The position numbers and the translations under genes were made by a program. The notes below the pieces were generated by a model. It searched no databases and had not been told where the DNA came from. It saw nothing but the letters and a program-made list of their open reading frames with translations. A stretch of 64,000 nucleotides of DNA from Eledone cirrhosa. Lineage: Eukaryota. The stretch covers positions 46,686,001-46,750,000 of the forward strand of contig OZ024744.1 in the NCBI GenBank assembly GCA_964016885.1. Direction: 5' to 3'. Each line of letters begins with the position of its first letter. The first letter of the stretch is position 1. Below are positions 1 to 64,000 of this stretch, in pieces.

Positions 1-419
1 TATATATATAGCACATATGTATGCATATGTACATACGCACTCACATATATATAAATGTCTACACACACACACATATATGTATATATATAGTGAAGTCATA
101 CATCCTATTATGTGTTCAATTCTCAGCTAGGGAGGTACATTGTGTCCTTAAGCAAGACACATCATTCCACATGTCTCTAATCTCCACAGCTGAAAAAGAC
201 AAGTAACAGAATTAGTTGGATGTTTAGCATGGGTTGGATCTCTGCCTCCAACCTGTTGACTGCGGCCACAAACCCAGGCTTCACTGCCTGTAATAGAGAG
301 AAGAGGAAGATAGGGAGGGGCTGAGTCACAGCTCAGACAGGAGTATAGTGTCTGTCCCTCACCCATTAGGTGGATTACCAGAATGAGTTGAGGGTCGGAT
401 GCCATGCTTTGCAGCATAG

Positions 420-555
420 AGTCACGCCCCTTTACGGTTTGAGTTCAAATCCTGCCCAGGTTAACTTTGTCTTTCATCCTTATGGGGTCGATAAAATAAA
501 GTACCAGTAATGCACTGGGATAATGCTGGCCTTGTGCCAAAAATAGAAACAATTA
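420..555 (+). mobile_element. tRNA-derived SINE fragment
   Basis: B-box-like GAGTTCAAATCC at 441-452, followed by CTTTCATCCT..GGGGTCGATAAAATAAAGTACCAG. Related copies at ~2965-3110, 3180-3245, 5355-5500 and, on the minus strand, 20630-20752, 33657-33828 and 55660-55823. Confidence 0.7.
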
Positions 556-1554
556 TTTCAGTTGCTTCATTCATTTTCATTTTTCGTTCTTTACATTTTT
601 AGTTTATTACCTTTAATAATGTGTTTTGTTTTAATATGAACAGTTTTGTAACATTAATAATGTTATTTATACAAATCTGAATAAAGAACTAACATATACA
701 TTAAAGGTGTGAAGTAATATAACTGAAGTTGTTTCTGAATGTATTAAATTATGTAGGGGACTTTTAAGTGATGACACCGGTGTCAACTAGACAGTGAAAT
801 ATTACCATTTGTATCAGCTCCATTGTTACAACTTAAACCTCATCTAATTTTATATTTTATGGTTATTATTTCCTATTAAGGTGAACGTTAATGTTTGTAA
901 ATAACATAAGGTGACTTATTTACCTTATAGTTGTTGTTTTATCACCTGTATTATTAAATATTGAAGTGGTTGTTCAACATTAGACAGGACAGGAAAATAT
1001 TATTTTAATCAGAAATCAGTGAACATTTAGTTTTTACTAACTTTTCTTGACTTTATATTTGGTCTTGAAAACTAAAGTACGTATTATTTCGTTTTCCACC
1101 ACAACCCAAACATTGTGAACTTTTCTATCTGAAGTGAAATATCTTGATTTATTACAACACCTACACATTTTTACACACACACACGTCTATTTATTTCTCT
1201 CTCTCATACCTACACACTATGTCTGTATATATATATTAACCTTCATCTTTTGAAATTATGGATATTAATTCTCTTGTCACCTGAAATGTCCTAAATGACA
1301 AGAACCTTAACTATAGAAGCCTTATTCGTCTGTTTTATGAGCTGAGGATTTTATTGTGAATAGAGCTTCTCTCACTTTAACAAAAATTAAAAAAATACAC
1401 ACACACATATATATATATATATTAGCACTTGCTTTTTCTTATTCCAAGATTAGTCTTACGCTTTCATACATCTTATTACTTTACCAACTGAATGCTACAT
1501 TTCTTAATATATGAGTGGAAGTGGTGAGATTCCTTTATGAAATATCTCTGAATA

Positions 1555-1900
1555 TAGCTGTGAGATTTGCAGGAAAACTTTCTCTTCAAAACTGAAACTC
1601 TCCTCACACGAGAAAATACACAGTAGAGAAAAACCCTTCCACTGAAATATGTGGGAAATCTTTTACTGATAATTCTAATCTTGTCGTCCACATACGGAGT
1701 CACACTGGTGAAAAAACCTTCCATTGTGAAATATGTGGGAAATCTTTTTCACTGAGTTATCATCTTGTACGTCACAAAAGAACACACACTGGTGAAGAAC
1801 CTTATTCATGTGAAATATGTGGGAAATCTTTCACTGAGAATTCGTCACTGGTTGTTCACCTACGTAGTCAACACTTGCGGTAAACCGTGAAATGTGAAAT
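1555..1900 (+). pseudogene. degenerate C2H2 zinc-finger array (about 3-4 fingers, frameshifted)
   Basis: Repeated GAAATATGTGGGAAATCTTT (EICGKSF) and CACACTGGTGAA (HTGE linker) with indels. No intact ORF on the + strand. Confidence 0.85.
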
Positions 1901-2069
1901 AGACAAATATATAGACACACTTTGGAAGGCAGAATATAAAATGTGAAGCTTGAGAAATTTTATACATCTCAACATATATGTTGTATGTGTGTGTGTATAT
2001 ATATATATTTTTTATTATTTTTATTTTTTAATACATTACTCAAAGGGAAGAAATATACTGACATATATC

Positions 2070-2245
2070 AAAGATTACCACAATAACTAGGGAGCGGAGG
2101 ACAAGATATGCTGGACATTGCTACTGAGGGTAGGATAAGTTGGCTATTGTAGTCGATACCTAAACACCCTAGTGGGATGACTGAGATTGACCTACATAGA
2201 TCAGATGTCCAGTTGGAGATTAATGATCTCAGGAATGCCAAAAAG
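2070..2245 (+). mobile_element. RTE-like LINE 3' coding remnant
   Basis: Manual translation gives RERRTRYAGHCY, which resembles the RRLRLAGH C-terminal motif of the LINE at 35888-36296. Stops present. Confidence 0.45.
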
Positions 2246-2796
2246 AAGAGTACAATTATTCTGGCCAATCAACCTGACCTAATAAATCTAAACTATAATA
2301 AAGTAAGGATCGCGGGACTGCGTACGGTTTATATTTTTTATCCCATTAGTAAAATAAGTTGCATTACTTTGAATAAATAATGAAGGAATATTACATAATT
2401 TATCTACTAAATTTCATGGCTGTTGATTAAATATATTTTGTTTTTTTAAAGATTCACTTCTTTAAAATTTCTGAAATGTCAACACTTCCGGTTAGCCATC
2501 GCTTAAATAAACATTAATATATTTCCGTCACTAATTTTCTCCTAATGCAGTTTATATATAATATCGTCTTTTTTAATGTATCATGGATTACGTTACTGAT
2601 TAAATAAGACAGTGTAACGCAGTCTTCGTTCAATTTCTATGTATTATATATTGTCAATTACGATTTTATTTGATGTATCATATCTACCTGCGTATAATAT
2701 TAATATGCACACTACACATGCTAGCAGAAAATAATATTAATATATATTTTGAACATTATTATGGTGAAATAAGTTGGAAATCATTCTCAGAGGTTT

Positions 2797-5700
2797 TGTA
2801 TTGTAATTAACATATACACCCTGTAGAAAGTACCCCTTCATATTATTTGTCATTAAGGGCTATTACAGAGACACAATCTCATTTCATTGTTGAGGGTGGT
2901 GGATTTGCAGTATCAGTAGTGTCAGACGATATGCTTTGTGTCATGAAGTTACAGTCCTTTATGTTCTGGGTTTAAATCATGCCATCGTCAACTTTGACTT
3001 TCATCCATTCAAGGTTGATTAAAAACAGTAACAGTAATGCACTGGGGCTGATTTAATTGGCATTCCCCTTTCTCTTCAAATTGCTGGCCTTGAGTCAAAA
3101 GTAGAAACATTTATTTAAAGTCTATAAAACAATAGATAGAATGCTTTCTGCCATATTTATCCTGGTTCTCTGCTCTCTGGGTTTAAATCCTGCTGAGGTC
3201 AACTTTCTTTCGTCCATTCAAGGTTGATAAAAAACAATACCAGTCTATCACTGAGGTCTGTTCTTCCTCTCTATATTACTATCTCACTTCCTCCCTCTTA
3301 TTCTCTCTCCTTCTCTGGAAGAAATCAACTGTTCAAACCTGGAGAGTTAAGGGCTCTACCAGACTTCAAATGCCCACAGTGACACCCTTATGACTACATC
3401 ATTTAAAAAAACAAAACATTCATATGTACATTTAGTAAACCTTAACTGGTTTATATTTATATTTATGACAAAATATCCACATGTGTAAATAAAAACAATT
3501 GCATAACTTTAATATTTGTTGGATGGTACTTTCATGACAGTTGAAATTTTGACTTTTTAAAAAAATAATTCACATTTGAAAATACTTTACAACTTTCTTC
3601 TCTTTTTCTTCAGCCATTTATTTCTGAGAGGGTTGTAGGGGGTAGAGTCCTCACACACCCCTTCTAGGTCCTTGTGTGTAAAATTTCCTCTTTACACTAC
3701 ACATCACCCTGCACACACACACACCACATACCACACCACAACACACCACACCACATACCATACCACACCACACCATATACCATACAACACCACACCACAT
3801 ACAATACCACACCACACCACATACAATACCACACCACACCACATACCGCACGACAACACACCACACCACACTACATAGCACACCACATACCATACCACAC
3901 CACAACACACCACACCACCACACCACATACCTTACCATCACACAGCACACCACACATCATGCCTCCCCACAACATACCACACCACAACACACCACACCAC
4001 AAAACAACACACCACACCACACCATATCACACCACATCACATACCACATACCACACCACACCACATACCAAACCACATCACATACCACACCACCACATAC
4101 CACAACACACCACACATCATGCCACACCACAACACCCCACATATCATATCACACCACAACACACCATACCACACCACACCACATATCACACCCCACAACA
4201 ACACACCACACACCACACCACACCACACCACAGCACACCACACCACATCATACCACAACACACCACATATCATGCCACACCACACCACATACCACACCAC
4301 ACACCACAACACAACAGACATATACAAACCAGGTAGTTATACCAGCCCAGTATCTTGATTTTAGTGATTGTTTTGTAATAAATCTCATCTCAGTTCTTAC
4401 TTACCAAGTGGAGTGGAACTCATCAGATTGGACCAAGGAAACAATGTTTCCATTGGTCTTTCCAGTTGATGATATTGAATCGGATTAGAAAGAGAGAAAA
4501 AAAAATAGAGAATATATTTATTATTGTCGTTGTGTTGCCAAACAATGCCAAAAGTCACTGACCTGCATCAAGAAGGCCATTGGAGCGTCACTCACAGAAG
4601 CTGATAAAGCAGCCAGCTTGACAGCTGATATAGGTAGCACCAACAATTATCACTACCCTTAACAAGAGGAAGGCAACGACAGAAACAGTGACAATAACAA
4701 CGACCCCCGCATCTTCGGTTAAAGAAGGTGTTCGAGCCCCAGCAACCAACCTGGCGGCCCAAATAGGTAGCAGCTTCAACTAACACCACCATCAACAAGA
4801 GGAAGGCAGCGGTGACATTACAACATATGTGTATACACCAACATCTTACCAGCAAACACTGCCATTACCATTAACAAGAGGAAGCCAACTCCAGCATAAG
4901 TGACAATAACAACAACACATGTTTTCAGGATTGAAAGACTCACCTTTAGCCACAAGGTTCTATGAGAAACTGCTAACATGCTCGCATGTGTGCGTGCTGA
5001 ACTCTGGGTCTTCCTGCTGGGAACAAACCCCTGTTTTCTTTTTTGTACATTCATCCATTCATTCATTTATTTATTTGCTAACATTCTACCTTCTTGTGTG
5101 CCCCCTCCATGCACCTCCTTCTTTTCTCTCTTGTCTTCTGATGCCTCCATATCTGATGTAGGTGAGCTATGAGGCCCTCTTGTAATTGTAATTAACAAAT
5201 ACACCCTGTAGAAAGTACCCCTTCATATTATTTGTCATTAAGGGCTCTTACAGAGACACAATCTCATTTCATTGTTGAGGGTGGTGGATTTGCAGTATCA
5301 GTAGAGTGTCAGACGATATGCTTTGTGTCATAAAGTTACAGTCCTTTATGTTCTGGCTTTAAATCATGCCATGGTCAACTTTGACCGTCATCCATTCAAG
5401 GTTGATAAAAAACAGTAACAGTAATGCACTGGGGCTGATTTAATTGGCATTCCCCTTTTTCTTCAAATTGCAGGCCTTGAGTGAAAAGTAGAAACATTTA
5501 TATAAAGTCTATTACTTCCTCCCTCTTATTCTCTACTTCTCTGGAAGAAATCAACTGTTCAAACCTGGAGAGTGAAGGGCTCCACCAAGCTTCAAATGTC
5601 CACAGTGACACCCCTACGACTACATCATTAAAAAAAAAACATTGATGTGTTTGAGTGTTTATTTAGTAAACCTTAACTGGTTTATATTTATATTTATGAC

Positions 5701-7500
5701 AAAATATCCTACATGTGTAAATAAAAACAATTGCATAACTTTATTATTTGTTGGGTGGTACTTTCATGACAGTTGAAATTTTGACTTTTTAAAAATATAA
5801 TTCACATTTGAAAATACTTTACAACTTTCTTCTCTTTTTCTTCAGCCATTTATTTCTGAGAGGGTTGTAGGGGGTAGAGTCCTCACACACCCCTCCTAGG
5901 TCCTATGTGTGTAAAATTTCCCCTTTACACTACACATCACCCTGCACACACACACACCACATACCACACCCCACCAGAACACATCACATTCCATACCACA
6001 CTACCCACCACATACCACACCACACCAGAACACATCACATTCCGTACGACACCACATACCACACCATATTACACACCACATACCATACCATACCACACCA
6101 CATACCATACCACACCACACCACATACCATACCACACCACATACCATACCACACCACACTACATACCACACCACCACATACCACACCACATACCACACCA
6201 CACCACTTCACATACCACAACACACCACATACCACACCACTTCACATAGCACAACACCATACACCACACCACAAACCACACCACATACCACACCATGCCA
6301 CACCACAACACACCACACACCACAAAACATACCACACCACACCACACCACATACCACACCACATACCATACCACACCACACCACATACCACAACACACCA
6401 CATATCATGCCACACCACCCCACATACCACACCACACACCACAACACAACAGACATATACAAACCAGGTAGTTATACCAACCCAGTATCTTGAATTTAGT
6501 GATTTTTTTAAAACAAATCTCAACATCTCAGTTCTTACTTACTCATCAGATTGGACCAAGGAAACAATGTTTCCATTGGTCTTTCCAATTGATGATATTG
6601 AATCGGATTAGAAAGAGAGAAAAAAAAATAAAGAATATATTTATTTGCCATTGTGTTGCCAAATGATGACAAAAGCCATTGACCTGCATCTTCGGTTAAG
6701 AAGGCCATTGGAGCGTCACTCACAAAAGCTGATACAGCAGCCAGCTTGACAGCTGATATAGGTAGCACCAACAATTATCACTACCATTAACAAGAGGAAG
6801 GCAACGACAGAAACAGTGAAAATAACAACGACCCCGCATCTTCGGTTAAAGAAGGCGTTCGAGCCCCAGCAACCAACCTGGCGGCCCGAATAGGTAGCAG
6901 TTTCAACCACCACCAACATCAACAAGAGGAAGGCAGCGGTGACATTAACATCAACAGCATATATGTGCATATACACCAACAATTTACCAGCAAACACTAC
7001 CATTAACAAGAGGAAGGCAGTGACAGCAGCGGTGACATTAACAACAACAATATATATGTGTATACACCAACGACTTACCAACAAACACTACCATCAACAA
7101 GAGGAAGGCAGTGACAGCAGCGGTGACATTAACAACAACAATATATATGTGTATACACCAACAACTAACCAACAAACACTACCACTACCATTAACAAGAG
7201 GAAGCCAACTCCAGCATCAGTGACAATAACAACAACACATACGTTTTCAGGATTGAAAGACTCCCCTTTAGCCACAAGGTTCTATGAGAAACTGCTAACA
7301 TGCTCGCATGTGTGCGTGCTAAACTCTGGGTCTTCCCGCTGGGAACAACTCCCTGTTTTCTTTTTTGTATATTCATTCATTCATTTATTTATTTGCTAAC
7401 ATTTATCTTCTTGTGTGTGTGTCCCCCCTCCATGCACCCCTTCTTTTCTCTCTTCTCTTCTGACGCCTCATCTGATGTAGGTGAGCTATGAGGCCCTCTT
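2797..7500. repeat. tandem segmental duplication, two ~2.3-kb copies (2797-5180, 5181-7500)
   Basis: Both copies start TTGTAATTAACA.ATACACCCTGTAGAAAGTACCCC and end GGTGAGCTATGAGGCCCTCT, and are colinear throughout. Confidence 0.95.
3702..4316. repeat. degenerate (CACCA)n microsatellite
   Basis: Seen directly. Second copy at ~5930-6450. It explains the His/Thr/Pro-rich and Val/Trp/Cys-rich ORFs. Confidence 0.95.
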
Positions 7501-8545
7501 ATCAGCACTTTTCCTTCCACCCACACAGTTGTACCTAGCACCTAGGCTGGTCGCAGCCAGCCACCCACCCCTGATGCCGCTCCTTGCCCCACACCCTATC
7601 CTCCATCCTCACCAGTCGACACCTGCAGCACCTCGCATAGTGGAGATGCAGAAACTGTCTCTTTGCCTCGTCTGCCCAGCCACGGCCATCTAGCACACTA
7701 CCAGATGAGAGAACGAGCTTACCTGATGCCCAAGCGTCGCTGGTCATCATCGCTCAGCTCAGGCAGTGCCGGAAGATACCACTCAGGATCCCGAGTGCAG
7801 CACGGGTGCCAGTAGCCGATGCCCTTGCTTCGATGATTGGGAGTGCCCTGGAATCAAAGCGAACCAGCGACTGGGTGCAACTCTTCTAATTTGCCCCACT
7901 CGACCTCGGCCTCCCCATCTCTGGTGCCATCCGGGCCGGCTGGTCGACAGCAGCCTTTGTCAAGGCCAATGTTTCGTCCTTTGGGCAAGTGCCCATTCCA
8001 AATGTGCCTAAGGACACCACATACCCCGCTCTCGGTTGCCCCCGATCCTCCACCCCTGAGCCACTCGCTGATCTCAGACCCATAGCCCCACCCAATCCCC
8101 ACTTGCTCCTTGTGGCATCCAATGCAGACATCATGTCCGCTATCAAGTCCTTCCCAGCTAGCATCAGCGGAGGTGTTGATGGTATCCGGCCTGGCCACCT
8201 CAAGATGTTTCTATCCCCCCTCTCCGCTGAGGCCGGGCGCTGCCTTCTGAGTTCAATTGTGGCACTCAACAATAGGCTAATCCATGGCGCCCTGGACCCT
8301 CACACCCGAGGCCTCTTTTTCGGCCTGCCTGACCTTTCACAGGGAGAAAGAGGGTGGCATAGGCCCTATCTCTGTGGGCAATGTCTTCCAGGGGCTGGCT
8401 GCCAAGCTGGTCTGCAGGTCCATAACACCTGAACTGGGTGAGGAGTTCAGTCCAGTGCAACTGAGTGTCGGCGTGTGAGCGGGCCGCACATGCAACCAGT
8501 CAGCTGCCCACCAGAACTGGCATCCAGGGACTCCAAGCACCTCAT
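7480..8545 (+). mobile_element. CRE-clade-like non-LTR retrotransposon, degenerate RT N-terminal fragment
   Basis: GC-rich island. Frameshifted translation AIKSFP..GGVDGIRPGHLK...FF / KEGGIGPISVGNVFQGLAAK...SPVQLSVGV matches the GPDG.RP.HLK and GGIRPIAVG RT motifs of CRE-type elements. Confidence 0.75.
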
Positions 8546-8705
8546 TGTCAATGTGGTTGGCATTAGGAAGGGCATCCAGCTATAAAATCCAGCCAGAAAT
8601 ACCCCTATATGAGCTGTCACGGTCACCCGGAACAACTTGCCTCAAAATAGGACCTGTGTAACCCATGGAAGATAGATGTTAATCGATGATGGTGATGATG
8701 ATGAT
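8545..8705 (+). mobile_element. RTE LINE 3' tail fragment with (GAT)n
   Basis: AATGTGGTTGG..TTAGGAAGGGCATCCAGCT, as in the 3'UTR at 26878-26910, ending in GATGATGAT. Confidence 0.75.
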
Positions 8706-9144
8706 ATATATGTAGTGTATACATCGTATGTATAGTGCATATATATATATATGATAAATGTTGTTGTCAAGCTGTTTCAGCCATTCCTCTGGACATTATA
8801 TATAGTGTATGTATGTAGTATATATATATATATATATATAGTGTATATAATAGTTGTAATGTCACAGGTGCCGATCTATATCAGCCTTTCCCTTGGACAA
8901 CATGACATATAGTCTATATATATTGGACAATATTATATATAGTGTATATGTGGTGTATATAGTAGTTGTGACAATATTCTATATACATATGAACACACAC
9001 ACTGACAAACATGTATATACATATAGAAGGGTCAGATGAGGAGTTCATAGACTGACCAAGTTACTCTCATGGAATGAGACAATGTATACACACAAATATA
9101 TACTATATATATATATGTATACAAACACATATATATTTTAGAGA

Positions 9145-9528
9145 GAAGTCATACATCATATTGTAATGTTTCAATTCTCAGCCAGGGAGGTACATTGTGT
9201 CCTTAAGCAAGACACATCATTCCACATGTCTCTCATGTTTTTGTTTTTCATCCTTTCATTTCCATTTCTTAAACATTTTATTACCTTTAATAATGTGTTT
9301 TGTTTTAATATGAACAGTTATGTAAAATTAATAATGTTATTTATACAAATCTGAATAAAGAACTAACATATCGATTGAACGTGTGAAGTAATATAACTGA
9401 AGTTGTTTCTGGATGTATTAAATTATGTAGGGGACTTTTAAGTGATGGCACCGGTGTCAACTAGACAGTGAAATATTACCATTTATATCAGCTCCATTGT
9501 TACAACTTAAACCTCATCTAATTTTGTC
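9145..9528. repeat. paralog of 90-850 lacking ~390 bp
   Basis: GAAGTCATACATC...CCACATGTCTCT joins, via a short diverged stretch, to TTACCTTTAATAATGTG...AAACCTCATCTAATTTT. Confidence 0.9.
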
Positions 9529-9728
9529 NNNNNNNNNNNNNNNNNNNNNNNNNNNNNNNNNNNNNNNNNNNNNNNNNNNNNNNNNNNNNNNNNNNNNNNN
9601 NNNNNNNNNNNNNNNNNNNNNNNNNNNNNNNNNNNNNNNNNNNNNNNNNNNNNNNNNNNNNNNNNNNNNNNNNNNNNNNNNNNNNNNNNNNNNNNNNNNN
9701 NNNNNNNNNNNNNNNNNNNNNNNNNNNN
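9529..9728. other. assembly gap (200 N)
   Basis: Run of N. True length and continuity across it are unknown. Confidence 1.
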
Positions 9729-12700
9729 ATATACATACTTACTGTACGTCTGTATACATATATGTATGTATGTGTACATACTTATATTTAAGTAACAGCC
9801 GTACTAAGAGTGGGAAATGAAATTTAGTTTCATTTTTTCCGTTTATCGATTTCGGTGCACCCGGCCGATTAATCCACTCGATATGCAAATTAGGCAACTC
9901 AGCCGTTAATATGCATAAGGTAAGTATATACGTTCAACAATCTGGCAGGAAGGTATATGTTGCTGACGATAGCTAATAAGCTTGAAACTAGTACAGCGTT
10001 CCTTTGTCAGCGTTGAGCAAACGAGCAACGATGGTTGCTACACACTACGGCTTAATACGGGATGTTTGTTTACAAACACACCGAGCATTATAATAAATGT
10101 TCGGTGAATCCATACGTACATATATATATGTGTGCATGTATGAATATATATATACGAACTACTGTACGTCTGTATACATATATGTATGTACGTGTACATA
10201 CTTATATTTAAGTAACAGCCGTACTAAGAGTGGGAAATGAAATTTCGTTTCAATTTTTCCGTTTATCGTTTCCGGTGCACCCGGCCGATTAACCCACGCG
10301 ATATGCAAATTGGGCTACTCAGCCGTTAATATGCATAAGGTAAGTATATACGTTCAACAATCTGGCAGGAAGATTTACGTTGCTGACGATAGCTAATAAG
10401 CTTGAAACTAGTACAGCGTTCCTTTGTCAGTGTTGAACAAACGAGCAACGATGGTTGCTGGACACTACGGCTTAATACGGAATGTTTGTTTACAAACACA
10501 CCGAGCATTATAATAAATGATCGGTGAATACATACGTACACATATATATATATGTGCATGTATGTATATATATATATACATACTACTGTACGTCTGTATA
10601 CATATATGTATGTACGTGTACATACTTATATTTAGGTAACAGCCGTACTAAGAGTGGGAAATGAAATTTAGTTTCATTTTTTCCGTTTATCGTTTTCGGT
10701 GCGCCCGGCCGATGAACCCACTCGATATGCAAATTGGCCTACTCAGCCGTTAATATGCATAAGGTAAGTATATACGTTCAACAATCTGGCAGGAAGGTAT
10801 ACGTTTCTGACGATAGCTAATAAGCTTGAAATTAGTACAGCGTTCCTTTGACAGTGTTGAACAAACGATCAACGATGGTTGCTAGACACTATGGCTTAAT
10901 ACGGGATGTTTGTTTACAAACACACCGAGCATTATAATAAATGTTCGGTGAATCCATACGTACATATATATATGTGTGCATCTATGTATATATATATATA
11001 CATACTACTGTACGTCTGTATACATATATGTATGTACGTGTACATACTTATATTTAAGTCACAGCCGTACTAAGAGTGGGAAATGAAATTTCGTTTCGTT
11101 TTTTTACGTTTATGGTTTTCGGTGCAGCCGGTTGATTAACACACTTTAGTATAACGTTCCTTTGTCAGTGTTGAACAAACGAGCAACGATGGTTGCTAGA
11201 CACTACGGCTTAATACGGAATGTTTGTTTACAAACAGACCGAGCATTATAATAAATGTTCGGTAAATCCATACGGACACATATATATGTATGCATGTATG
11301 TATATATATATACATACTACTGTACGTCTGTATACATATATGTATGTACGTGTACATACTTATATTTAAGTAACAACCGTACTAAGAGTGGGAAATGAAA
11401 TTTCGTTTCATTTTTTCCGTTTATCGTTTTCGATGCACCCGGCCGATTAACCCACTCGATATGCAAATTGGGCTACTTCAGCCGTTAATATGCATACGTT
11501 AAGTATATACGTTCAACAATCTGGCAGGAAGGTATACGTTGCTGACGATAGCTAATAAGCTTGAAACTAGTACAGCGTTCCTTTGACAGTGTTGAACAAA
11601 CGATCAACGATGGTTGCTAGACACTATGGCTTAATACAGGATGTTTCTTTACAAACACACCGTGCATTATAATAAATGTTCGGTGAATCCATACATACAT
11701 ATATATATATATGTGTGCATGTATGTATATATATATATATATATACAAACTACTGTACGTCTGTATACATATATGCATGTACGTGTACATACTTATATTT
11801 AAGTAACAGCCGTACTAAGAGTGGGAAATGAAATTTCGTTTCATTTTTTCCGTTTATCGTTTTCGATGCACCCAGCCGATTAACCCACTCGATATGTAAA
11901 TTGGGCTACGCAGCCGTTAATATGCATAACGTAAATATATACGTTCAACAATCTGGCAGCAAGGTATATGTTGCTGACGATAGCTAATAAGCTTGAAACT
12001 AGTACAGCGTTCCTTTGACAGTGTTGAACAAACGATCAACGATGGTTGCTAGACACTATGGCTTAATACGGGATGTTTGTTTACAAACAGACCGAGCATT
12101 ATAATAAATGTTCGGTGAATCCATACGTACAGATATATATGTGTGCATCTATGTATATATAAATACATACTACTGTACGTCTGTATACATATATGTATGT
12201 ACGTGTACATGCTTATATTTAAGTAACAGCCGTACTAAGAGTGGGAAATGAAATTTCGTTTCGTTTTTTACGTTTATGGTTTTCGGTGCACCCGGCCGAT
12301 TAACACACTCTAGTATAGCGTTCCTTTGTCAGTGTTGAACAAACGAGCAACGATGGTTGCTAGACACTACGGCTTAATACGGAATGTTTGTCTACAAACA
12401 GACCGAGCATTATAATAAATGTTCGGTGAATCCATACGGACACATATATATGTGTGCATGTATGTATATATATATATACATACTACTGTACGTCTGTATA
12501 CATATATGTATGTACGTGTACATACTTATATTTAAGTAACAGCCGTACTAAGAGTGGGAAATGAAATTTCGTTTCATTTTTCCCGTTTATCGTTTTCGAT
12601 GCACCCGGCCGATTAACCCACTCGATATACAAATTGGGCTACTCAGTCGTTAATATGCATACGTTAAGTATATACGTTCAACAATCTGGCAGGAAGGTAT

Positions 12701-14978
12701 ACGTTGCTGACGATAGCTAATAAGCTTGAAACTAGTACAACGTTCCTTTGTCAGTGTTGAACAAACGATCAACGATGGTTGCTAGACACTATGGCTTAAT
12801 ACGGGATGTTTCTTTACAAACACACCGTGCATTATAATAAATGTTCGGTGAATCCATACGTACATATATATATGTGTGTGCATGTATGTATATATATATA
12901 TATACAAACTACTGTACGTCTGTATACATATATGTATGTACGTGTACATACCTATATTTAAGTAACAACCGTACTAAGAGTGGGAAATGAAATTTCGTTT
13001 CATTTTTTCCGTTTATGGATTTCGGTGCACCCTGCCGATTAACCCACCCTAGTATAGCGTTCCTTTGTCAGTGTTGAACAAACGAGCAGCGATGGTTGCT
13101 AGACACTACGGCTTAATACGGGATATTTGTTTACAAACACTCCGAGCAGTATAATAAATGTTCGGTTAATCCATACGTACATATATATATGTGTGCATGT
13201 ATGTATATATATATTCATACTACTGTACGTTTGTATACATATATGTATGTACGTGTACATACTTATATTTAAGTAACAGCCGTACTAAGAGTGGGAAATG
13301 AAATTTCGTTTCATTTTTTCCGTTTATCGTTTTCGGTGAACCCGGCCGATTAACCCACTCGATATGCAAATTGGGCTACTCAGCCGTTAATATGCATACG
13401 TTATATATATACGTTCAACAATCTGGCAGGAAGCTATACGTTGCTGATGATAGCTAATAAGCTTGAAACTAGTACAGCGTTGCTTTGTCAGTGTTGAACA
13501 AACGATCAACGATGGTTGCTAGACACTACGGCTCAATACGGGATGTTTGTTTACAAACACACCGTGCATTATAATAAATGTTCGGTGAATCCATACGTAC
13601 ATATATATATGTGTGCATGTATGTATATATATATACAAACTACTGTACGTCTGTATACATATATGCATGTACGTGTACATACTTATATTTAAGTAACAGC
13701 CGTACTAAGACTGGGAAATGAAATTTCGTTTCATTTTTTCCGTTTATCGTTTTCGATGCACCCAGCCGATTAACCCACTCGATATGTAAATTGGGCTACG
13801 CAGCCGTTAATATGCATAAGGTAAATATATACGTTCAACAATCTGGCAGGAAGGTATACGTTGCTGACGATAGCTAATAAGCTTGAAACTAGTACAGCGT
13901 TCCTTTGACAGTGTTGAACAAACGATCAACGATGGTTGCTAGACACTATGGCTTAATACGGGATGTTTGTTTACAAACGCACCGAGCATTATAATAAATG
14001 TTCGGTGAATCCATACGTACATATATATATGTGTGTGCATCTATGTATATATATATACATACTACTGTACGTCTGTATACATATATGTATGTACGTGTAC
14101 ATGCTTATATTTAAGTAACAGCCGTACTAAGAGTGGGAAATGAAATTTCGTTTCGTATTTTACGTTTATGGTTTTCGGTGCACCCGGCCGATTAACACAC
14201 TCTAGTATAGCGTTCCTTTGTCAGTGTTGAACAAACGAGCAACGATGGTTGCTAAACACTACGGCTTAATACGGAATGTTTGTCTACAAACAGACCGAGC
14301 ATTATAATAAATGTTCGGTGAATCCATACGGACACATATATATGTGTGCATGTATGTATATATATATACATACTACTGTACGTCTGTATACATATATGTA
14401 TGTACGTGTACATACTTATATTTAAGTAACAGCCGTACTAAGACTGGGAAATGAAATTTCGTTTCATTTTTCCCGTTTATCGTTTTCGATGCACCCGGCC
14501 GATTAACCCACTCGATATACAAATTGGGCTACTCAGCCGTTAATATGCATACGTTAAGTATATACGTTCAACAATCTGGCAGGAAGGTATACGTTGCTGA
14601 CGATAGCTAATAAGCTTGAAACTAGTACAGCGTTCCTTTGTCAGTGTTGAACAAATGAGCAACGATGGTTGTTAGATACTACGGCTTAATCCGGGATGTT
14701 TGTTTACAAACAGACCGAGCATTATAATAAATGTTCGGTGAATCCATACGTACATATATATATGTGTGCATGTATGTATATATATATTCATACTACTGTA
14801 CGTCTGTATGCATATATGTATGTACGTGTACATACTAATATTTAAGTAACAGCCTTGCTAAGAGTGGGAAATGAAATTTCGTTTCATTGTTTCCTTTTAT
14901 CGTTTTCGGAGCACCCGGCCGATTAATCCACTCGATATGCAAAGTGGGCTACTCATCCGTTAATATGCATAAGGTAAG
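9729..14978 (+). repeat. ~420-bp tandem satellite carrying hammerhead ribozymes (retrozyme-like), with ~312-bp deleted variants
   Basis: Unit anchor ACTGTACGT at 9741, 10161, 10585, 11007, 11319, 11752, 12172, 12485, 12911, 13222, 13642, 14064, 14375, 14795. Confidence 0.97.
9931..10018 (+). ncRNA. type I hammerhead ribozyme (representative; 10 copies)
   Basis: Stem I AYGTTG/CAGCGT, core CTGACGA 9963-9969, stem II AGCT-AATA-AGCT, GAAA 9984-9987, palindromic ACTAGT, cleavage triplet GTA 9991-9993. Other cores at 10383, 10807, 11542, 11974, 12707, 13444, 13864, 14597, 19983. Confidence 0.82.
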
Positions 14979-15256
14979 TGTTGTATGGACTGGGAATCGA
15001 ACTCACAACCTCATTGTTGTATGGACTGTTAAATTCGTTTTATACAATTTACACCTTCTCACACATTTGCATATGAATCACGTGACCTGGGCAGTCTGTT
15101 AGCGTTGGTATTAAAAACTCGGTCACAGACTGCTGCTGTCACTTACGTTATGTTATTCTGTTACTGTGAGGAGGGGCGTTTTGGTTGTTTCGTACAACAC
15201 ACAAATTATTTGATATAACTCGTGTTTTCTCTGCGAGTACCGAGAGGAATACAACA
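14979..15256 (+). repeat. 5' LTR (278 bp)
   Basis: Matches 19659-19939 with about 9 substitutions and one 3-bp indel by eye. Confidence 0.95.
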
Positions 15257-15341
15257 GAGTTTATTGTCGTCGCCGATAGGATTTACCTACATTGCCGATA
15301 CGATTTACCTACATTGCCGGGAAATTGTTTATCATAAAAAC

Positions 15342-18300
15342 ATGGCGGAACAACAAACAGCGGAGCTAATAAAGTTGTTTAGAGAACAGATGGAACAACA
15401 GATGCAACAACAGGAACAACAAATGCAACAACAGGAACAACAAATGCAACAACACAAGAAAGATATGGACACTCTGATAAAACTGTTTGGTGCTCGAGAT
15501 TCTGAACAACAGAGTTTATTGGCGTCGCCTGTTGCTTCGACACCAACAGCATTCATCCCACCATTTGCTGCTTTTGATTTAACAACAGAACTATGGCCTG
15601 ATTACTGGTCAAGATTCTGTACGATTGTGGCTGCTAACGCTGTACCCGAGCAACGCATGGCAAAAGTGTTCCTGACTAATCAGACGGCTGCTATCTACAA
15701 ACAACTTGCAAATCTGGCTGCTCAACAAAATCCGCCTAAGGATATCAACAAGTTGACAATGGACGAAATTGTTGACTTCATGAAAGAACAGTTCGACCCA
15801 AAACTTTTCATTGTGAGAGAACGTTTCAAGTTCTGGAGTGACATGCAACGGAAGCCAGGCGAAACTCTCCAGGAGCTGGCAGCACGTATACGTCAGGATG
15901 CAGCTACCTGTGATTTTCCTTCGATCACAAATCCACAAGATGAAGCTCTAAGACAGAGATTTATATGTTCTGTCAATAATGAAGCTGTGTTGAAGACTAT
16001 TTTCAAGATCAATGATACAGAACTAGATTTCGCCCGTGCTGTCCAAGTTGCCATCGGGCCCGAAGACGCAGCAAAGGTTACCAAGGAAACTGTTTACGGT
16101 TCCAAAACCAAGCAAGTCTACAAGGTCCAGCAGAACAAGAACAAGGGTCCTCTAAAGAACCATCAGCAGTCTTATTCCACAGACCAGGAGATGTGCTACC
16201 GATGTGGAAAGGCCCACAAAGCGACAGACTGCCCCTTCAAAGAAGCCAAATGTCATTTTTGTGACAAAAAGGGACATTTGCAAGCGGTGTGTAGAAAGAA
16301 ACAATATCAGCAACATAATCATCGCTCACAGAATTACGTAAAAAGAATCACGAAAGCTGAGCTAGTCAAGGCAATCCTTGGTGAAGTTCCCCACGATACT
16401 CATAGTTTGAATGTGCCAATAACAATCCAGAACAGACTTTTCGCAATGGAATTTGACACAGCTACTACAGGCAATTTTGTTTCCTTGTCAGTTTGGAAAC
16501 AATTAGGAAAACCGAAGCTGCAAGATGTCAAACATCGGTTTGAATCTGCCAGCAAGCACGACCTGCCCGTTCTGGGAACTTTCTTGGGCCAAACTAAGGA
16601 TCCAACGACCGGTAAACGGAATTCAATACCCTACATCGTCACCAAGATCCCTGATCTTAATTTGTTGGGACGAAACGCTATCCAGACTCTGGGAATTTCC
16701 GTGGACAATGCTCTAGGATTGAAAAGCATAGACAGTCAGGCCAAGAGTGAGGGTGCAGAAGTGATGCATCCAAAGACCTCAAATGAGCCCTATATTTCCA
16801 TGCAACGAGATTGTCAAATGTGTGATGAATTACCAGATCTCTTCAAGCAAGAATTGGGATGTCTTAATGACTTCGAACTGGAAGTGAAGTTCAAGTCGGA
16901 CGCGACACCAGTCTTTCACAAGGCACGCCCGGTCCCGTTTGTTCTTCGTGATGACCTGGCCAAAGGCTACGAAGAAGGCATCGCCAAAGGAATCTGGAAG
17001 CCAGTACAGTTCAACGAATACGGAACGCCAGTGCTACAGATTCGTAAAGCACATACTTCAGGCAACCTGAAGCCCAAACTACGGAGTTGTGGTGACTACT
17101 CTGTGGGAATTAATGACCAACTTGCAGATCATCGTCATCCAATGCCAATCCCAGAGGAACTGATGCAGAAGCTCGGAGGTGGATTCGGATACACAAAGAT
17201 TGATCTTGCTGATGCCTATAATCAGATCAAGCTGGCTCCAGAAAGTCAACGCAGGCTTGCACTCAGCACTCACCGTGGGGTGCTCCTGCAGGAACGACTC
17301 CCTTTCGGAATCAAGTCAGCACCTGGTTACTTTCAGGAGATCATGGAAAACCTGACTCAAGATCTACCTGGTGTGGCCGTCTTCCAGGACGACATGCTCG
17401 TCAGTGGGAAAGATGCAAACGATCACCTGAACAACCTAAAGTGTCTGCTTACACGTCTGTGCGACAAAGGACTCAGATGTCGCCGTGACAAGTGCCAGTT
17501 TGCACTACCCAGTGTGGAATACCTTGGACACACCTTGTCGGCTGAAGGGATCGCGAAGGGATCCAAGGTCGAAGCAGTTTTAAAGATGCCACCTCCAACG
17601 AACGTCTCAAGCTTGAAGTCTTTCCTGGGTTCAGTTCAGTTATATGGAAAGTTTATCCCAAACCTAGCCAGCATGGCAGAGCCACTCCATTGCCTTACGA
17701 AAAAAACGACTACTTGGAAGTGGGGAGATGAAGAACAGTCAGCTTTCGATCAGTTGAAAAATGTGCTTTCATCGGATCGAGTTCTGATACACTTCGATCC
17801 AAACAAAACTTTGGGACTGGCTTGCGACGCGTCAAACGTTGGTATTGGAGCAGTCCTGTTTCATCGCTATCCTGATGGAAGCGAGCGCCCAATATCCAAT
17901 GTGTCCAAGACTCTTACTTCTGCACAGCGGAAATACGGCCAAATTCAAAAGGAAGGAAGTTGGCCATCATATTTGGCTTGCAGAAGTTCTATCAGTATCT
18001 GTACGGACATCAGTTTATACTCGTAACTGACCACAAGCCACTGACATCACTTTTCAGTCCGAGGAAAGGGACGCCACTTCTCGCTGCTAACCGACTAGCA
18101 CGGTGGGCCCTGTGGCCGAACCAGTTTGACTACACCATCGAATATCGGAAAACAGCGGATCATGGCAATGCAGATGCCCTCAGTCGCTTGCCATTTGGTA
18201 ATGACATCGACTTTGACAGGAAGGAAAATGGTGAAGACATGGACATGGTGTGCACCATCAAAGCTCTCAGTCTTCAAGTCCAACCTATCGATGCTAACGT

Positions 18301-18571
18301 CCTCCGTCAAGAGTCAGGGAAAGATCCAGTGATATCTACAGTGATACGCTACGTCCGTGAAGGCTGGCCACCAAAGAATACTGAGATCAATGACGAAGTC
18401 AATAAGTTCCGGAAGTTATCGGATTCACTCAGTATCTGCCACGGATGCCTTATCCATGGACCGAGAGTTGTGATTCCACATAACCTACAGCCAAAGATCC
18501 TCAATCTTCTGCATCTCGGACACTTTGGCATGGAGCGCATGAAACAATTGGCAAGAACTGCTGTTTATTAG
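15342..18571 (+). pseudogene. gag-pol (two CCHC knuckles, protease, RT, RNase H, integrase zinc-binding start)
   Basis: ATG at 15342. CYRCGKAHKATDC and CHFCDKKGHLQAVC knuckles, FDTAT protease, FQDDML RT, CDAS and TDHKPL RNase H. Frameshift near 17955 and TAG at 18569-18571 where YWPGID is expected. Confidence 0.93.
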
Positions 18572-19624
18572 CCTGGTATCGATGCTGCTATAGAGAAAAC
18601 CAGTCGACAATGTGATTCGTGTGGTGAACATCAAAACCAGCCATCCAAGTCTCCAGTTCACCCATGGATGTTACCTGAAAAGCCGTGGAGCCGCTTACAC
18701 CTGGACTACGCAATAAATTTCATGGGCAGTAATTGGTTGGTGATCACGGATGCTTATTCCAAGTATCCATGCATTCGTCCTACGTCATCCACGTCCTCCA
18801 GAGCCACTTTAGATCTGCTTGAAGAAGACTTTGCGCACTTCGGATTTCCTCACACGCTAGTCACCGATAACGCACCAACTTTTATTTCTGAGGAGTTCCA
18901 GAGCTGGTGCAAAGAACGTGGGATCACGCACCTGACAGGGGCACCTTACCACCCTGCTACCAACGGAGCAGCTGAACGTTTGGTGCAGACCTTCAAACAA
19001 GCTCTGAGGAAGACTTCTCTTCCGCCGAAGCGAGCACTTCAAGAGTTCTTGATGCAGTACCGGAGAACACCGACATCCAGTGGATTCTCTCCGAGTGAAC
19101 TTTTGAATCACCGGCAGATACGGACAAGGATTGATTCTCTGCTACCCTCGCCAGCACACATCACTCAAGGCAAGCAGTCTAAGGAAGCATATAAGTCTCA
19201 GATGACTCCGGACTCGGCAGGTGTCGCTAAGGTTACCAGGCAGTACAAGGCTGGAGATCCTGTGTATGCACTGTACTACGGACCTCGCCAAGACAAAGAT
19301 CCCCGATGGGTACCAGCAATCATTAAGAAGGCATTGGGTACTCGCTGCTTCAACGTTAAGGTCATACCTCATGGCCCGGTGTGGAGACGACACTGGGAAC
19401 AGCTGCAACCGCGGTACACTACTGAGGAAGACAATGAACCTGGTGATGCAGTAGACACTGTTTTTGAATTTGCAACAGATCACCCGATGGAGATCTCGGA
19501 AATCGTGCCACTAACTCCAAGACAGACCAGACCCAAGACCTTATTGCCCGTTCCAGAGTATGGACCAGACAATCGAAGACGGTCCAAGAGAACTCGTAAA
19601 CCTCCAGAGAGACTTTGCTGTTGA
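18572..19624 (+). pseudogene. integrase portion of Gypsy pol
   Basis: PWSRLHLDY, VTDNAP and YHPATNGAAER D,D(35)E motifs, in frame after the premature stop. Confidence 0.92.
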
Positions 19625-19658
19625 TGCTTCTTTTGTCGCATCAATTTCGGTGGGGAGG

Positions 19659-19939
19659 TGTTGTATGGACTGGGAATCGAACTCACAACCTCATTGTTGT
19701 ATGGACTGTTAAATTCGTTTTATTCAATTTACACGTGCTCACACATTTGCATATGAATCACGTGACCTGGGCAGTCAGTCAGCGTTGGTATTAAAAACTC
19801 GGTCACAGATTGCTGCTGTCACCTACTTTATGTTATTCTGTTACTGTGAGGAGGGGCGTTTTGGTTGTTTCGTACAATACACAAATTATTTGATATAACT
19901 CGTTGTGTTTTCTCTGCGAGTACCGAGAGGAATACAACA
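19659..19939 (+). repeat. 3' LTR (281 bp)
   Basis: Follows the PPT, ends ATACAACA, then the TSD. Confidence 0.95.
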
Positions 19940-20285
19940 GTAAGTATATACGTTCAACAATCTGGCAGGAAGGTATACGTTGCTGACGATAGCTAATAAG
20001 CTTGAAACTAGTACAGCGTTCCTTTGACAGTGTTGAACAAACGAGCAACGATGGTTGCTAGACACTACGGCTTAATACGGGATGTTTGTTTACAAACACA
20101 CCGAGCATTATAATAAATGTTCGGTGAATCCATACGTACAAATATATATGTGTGCATATATGTATATATATATACATACTACTGTACGTCTGTATACATA
20201 TATGTATGTACGTGTACATACTTATATTTAAGTAACAGCCGTACTAAGAGTGGGAAATGAAATTTCGTTTCCTTTTTTTCGTTTA
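19940..20285 (+). repeat. continuation of the hammerhead satellite after the LTR element
   Basis: Resumes exactly at GTAAGTATATACGTTC. Core at 19983, last anchor at 20181, ends at (TA)n. Confidence 0.95.
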
Positions 20286-20287
20286 TA

Positions 20288-20356
<69 letters not shown>

Positions 20357-20629
20357 ATGTATATATGAAAATAATATATGCTTTGATCCATGAAGACGTT
20401 CCCTGGCAATGAACGGAAAAAGGCGAAGATAATACGTCGTTATGTGGGACGTTGACAACAATTCCACGTAAAGACAAAACCACGTAAAGACAAAACCACG
20501 TTTACGGCATAAATGTAGTCGTAGACTAATATACTATTTAGGAAACTGGATGATTCTCGGCTTCGGAGTTCAGAATAATGTAAATAAATTAGTTGAACGA
20601 AAATGACAGAGGTTATTATAATCATAAAA

Positions 20630-20752
20630 GTAATAATTGTTTCTATTTTAGGCACAAGGCCAGCAATTACTCAGTACATTACTGTTACTTTATTTTATCG
20701 ACCCCGTAAGGATAAAAGGCAAAGTTAACCTCGGCGGGATTTGAACTCAGAA
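20630..20752 (-). mobile_element. SINE fragment
   Basis: TTATCGACCCCGTAAGGATAAAAGGCAAAGTTAACCTCGGCGGGATTTGAACTC is the reverse of the family at 420-555. Confidence 0.75.
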
Positions 20753-20950
20753 TATATGCATACACACATTTATACACGTGCATATACGAAAACACACGGC
20801 ATGCATGCATATACATGCACGTACACATAAACACGCGCACACGGACGTAAACTGGGGCGACACATATACCCGCACACGTACGGACATATACACCAAATAC
20901 ACATATAAATATATGTTTGTGTGTATACATATAATTATATATACATATAT

Positions 20951-21599
20951 GGCATAGGTTAAGAATAACGTCCTCGAAATTGAAACTAGTTTTTCTGACA
21001 AGCGAATGTGTTTTTTTTTTTTTTACAATGAAATTTACGATACACTCTTTGTTTATTTACAACAGGTCTCTATAGTGATATGGTGTTAATTAGTATTGCA
21101 TGTGTGATTATTTTCTCTTATATATATATATGTGTGTATATATAGGTGTCTGTATGTATATATATATATGTGTGTTTGTATATATATGTGTGTTTGTGTC
21201 ATCATCATCGTTTAGATGTTTTTACCCAATCCCTTATCATTCTCTGTCCTTCTTATGACCCGGCCTTAATTTGTTTATAGTTGGTGCCAACTTTGGCAAG
21301 ATATTACAAAAACATCTAAACGATGATGATGACACAAACACATATATATATACAAACACACATATATATATATACATACAGACACATATATATACACACA
21401 TATACACACCCACACATATATATATATATAAGAGAAAATAATCACACACGCAATACTAATTAACACCATATCACTATAGAGACCTGTTGTAAATAAACAA
21501 AGAGTGTATCGTAAATTTCATTGTAAAAAAAAAAAAAAACACATTCACTTGTCAGAAAACCTAGTTTCAATTTCGAGGACGTTATTCTTAACCTATGCC
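20951..21599. repeat. long inverted repeat (~270-bp arms, ~85-bp spacer)
   Basis: GGCATAGGTTAAGAATAACGTCCTCG... pairs with ...CGAGGACGTTATTCTTAACCTATGCC. Inner ends CGTTTAGATGTTTT / AAAACATCTAAACG. Confidence 0.92.
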
Positions 21600-21776
21600 T
21601 ACATATATAAATATACACGCATAAATGCGTATAGAACGCACACATACCTACAGGTAAATACACATGTTCACCAAACGTACATATACCAAAACCCTATGTA
21701 CACATATACACACACCATACATACGTGCAAACACACATACAAACCTATATATACACATACATATGTACATATATGA

Positions 21777-21830
<54 letters not shown>

Positions 21831-21849
21831 TAGTTGTGTTGTATAATAT

Positions 21850-22580
21850 ATATACGATTGGAACTGTGTCTGAAGGTATTAAATTATATCAGGGACTTCT
21901 AACGTATGACACCGGTACGAGAGTTGAAACATTCCCAACGACACCAGGTACCTGCTGTCTTCATTATAACTTTAATTAACCTAATTATATCTTGTGTAAC
22001 AATTATATATATATATATACACACAATTTTAATTCCCCGACATCAGTCTTACACTGTCATATCTATTCTTACTTTACAATTGTGTTTACTAAGAGTTCCA
22101 TTACAATCTGTAGTAGTAAAACTACTATTTCACCAGAACATCTGCTATCAGTCATTTATAGACGATATATATATTTTAGACCACATATCAACCTAATATA
22201 TATATATTTCCTATCAAATCTGTAGCTAAAGACATAAAGTCAGCCTCACTACTTCATTCTGACAAGATATCAATTTATGACTAAAGATGAAGAAGATACA
22301 CCAACGTTAATGTCGTGAAATAAAGCTGATAACATCTTTGAAACTTCTAATTTGATAACAAAGAGATTATTTCTTTGGTTGTTTAGTAAAAACTAACAAC
22401 ACAACACATTGATGATATCTGAAGGAGGTAAGTTGACAAAGATTTACTTAATGTGTGTAAATAATATAATTACGTGAACTCTTCAACGATCCAGTAATTA
22501 ACCAGATTCCACTGTTACATGTGATATAAAATATATTGTTATCATGACTGTCTTTATTATTTAAAATACTCCCGTCTATT
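21850..22580 (+). repeat. duplicated upstream block of the ZF genes (paralog 36545-37370), candidate non-coding exon
   Basis: Colinear with 36545-37370. Donor-like GGAG|GTAAGT at 22428. Confidence 0.8.
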
Positions 22581-22817
22581 TAATTATCTTGTTCACTACA
22601 TTACATTATAAAATATATTTTATATTTAGCTGTACCTTGTCATTGCTTTAAGTAAATTAAAGATATATTTATTATTTAAATTACCTCCGTCTATTTAATT
22701 ATGTGGTTCACTACCTTACATTATAAAATATATTTTATATTTAGCTGTACCTTGTTGTTTCAGGGAAGTTTTGTTCGTTTTAGTCTAAATCTGTTTTGAT
22801 TTAATTTACTTCATCTA

Positions 22818-23640
22818 CATCATCATCATAATTTTACGTCCGTTTTTCAATCCTGGCATTTGTTGGATGGGTTCTTTTAAGCACAACATCTCCCCACTTG
22901 CTTGTTCCTTCGTCATCTCCTCTGTGAGTCTCAGCAATTTGCGATCAGCTCTCACAACATCTACCCTGGTCTACCTTTACTATGGTTTCCCTCCTCTGGT
23001 ATTCCCTGGCACTTCTTTAACCAGCGATCACCATCCATGGTTATCACATATCCATACCAAAGCAGTCTTCTCTCTTGCACATCATTCGGTTTCCTCTGAA
23101 GTTCAATTTCTTCCTCAATTTATCCAAGCTCTGACTTCCTCTCACATTTACGTTGCACATCCAACGAAGCATGGTCGCTCCATTTCTCTCCACCTAGATA
23201 GCAGAAGCTATCATTGCGTACAGTTTATGCCTACTCCTTTCCTACATATGCAGTAGGGTCACTTATTCTCTAGTTCTTTTATGGAGTCAGCTATAAGGAC
23301 CAGATCATTCACATAGACTGTTTCCCGTGAACAGCCAGTCTTAATCCCATTGGTTATGATGAACAGTAGTGGATTGTGAACTGAACCATGATGAACACCT
23401 ACCTGTACATTGAATTACTCAATAAACTCCCTTCCTACTCTCACTTTACTGACAGCTCCTCTGTACATGGCTTGCACTGCTCTCACAAACCATTCTCCAC
23501 CTAATTTTCTGAAGGACCATCAGATATCTGTGAGGTACTCTGTCAAAGGCCTTTTCTAGATCTACAAAAGCTAAATAAAGCAACTCAATCTTGGCTAGGA
23601 ACTTCTCTTGCACTTGTGTCACTAACAAGTTTCATCAATA
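22818..23640 (-). mobile_element. degraded RTE LINE 3' part
   Basis: LAFVDLEKAFDRVP on the minus strand and a (CAT)n tail at ~22819. Confidence 0.85.
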
Positions 23641-23659
23641 ATTCCAAAGAGAATGTCAA

Positions 23660-24737
23660 TTATATGTGTATGTGTGTTGAACAATGAACATAAAACAAAA
23701 GACTACCTTGAGGAGAAGAATATGGAAGTTGAAGGACCCCACAGCCAGTGACAAATTTAAAAACTTATTACTTGATGCTTTTGACAGTAAAGAAGAGCAA
23801 TTAGAGATGTACAATATAGAGGAACAGTGAAAATTCTTGAAAGAGAACCTGTTGAAAGCGATAGATGAAATCTGTGGCTGGAACAGGCCCATAGGCAGGA
23901 GGAGTGTAACTTGGTGGTGGAACAGTAAGGTGGAGGAGACAATCAAAGCCAAAAAGCAGGCTTGGAAAGTATGGAGGAAGTAGAGAACACTATCAAGTGG
24001 CTAGGAGACAAGTGACCCTTGCAAAAAGGGAAGCACAATGTGTCAAGGAAAATTGTGATATTGTCAGGGAGAAGTGAGTCTGTAATGATAATGGTGTACT
24101 TGCCCTCACTTTTACTGATAAGAAGATAGCTTGGAAGAGTTACTATGAGAGACTACTAAATGAGTAGAATAAATGGGAAAAATATAGTCTGCCCCATCTC
24201 GATCCAATAGAGGGACCAGCGGTGCAAGTTAAAGGTAGTATAATAAGTAAGGCAATCAAAGATATGAAGACAGGCTAGGCAGCTGGGCCTTCGGAGATAG
24301 TTGTTGAGATGTTGAAAGCATCTGGAATAGTGGGACATACTATGGTCACCCAGATAGTAAACCAAGTAATACAGAATGGGGTCATACCAAAGGACTGGTG
24401 TAGCAGCATCATCATTAACTGCTACAAGGGTAAAGGGGATGCTCTAGATAGGGGAAACTGTAGAGGCATTAAGTTAGTTGACCAGGTCATGAAGGTCACA
24501 GAGAGCGAATTGATCTAGATGAAATGCAGTTTGAGTTTGTGTCAGGTAAAAGTACCACAGACCCTCTTTTCCTTGTACGACAACTACAAGAGAAGTACCT
24601 AGCTAAAAGTAAACCCCTCTACTTAGCTTTTGTTGACTTGGAGAAAGCCTTTGACAGAGTCCCCCGCTCCATTATCTGGTGGGCTCTTAGAAAACTAGGT
24701 GTAGATGAATGCTTATGAGAGCTATACAAGCCATGTA
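23660..24737 (+). mobile_element. degraded RTE LINE (EN-RT linker and RT start)
   Basis: CYKGKGDALDRGNCRGIKL and AFVDLEKAFDRVP with stops. Ends at (TA)n. Confidence 0.9.
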
Positions 24738-24780
24738 TATGTATATATGTATATATATACATGTATACATATATATATAT

Positions 24781-27128
24781 GTTCAGGATTGCCAGGCAAT
24801 GTGTCAAGGAAAACCGTGATATTGTCGGGGAGAAGTGTGTACTTAACGATGATGGCATACTTGCCATCACCGACGCTGATAAGAAGGTAGCTTGGAAGTG
24901 TCACTACGAAAGGCTTCTAAATGAGGAGAACAAATGGGAGAAAGACAGTCTCCCCCAGATCGATCCAATAGAGGGACCAGCAGTGTTAGTTGAAGGTAGT
25001 ATAATAAGTAAGGCAATCAAAGATATGAAGACGGGTAAGGCGGCTGGGCCTTCGGAAATAGTTGCTGAGATGCTGAAGGCATCTGGTTCGGTGGGACACA
25101 CCATGGTCACCCGGATAGTTAACCAAGTCGTACAGAATGGGGTTGTTCCGAAGGAATGGCGTAGCAGCATCATCGTTAACTGCTATAAGGGAAAAGGAGA
25201 TGCCCTAGATAGGAGTAACTATAGAGGCATTAAATTAATCGACCAGGTCATGAAGGTCACGGAAAAAGTAATAGCGCAACTAATCAGAGAGAGAATTGAT
25301 CTAGATGAAATGCAGTTCGGGTTTGTGTCAGGCAAAAGTACCACAGACGCTCTTTTCATTGTACGACAACTACAGGAGAAGTACCTAGCTAAAAGTAAAC
25401 CCCTATACTTAGCTTTTGTCGACTTGGAGAAAGCCTTCGACAGAGTCCCCCGTTCCATTATCTGGTGGTCTCTTAGAAAACTAGGTGTTGACGAATGGCT
25501 TGTGAGAGCTATACAAGCCATGTATAAAGAAACAGTCAGTAAGGTTAGAATTAACAACGAATATAGTGAAGAGTTTAGCGTAAAAGTTGGTGTCCATCAG
25601 GGCTCTGTACTTAGCCCCCTACTATTTATTATTGCCCTTCAGGCTATAACAGAGGAGTTCAAGACCGGCTGCCCATGGGAACTCCTATACGCAGATGATC
25701 TAACGCTCATAGCTGAATCAATGACCGAACTAGAGAAGAAATTCCAAACGTGGAAGCACGGCCTAGAATCAAAAGGCCTTAAAATTAACCTGGCTAAGAC
25801 TAAAGTTCTAGTTTGTAGGAAAGAAAATAAGGCGGCGGTCCCATCGGGGAAATGGCCATGCTCAGTGTGTAGGAAAGGCGTAGGTAGAAACTCCATTTTA
25901 TGTCCCAAATGCAAAGTATGGGTGCATAAAAGATGTAGTGGGATCACAGGTAAGCTAACTAAGAACATAGATTTTACATGTGGCCGGTGCTCTGGTGCAA
26001 TAAGTAGCAGCAAGTGCCCACAAAATACTAGCTCCTTCAACTGCGCAGAGGGTTCTATAGAAATAGTGGACAGCTTCCGTTATCTGGGTGACAAAATCAG
26101 CAGTGGGGGAGGGTGCTCTGAAAGTACAGTAGCTAGAGTCAGAACTGGATGGAAAAAGTTCAGAGAGCTTATACCACTATTAGCCGCTAGAGGGTTCTCC
26201 CTAAAAATGAAAGGCAGGTTATACGATGCCTGCATACGAACAGCAATGCTGCATGGCAGTGAGACCTGGGCATTGTGTGCAGAGGATATACGCAGATTAG
26301 AGAGGAACGAAGCTTGCATGCTCCGCTGGATGTGCAATAGTAATATACGCGAACGGCAAAGCATAAACGAACTAAGGAAAAAATTAGAAATAAGAGGGAT
26401 CAGATGTTGTTTACTCGAGAGAAGGCTACGTTGGTACGGTCACGTGATGCGCATGAAAGACGACAGCTGTATAACAAAGTGCAGGGCAATAAAGATAGAC
26501 GGTAGCCACGGAGTAGGCAGACCCAGAAAAACATGGGACGAGCTGATAAATTCCGACCTCACACGCTTACACCTCTCCAAGACAATGTCACTGGACCGAG
26601 ACCTTTGGCGGTACTCAGTAATAGAGAAGACCCGCCTTACCTAAATACAAAGTAAAAACCTACTACAGTCAGTAGGCACCTCTATCAAAACACACCCCCG
26701 TCCCACCACCTCCACCCCACCCACACCGCCCCTTTCAATGTAAAGTTATGTTGGTCCCACAACATCCAGGCCGAAACAAATGAGATCGTGTAGGTGTCAC
26801 GACAAAAAACACACAGTCCACGCTGTAAATGTGGCCGTGTAGGCAACACGGTAAAAACCTCCCAGCCCCACACTGTAAATGTGGTTGGTGTTAGGAAGGG
26901 CATCCAGCTGTAGAAAACCCGCCAGACAGTCCACGCTGTAATGTGGCCGTGTAGGCAACACGGTAAAAACCTCCCAGCCCCACACTGTAAATGTGGTTGG
27001 TGTTAGGAAGGGCATCCAACTGTAGAAAACCCGCCAGACAGTCCTATGCGAGCAAGACAACCACTCTTGCCTCAAGTGGGAAAACCCCCGTCCAAACCCA
27101 TGCAAGCGTGGAACACGGACGCTAAACC

Positions 27129-27159
<31 letters not shown>

Positions 27160-27160
27160 A
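24781..27160 (+). mobile_element. young 5'-truncated RTE-clade LINE
   Basis: Uninterrupted RT ORF, 3'UTR with a ~112-bp tandem duplication, (GAT)n tail 27129-27159, flanked by TA-rich microsatellite. Confidence 0.95.
24782..26644 (+). CDS. RTE reverse transcriptase (5'-truncated) with PHD-like Cys/His insert
   Basis: DLEKAFD, GVHQGSVLSP, LYADDL, C4HC3-like CSVC..CPKC..H..C..CGRC, RRLRWYGHV, GRPRKTW. The upstream Met residues come from the microsatellite. Confidence 0.9.
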   Translation, partial: FRIARQCVKENRDIVGEKCVLNDDGILAITDADKKVAWKCHYERLLNEENKWEKDSLPQIDPIEGPAVLVEGSIISKAIKDMKTGKAAGPSEIVAEMLKASGSVGHTMVTRIVNQVVQNGVVPKEWRSSIIVNCYKGKGDALDRSNYRGIKLIDQVMKVTEKVIAQLIRERIDLDEMQFGFVSGKSTTDALFIVRQLQEKYLAKSKPLYLAFVDLEKAFDRVPRSIIWWSLRKLGVDEWLVRAIQAMYKETVSKVRINNEYSEEFSVKVGVHQGSVLSPLLFIIALQAITEEFKTGCPWELLYADDLTLIAESMTELEKKFQTWKHGLESKGLKINLAKTKVLVCRKENKAAVPSGKWPCSVCRKGVGRNSILCPKCKVWVHKRCSGITGKLTKNIDFTCGRCSGAISSSKCPQNTSSFNCAEGSIEIVDSFRYLGDKISSGGGCSESTVARVRTGWKKFRELIPLLAARGFSLKMKGRLYDACIRTAMLHGSETWALCAEDIRRLERNEACMLRWMCNSNIRERQSINELRKKLEIRGIRCCLLERRLRWYGHVMRMKDDSCITKCRAIKIDGSHGVGRPRKTWDELINSDLTRLHLSKTMSLDRDLWRYSVIEKTRLT

Positions 27161-27322
27161 TATGTATATATATATATGTATATATATATATGTATGTATA
27201 TAGATATGTATATATATATATGTATATAGATATAGATATGTATATATATATATGTATATAGATATGTATATATATATATGTATGTATATAGATATGTATA
27301 TATATATATATATATGTATATC

Positions 27323-28590
27323 TATATCCAAAATTAAGATAAATCAAAATTATGGGTGTCATGCCAGAAAGACATGCGCCATATCACCCGTAAAATAAGC
27401 TCCAAGATTCTAATGAATAGGTCCGAGCATTTTATAACAACTAGAAATTGATTAACATATAAATAAACATATGAAACAATCACAGGGGATAATGTTTACA
27501 AGTGTGGAAGCACACATAGCTAGGTACGTAACTAAATAAAGTTAACTAGAACTTCAGAAATAGATACCTTATAATATGATTAATCTTCCCTGTACGGCTC
27601 CTTAATTGTAGAGCTAACTCTGTTGAAAGGACTTGATTGCTGTTTCTAGTTGTCGATAACCCTATTCATGCCACTGGGACGAAGCTGGTATGATTATTTG
27701 TATTTTTAGTAGATACAGCACGTGTTACTGGCCAGTCGCTGATTTGAACTTAATGCGTAAACACAGATGGCTGGACTTCTTCCTTGTTGAAAATCCAAGT
27801 ATCGGCCTCCGTGGTTTACCATTCGATTAATTGGTGAAATATATTTCTTTAATGGAATATATACAGGGAAGATTAATCATATAAGGTATCTATTTTTGAA
27901 GTTCTAGTTAACTTTATTTAGTTACCCACCTAGCTATGTGTGCTTATACACTTGTAAAAATTATCCCCTGTGATTGTTTCATATGTTTATTTATATGTTA
28001 ATCAATTTCTAGTTGTTATAAAATGCTCGGACCTATTCATTAGAATCTTGGAGCTTATTTTACGGGTGATATGGCGCATGCCTTTCTGGCATGACACCCA
28101 TAATTTTGATTTAGATTAAATTCACTTTAATTTATCTTAATTTTGGATATAGATATATAAATATGTCTCCTTAATTGTAGAGCTAACTCTGTTGAAAGGA
28201 CTTGATTGCTGTTTCTAGTTGTCGATAACCCTATTCACGCCACTGGGACGAAGCTGGTATGATGTGTGTATTTTTAGTAGATACAGCACGTGTTACTGGC
28301 CAGTCGCTGATTTGAACTTAATGCGTATAACACAGATGGCTGGACTTCTTCCTTATTGAAAATCCAAGTATCAGCCTCCGTGGTTTACCATTCGATTAAT
28401 TGGTGAAATATATTTCTTTAATGGAATATATACAGGGAAGATTAATCATATTATAAGGTATCTATTTCTGAAGTTCTAGTTAACTTTATTTAGTTACCCA
28501 CCTAGCTATGTGTGCTTACACACTTGTAAAAATTATCCCCTGTGATTGTTTCATATGTTTATTTATATGTTAATCAATTTCTAGTTGTTA
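27323..28590. repeat. inverted-plus-tandem repeat: A(rc)-B-A-B-A'
   Basis: 27323-27594 is the reverse complement of ~27861-28150. 27598-27860 repeats at ~28167-28430, followed by a partial A to 28590. Confidence 0.9.
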
Positions 28591-28632
28591 TATATATATA
28601 TATGTATATATGTATATATGTATGTATATATG

Positions 28633-28665
<33 letters not shown>

Positions 28666-28771
28666 GTATGTATATATGTATATATATGTATATATATGTA
28701 TATATGTATATATATATGTATATATATATGTATATATATATATATATATTATATATATATGTATATATATA

Positions 28772-28803
<32 letters not shown>

Positions 28804-28884
28804 TATAACGAAGGAAATGTGGTAAGGAACCAGGTGGACCATAACGCACCAAAGTACTCAATACTTGAGGTAGTAGAGTGGGTA

Positions 28885-28987
28885 ATAGGAACCAGTAAGA
28901 CCCTGACAGCTGAGCTCAAGCCGTTTCGTCCAGAATTAGCCGTCGAAACGGCTTGAGCTCAGCTGTCGGGGTCTTACTGGTTCCTAT
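28885..28987. repeat. near-perfect 44-bp hairpin, 15-nt loop
   Basis: ATAGGAACC...GCCGTTTCG / CGAAACGGC...GGTTCCTAT with one G-T pair. Confidence 0.95.
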
Positions 28988-28999
28988 ATATATTATATA

Positions 29000-29046
<47 letters not shown>

Positions 29047-29061
29047 GTATATATATATATG

Positions 29062-30195
29062 TGTGGATCAGGTTATAAAAGTGACAGAAAGGATATTAGC
29101 ACAACTAATTAGAGAAAGGGTCAAACTAGATGAGAGGCAGTTTTGTTTTGTGCCTGGAAAAAGTACAACAGATGCCCTCTTCTTGGTGAGACAATTACAA
29201 GAGAGGTTCTTAGAGAAGAATAAGCCACTATACTTAGCCTTTGTTGACCTAGAGAAGGCCTTTTATAGGGTACCCTGACCTGTCATCTGGTGGTCCCTAA
29301 GGAAACTAGGTGTTGAGGAATGGCTTGTGAGGACAGGCAAGCTATGTACAGATGTGCTGTCAGTAAAGTCAGGGTAGGAATGGAGTTTAGTGAGGAATTC
29401 CAGATACAAGTAGGAGTACATCAAGGTTCGGTCCTCAGCCCGCTCTTGTTCATTATAGTTCTCCAAGCCATAACAGAGGAGTTTAAGACTGGCTGTCCAT
29501 GGGAACTTCTCTATGCTGACGATCTGGTTCTTATAGCAGAATCAGTAGAGGAGCTAGAGAATAATTCTGGCTATGGAAACAGCAGTTGGAAGCAAGAGGA
29601 CTGAGAGTGAACATAGCAAAGACAAAAGTGTTGATGAGTAGAAAAGAGGACAAAACCCTGATTCTGTCAGGGAAATGGCCATGTTTGATATGTAGAAAAG
29701 GAACTGGCATAAATTCTATAAAATGCACACAATGCAGATCCTGGCTACATAGAGATGTAGTGGGGTAGAAAGCAAACTAACAGGTAGGGAGAAATATGTA
29801 TGCAGTAGATGTATAGGGAAATTAGACAGTAGAAGTCGCAGTGATAGACACATTTTCCAAATGCAAGCGGGTTCTATCGAAGTGGTGGATAGCTTCCGGT
29901 ACCTAGGAGATCAGATTAGCATGGGAGGGGGGTGTTCCGAGGCCATAATATGTAGTATAAGGACGGGTTGGGAGAAGTTTAGGGAGCTGCTTCCTCTGCT
30001 GTTGAAGAAGGGTTTTCCCTGCTTACGAAAGGCCGGTTGTATGATGCCTGCGTGAGGAGCATGATGCTGCATGGTAGTGAGACATGGGCAGCAACTGCAG
30101 AGGATATGCGACGGCTGGAGAGAAATGAGGCAAGCAAGCTCCGTGACAAGTGGAGAGATGTTGTGTTGAATAAGACCTGTCCCACCCTTGCAAGC
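29062..30195 (+). mobile_element. RTE LINE RT half, degraded
   Basis: DQVIKVTE, DLEKAF, LYADDL, GKWPC, ending in C-terminal RDKWRDVVLNKT. Confidence 0.9.
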
Positions 30196-31447
30196 TGATC
30201 CATCAGTTTTATACCCCTATAATTGCTCCTCTCCAGAGCATCTCTTTTATCTTTGTAGCTATTTATGTGAATACTGCTGCAACAGTCTTTGGGTATGACA
30301 CCACCATATATAGCCTGATTGATGATGCGTGCAACCAGTTTAGTGCCTACATCCCCTGATGCCTTCAGCATCTCAGCAACTATCCCTAACGGTCCAGCAG
30401 CCTTACCATTTTTCATTTCCTTAATCGTCTCTTGGACCCTATATTCATCAATCTCAATAGCTGGTCCCTCTGTCGGATCTACTGAGGGTAATTTCTCTCT
30501 CTCCCATTCGTTCTCCACATTCATCAGTCTCTCATAATGACATTTCCAGGCCTCCTTTTACTGATCATTCATGACACTAAGTACACCGGCATCATTCTGG
30601 TCACATTTATCTCCGACAACATCCTGATTTGCATTGACATACTGCCTTGCAATGTGGAACACCGCACACCTCTGATCTTCCCGTCGCAGAACATTGGCAA
30701 ACCTCCTACTCCCAGCCTCCCTGCGTGTTAAGTACACCTGACGTCTAGCTTCTCTCTTAACGGCTGTATATCCTTCTCTACTTCCACCATTTTTCCAAGC
30801 CTTCCATGCTAGTCTTTTGTCTTTAAATGGCCTTATCTACTGTGCTGTCCCACCACCAGGTCACTCTCTGTCTGGTTGGAGCTCTGCTCCAGCCACAAGT
30901 TTCATCAGTAAGTTGTCACGTAATAAATTCCAGTTATTATCTATGTCATACGTCTCTAAATCATCTTCTTTTTCGTCTTACACATCTTGAAGGGCTTTCC
31001 TAAATTTGTATTTTAGTGAAAGGTCTTTTAGCTTCCAGACCTTTCTTTTACACACCTTCCTGTATGTCTCATTCCATCTCTTGCTTACTGAGATATCACT
31101 AACGACTAACCTATGCTGTGGGGTACATTCTTCCCCAGGGCATGCCTTGGTATTTGACAACATTGCCTGTCCCGCTGCATAACTAGTAAGAAGTCAATCT
31201 GGCTTATGTGCTCGCCTGATTTGTAGGTTATTAGGTGGTTGGCAGGTTTCTGGAAGTTACTGTTGCAAATAGTCAGTGTACTTGTATCACAAAATTCAAG
31301 AAGTCTCACTCCTTCATTTCTTGAGCCATAACCGTGCCCACCATGTAACCCAATGTAACCATCCTGGAGCTGTCCAACTTGACCATTGAAGTCCCCTGCT
31401 AGCATAATGATGTCTCCGTCCCCTATTATTGCGGTTGTTTGTAAAAG
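30196..31447 (-). mobile_element. RTE LINE endonuclease/linker half, opposite orientation
   Basis: LAGDFNG, SQIDFLL and QHRLVV of the APE endonuclease, through NYRGIKLMDQ. Confidence 0.9.
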
Positions 31448-31451
31448 TTGC

Positions 31452-31524
<73 letters not shown>

Positions 31525-32235
31525 TATATATATGTATATATATGTGTATATGTATATATGTGTGTGTGTGTGTATATATATATTTATATATGTATATGTT
31601 AAACCTATGTTGACATGTCACCAGGAGAGGAGATGATAGCTACGTTAGAAAGTGCTATCAGAATGAATTTTTCGCTAAACTGCCATAGAGCAGACCTCCC
31701 AAGAGATAGAAGGATAACATTTATAGAATATGCTTGAATACCACTGCTTACATTGGAGAAAATTGCTCTGGACAGGAAAGTTGATATCTACAGTTTATCA
31801 ATATAGAAATATAAAATGTCCACTGTTAAATCTATCTCTACTTCTTAAGTATTCTCTATTATCTCATACTGTTTCTTTCTTATTTCAGAATGTCAGATGA
31901 AATTTGGATAAATTATTATTTTCAATCTTGGATACATCACCTCTATTTATCATCATTTGAAGACTAAAACATTTTAAACAGAACTTATATAACACTGTTT
32001 ATATAAATCTATAGTTCAATTACTGTGAAATATTTCCTCAGAACTGAGTTTATTTTCTTCACTGTGAGATGATTTTGTATTTTAGCTAAACTTGGGTGAA
32101 ACATAAGTTTGTATTATCTGCAGATATTAACAGAAATTACAGTTGAGGGAAATATAGAAGAAGAAATATTTTTAGGAATATAATATAAGAAATATTACAA
32201 GTAAAACATTTGTGTATTCTGTTGAAGAAAAAATC

Positions 32236-33429
32236 ATGGAAAATATGTTGACTGAGAAGATCAAATGTGAAACACAATCTAAAGTGTTTAGTATTCCTGG
32301 TGAAATGACAAAGGTTAGAGAAGAGATGCCATATCACTCTGATATCTGTGGTAAATCATTCAATAAACGTAGTACCTTAACTACTCACAAAGTTAAACAT
32401 ACAGGAGAGAAGCCATATTGTGATATCTGTGGTAATTCATTTTCTGATGGTAGTACCTTCACTAAACACAAACGTATACACTCAGGAGAGAGGCCATATC
32501 ACTGTGATACCTGTGGTAAATCATTCTCTGTTATTACTACATTAACTAGCCATAAACGTACACATACAGGAGACAAGCCATATCATTGTGATATCTGTGG
32601 TAAATCATACTCTGTAAGTAGTTCCTTAACTAGCCACAAACATATACATACAGGAGACAAGTCATATCATTGTGATATCTGTGGTAAATCATACTCTGTC
32701 AGTATTGCCTTAACTAGACACAAACGTACCCATACAGGAGACAAACCATACCACTGTAATATCTGTGGTAAATCATTCTTTACTAGTAGTAACTTAACTA
32801 GACACAAACGTACACATACAGGAGACACGCCATATCACTGTGATATATGTGGTAAATCATTCTTTACAAGTAGTAACTTAACTAGACACAAACATACCCA
32901 TACAGGAGACAAGCCCTATCAGTGTGATATCTGTGGTAAATCATTCTCTGTAAGTAGTTCCTTAACTAGCCACAAACGTATACATACAGGAGACAAGCCA
33001 TACCACTGTGATATCTGTGGTAAATCATTCTCTGATAGTACCACCTTAACTAAACACAAACGTACCCATACAGGAGACAAGCCATATCACTGTGATATCT
33101 GTGGTAAATCATTCTCTCAAAGTAGTGCCTTAACTACTCACAAACGTACACATACAGGAGACAAGCCATATCATTGTGATATCTGTGGTAAATCATTCTC
33201 TGAAAGTTATCACTTAACTAGACACAAACGTACACATACAGGAGAGAAATCATATCACTGTGATGTCTGTGGAAAATCATTCTCTCAAAGTGGTCACTTA
33301 ACTTCCCACAAACGTACCCATACAGAAAACAAGCCATACCACTGCGATATCTGTAGTAAATCATTCTTTGAAAGTAGTCATTTATCTAAACACAGAGGTA
33401 TACATAGATGTAAGAAACCATATCACTGA
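32236..33429 (+). CDS. C2H2 zinc-finger protein, 13 repeats (12 canonical)
   Basis: [16 protein letters not shown] repeats. First ATG at 32236. Splice acceptor TTTCTTTCTTATTTCAG ends at 31888. Confidence 0.93.
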
Positions 33430-33439
33430 TATCTGTAGT

Positions 33440-35300
33440 AAATCTGTACTGTACATTAGATAATGTATTTCTAGATATACTATGTCTGATAGTCACTAAT
33501 ACTAACTACTGTACTCTACATTAGATAATGTAGTCGTAGATACACTATGACGATAGCCACTAATACTAACTACTATACTGTACATTAGATAACGTAGTCC
33601 TAGATATACTATGTCTGATAGACACTAATACTAACTACTATACTGTACATTAGATAATTGTTTCTACTTTAGGCACAAGGCCAGCAATGATCCAGTACAT
33701 TACTGGTACTTTATTTTATCGACCGCGTAAGTTAACCTCGCCGGGATTTGAACTCAGACTGTAAAGGGACGTAACTATGCTAGAAAGCATGGCGTCCAAC
33801 CCTCTACCGATACTGCCAATTCACCGCCTGTACTGTACATTAGATAATGTACAGTATATATCAAGATACACTGTCTGATAGTCACTAGTATATACGTAGT
33901 TCTCAGGGAGATTCATTGAGACAAAACGTGTGACATGGCCTCCTTTTTAAATACATATAGAACGCGTCTTATAATGTGTCTGGGTATTTCATTGACACGC
34001 GTACCGTTGACATTGTTCTCAGGGAGATTCAGTGTGACAATTCTATGTAACAACGCCCCCTATAATTACTGGTACAACTTATTATTTTTGCCAGTTGGGT
34101 GAAATAAAACAATGAGAATTAAAGTGTCTTGTTCAAGGCCCCAACGTACAGACCACTCGGTCTGGGATTCGAACTCACGAACCATACGCTATCACTGAGT
34201 AAACCCAGTTTCCTCCACACAAAATACACCAGAATAATTTAATCCGGCTTATTTCACGAGCAAGAATTACAATAAGTCTCTGAGAGTGATCTCCCTTGGC
34301 TGACTTTAAAATCTTTTTTTAGAAATTAATTTGTTTCATGTCCGACTGAAAGACTCTGGAGTTTTTACCTGTCTGGGGTTTAATTAATGATGAATTTTGA
34401 GGTATTTATAACAATTATTAATTATTTCATTACTGAGATATCATTTGAAGGATTTACTGAAGTTTTTAATTATTAATTATTTTATTAGTAACTTAACATG
34501 TGGTTCTTGTATAAAATTATGTTGGAAGATTCTAGGAAGAAGCTATGTAGCCGGTCCCGGTAAAATAGACTCCCAGGCTATGTAGCCGGTAAGAGTGTCA
34601 GACTCTATGTGTTGCGGCCCTTTATGGTCTGAGTTGAGCCAATTTAAAATACTTTTCCACCATCAATTGTTAAAAAACAAGTTAAAATCATTTAGTCGTC
34701 CATTCGTAAAGTACGTTACACTTTAGTTACATATACATCTACTGTGTTATATATACACACATCTACTGTGTTACATACACACACATCTACTGAGTTACAT
34801 ACACACATCTACTGAGTTACATACACACACATCTACTGTGTTATATACAGACATCTACTGAGTTACATAGACACACATCTACTGTGTTACATGCACACAC
34901 ATCAACTGGGTTACACACACACACATCTACTCATACATATTCATAAATAGACACAATACAAAATAATTATTACATACACACACATCTATGTAATGATTGA
35001 GGAAGGAAAGGGCTGGTGAAACGCTATAGCGATGTGTGTGTTGCGTACCTTTAAGGTTTTCCGGCTTCGTAGCCTATTCGAAGATTTTATTATAATTATG
35101 AACCTTGTATTTCAATTAATTATGACTAATTATGAGCTATTTATCACAATCGTTAGTTAATTACTAACATAGTAACTTAACATATGGTTGTTATATAGAA
35201 TTTCGTTGGAAGACTTTAATTTAGATAGGAACCATTTCCATAGAACGAGAACCAATTTTGGCTGGGGTTCTACCAAAAGGGTTAATGAAGAATTTTGACC
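33440..35300. repeat. block duplicated at ~50905-53850
   Basis: Same order in both copies: 59-bp minisatellite, minus-strand CORE-SINE, unique sequence, ~22-bp minisatellite, unique sequence to AAAAGGGTTAATGAAGAATTT. Confidence 0.92.
33657..33828 (-). mobile_element. SINE inserted in the 59-bp minisatellite
   Basis: GGGATTTGAACTC B-box and GGCGGTGAATTGGCAG head on the minus strand, flanked by ACTGTACATTAGATAAT. Absent from the paralog. Confidence 0.8.
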
Positions 35301-35853
35301 TGAAAGAAATTTGGCTGCTGTTTCCAACAGGTCAAGTAACCACATAGAGGTTTTCACTCCTTCTCTCGAAACAAACATATTTGTCATTGTTAGTGGTTTT
35401 AGCCAAAAAGTTGTTGAAATCAGTAATTTTATACAGGAAAATTAGGATTAACTAATGAACTTGATACAATTGAGTGAGGGAAGATTTTAGCTGGCCAACA
35501 TAGAAAACACTTTCTAAATGAGACAGAACACTTTGTAGAATAATTATTTCAATGATTCTTTTCTACATTTTCCTTTCAACTTTCTCTTTTATTTCACTTG
35601 TTTTTCCTCCTTTTCTTTAACCTTCTTATTAGATTATATGTTGTTTTATATTTTCACTTGGACTCTATACTTCTCTGTGTTATATCTATAAGGTTCCATG
35701 TGAAACACCATAACTAGAATACAATTGAACAACAAACAAACGATTTGTTTCGGTTATAAATAATTTTTCGTTACAATGAATTATCTTTATGCCCCGTGAA
35801 TTACTTTATAACGGAATTTCCCTGTATATATGGTGTGTGTGTGTGTGTGCATG

Positions 35854-35884
<31 letters not shown>

Positions 35885-35887
35885 ATA

Positions 35888-36295
35888 TGTCAACTCTGGA
35901 TGTCGGTGAGCATGTCCAGCCAGCCTCAGTCTCCTCTGTGTCACTTTTGAGCTGACTTTTGGGATGCTCCCATACAGCTCTGAGTTTTTCATCCTCAGTG
36001 TATACTGATTAATGTTCAGAGCCATCCTCAGCATTCTCGTGTAGCACCCATCCACCATCTGAGTGAGTCTCTTGGTCAGTGTCCAAGTCTCAGACATCCA
36101 GAGTTGACATTGCACTCAGTGCTCCTTTGGGAGCCCCTACATGGACACACTAGAAGAGGAAGACCAAGGTTAACATATGTTGATGCCCTAAGGACAGACA
36201 ATGGTCTGTTGGAGATGCAGGATATGGCAGCGATAATGAGGGACAGAGACCGCTGGAGAGAACTCGTCCATGGATCTCGGGAATTTTACCCGCCT

Positions 36296-36296
<1 letters not shown>
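35888..36296. mobile_element. RTE-like LINE 3' end with 5' inversion
   Basis: The minus part SETW...AGHAHRHPELT and the plus part HPELTLHSVLLWEP...GRPRLTY are contiguous protein. An uninverted copy lies at 46340-46637 (-). Confidence 0.88.
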
Positions 36297-36326
<30 letters not shown>

Positions 36327-37499
36327 ATATCAAGAGGGAGAATGATATTCTGGCAGTTTTCGAGTTTATTCTGAAGTCTGTACAAAAGACTTGGTGTTGT
36401 TGATTGTTTAACTAAACTTTGGAGTTTAAAGAAAGAAAAATCTGTAATGGATAATTTCACTGCTGTTTCTAGCAGGGTGAGAGATTATGTAGATATGTAA
36501 TTGATATTTTACTGAGTGATACTTTTTGATTTACCATCAATTAAATACGATTGGAACTGTTTCTGGATGTATTAAATTATATCAGGGACTTTTAACGTAT
36601 GACACCGATAAGGGAGTTAAATCATTGTCAACGACACCGAGTACCTGCTGTCTTCATTATAACTTTAATTAATCTAATTATATATATATACTCATATAAT
36701 TTTCTCTCCCCGACATCAGTCTTACACTGTCATATCTATTCTTACTTTACAATTGTGTCTACTAAGAGTTCCATTACAATCTGTAGTAGTAAAACTACTA
36801 TTTCACCAGAACATCTGCTATCAGTCATTTATAGACAATATATATATATTAGACCACATATCAACCTGATATATATATTTCCTATCAAATCTGTAGCTAA
36901 AGACATAAAGTCAGCCTCACTACTTCATTCTGACAAGATATCAATTTATGACTAAAGATGAAGAAGATACACCAACGTTAATGTCGTGAAATAAAGCTGA
37001 TAACATCTTTGAGACTTCTAATTTGATAACAAAGAGATTATTTCTTTGGTTGTTTAGTAAAAACTAACAACACAACACATTGATGATATCTGAAGGAGAT
37101 AAGTTGACAAAGATTTACTTAATGTCTATATTAATGTGTGTAAATAATATAATTATGTGAACCCTACAACGATCCAATAATTATATACAAGTGAAAATAT
37201 ATTTAACAACATTAGAAAAATATATTTCTTCCTCCACTTTTATATATAGAAAAAAAAACTTCCAAACTGAAATGTTGATGTGATATTTTTCAATCAGCAG
37301 ATTCCACTGTTACATGTGATATAAAATATATTGTTATCATGACTGTCTTTATTATTTAATTACCTCCGTCTATATTTCAACCACTGGAACAACCTCAAAC
37401 AAGAAACAGTTGTCGCAGCCTCAGTCAACATTTTAATGTCAAAAATTGAAATAAATGTTATGAGTGTATATAGATAGATGTATGTTGTGTGTGTATATA

Positions 37500-38085
37500 T
37501 ACAGTAATGCCCCGCTATATCGTGGTTCACTTTTTGCGGTCCCGTTACATCGCGGTAATTTCTTTGGAACATATCTAATTCCCTATCGCGGTAATCCTCA
37601 CCACATCGCGGATTTTTCGTTAGAACATATCTAGTTTCTTATTGCGGTACGTCTGAATAAAAAAGTGTTTAAATTTTAAACTTATTAAATAAGTTTCAAT
37701 GTTATTAAAGTGTATATCGTAAGGAAGGGACATCTTAAGGCTTTAATTATGAACAAATGTTTCTATTATTCATTCCATTACTGTTTTACTGATTGTGTTT
37801 TTCTCTAATCTACTACAAACCCTTTATAGATTGACAGGAGATGTGCAGTGTATTACCAAGTAGCTACCGTGGCAATGGTCCTCATTGGTAAAACTAGTGG
37901 TATGATGGTTTGTGGTAGTTTCTATACGATCGTTACTGGCTGTTTTTGGTGTTTAAATACAAAAGTGTGTTTTAATGAGTTTATATGTACTTAAAGCATG
38001 TATGAGAGGTATTTTAAGGCTTAAACTATGAAAACAACGGTCGTCTTTGTGGTCTCCCTATATCACAGTTGGTTCTGGAACATAT
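37500..38085. mobile_element. possible Tc1/pogo-type non-autonomous DNA transposon remnant
   Basis: TA followed by CAGTAATGCCCCGCTATATCG and subterminal ATCGCGG repeats. Right TIR not found. Confidence 0.45.
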
Positions 38086-38275
38086 CACGGCTTAGTGGTT
38101 AGAGCATTGGGCTTGCAATTAAAAGGTGGTGAGTTCGAGTCGCGGACCGGGTGATGTGTTGTGTCCTTGAGCAAGACACTTTATTTCACGTTGCTCCAGT
38201 TTACTCAGCTGTAGAAATGAGTTGTGATGTTACTGGTGCCAAGCTGTATCGGCCATAACCTTTCCCTTGGACATC
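38086..38275 (+). mobile_element. tRNA-derived CORE-like SINE
   Basis: A-box GGCTTAGTGG, B-box GAGTTCGAGTC, core TGTGTCCTTGAGCAAGACACTT. Confidence 0.8.
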
Positions 38276-38349
38276 ATATATACTGTTTATAGTGTATATA
38301 TACTGTACACAGTGTATATATACTGTACACAGTGTATATATATATGTAT

Positions 38350-39900
38350 ATCATCATCATCATCACTATTTTACATCCATTCTTCGACGGTAGTATGGGT
38401 TAGACAGGTTGTCCTCTTTTGGGCAGTGCCAGGTAGGGTGACCTTGTCTTGTTCAGATGGGAACCAATTTTGGCTTGATTTCTACAGCTGGATGCCCTTC
38501 CTAACACCAACCTTACAGTGAGTGATGGGTGCTTTTTTGTTGTGACACCTCCATGGCCACTTTACAGTGGGAAGGAGTGGGGGCATGTTGTCTATGTGCT
38601 TCAGCTTCGGCTTGTACCCGGGGGCTACAACACAACCTCCTCTCCTGCACAGAGCATTTGATTCCTCTTATGCTCAGTCTCTATTTCAATTTGTTAATGC
38701 TTTGATGTTCGTGTATATTACTATTACACATCCATCGGAGCATGCAAGCTTTGTTTCTTTCTAATCTACACAAGTTTTCTACAGAGAGTGCCCAGGTCTC
38801 ACTCCCATGTAACATTGCTGTTCGTATACACGCATCATACAGACTGCCTTTCATTTTGAGGGATAAGCCTTTTGCAGCTAGCAGTGGCAGTAGCTCCCTG
38901 AACTTCTTCAATCCCGTTCTTACCCTGGTTACTGTACTTTCAGAACACCAACCTCCGCTGCTCATTCGGTCACCTAGGTAGCAAAAGCTTTCTATTGTTT
39001 CTACAGAGCCCTCCCAGAGTTTGGTGGTGCTTGTTTCTTTAGTTCTGCCATAGATTCAGCTATAAGTGTAAGATCATCCGCATATAGGAGTTCCCATGGG
39101 CATCAGGTCTTAAATTCCTCTGTTATAGCCTGCAATACTATTATAAACAGGAGAGTGCTAAGAACAGAGCCCTGGTAGACACCGACCTGTATGCTAAATT
39201 CCCCGCTATAGTAATTGTTAAGCCTAACTTTACTGACATGTCCCCTATACATGGCTTGTACAGCTTTCACAAGCCACTAATCTACTCTTAGTTTTCTAAG
39301 AGCCCACCAGATTATAGCACAGGGCACTCTGTGAAGACTTTATCCATATCGACAAAAGCCAGGTAGAGCGGCTTACTTTTAGCTAGGTACTTTTCCTGTA
39401 ACTGCCTCACAAGGAAGAGAGCATCAGTGGTGCTTTTTCCTGGCACAACCGAAACTGCATCTCATCTAGTTTTACCCAGTCCTTGATCAACTGTGCTATG
39501 ACTCTTTCCATTACTTTCATGACCTGGTCCATCAGCTTTATATCTCTATAGTTTCTTCTATCTAGTGCATCTCCTTTACCCTTGTAGCAGTTGACGATGC
39601 TGCTGCTGCACCAATCCTTTGGTATGACACTATAGTATTACCTGGTTAACAATATGTGGTTATTACCTTATCTACCCATTTGTCAGCTAATAGTATACCT
39701 ACACCACCCATCCCATTGTCATTTCCCACCCAGAAAAATTTATAACACTGACTTTTGCCTACAAGGACTCTAGTGGACTCTTCTCTCCATCTAGTCTCTT
39801 GCACACAGCATACGTCAATATCCTTTCACTCAGCATGTCTATAATTTCTCCTTCCCTTCCTTTCATTGTGCTTATGTTGATGCTGCCAACTCAGAGTTTT
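38350..39900 (-). mobile_element. internally deleted RTE LINE
   Basis: (CAT)n tail at 38351, MLHGSETW and YADDL on the minus strand, endonuclease start VGSINISTMKG near 39870. Confidence 0.88.
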
Positions 39901-40090
39901 GGACATTTGCCATCATTTGTGGGAGAGGGTGACATTTTGCAGGGGAGTGTGTATGCTTCCTGTCTCTGAATTAAAGCTTTGCATGGGTGATTGGTAACTC
40001 GCTGATTTATATTCATTTATTTATTCGGGGTTGTTCCCTTTATCTTTCGCTCCTCTATACATAACGGTGAATAAGAATTCTTTGGTGCAG

Positions 40091-40529
40091 GGCTAGAAGG
40101 AGACTAGTAGTAATGGCAGAGTTTGTTGGGGCTGGTAAGGTCAAGAAGGACAGTAGTAGTAATGGCAGAGTTTGTTGGGGCTGGTAAGGTCTAGAAGGAC
40201 AGTAGTAGTAATGGCAGAGTTTGTTGGGGCTGGTAATGGCTAGAAGGACAGTAGTAGTAATAGCAGAGTTTGTTGGGCTAGTAAGGGCTAGAAGGACAGT
40301 AGTAGTAATGGCAGAGTTTGTTGGGGCTGGTAATGGCTAGAAGGACAGTAGTAGTAATGGCAGAGTGTGTTGGGGCTGGTAAGGGCTAGAAGGACAGTAG
40401 TAGTAATGGCAGAGTGTGTTGGGGCTGGTAAGGTCAAGAAGGACAGTAGTAATAATGGCAGAGTTTGTTGGAGCTGGTAAGGTCCAGAAGGACAGTAGTA
40501 GTAATGGCAGAGTTTGTTGGAGCTGGTAA
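40091..40529. repeat. 49-bp minisatellite, ~9 copies
   Basis: Unit GGCTAGAAGGACAGTAGTAGTAATGGCAGAGTTTGTTGGGGCTGGTAAG. Confidence 0.95.
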
Positions 40530-41675
40530 TGTGTAAGGACATGTTGCTGAGGTTTAATTGGTCAAATAGTCTATGGTGGTGAGTGGGAAATTGTGAGATA
40601 GGTAGCCATCATGACATATATCATCACAAGAGATTCATGGGAAATAAGCAGATACAAGTAGGCATATTAGACAAGGCAAATATGCAAGAATTTCGAAGAT
40701 GGTCACCTAGCTTCGTAAACACCAAAATGAATGAGTGAGAGAAAGGGGAGGTAATGGCGGGGGTTGTTTGTAGAGAAAGACGCAATGTCTAACATGGTTT
40801 ATATCAAAAACAAGGTCGAAGTATATATGTTGTGGAAACAAGTGAATGATAATAATAATAATGTAAACAGAACATTTTGAAATTGGGGAAGAGAGATAGG
40901 TGTAGAATAGAAATAATCTATGGATGTCTGAGATATAAGTTATATATATATTGTGGTGTCAAGCTGTGTCAGCCATTGCCTTTCCCTTGGACAACATATA
41001 TAGTGTATAATATATATTGTACACAGTGTATATCTATATAGTGTATATATATGTTGTGATGTCAAGCTGTGCATTTTAAGTATTCTCTATTATGTCATAC
41101 TGTTACTTTCTTATAAGTCCTATAAGATTGCATTTTATGCTAAACTGCCATAGAGCAGACCTCTGAAGAGATAGAAGGATATAATTTATAGAGCATGCTG
41201 GAATACCACTATTTACATTGGAGAGAATAACTCTGGACAGGAAAGTTGCTATCTACAGTTTATCAATATAGAAATATAAAATTTCCACTGTTAAATCTAT
41301 CTCTGCTTCTAAAGTATTCTCTATTATCTCATACTGTTTCTTTCTTATTTCAGAATGTCAGATGAAATTTGGATAAATTATTATTTTCAATCTTAGATAC
41401 ATCACCTCTATTTATCATCATTTGAAGACTAAAACTTTCTTAACAGAACTTATATAACACTGTTTATATAAATCTCTCGTCGTATTACTGTGAAATATTT
41501 CCTCAAAACTGAGTTTATTTTCATCACTATAAGATGGTTTTGTATTTTAACTAAACTTGGGTGAAACATAAGTTTGTATTATCTTCAGATATTAACTGAA
41601 ATATAGAAAAAGAAATATAATATAAAAAATATTACAAGGAAAACATTTGTATATTCTGTTGAAGAAGAAATAATT

Positions 41676-42863
41676 ATGGAAAATAAATTGACTGAGAAGA
41701 TTAAATGTGAAACACAATCTAAAGTGTTTAGTATTCCTGGTGAGATGATGAAGGTTGGAGAAGAGAAGTCATATCACTGTGATACCTGTGGTAAATCATT
41801 CAATAATCGTAGTACCTTAACTACTCACAAAGTTATACATACAGGAGATAAGCCTTATCATTGTGATATCTGTGGTAAATCATTCAATAATTGTAGTACC
41901 TTAACTACTCACAAGCGTATACATACAGGAGACAAGCCATATCACTCTGATATCTGTGGTAAATCATTCAATAAACGTAGTACCTTAACTACTCACAAAG
42001 TTATACATACAGGAGATAAGCCATATCATTGTGAAATCTGTGGTAAATCATTCTCTCGAAGTAGTAATTTAACTATTCACAAACATATACATACTTGTGA
42101 GAAGCCATATTGTGATATCTGTGGTAAATCATTCACTGAAAGTAGCACCTTAATTAAGCACAAACGTATACATACAGGAGATAAGCCACCTCACTGTGAT
42201 ATCTGTAGTAAATTATTCTCTGATAATAGTACCTTAACTTCTCACAAACGAACCCATACAGCTGAGAAACTATATCACTGCGATATCTGTGGTAAATCAT
42301 TCTCTCAAAGTAGTTCCTTAACTAGCCACAAACGTGTACATATAGGAGACAAGCCATATCACTGTGAGATCTGTGGTATACCATTCTCTGTTAGTAGTAC
42401 CTTAACTAGACACAAACGTACACATATAGGAGATAAGCCATATCACTGTGATATCTGTGGTAAATCATTCTCTCGAAGTAGTCACTTAACTAGCCACAAA
42501 CATATACATACAGGAGACAAGCCATATCACTGTGATATCTGTGGTATATTATTCTCTCAAAGTAATGCCTTAACTAGCCACAAACGTATACATACAGGAG
42601 ACAAGCCATACCACTGTGATATCTGTGGTATATCATTCTCTCAAAGTAGTCACTTAAATACTCACATACGTACCCATACAGGAGACAAGCCATATCACTG
42701 TGATATCTGTGGTAAATCATTCTCTGAAAGTAGTTCCTTAATTAAGCATAAACGTACCCATACAGGAGACAAGCCATATCACTGTGATATCTGTGGTATA
42801 TCATTCTCTGGAAAAATTAGCCTAACTACTCACAAACTTATACATGCAGAAGAGAAATCATAA
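41676..42863 (+). CDS. C2H2 zinc-finger protein, 13 repeats (12 canonical), paralog of 32236-33429
   Basis: Same N-terminus [20 protein letters not shown]. Acceptor ends at 41353. Decayed finger sequence continues to ~42990. Confidence 0.93.
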
Positions 42864-42992
42864 CGCCTTGACATCAGTGATAAATCATTCCCTCAAATTT
42901 GTGAATTAATGAGAATACAAATACATATCTTTGTGACATCTGATGGAAATCATTCTCTTTGAATGTTACATTAACTACACAGAAACATATAT

Positions 42993-43437
42993 ACTAGACC
43001 TGAAAAATGTGCAAGCTCAAAAGAACCACATAATGTTATAATAAACCTTCAAAAGTGTGCGACTAAAGTTGTTGCTCAAATATTTTGTAATCATTATCTA
43101 TCGTACACTCTGTGACATCTTTTTATAAAAAAGAGACTCATAACGAACTCAAGACGACACAATAATTATTTAAGCTAATGTTCAATATCTCATATTAGAT
43201 GTTTAGTAATGATTAATATGAAATGCACTTAAACCAAATTCTATATTATAAATTCACTTAAATAATTATCGTGTCGTCTTGAGTTCGTTATGAGTCTCTT
43301 TTTTATAAAAGGATGCCACAGAGTGTACGATAGATAATGATTACAATATTTTGAGCAACAACTCTAGTCCCACACTTTTGAAGGTTTATTATAACATTCT
43401 GTGGCTCTTTTGAGCTTGTGCATTTTTCAGGTCTAGT
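42993..43437. repeat. inverted repeat (~181-bp arms, ~82-bp spacer), MITE/foldback-like
   Basis: ACTAGACCTGAAAAATG...ATAATTATTTAAG (42993-43174) vs CTTAAATAATTAT...CATTTTTCAGGTCTAGT (43257-43437). Confidence 0.93.
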
Positions 43438-45179
43438 TTAATATTTTTTTTAAGGTAACGCTTGTAATAACTCTAGTTAAACATGATACATATTAATAAT
43501 AAATTATAGTTGTAATGTAATTAGATTATATAATTGTTATTTTATAAATGATCTTATAAATATTATTGTAAGTTGTATTAAAATATTTTCAGACTTTCAA
43601 TATAAACAACTACAAAAAACAATCAATATTAAATAAATATATTTTACATAATAATTGTTATAGTTGAATTAATAAAAATTAAATATTACATACAAATAGT
43701 CTAACATAATAATAATAAAATAATTTAACATAAAACGAACAATAATATGGACATATATACAAGTAAATATGATACAACCAATATTATAAGCATGTTATAA
43801 CGAACTGAAAAAAAATAGTTAATATAAATTTAAAAAATCATATATAAATTAACAATATAACTTACCAAAACGAGAAAAATATTTTGATGATAAGTGACAA
43901 AATACAGGAGGAAGATTCAAAAGCAAAACGATAAATAAACGTGCAAACAAAGTAGCGGATGCTTTTGAGCAACAATTACTCTCATTGGTTGATTAGCCAA
44001 TAAGACGATGAAATTAGCCAGTAAGACGATACATTACAAAACATGTTTGCGAGGGATCACCATGGCCAGCGAAACCCCTTGAATTTTTTATTCATAAGCT
44101 ATGCATATATGTCAGAACTAGCAGACTTACAACATTCTGTTGTTAGTCACTGCGTATCTAACAGATATATTTATGAGTGTATATGTATGTGTGTAGAAAT
44201 TTCTGTCCATGAATATGATTGTATCTTTGTGTATATGTATATCTATATGTGAGTATGTATAATTATGTGTATCTGTCTGAACGTATGTGTATGTTTATAT
44301 ATGTGTTTTTATATACATGTGTGCACATCTGGATATATTTTCAGTGTCTGTTGTAGCTCTCTCAGTACAAATCCCACTGAGCTGAAGCTGCTTATATATT
44401 TTGAGCTCCATAAATGAAATACCAGTGAAATACTGGAGTTGATTCTTCCTGTTTGTCATTGTCTGTCTGTCTGTCTACTCTTCTCCCTCTCTCTCTCTAT
44501 ATATATATATATGAGCACGGCACTTGCCTCTAAATTGGACAAACCCGTCCAACCCATGCTAGCATGGAAGATAATTAATCGAGGATGATGATATCTAGGG
44601 ATTGTAACATTATTACCACAACAGAAGTCTGATGAGCTATTGATTTTAGAGTCAGGCTAGATCGAACCTTGAGCTGATTGATAGCAAAATGTGCTTCACT
44701 GCTCAATAAACGTAATGAAGACATGACAAACCTTCCTTTATATATATGTATATATACACACATATATATTTCTATTGGTGCTTTAAGATAGCGACATATA
44801 TATAAATGTACGTATTGTATATTTAATAATATACTGTATGTTTATTTTAAAACACTTTGAAGGCGTTTTGCTATGAGTTTAAGGTATTGACTATAGTCAC
44901 ACACCTGGCTTCAGCAAAACCAAAGGGAAATAACCAACGATTGTTTCTCACTTTTTAATGGTTATCAAGGTTATATATCCCCTATTTTTGCTGTGAGCTG
45001 TAGAAGGTGGATTCTTATAGAATTCCAATTATGTTTATGCGCTGTTTAAACTCATTAACATACAGGTTGCCTGAAGCTTGGTATGTGACGTCTGTCAATA
45101 TCTTAAATTCATAGCGCAGGGCCTTCAAAATGATTTTAGATAAACATACAGTATCTTATTAAGTATACAATACCTACAT

Positions 45180-45805
45180 TCATATATATAAAACTGAGGA
45201 TGTGTGTGTGTGTGTGAGAGTTTGAATCCCTAAAATTCGAGAAGTACCCAACCGATTTTTTTCAAACTTTATGTGTATTACATATGTTTCAGGGAGTGTT
45301 ATGCACATTAAAAAATTCAACTTTTTCATCCCCTAGGGCCCGCAGTAGGTGAAAGACTGCGTTTTTAAAGCTTTTTAGGGTTTTTTGAGGCGTTACGTCA
45401 GACCGATTTCCTTGAAATTGTAACTATGTATTAGTCAGTCTCTTCTTCATACCGTGAGCAAAGAAAATCCAACTTTTTTATGGCCTAGGGCCCGCATTAG
45501 ATGAAAAACTTCATTTTTTCAGCTTTTTAGGGCTTGTTTGAGGCGTTACGTCTAGCCGATTTTCCCGAAATTTCAAGGCAAATAAAAAAAAATTTTTTTT
45601 CTTGATCCCCTAGGTCCCACATTAGTTGAAAGCCTGCATTTTTCCTGCTTCATTGAGGAAAATCTTAAAGATTATCCAGCCATCAGAGTATTCGGTTTAT
45701 TTTCTTTACATATTGTCCAGGCATGCAGTTTTTCCACGATTAGGTCTGTTGGCGGCCCACGTTCCAAAATACCTTAGCCTGTGAAACGCCGGGTACCACT
45801 GCTAG
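45180..45805 (+). mobile_element. non-autonomous Helitron
   Basis: 5' TCATATATATAAAA then (TG)n, internal ~145-bp subrepeats, 3' GAAACGCCGGGTACCACTGCTAG followed by T, no TSD. Confidence 0.75.
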
Positions 45806-46339
45806 TATATATATACACTTAAGAAAATTAACAAATTGTGGACCAGACAAATGAAAACACGGCAAAACGCAAAACCTTTTTTTTAAGGGGAAACCGTAAA
45901 AATAATTTTTTGAAAATGAAAATAGAAATGAAAGGCACAGAACTCCAGGTTCATCAGCTGTACAGATGGACCTTGCCAGTTTTAACCCCTACCAATGGTA
46001 CTGCTTGTACACCCGGGGTGAGAGGAGGTCACAAATATTAAAGTACGCTCATCAGATCTCAGACCACCTGCAATTTCAATCTGAGATTACTGCGAAGAAT
46101 GGGAGGCTCGTAACAATGGAGAAATAAATATCTTCGTTAGTACCCATTCTCTTCAAGTCAACTCACAGCCGCTGATTTCTGTCCTTCGAGGTAATGTTTT
46201 ACCCAACACCACTTTGATGGTATTTTACTGTTTTAACAGCTTCCTTATGCTGAGTTTTTCTACTTTCCTACAAATTCTAATACACCAGTGTTTCAAAACT
46301 CGATATCCAAGTTAATATTCTTTATATATATATGTATAT

Positions 46340-46637
46340 ATTGAGAGTGAGTAAACTTCCCGAGATCCATGGACGAGTTCTCTCCAGCGGTCTCTCTCTC
46401 CCTCATCATTGCTGCCATCTCCTGCATCTCCAAGAGACCAGTGTCTGTCTTTAGCGCATCAATACATGTCAACCTCGGTCTCCATCTTCTAGTGTGTCCG
46501 TGCAGGGGCTCCCACAGAAGCACTGAGTGCAGTGTCAACTCTGAATGTCGGTGAGTATGTCCAGTTAACCTCAGTCCCCTCTGTGTTACTTTTGAGGTGA
46601 CTTTAGGGAGGCTCCCATACAGCTCTGAGTTCTTCAT
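46340..46637 (-). mobile_element. RTE-like LINE 3' fragment
   Basis: LRLTGHTHRHSELTLHSVLLWEP, bounded by (TA)n. Confidence 0.85.
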
Positions 46638-46899
46638 ATATATATATATATATATATACTGTTATACTTGGGGAGGGTCATATTGTTATACTATTGCCAG
46701 AAATAACAACAGTACACACTCACTGTTTGGTTTGGGTTGGTTTTCGCTTCTGTATCTTTTATATCTCCATAGTTAATTTATCTGGCAATCAATGTTTATC
46801 ATTGACTGACCAACAGTTCAAAATACAGATATAAATATATATAGTCTATCAAAGTTCTTTCGACACACATCCGTGGCTCCTGTTTCTGTTGATGAAGTG

Positions 46900-47460
46900 T
46901 TGGATGTGTTTTTCCATTTCTGTTGGGACACACATGCGGAACACATTCTTCATCACTCTTACCAAGTCTGCGATCAGAATATTAAACTTAGCACTACTGG
47001 ACATTGCTGAGTTTTGAGTATCAGGTATTTGAAGGCCATGGGTTTAGCATAGTGTGAGTGGAGAATTTGGGCCCTCTCGTCTGTAGTGTTTAACCAGAGT
47101 TCCGAGTCTAATACAGGTAGTCTATTGTTAGGGTGTTTGGAAGGGTAGTCAATAATTACAGTTATACTCTGGTGTATGGAGTTAGCTATCTGCTGGATGC
47201 GCTCCATTGTGCTATCTTCTAATTTATGTTTATTAGTATTCTCTTGTGGGGGTGTTCTTATTACTATATTGATATCGTCTACGTAACGAGAGTACATGAC
47301 GAGGGCTATGGAGTTCTCTTCTAGGAGTTCTCTGAGAAAAATGGTTGCACATGCAATAGGGGCTAGTATTAAAACTAACCTAAAGGGCCATATGCTTAAA
47401 TTTAATGATAAAGTCTCCACCCATAATGAGGGAGCAGCGATGTTGCCATTCTATTTATGG
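46900..47460 (-). mobile_element. Penelope-like element RT fragment
   Basis: YSRYVDDI...IANSIHQSI..DYPS..RLPVLD..HYAKPM, typical of the PLE RT palm and thumb. Confidence 0.8.
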
Positions 47461-48689
47461 TATGGTGGGAGAGGAGAACTCCTAGAAGATGGTGCCTCTA
47501 CGACTCCACAAGGAGTTCTGGGATCTTCGTCGTTTTTTATCTAGTGTTAATATGGTACCACCCCTCCTCAGGATGTGAGGAGGGGTAGTATTGGAGTTAG
47601 TGTTAATATGCTACCACCCCTCCTCAGGTTGTGAGGAGGGGTGGTATTGGAGTTAGTGAAAATTTCACATATATAAACAGATATGGGTTCATTTAGAAAT
47701 GTGTTTACTTATCAATATTAAGAGTCCTGATAATAAAAGGTGTTAAAATTATAATCCATATTGAAAATATATAATACACACATATCTACATACACACACA
47801 TACATAAATATATATATATATGAAAAGATTCAAGACCCCGACAGCTGAGCTCCGGTCGTTTCAACTGCTAGATCCAAACTCTAGTTCAGATCTAGCCGTC
47901 GAAACAGCCCTGAATCTTTTCATATTACCCACTCTACTACCCCAAGTATTGAGTACTTTGGTGGGTTATGGTCTAGCTGGTGTTTACCACACCCTATCTG
48001 ATATATATATATAAAATCACATACACATACATATAGACACATATGTACCCTTTAGAAGGGAGAAAATAGAAATAACATGTACTTGCTATTTACTTATCAC
48101 AGTTTGTATTGACGTTTGTCAGGGAGAGGAATTAGGTTGGAGATAGTTTGTCTTTAGGAAAACTGAATTATAAACTGAGGGTAGATGGTGAAACCCAGTG
48201 AGCAGTAATGTGGGGTGTATGTAGATACCCAAGATTGGATTCTGTCAAGGTATATTATCTCACTAAATAGCTAGTGGTTAGATACTTGGATTAGAACTAA
48301 AGAAGTGAGAAAGAGGGGAAATCCAAGGCAAAGTCATTTTTAATTTTTGCTGGACCGGCAATTGCTCTGTATAATCAGTTCCTGATTATTACTGGAATTC
48401 TATAAGAATCCAGCCTCTATAATTTTCGGCAGAGGTCGGCGAGTATGTTGCTCTGAGGAACACCAACAGTGTGAAACAGATCTGTCAGCTTCTCTCCCTT
48501 CCTTTGCTGAAAAAGAAGTGACATAGTCACTACTTTAAAATAATAGCGCAAGGTCTTCAAAATGTTTTTAATTAAACATACAGTATATTACCAAATATAC
48601 TATACATACATTCATATATATTGTATTTTATCTGATGAGTGCATACCAAAATTCTGGTATCCTTGAAATATAGATATATATTAAATCCA

Positions 48690-49370
48690 TCCTATGTCCC
48701 AAACTCTGGGTACACAAGAGATGTAGTGGGATCCAAGGTAAGTTATCTAAGAATGCAGGTTTTATATGTAGTTGTTACACTGGAGCAGTAAGCAGTAATC
48801 TCTCTCAGGTGACAAACTGTATCTGCTTCTGTTACCTGGCTGACCAAATTAGCAGTGGAGGTGGGTGTTCTGAAAGTACCGTAACCAGGGTAAGAACGGG
48901 ATAGAAGAAGTTCAGGGTGCTACTACCATTCCTGGCTGCAAAATGTTTTTCCCTCAAAATAAAGGGCAGTCTGTATGATGTGTTTATAAAACAGCAACAA
49001 TACATGGTAGTGACCCTGGGAACTGTGTGGAGAGGACCTCTAAAGATTGGATAGAAATGAAGCTTGTATGCTCTGGTGGATATGTAATAGTAATATACAT
49101 GAAGAGTAAAGTGTAAATAAACTGAGAGATAAGCTGGGCATGAGAGGGATTATATACAGTGTTCTGGTATGGATATGTGATGTGTAGGAAGGATGACAGC
49201 TGTATAAAGAAGCAGGCTGCTCAAATTTGATGGAAGTTATGGAAGAGAAAGACCTAGGAGAGCTTGAGATGAGGTGATAAAAACTGACCTGACACCATTG
49301 TACCTCTCAAAGGTGATGACACAGGATTGAAATCTCTGGCGTTGTACAGTACTGCAGAAGACCTGTATTC
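48690..49370 (+). mobile_element. degraded RTE LINE 3' part
   Basis: Nucleotide similarity to 25900-26640 (AGCAGTGGAGGTGGGTGTTCTGAAAGTAC). Confidence 0.85.
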
Positions 49371-50333
49371 ACATGTGTTAACCTAATATATTCCTTCCAT
49401 ATACTCTACTGATTGTGTTGTTATTTCTGTTTACCTTTTGCATATGTATTTATATATGTGTGTGAGTGTACGTCCATATATATATATATATACACACACA
49501 CCCACTCCGTTCTTGTATTTTTCAAGCAAGGTTTCTTATCTGAAAACTTGTGTTGAAACAGATATTGTTATACTTTAGGAGAGTCATGCTGCCAATAAAA
49601 ACTCATGCAATTGTTGGTTTACTCTTCAATTTATTATAAACATCCAGTTTATTTGTTTATTATCAAAGCTCTTTTGTCACACATATAACCTCCTCAGTGA
49701 CAAGGCTGTTATTTAGTATCTCTCCTGTGTTCTGTCAGACACCATCTAGTTTTTGTGAACACATAAAAACAAGAGATTATTTCTTTTGTTGTTTAGTAAA
49801 TATTAACACAACATATTAATTACATCTGAAGGAGGTAAGTTGACAAAGATGTACTTAATGTCTATATTAATGTGTGTAAATAATAGAATTATGTGAACCC
49901 TTCAACGATACAGTAATTATATACAAGTGAAAATATAACAACATTGGAAAAATATATTTCTTCAATATAGTCAATATTAATCCTAACTTTGTTGACTGCT
50001 TCTCTATTCATGGCTTTATGATCATGTCTCCAAAACATGTACCAGACAGTGTTTCAGGTAGCTCTTTACAGTATTAGAACCTTATTATGTCACCAACGAA
50101 ACCCTACACCAACAGATGTCCCTTCAATATCAAAACAGCTCCCTGAAATACAGTTACTCAATCCCTATTTCACAGGTTGACCCAGACATAGTCCTAAAGA
50201 AAGGAAATCCTTGTGGAATCATAGGGGTGTCTTAGTCACATATAACAATTATTGGGTATTTTAGACCTGGTGGAGACCACACTCTTCTTCCAGATCTGAA
50301 TACACTTGATTTCTTCCAGAGAAAGGGATATAG

Positions 50334-50386
<53 letters not shown>

Positions 50387-50904
50387 ATGGACCTGTAAAT
50401 CTTAGGGTAGTCGTAGGGGTACTCTAGTGGATTTCAGTCTTTGTTCCACATATTTTAAAACCTGATGGAGCCCATCTCCTCTCTCCAGGTCTGAACACAA
50501 TTGAGATCTGAATAAAACTTCAAGTGAAATCAGATATTGTATGGATTCATATAGATTCATTAGACTCCTGGTCTAAACACACCTGATTCCTCCCGGAGAA
50601 GGAGAGAGAAGTGAGAAAAAGATATTGAGAAAGAATTGACTCCTACTAATAAAAAGGTGGAAGTTAAACTGGTGTTGACATGTCATCAGCAGAGGAGATG
50701 TTAGCTATGTTAGAAAGTCCTATAAGAATGAATTTGTCTTTGGTTCTTTAATAAAAACTAACAACACAACACAATGATTATATGTGAAAAAGTAAGTTGA
50801 CAAAGATTTACTTAATGTCTATATTAATGTAAATAATATAATTATGTGAACCCTTCAACGATACAGTAATTATATACGAGTGAAAATATATATAACAACA
50901 TTAC

Positions 50905-51805
50905 CACTAATACTAACTACTATACTGTACATTGGATAATGCAGTCCTAGATACACTATGTCTGATAGCCACTAATACTAACTACTGTACTGTATATTAG
51001 ATAATGTAGTCCTAGATACACTATGTCTGATAGCCACTAACACTAACTACTATACTGTACGTTAGATAATGTAGTAATAGATATACAATGTCCGATAGCC
51101 ACTAATACTAACTACTGTACATTAGATAATTTAGTCCTAGATACATTATGTCTGATAGCCACTAATACTAACTACTATACTGTACATTAGATAATGTAGT
51201 CCTAGAAACAATATGTTTGATTGCCACTAATACTAACTAGTATACTGTACATTAGATAATATAGTCCTAGATAAACTGTCTGATAGCCACTAATACTAAC
51301 TACTATACTGTACATTAGATAAGGTAGTCCTAGATATACTATGTCTGATAGTCACTAATACTAACTACTGTACTGTACATTAGATAATGTAGTCCTAGAT
51401 ACACTATGTCCGATAGCCACTAATACTAACTACTGTACATTAGATAATTTAGTCCTAGATACATTATGTCTGATAGCCACTAATACTAACTACTATACTG
51501 TACATTACATAATGTAGTCCTAGATATACTACGTCTGATGGCCACTAATACTAACTACTATACTGTACATTAGATAATGTAGTCCTAGATATACTATGTC
51601 TGATAGTCACTAATACTAACTACTGTACTGTACATGAGATAATGTAGTCCTAGATATACTATGTCTGATAGCCACTAATACTAACTACTGTACTGTACAT
51701 TAGATAATGTAGTCCTAGATAAACTATGGCTGGTAGTTACTAGTACTAGCTACTGTACACTAGATAATGTAGTCCTAGATACACTATGTCTGATAGTCAC
51801 TAGTA
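50905..51805. repeat. 59-bp minisatellite, ~15 copies
   Basis: Unit CCACTAATACTAACTACTATACTGTACATTAGATAATGTAGTCCTAGATACACTATGTCTGATAG-like. Confidence 0.95.
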
Positions 51806-52609
51806 TATACGTTGTTCTCAGGGAGATTCAGCGAGACAAAACATGTGACATGGCTTCCTTTTTAAATACATATAGATCCCGTCTTATAATGTGTCTGGAT
51901 ACTTAATTGACACGTGTACCGTTGACATTGTTCTCGGGGAGATTCAGTGTGACAATTCTACGTAACAACGTTTCCACTATAATTACTGGTACAACTTATT
52001 ATTTTTGTCAGCTGGGAGAAATAAAGTGTCTTGTTCAAGGCTCCAACGCCCAGACTACCCGGTCTGAGATTCGAACTCACGAACCATACGTTCAGGAATT
52101 ACGCGCTATCACCGCGTAAACCCAGTTTCCCCCACACAAAATACACCAGAATAATTTAAACAGGATTAATTCACGAACAAGATTTACAATAAGTCGCTGC
52201 GAGTGATCTCCCTTGGCAGTCTTTAAAACCTTTTCTTCTTCCATTAGAAATTAATTTGTTTCATGTCCGACTGAAAGACTCTGGAGTTTTTACATGTCTT
52301 GGGTTGAATTAATGAGGAATTTTGAGGTATTTGTAACAATTATTAATTATTTCATTACTGAGATATCATTTGAAGGATTTACTAAAGATTTAATTATTTT
52401 ATTAGTAACTTAACATGTGGTTCTTGTATAAAATTATGTTGGAATATTTTAGGAAGAAGCTATGTAGCCGGTGCCGGTAAAATAGACACCACGTGTTGCG
52501 GCTCTTTATGGTTTGAGTTAAGACAATTTAAAATTTTTTTCCACCATCAATTGTTAAAAAACAAGTTAAAATCATTTAGTCCTATATTCGTAACGTACGT
52601 TAAACTTTA

Positions 52610-53485
52610 GTTACATATACATCTACTGTGTTACATACACACATCTACATACATACACATCTACTGTGTTACATACACGCACATCTACTGTGTTACATAC
52701 ACACATCTACTGTATTACATACACACACATCTACTGTGTTACATACACACATCTACATACATACACATCTACTGTGTTACATACACGCACATCTACTGTG
52801 TTACATACACATCTACTGAGTTATATACACACACATCTACTGTGTTACACACACACACATCTACTGAGTTACATACACACATCTACTGTGTTACATACAC
52901 ACATCTACTGTGTTACATACACACACATCTACTGTGTTACATACATATATACTGTGTTACATACACACACATCTACTTTGTTACATACACATATACTGTG
53001 TTACATACACACATCTACTGTGTTACATACACACATCTACTCTGTTACATACACACATCTCCTGTGTTACACACATACATCTACTGTTTTACATACACAT
53101 ACATCTACTGTTTTACATACACACACATCTACTGTTTTACATACACACACATCTACTGAGTTACATACACACACACCTACTGTGTTACATACACACACAT
53201 CTACTAAGTTACATACACACATCTACTGTGTTACATACACACATCTACTGAGTTACACACACACATCTACTGTGTTACATACACACACATCTACTGTGTT
53301 ACACACATCTACTGAGTTACACACACACATGTACTGTGTTATATACACACACATCTACTGTTACATACACACACATCTACTGTGTTACATACACACATCT
53401 ACGGTTTTACATACACACACATCTACTGTGTTACATACACACACATCTCCTGAGTTACATACACACACACACATACATCTACTCA
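52610..53485. repeat. ~22-bp minisatellite (ACATCTACTGTGTTACATACAC)
   Basis: Seen directly. Much shorter at the paralogous site 34727-34935. Confidence 0.95.
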
Positions 53486-54363
53486 TACATATTCATAAAT
53501 AGACACACAATACAAAATAATTATTACATACACACACATCTATGTAATGATTGAGGAAGGGAGGGGCTGGTGAAACGCTATAGTGATGTGTGTGTTGCGT
53601 ACCTTTAGGGTTTACCGGCTTCATAGCCTATTCGAAGATTTTATTATAATTATGAACCTCGTATTTCAATTAATTATGACTAATTTTGAGCTATTTATCA
53701 CAATTGTTAGTTAATTACTAACATAGTAACTTAACATATGGTTGTTATATAGAATTTCGTTGGAAGACTTTAATTTAGATAGGAACCATTTCCATAGAAC
53801 GAGAACCAATTTTGGCTGGGTTTCTACCAAAAGGGTTAATGAAGAATTTAGAACAATTTACTAAAATTATTAATTATTTCATTACTAGGATAATGTTTGA
53901 ATACACAATTATATGTGTGTAGATATATATAAACAGTATATATATAGTGTATATATAGTACTCAAAAGATGTAGTTGAATAATGAGTAGTCTTAAGACAA
54001 GTCTGTCCAGATAGCTGTGCTGTAACTTACACTTATTAGGACTGTGTGTAGCTAGCAGGCCTGTATTTTGGGATCTAGCTGGTCCATTATGAGGGAGGTC
54101 TGGTTAGTAGGCAGCATCATGCCTTACTTGTGGTATTAGTATGTATAGAAATAAATTATTGTATATGCATAATGGTCCATCTATATGTATACATGTATGT
54201 TTATGTATGTGTTTACATGCATATATACATTTTCAGATGTATACACATAAGAGTATATATATGTATATTTATAAATATATAAACATACATATGTGTGTGT
54301 ATATATATATATGTGTTTATATTTATATATCAATCATCTTTTAATATATATATATAAAATATA

Positions 54364-54446
54364 TACAGGGCCTCCCCAAAAAAGTTTATACACACTTCAA
54401 CTACAGTCTATGTAAATGTGTATACATATTTTAGGGACACCCTGTA
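54364..54446. mobile_element. tiny Tc1/mariner-type MITE
   Basis: TACAGGG..TCCC.AAAA..GT.TATACAC pairs with GTGTATACATATTTTAGGGACACCCTGTA, with TA ends. Confidence 0.6.
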
Positions 54447-54999
54447 TATATACATATCATGTAACGTGACTCCTACTATTATTGGTTGTACAGATCGTCA
54501 CAGATGAAAATATTTATTTCGACCAAGATTGAATATTTAATGGAATTAAGTGGAATTAGGAAATAAGACAATAAAACAGTGAATGAAGACAAAAGAGGTA
54601 GATAGAGTAAAAGAAGAGAGGGGAAGAGAGAATTAACACAGTTTTGTCTTTCTATCTCTCTCACTCCTCCTTCCTTATATTATTGTCTCTTACTACTCCT
54701 CATAAAAGCAGGTCTGACCCTTAGTCTGAATTATATCTACTTATGGAGGTTTAACTTTACCAAGATTACCGAATCACTGCTCGAACTTGGGGCTTCTGAA
54801 ACTAAGTTATTGTGTTAGCAGATGCTGGATGAGAATCTTCAATAAAAATGTAGAGGAGCAAGGCGATAGATCTTTCTTTTAGTTTGTATTTAAATTAATT
54901 TTTCTGAGTTTTCTTTTCTGTTGCTTGTAAATACAACCCACGTGTTGTAAGAGTGGTTGAGTTACTGCAGTGTTAATGCTTCAGTGTGTGGAAGCCAGG

Positions 55000-55330
55000 T
55001 TAACAGAGCATATGTACGGAACCATGTAAATGCCCTACCACAGATCTTTCTTTGAATCACGAAGCATCATGCTGAAGAAGATTGCAAATAAATTTGGGGC
55101 ACGGACACAGCTTTGTTTCACATCATTCTTGATGAAGAATTAATCAGAGAGAGACCATCATTGTGCTTTACCTCTCCCTGCTGACCTGTGTGGAGTTTTT
55201 GTAGCATGGTCAGGAATTTTAGCTGACCTCCGAGTCTGCTGAGGATCTTCCACAGTCCATCCCTACTAACTGTATCAAATGCCTTCGTCAGGTCGATGAA
55301 GGCCGCGTACAAGGCCACATTTTTCTCTCT
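55000..55330 (-). mobile_element. RTE/BovB-like RT fragment
   Basis: LYAAFIDLTKAFDTVSRDGLWKIL. Confidence 0.8.
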
Positions 55331-55659
55331 AGTGGCTACAAGGGTAGATAATCCGACCTACTGTATATCTCGATTAACTCCCTTGTCCTACAAATTTAAA
55401 ACATAACATTTTTTTTCACAAACTTGTAAATAAAAATGAAAATTTATTGAAAGGCGTATTTATACATACTGGCATAGAAATATAGGTAAATGATATAAAA
55501 ATATAGCTAACTAATTAGAAATATAGGTAATTAATTATATATATATATAGGTATGGTTGTGACAGGGGGTGGGGCTCGGTATTGAAATATACGCTGACTA
55601 CAGCAGATTTCTTCCAGAGAGAGATAGATTGTGAGAGGAAATAAGAAAGAGATATAGAG

Positions 55660-55823
55660 AAAGTATCGACCCCAGTATTGGACTGGTACTTTTTTTTATC
55701 GACCTCGAAATGATGAAAGGCAAAGTTGACCTCGGCGGGATTTGAACTTAGAGAGAAGAGATCTGGAATGAATACCTTAAAGTATTCTATCTGACGTTCT
55801 AACGACTCTGGCAATTCGCCGCC
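55660..55823 (-). mobile_element. tRNA-derived SINE
   Basis: Head GGCGGCGAATTGCCAGAGTCGTTAG, B-box GTTCAAATCCCGCCGAGGTCAAC. Confidence 0.8.
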
Positions 55824-55883
55824 TACACGCACGCACGCAAGCACGCACGCACGCACACACGCACGCACGCACGCACACACGCA

Positions 55884-55950
<67 letters not shown>

Positions 55951-56921
55951 ATACGTATATAATTCTAATTTTTAAAATTTTTAATTTCTCATTTTTATAA
56001 TAATTTTTTTATAATTTTTTAAAATAATTTTTTATATTTTTATTTTTTATTTTCTTAATTCTTAAGTCTTTATTAAGTACAATGACACCCTCTAAAGCTA
56101 TTATTTAAATGTAGATAATAACCACTAACTGATTCTGGTTAAATGTATCTTAAGCATCCATACTTATTTTGACTAAATAGTCTCACACTAACAAATAAAT
56201 AAAATCGGAGTTTATCTTTCCTTTTCAATAATATAAATATTATTACTTAACTCCGTTAATTTAATTTTAAATCATTCTCAATTTTAAATACATATTTATT
56301 TAGATAATATACCCATTTATTTATTTATCTACTTAAAACAGAACAAAAACATCCCTCGTAACTCATATTATAAACAAATTATAAACAACTAATAATTGTA
56401 AATTATCCTTTTAATATAAATACACATACTATTAAAATATATACTTACATATATAAATACACATACTATTAAAATATACTTACATATATACATAGATAAC
56501 TGTTCGAATATATTTCCCTCATTAACTTTATGAGCTTTTCATTCATCTTTGCTTTTTTCCTTCTTCTCTCTCTCTTACTATTTCTCCTTCATCTCTTCTC
56601 TCTCTCTTACTATTTTTTCCTTCTCTCTCTATCTCTATTATATATTATATATCTAAACTCTCCATAATCGTTTAAATTAACGGTTGTTTTTCAATTATTT
56701 GCATATTCACCCATAAGTTTGAAAAATCCACTATACATTTCCACTATCCAGTGAATATTCAACTGATAAGGTATGATTTTCCTGGGTATGTCTCTATTTA
56801 TAAAACAAACTTTGTATTTTTTCTGAAGAAAGCATACCAAAGTGTTTTGTTACCCTTGAAATATATATAATAAAATAAATATGGTTTTATAAATATAGTT
56901 TCCATTTATTTAATATCATTG

Positions 56922-56952
<31 letters not shown>

Positions 56953-57309
56953 TATAAAGTGAAATGACAAGAGGCCAAATATGTTGAATTTACTTAATTT
57001 TTTGAAGATTTCAGTGGCCAGGTTGTGTAAGAACTCGGTGACCTCATCAGGTGTAAATTACATAATAGATGTATACTAATGGAACGATGGTAAACTTTAA
57101 GGAAATAAGCAAAGAAAAAGCAGAGATGAAAAAGTGTGTTATGTTTTTGACCCAGAGACGGACGTAGTGTCATGATGCCACATTGCTCACCTGTCTCTAA
57201 GCACCTCAGCCATTGGCTTTGGGTAAAACATTACCTCCAACGACAGAGATCACTGGCTAGAAGTGAGTTGACTGAAAGAAATGATAGGAAGGAAGAAATA
57301 GAATGGATG

Positions 57310-57606
57310 AGAGGAGCTATATAGAGAGGGTGAGAGCGTTATGAGAGCTATATAGAGAGTAATGAGAGCTATATAGAGAGGGGTGAGAGAGTTATGAGAG
57401 CTATATAGAGAGGGGTGAGAGTAATGAGAGCTATATAGAGAGGGGTGAGAGAGTTATGAGAGCTATATAGAGAGGGGTGAGAGAGTAATGAGAGCTATAT
57501 AGAGAGGGGTGAAAGTGTTATCAGAGCTATATAGAGAGTGGTGAGAGAGTAATGAGAGCTATATAGAGAGGGTGAGAGAGTAAAGTAGAGATATATAGAG
57601 AGGGGT
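57310..57606. repeat. ~30-bp purine-rich minisatellite
   Basis: GAGAGCTATATAGAGAGGGGTGAGAGAGTAAT repeated. Confidence 0.92.
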
Positions 57607-58118
57607 AACCTGATCGCGCTGCATGATTCCTTGGTCGTTCACGGTTTATAATGTTACCATCGGAGGAAGTGGTATTTATGTATCACGTCTCCTCCTGGTC
57701 GCTGGACCCCCAGGAGTCGTGGACATTTCTCAATCTACTTCAGTTGAAGGCTTCTATATTTTGTGCTAGGTTTCTAGTAGTGGAGTAGGACAATTTAATG
57801 GCGTGCCTGTTGACAATGGCGTGGTAGCTGTGCTAGGGAAGTGTTTATCTATTATAAATCTATAGTTGTTGGTGTTACCGTTGTCTGGCTCTCGGGTTAG
57901 ATACCAGTGATATTACCACTACTACGGCCACCGGGGTAGGTGATGGGTGTTGCTACTGTTGTTGTCGTTACTATTATTGTTGCTGTGGTCATGATGATAG
58001 ATGTCATCAAGTCTGTGTAACAACCTACCTCATAGTCCCCTTTATTGCTGTAGCTGTCAGCAGGGGAGTGGTTCTGTCACTACCACTACTACGGCCAATG
58101 TACGCCACGTTAGTCTGT

Positions 58119-58149
<31 letters not shown>

Positions 58150-59468
58150 TGGTGAAGTGCCCGTACCTCCTTGTCACACTCTCCTCAGTTCATCCAATCT
58201 CTTTCTCCTCTGTCTCTCCACACAGAGCACTGAACCTGTTCCTCACTTCCACTGAGAACCTCTTCTGTAGCTTATCATCTTCATTGAAAGCTTCCCAGTC
58301 ATAGATTACTCTCCGGGGATGAGCCTTGCTTTTTCTTAAGCTCACTCGGACCTCACTCATAACAAGCCGGTGGTCATTATCCATTGTACTGAAATAGTTG
58401 TATGGTTCTGTGTTCAGAACACTATTCCACCACTTTCTTCTTCACCAGAATGAAATCAATCTGGGACTTGGGCAGGTGCATATCTGAGATGTAGGTTCAC
58501 ATCTTCCCCGGATTCTTCCTAAACCTTAGGTTGGTCGCTATCAAGTTCGCCTCCAGCAGGGTGTCTCTCAGTAGTCTTCCATTTCGGTTGGTGTTGTTAT
58601 GGAAGTACCAGCAAGGTTCTTCACTGCCCTCCTTACTCAGATGTGCATTCAAGTACCCCAAAACAAGCAGGATGTTGTGTGGTGTTGACAGCTCTACACA
58701 CCTCCTCATGGAACTCTTCCGCACTCACATCACTGTCTCCCTCGGTTGGACTATAGGCTGAGATGACTGTCTTGGGTTTCCATTGAAGGTCACCCTCAAC
58801 ACTCGCGGGGAGACAGGTATTATTTCCCTTACCAATAGACTGGTTTTTGTGCTGAAAACAAAACCCACTCCTCCCACTGCAGCATTGGTCATGTTCCTCA
58901 CTGCCGATGTGGTGATGAGCTGGCTCATCTTACCAATCATCACACTCCTCACGGGCTCATCGTGTAGGATCCTGTGTTCTTGGATCGCAAGTATCTGTAT
59001 ACCACTCTCCTCAAACAGATGTCCCAACTCCTCTCTCTTCTCCAGCGTCCGAATAGTCCTCACATTCAAAGTGCCCATTTTAATGGCTCTTCTGCAGGAC
59101 AAAACTGCATTCTTTATATTTGTCTCAGAGACAGCTGATCCATCATCCACTGGCCCTCCCTGTGGCTCTAAGCCAGCAGAGTCATAACGACCAGACTGCT
59201 CCTTGACAGTGTAATTAGGGGCTCTAACCCTAGTGCTGTTAGATAGACCCTCCATATTTTTTTTTCAATGGCTGACAATACCTTACCGGCGCCGCTCGAA
59301 TAAGGTAGTTATTTAACCCATAAATGGGGCGTTAACAGGTACTACTACTCCGGGCCAGAGCAGACCTGGGAGTTATTACAACTAAGGGGTAACTCCACAT
59401 TCCCCACAGCTCCTGAACTCCCGAACTGGAGCCTTGCCACTGGATGTAGTTTAATGTCATATCTAGGA
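58150..59468 (-). mobile_element. RTE-like LINE 5' part (5'UTR and APE endonuclease), inverted
   Basis: GTLNVRT, LAIQEHR, LGYLNAH, SQIDFI, NDHRLV. Confidence 0.88.
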
Positions 59469-60857
59469 CAAAAAGCAAGTGAAACCCTGGTGCCGAGGAG
59501 AAAGAACAAAAGGAAGCACGTCAGCTCTGCAGACCCAAAGGTGTGTGCAGCCAGAGAACACCTGAAAGCTGCCAAGGACCAATTCTATGCTGATCCTACG
59601 GAGGAGAGGATGGAGACTGTGGAGGTGATGAGGAAAGAACTTTGTACCGCTTACACTGAGGCCAGAAAGGAGGCACTGATAGAGTAGATCAAAAGCGTGG
59701 AGAGAGCGGTTGACGGGTCTGGATGTAAGGAGAGCTGGATGATCATCAACGAGATCACAGGGAAGAAGAGAAGGTGTTAGAGTCAGATCCAGGGAACAGG
59801 GCCTGAGAAAAGGAAGAGGAAATGGCTAGACCATTTTAGGACCCTACTAGGAGAGCCGCCCTCCACGGCCCAGAGCACTGGGGAGATCAGGCGGCTGTTT
59901 GAGGAACTGGATATTGAGACAGAGCCCTTCACCAGAGAGGAGCTTCAGAGAGCCAAGAAGAAGATCAAGGAGGGAAAGGCTCATGGAGAAGAGGGAGTTA
60001 GATCAGAGGTGATGAAGAGGTGTGATTTTGATGATATAATCCTGGGGTTCTGTAACCAGGCACTGGAGAAAGGAGTTTCCCCGAATCAGTGGAGGATCAG
60101 TAACATCGTCCCAGTTCCAAAGAAGAGAGATCTCTCTAACAACAACAACTACAGGGGGATCTCACTGACGTCACGTATGGCAAAGACCCTCAACAGGATG
60201 ATTCTTAACAGGATCCAGCTTGAGATGGAGAAGCAGCTCGGGGACAACCGGAACGGCTTCAGAGAGGGAAGATCAACCACCAGTCACATCCTGATGCTGA
60301 GGAGGATATTAGAGGGAGCTAGAGCAAAGTGCCTTCCTGCGGTCATGTTTTACATTGACTTTAGGAAGGCCTTTGATTCTGTGGACCGTCACTGCCTAAT
60401 GAAGATCTTACAGGCTTATGGAATCCCCAAGAAGATAGTGGACCTGATATCATTGCTCTACACTAACATCAAAGCCCAAGTCATTACACCTGATGGGATG
60501 ACAGAGTTCTTTGAGATACTGGCTGGAGTGCTCCAGGGAGATACATTGGCTTCCTACCTTTTTATCATCGTAGTGGACTATTGTATGCGCATTTCACTGG
60601 AGAAACACCAGGAGTCTGGCTTTACTGTAACACCGGCTCAGAGCAGGAGAGTTAAGGCGAAAAAGATATCGGATGCTGAATTTGCCGACGACATAGATTT
60701 GGTGACAAATACAGTGAAGGAGGCAGAGGATTTGATGCGAGAGGTTGAGACTGTGTCGATGAGTGTGGGGCTGAGAATGAATGAGAATAAAACAAAATAT
60801 CTGGTAGAGAATGTTGAGAAGCCAGAGGGGATCACTAATGTAGGCGGTAAGCCTAAA
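59469..60857 (+). mobile_element. RTE-like LINE linker and RT, degraded
   Basis: NYRGISL, IDFRKAFDSV, GVLQGDTLA, FADDI. Cut by (TA)n. Confidence 0.9.
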
Positions 60858-60987
60858 TACATATATATGTATATATATATATGTATTTATATATATATAC
60901 ATATATATGTATTTATATATATATAGATATATATATGTGTTTATATACATATATATACATATATTTATCTATATACATATATATGTA

Positions 60988-61077
<90 letters not shown>

Positions 61078-61245
61078 TATCTATATACATATATATGTTT
61101 ATCTATATACATATATATGTACATATATATATATATATATATAAGTATTGAAATTTCCGTTGAAAACAGAAAAGGTCATAGAAGTGAAGAGTGCTCTATA
61201 TAAGTATCAGAGCAAAATTTAATGTATAAAAACCAATACAATATA

Positions 61246-61324
61246 ATTACCTCATTACCAGAGGTTTCCCGAATGAGGCGAATACGAAAAGAAGCGTCTT
61301 CATTCGTTCGTCAGACGAGGCAAT
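61246..61324 (-). ncRNA. type I hammerhead ribozyme associated with the Penelope-like element
   Basis: Minus strand: ATTGCCTCGT-CTGACGA-aCGAATGA..TCATTCGg-GAAA-CC-TCT-GG-TA-ATGAGGTAAT, with a 10-bp stem I. Confidence 0.82.
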
Positions 61325-62066
61325 ATAAAACATGGGTAAATACTTGGAAAGTCTCGTCAAGAAAATCAAAAAAAATAATATATAGACAAATGAATTAGAA
61401 TATGAAATATATAATAATCTTTCAAGAAGTATAGTTAGGTGTGTGTATATGTATGTATATACGCTCACAGATGTGCATATATGTGTATGCACATATGTAT
61501 ACGTATAGTGAAAAAGTGTGCGTAGTAAATATAAAATTTAAGGCAAATGTATCTGTATGTCTGTAATCTACAGACAGAATAGATACATCATAAGAATATG
61601 AATATGAAGGCGCGCGCATAAACACACCTACACACACGTACACTTAGATGCGGAAGTAAAAGAGGTAAGGGAGTGTAATAATTAAAGGAAAGTATCAATC
61701 TCGATATATTTATAAAAATGGAACAATAATTTAGAAAGAAAAAATTAAAGAAAAGAAGACAAAAAAGGGGTACATACATACACAGACACGCATATCTCAC
61801 AAAAGAAACGCAAAAATATACATGCTTATATACACACGCACACTTACACATCCATACGTTCGATACGTACACACACACACACACACACACACATACTTAC
61901 ACTCACGCATATTGACCTGTTTGCATGCACACGCATAAAAATGAGTAAGTAAAAAAAGGGGGGGAGAAGAAAAAAGGAACAAAACATAAAACCTAGATGT
62001 CAAAACACGGATATAAAGACACATACACATACGCATACACATATACTTACACACACACATATATAT

Positions 62067-62097
<31 letters not shown>

Positions 62098-62506
62098 TAC
62101 ACGCACGCGCGCGCACATACGTAGTCGCTAATGTACATATATAGAAAGTATACACACATTAAGGCGTTCAACCATATTGATACAGGGTGTAAAAAACTTG
62201 TGGATAAGTAAGTTCAAATATAAAATTGTAAGATTGGCTGCGCAAAAATAAAAAAATAAAAATAAGAATGAAAAATATATCTGGTTTGGAAAACACAAAT
62301 GACATGTGTAATCAGTTAGTGAAGGAAGAAGGGGGAAGTAAAAAATGGAAAGTGAATCGGAGAATAAAGGGGGGGGGGTTATTGGTGGATGTGAAGTAAA
62401 AATAAAAATAAATAAAAAAAATAAAAATAAAAATAAATGAAATTAATCACAAGGGTAAAAATGAAAGTAAGTCAGAAAGGGTAATTAAAAAGAGAATAAT
62501 ATGAGT

Positions 62507-63365
62507 TTATGGAGGATAAGTATCTGAAAGTGTGTTAAGTTTATATGAGCTGGAAAGCAAGTGTGATTTCATGTGTGGGCAACTGGTGAAAATTTCCGTC
62601 TTTGTGTTCAGGCAGGTCTTTGGTGATTTTAGATTTTGCAATATCCAATATTTTTCATTTATGCAGAGCGTGCATTTTCTTGTTCCTCTAGCATATTCTT
62701 TAGATTGGTTCAAAATTGACCAATCTAATTTATATTGGATGCCTTGGTCTTTCAAATCCCAAATTCTGCTAGCCAGAGCTGTTGTAAATCTTTTTTCTGG
62801 ATGTCGAAAGGATGCGACATGTGAGTAATAACGCGTTTTGAATTTGTCTTGCGTCATACCCACATATCGTTCACTGGTGGCTGGATGGTTGTTGCTGATT
62901 GTTGTCACTTTAGCCGCATATACAATGGCTTTGGTGTTGCATTTACCTTGTAATGGGCATTCATTTTTGATTTTATATATATATATTATATGCATATATA
63001 TTATATTATATATATATTATATATATTTATATATATTTTATATATATATATTATATGCATATATATTATATTATATATATATTATATATATTTATATATA
63101 TATTATATTATATATATATATTATATTTATATATATATTATATATATTTATATATATATTATATTATATATATATATTATATTATATATATATTATATAT
63201 ATTTATATATATATTATATTATATATATATATTATATTATATATATATTATATATATTTATTTCTCTAGGTGGTAATTTGTTGATGATATAGGACTTAAT
63301 AGGGGGACCGCAGGAATAGCTAATTTTGACACAGTTTCTGTTAAAGATCTTATAGTATCTATGTG
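62507..63365 (-). mobile_element. Penelope-like element 3' part: RT C-terminus and GIY-YIG endonuclease
   Basis: CPLQGKC..IVY..YVGMT..FKTRY..H..CTLCINEK..LN..CPH (62507-62975). KIFNRNCVKISYSC at 63290-63362, separated by a TA-rich expansion. Confidence 0.85.
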
Positions 63366-63435
63366 TTCTATCTTAATGTGTGTATACTTTCTATATATGT
63401 ACATGAGCGACTACGTATGTGCGCGCGCGTGCGTG

Positions 63436-63467
<32 letters not shown>

Positions 63468-63550
63468 TATGTATATAGATAAACATATATATGTATATAG
63501 ATAAACATATATATGTATATAGATAAACATATATATGTATATAGATAAAC

Positions 63551-63608
<58 letters not shown>

Positions 63609-64000
63609 AATGAATAATAACAGGTAGACATCATAAAAAGGTAATTTATTCCGTGTGCTTACAAGTGTTTCCATGGTGGTACTGCAGCCTATTTCCGCTA
63701 CGTGCAAATTCACAAGTACTTGCAGAACTCGAATATAAATGGTAAATGTACAATGTAAATACCCTTAAGTGGGGTTGTTGGGGAAGATAGAGTAGAACAG
63801 GAAGAGGGAAAAGTAGGGAAGAGGGAGAGAGAAAGAAAGATATGCAGGGGTTGGCGAAGTAGGAGAGAGTGGCTTGTAGATATCTTAATCAAAATGTTAT
63901 GGTAGGGGTTTTATTATACTGGTTACTTTTGGAGAGATGCGTTGATAGTTAAGGTCGGAATTATTTATTGCCCCAGAGGGCAGGTTCATAGATGTTGAGA

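Follow-up and report, generated by a model that had tools for sequence, protein, structure and literature searches.

A tandem hammerhead array in Eledone cirrhosa belongs to an abundant dispersed retrozyme family whose insertion ends point to Penelope-type enzymes

The occurrence of ten hammerhead motifs in tandem within the window, i.e., the whole 64,000-nucleotide stretch of Eledone cirrhosa DNA analysed here, raises the question of whether they form a local satellite or part of a mobile family, and of how such units are copied and inserted. How animal retrozymes move and what role the hammerheads of Penelope-like elements (PLEs) play are both stated to be open in the available text of PMC7229834, PMC7761336, PMC8557442 and a 2026 preprint (bioRxiv 10.64898/2026.07.22.740005).

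The window array and its hammerheads

The interval 9729-20285 contains ten full hammerhead units of ~420 bp, as the initial annotation had claimed, all on the + strand, and the core and stem I are intact in nine of them. The array comprises 14 units in total, four of which are core-less deletion units of 311-313 bp. The earlier description of tandem units stands, but it lacks a gypsy-type element that splits the array, the four ribozyme-less units and one damaged copy. The array is organised as follows.

9729..14978, + strand: retrozyme array, 5' segment, comprising 9 full units of 418-433 bp each, 4 deletion units and the opening ~188 nt of a split unit
11003..11314, + strand: deletion unit, 312 bp, without core; junction at 11134-11164
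12168..12480, + strand: deletion unit, 313 bp
12907..13217, + strand: deletion unit, 311 bp
14060..14370, + strand: deletion unit, 311 bp, with diagnostic variants matching the 12168 unit
14979..19939, + strand: Ty3/gypsy-type LTR retrotransposon, 4.96 kb, a later insertion separate from the retrozyme
19940..20285, + strand: retrozyme array, 3' segment, with the remainder of the split unit, the tenth hammerhead and a terminal partial unit
20230..20285, + strand: tail of ~56 nt between the family's two fixed 3' ends, including a terminal hairpin

The 5' boundary of the array is hidden by a 200-N gap (9529-9728), and its terminal partial unit stops at the "long" end (unit position ~110), next to (TA)n. 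The units are non-coding, low in GC and without LTR, each carrying one type I hammerhead. They hold no ORF of at least 150 aa, which means that the RT and GIY-YIG ORF of an autonomous PLE is absent from them, and ARAGORN found no tRNA that would indicate a tRNA origin. The ribozyme-less unit occurs four times genome-wide, every time in the window array, and the 14060 copy is, by its diagnostic variants, a local duplication related to the 12168 unit. The gypsy-type element fills nearly half of the interval. Its LTRs (14979-15256 and 19659-19939) diverge by about 3%, it is flanked by a 5-bp target duplication (14974-14978 and 19940-19944), and its coding region is broken, with the RT, RNase H and integrase domains in three different frames. 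The window array is an old, damaged example, and its value lies in the family that it represents. The ten motifs and their predicted cuts are listed below.

9932..10018, + strand: type I hammerhead 1, predicted cut after 9993
10352..10438, + strand: type I hammerhead 2, predicted cut after 10413
10776..10862, + strand: hammerhead 3, damaged, predicted cut after 10837
11511..11597, + strand: hammerhead 4, predicted cut after 11572
11943..12029, + strand: hammerhead 5, predicted cut after 12004
12676..12762, + strand: hammerhead 6, stem-I U.G pair changed to U-A, predicted cut after 12737
13413..13499, + strand: hammerhead 7, N7 variant, predicted cut after 13474
13833..13919, + strand: hammerhead 8, predicted cut after 13894
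14566..14652, + strand: hammerhead 9, weak Rfam HH9 match, predicted cut after 14627
19952..20038, + strand: hammerhead 10, predicted cut after 20013

The type I core, defined as C3-A9, G12-A14, A15.1-U16.1 and an NUH triplet with stem I left open-ended, was found in 9/10 window copies and in 58/67 copies at loci picked by an anchor outside the ribozyme. The corresponding descriptor gave 9 matches on the + strand of the window and 0 on the - strand, and 0 in 100 Markov-resampled 64-kb sequences; the long stem I had a folding z of -3.1 to -3.7 in 3/3 window copies tested. By sequence and predicted fold, the ten motifs are genuine hammerheads, and the initial annotation's assignment to a retrozyme-like type I array is supported. 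Both the N7 change at 13448 and the replacement of G-U by A-U at 12740 were present as described. The statement that the variation fits the fold held only in part: in the one damaged copy (10776) the first stem-I pair is broken (10806) and a U replaces C15.2 (10832), and further copies are changed in the extended stem. In the proposed check with Rfam models, no match in the window reached the gathering score; HH9 matched one 101-base copy at 19.7 bits (E 0.0057; gathering score 52), and the 100 matches that an E-value scan gave across 9700-11200 were mainly TA-rich microRNA look-alikes and included no hammerhead.

Helix III consists of one pair with a palindromic tetraloop, as in HHR_Amex1 of the axolotl according to the available text of PMC7229834. 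In terms of energies only, the double hammerhead (-147.7 kcal/mol) compares with -141.1 kcal/mol for two single catalytic folds and lies 7 kcal/mol above the free minimum (-154.7). The earlier suggestion that the palindromic helix III would favour dimer cleavage is supported. The U-U pair at the base of stem II had been regarded as a weakness, but the axolotl HHR_Amex2 shares it and cleaves (PMC7229834, available text), and one Penelope-like family of the present genome has the same mismatch by sequence.

A large family and selection on the fold

A genome-wide copy count, which the initial annotation had proposed, gave 23,244 exact 33-nt cores and a further 10,791 related ones, while a 30-nt anchor outside the ribozyme had 32,695 exact copies; the reversed-pattern controls of both exact searches gave 0. 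Copies are present across the genome as dispersed monomers to multimers. The window array is part of a very abundant dispersed non-LTR retrozyme family that has expanded locally, and not a local satellite, as it had been called. The family includes copies that are 99-100% identical, which suggests that it may be young enough to be active now. With stem II left free in the search pattern, a fully complementary 4-bp stem II was found in 98 of the first 100 of the 10,791 listed matches.

The ribozyme is retained across subfamilies A and B and a sister family, C. The unit of family C is 465 bp long, and in both subfamily B and family C some units are as long as 465-500 bp. In family C, 13/13 core bases are kept at 57% identity elsewhere (211/369), and stems I and II are rewritten with pairing retained, including four double-sided stem changes and zero broken pairs. 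Covariation support for stems I and II was found between families. Within the sample of 185 copies from 70 sites, from which copies not spanning most of the ribozyme had been dropped, variants common to at least 7 sites were confined to bulges, loops, N7 and stem-I pair 3 (U.G at 46 sites, G.U at 22, A-U at 3). In the unbiased subset, shared variants fell in 0/13 core columns versus 11/74 others, a weak contrast alone. Rare variants reached 0.54 per column in the core versus 0.65 elsewhere. A core mutating as freely as the rest had been named as a refutation; this test was judged wrong, since a near-background rate of rare core variants is as expected for dead copies. Judged from the covarying changes, the hammerhead fold is shown to be under selection across the dispersed family, and the comparison indicates that this selection is visible only between subfamilies and families.

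Contigs of 4 sequencing runs covering one unit had no variant of at least 5% at 10388-10412, a result of little weight because the best run may be the source of the assembly and contigs cannot show RNA ends. Pieces of the unit in contigs of two further organisms (1 and 21 contigs) were likewise given little weight. Newt satellite 2-type repeats have an snRNA-type promoter, with an octamer and a proximal element common to snRNA genes. A, B and C all retain an octamer-like block, but four U2 upstream regions lacked a complete octamer and did not clearly match the unit, and an snRNA-type promoter in the unit was not supported.

Insertion ends and copying of one monomer

The ends were compared in 100 insertions, partly chosen on the ribozyme, after insertions touching a locus edge had been set aside together with matches that were shorter than 40 bp or restricted to the TA-rich start. 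Forty-nine of the 100 are two-armed and inverted. Among these, 37 combine one short and one long end, 1 is long-long, 0 are short-short and 11 are unclassifiable, i.e., the mixed pairing is found in 37/38 classifiable cases. The two fixed 3' ends lie 56 nt apart, at about unit positions ~54 and ~110. TA-rich DNA adjoins 111/126 defined 3' ends versus 26/69 other ends, and the flanks consist mainly of (TA)n, which masks any target-site duplication (>4 bp). The 103 5' truncation points show no pile-up at the cleavage site. A cut monomer as linear template was considered and rejected, because the 3' ends fall ~220 and ~277 nt beyond the cut, at which the 5' ends do not cluster. Autonomous PLEs of the same genome (L056, L060, L062, L064) also pair short and long ends, with tails of ~50-63 nt, and in vitro the distance separating two RT start sites is the same as the tail length (PMC11167929). 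Read as a footprint, the insertion ends show that Penelope-type transposon enzymes probably insert the units; what was at first a guess, namely a Penelope RT as mobiliser, now has direct evidence of this kind.

Long RT+GIY-YIG frames are present in the same genome, and by position PLE frames lie near 7/201 loci. Sequence sharing or pLTR kinship with the unit was seen in 0/38 GIY-YIG loci (drawn from 150 scored of 10,596 candidates), and no autonomous partner was found among these sampled loci. Two GIY-YIG loci with a nearby unit, L061 and L062, were rejected as partners, being separate insertions into TA runs.

Units from one insertion are equally related to one another and continue across the cleavage site. 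When 21 two-armed insertions were compared, mismatches in register came to 165, against 169.9 expected from out-of-register pairs. Insertions counted as young had an internal divergence of at most 1.2%, and 20 of the regions analysed had been selected because they contain several cores. Nine young insertions of subfamily B carry 8 haplotypes, 3-19 substitutions apart and each at most 0.8% diverged internally, a uniformity to which assembly polishing may contribute, as it may homogenise tandem units. Among the 11 full units of L221 there are 5 singleton variants, and within each of L221, L202, L208 and L165 the two inverted arms have the same young haplotype over several units; L157 shows a two-unit pattern. 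Overall, 10/39 insertions are more alike internally than to the nearest other site, and 37/39 beat the median. The equal relatedness of units and the run-through at the cleavage site favour repeated copying of one monomer, which was probably a circle.

Young subfamily-A insertions have a single haplotype (L025 is identical to L221, and L202 is one change off). In family C, where an arm can reach ~31 units, within- and between-insertion distances in a subfamily are similar, a non-discriminating comparison in which overlapping loci counted one site twice. A homogeneous tandem source could explain both observations.

Proposed mechanism, rival explanations and known elements

We consider it fairly probable that the family is a non-LTR retrozyme that is itself non-autonomous and is mobilised by a PLE through its RT/GIY-YIG protein. 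Paired (double) hammerheads would cleave read-through RNA of at least two units to give monomers of ~420 nt, and these would then be circularised. The PLE protein would nick (TA)n DNA, and reverse transcription would start internally, from two sites separated by ~56 nt, one per arm of the inverted insertion, the same monomer being copied over and over through the cleavage site with a random stop. The window copy would afterwards have aged in place by local deletion, block duplications through unequal exchange and insertion of the LTR retrotransposon. The chances appear evenly balanced for the more specific reading that the genome records rolling-circle target-primed reverse transcription, in which the PLE protein would prime internally, at two sites of an RNA circle made by the ribozyme, and a single event would yield two inverted one-monomer concatemers. 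Against cleavage stands the finding that 8/9 predicted Xenopus retrozyme dimers were uncut in vitro (bioRxiv 10.64898/2026.07.22.740005).

A PLE could also have mobilised the retrozyme from a linear template, either uncut multimeric read-through RNA from young homogeneous arrays or short RNA with template jumping, the hammerhead merely trimming or regulating transcripts. Insertion by the Anolis PLE in vitro agrees with this, as it did not need hammerhead cleavage, took place mainly from RNA that had stayed uncut and was normal when the ribozyme was mutated (PMC11167929), and so do the common haplotypes of young A and C insertions. However, the many distinct, internally uniform subfamily-B haplotypes would then need repeated one-monomer bottlenecks; in-register similarity shows no excess, the core-less variant failed to spread, and the ribozyme persisted across families, which makes a linear template rather unlikely in our estimate. 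Still less probable is amplification mainly at the DNA level, by post-insertion tandem duplication, extrachromosomal circles or unequal exchange of single pLTR-derived insertions, with the hammerhead as an inherited relic. The block duplication in the window array and its private deletion repeated four times are in line with such a process, as are the many partly shared variants of a ~50-unit array at C28:116.2 Mb and the local amplification proposed in the 2026 preprint, whereas a common young haplotype on both inverted arms and the compensatory stem changes between families, which imply continuing selection, are not. The lack of an Rfam match at the gathering score could suggest an ordinary satellite with a hammerhead-like motif by chance, but the probability of this is negligible given the resampled windows, the fixed ends of dispersed copies and the covariation across families, which refutes it.

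If the rolling-circle reading is true, it would directly document a retrozyme life cycle that has so far only been proposed, and PLE-type hammerheads would gain a function. The family makes both of the questions raised at the outset testable: it offers at least 34,000 cores of differing age and a young sister family with near-identical copies, and the genome also has long PLE frames. Two RT start sites have been mapped, as has the predicted cut site. A read-through transcript could be cut at ~34,000 genomic sites.

The class itself has been known since 2020, contrary to the novelty initially implied; the present family adds the evidence from the ends for PLE-type insertion and the uniformity within insertions. 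Literature searches yielded no description of this family, nor of tails or inverted arms on retrozymes, although supplements, Repbase or Dfam may list it, and the Octopus vulgaris repeat annotation mentions ribozyme, hammerhead or retrozyme zero times. According to the available text of Cervera and de la Pena 2020 (PMC7229834), metazoan non-LTR retrozymes occur in Acropora, Mytilus, the axolotl (Rtz331/Rtz353) and the newt (satellite 2), and like the present family they consist of non-coding repeats, a few hundred bp long and arranged in tandem, each of which contains a single type I hammerhead. In both cases the GC content is below 50%, LTRs are absent, copies number in the tens of thousands and the genome also harbours PLEs. 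The published retrozymes differ in having RNA evidence and in their reported insertion features, which include target duplications but neither two fixed ends nor inverted arms nor a tail; the unit of 420-500 bp is also at the long end of their range (150-450 bp). The helix III is of the amphibian, dimer-dependent type, whereas most invertebrate retrozymes are said to cut as monomers (PMC7761336, available text). The available part of the Xenopus preprint (Li, Clavereau, Pollet 2026) likewise concludes that retrozymes are non-autonomous PLE partners, on the basis of co-occurrence and pLTR homology in 35 genomes without a mollusc and with no mention of a tail or a cephalopod; here the conclusion draws on the footprint of the insertions and on the uniformity within them, and no pLTR homology was found among the 38 sampled loci. 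Endonuclease-bearing PLEs (Craig et al. 2021, PMC8557442; PAc of Anolis, PMC11167929) resemble the family in their partial tandems, inverted 5'-truncated copy, one-end tail, (TA)n targets and hammerhead near the repeated end. Unlike them, the family has no ORF and many units per insertion, and it matches no sampled PLE in sequence. Its tail measures 56-59 nt (77 in family C), compared with 30-40 published for PLEs and ~50-63 in the PLEs of its own genome.

The array and its genome-wide family

The window (G000:C28:46686001-46750000, on contig C28 of the 3.0-Gb Eledone cirrhosa animal genome) contains, at 9729-20285, 14 retrozyme units and a terminal partial unit, with about 5-6% divergence among the units. 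Ten of the 14 are full (418-433 bp), each with a type I hammerhead on the + strand, and four are core-less (311-313 bp). The initial annotation, which had described the whole interval as a ribozyme array, was right about the ten full units but passed over the core-less ones and an LTR retrotransposon.

9729-20285, + strand: retrozyme array
14979-19939: gypsy-type LTR retrotransposon whose LTRs differ by about 3%, flanked by a 5-bp target duplication; its coding region is broken and spread over three frames

The array terminates at the long end, one of the two fixed 3' ends of the family. According to diagnostic variants, the block at 11748-12906 resembles that at 13638-14790, and the deletion junction of the core-less units occurs four times genome-wide, always in this array. 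These shared-variant blocks and the window-private junction indicate that local DNA duplication enlarged the array after insertion, and the whole is best read as an insertion that grew in this way and was later split by the LTR element. In the deletion units (junctions at 11134-11164, 12298-12328, 13037-13067 and 14190-14220) the cut site and the stem I 3' arm survive, as does the greater part of the helix III palindrome, so these units are possible targets that an adjacent full unit could cut in trans. The window also holds a foldback element of about 650 bp (20951-21599; inverted arms 90-98% complementary, inner parts TA-rich) and a zinc-finger cluster surrounding the array, with two tandem C2H2 open frames of about 418 aa each (32176-33429 and 41607-42863; 84-bp repeat). 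LINE-type RT frames lie at 24719-26644 and 59781-60926 of the window and at 2566-5710 of genomic locus L069; a PHD finger follows the RT in two of the three, and the L069 frame also has an APE endonuclease.

The genome-wide count proposed by the initial annotation gave 23,244 exact cores, and 32,695 exact matches to an anchor chosen outside the ribozyme (controls 0 for both). A stem-II-free pattern yielded a further, non-overlapping 10,791 cores, of which 3,072 belong to one variant of the 465-bp sister family C. Compared with the unit, family C keeps 13/13 core bases at 57% identity elsewhere, its stems show four double-sided changes with no pair broken, and its sampled copies are mostly 99-100% identical. 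Among 185 copies from 70 sites, chosen in part by ribozyme presence, widely shared variants are absent from the core, stem II and stem III, and stem-I pair 3 alternates between U.G, G.U and A-U. A core as mutable as the rest of the unit had been named as an argument against the ribozyme; rare variants do strike the core with roughly background frequency (0.54 vs 0.65 per column at 37 unbiased sites), the outcome predicted if copies decay once inserted, whereas widely shared variants avoid it.

Family C (loci L171-L185 and L222-L251, e.g. G000:C4:52768972-52770909 and C1:5738326-5752444) is very young, with units of 463-469 bp, a 77-nt tail, G-C at the stem II base and inverted arrays of up to about 31 units per arm; unit length is near-constant inside one insertion and different between insertions. 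A second large array of the window's family (G000:C28:116221336-116241999; L070, L169, L170) has at least about 50 units and continues beyond the stretch analysed.

Hammerhead fold and predicted cleavage

A type I descriptor search of the window found nine hammerheads on the + strand, none on the - strand and none in 100 resampled windows. Nine of the ten originally claimed copies thus fit the descriptor, and the tenth, at 10776, is damaged (first stem-I pair broken, C15.2 altered). The Rfam search of the window returned no match reaching the gathering score; the Rfam model HH9 matches one copy weakly. Stem I has six core-adjacent pairs and an extension across an internal loop, stem II four pairs above a U-U, and helix III a single A-U pair capped by the palindrome. 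Both the U-U and the one-pair palindromic helix III occur in the axolotl retrozymes described in PMC7229834, which cleave, more efficiently as dimers. For a two-unit transcript, the double hammerhead has a folding energy of -147.7 kcal/mol vs -141.1 for two single catalytic folds, and the free minimum (-154.7 kcal/mol) lies below it. The axolotl likeness and the double-hammerhead energy make the predicted cleavage as a dimer plausible, and cleavage activity of the family is likely. In a 2026 preprint on Xenopus retrozymes, 8 of 9 predicted dimers were inactive in vitro.

An octamer-like block (about 10302-10311, and at the corresponding position of every full unit) shows no variation across families A, B and C, while its pairing partner does vary; a comparison with sequences upstream of U2 genes yielded nothing in favour of an snRNA-type promoter. 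The U2 snRNA genes form a tandem array of about 42 (period about 2.2 kb, G000:C3:307349256-307453739).

Insertion footprint and Penelope-like elements

The 3' ends of 100 insertions fall at two unit positions, about 54 and 110. Among 49 two-armed insertions, 37 combine a short and a long end, one is long-long and none is short-short, the remaining 11 carrying damage at an end; TA-rich DNA adjoins 111 of the 126 defined ends. PMC8557442 gives partial tandems, an inverted truncated copy, a tail on one side and (TA)n targets as hallmarks of Penelope-like elements (PLEs), features that these insertions share. PMC11167929 equates the PLE tail with the distance separating two internal RT start sites. 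PLEs of this genome show the same short/long pairing and a similar tail length, long RT+GIY-YIG frames are present, and the hammerhead of one PLE family is built like the unit's. The copying by Penelope RT suggested in the initial annotation therefore agrees with the insertion footprint, and mobilisation by PLE machinery is highly probable, with no sequence shared with the unit among the sampled PLEs. An autonomous family (L054, L055, L058, L064), with a hammerhead 3' of the PLE frame, U-U at the stem II base, a palindromic one-pair helix III and a tail of about 50 nt, is a structural candidate for the retrozyme's partner, without a sequence match. Near PLE loci L041/L065, L056, L060 and L063 lie other hammerhead motifs, unrelated to these and with a longer helix III, apparently in other repeats; the genome thus holds several hammerhead families.

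Earlier work (PMC7229834) already covers non-LTR retrozymes, the circles they give rise to and the PLE hypothesis, and the Eledone family is a genuine hammerhead retrozyme of this known class. The 2026 preprint, whose taxon set as given in its available text is without molluscs, argues for a PLE origin from co-occurrence and pLTR (PLE terminal repeat) homology, whereas the support here is the footprint. A literature search found neither the Eledone family nor an analysis of tails or inverted arms on retrozymes. With this footprint, how animal retrozymes move and what hammerheads do in PLEs can both be put to direct test.

The copied template

Since insertion 3' ends fall away from the cut, inserts continue across it and 5' ends (n=103) do not cluster there, a cut linear monomer is excluded as the simple template. 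An aged multi-unit RNA would make same-rank units of the two arms more alike than other pairs; 165 mismatches vs 169.9 expected were found in 21 insertions (lower in 8, higher in 12), which counts against such a template. Nine young subfamily-B insertions carry eight haplotypes, 3-19 changes apart, with internal divergence of at most 0.8% each, a uniformity that repeat smoothing by assembly may affect; at L221, 11 units over both arms have five singleton variants. Repeated copying of a single monomer is what this pattern suggests. The young A and C insertions, in which haplotypes are common to separate insertions, are also compatible with a homogeneous tandem source, but the eight distinct, internally uniform haplotypes of subfamily B count against it. 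Locus L157, with a pattern of two units, speaks against single-monomer copying, and PLE insertion in vitro, as reported in PMC11167929, proceeded without need for cleavage, which weighs against a circular template. The repeatedly copied monomer would most simply be a circle, and a circular template is moderately probable.
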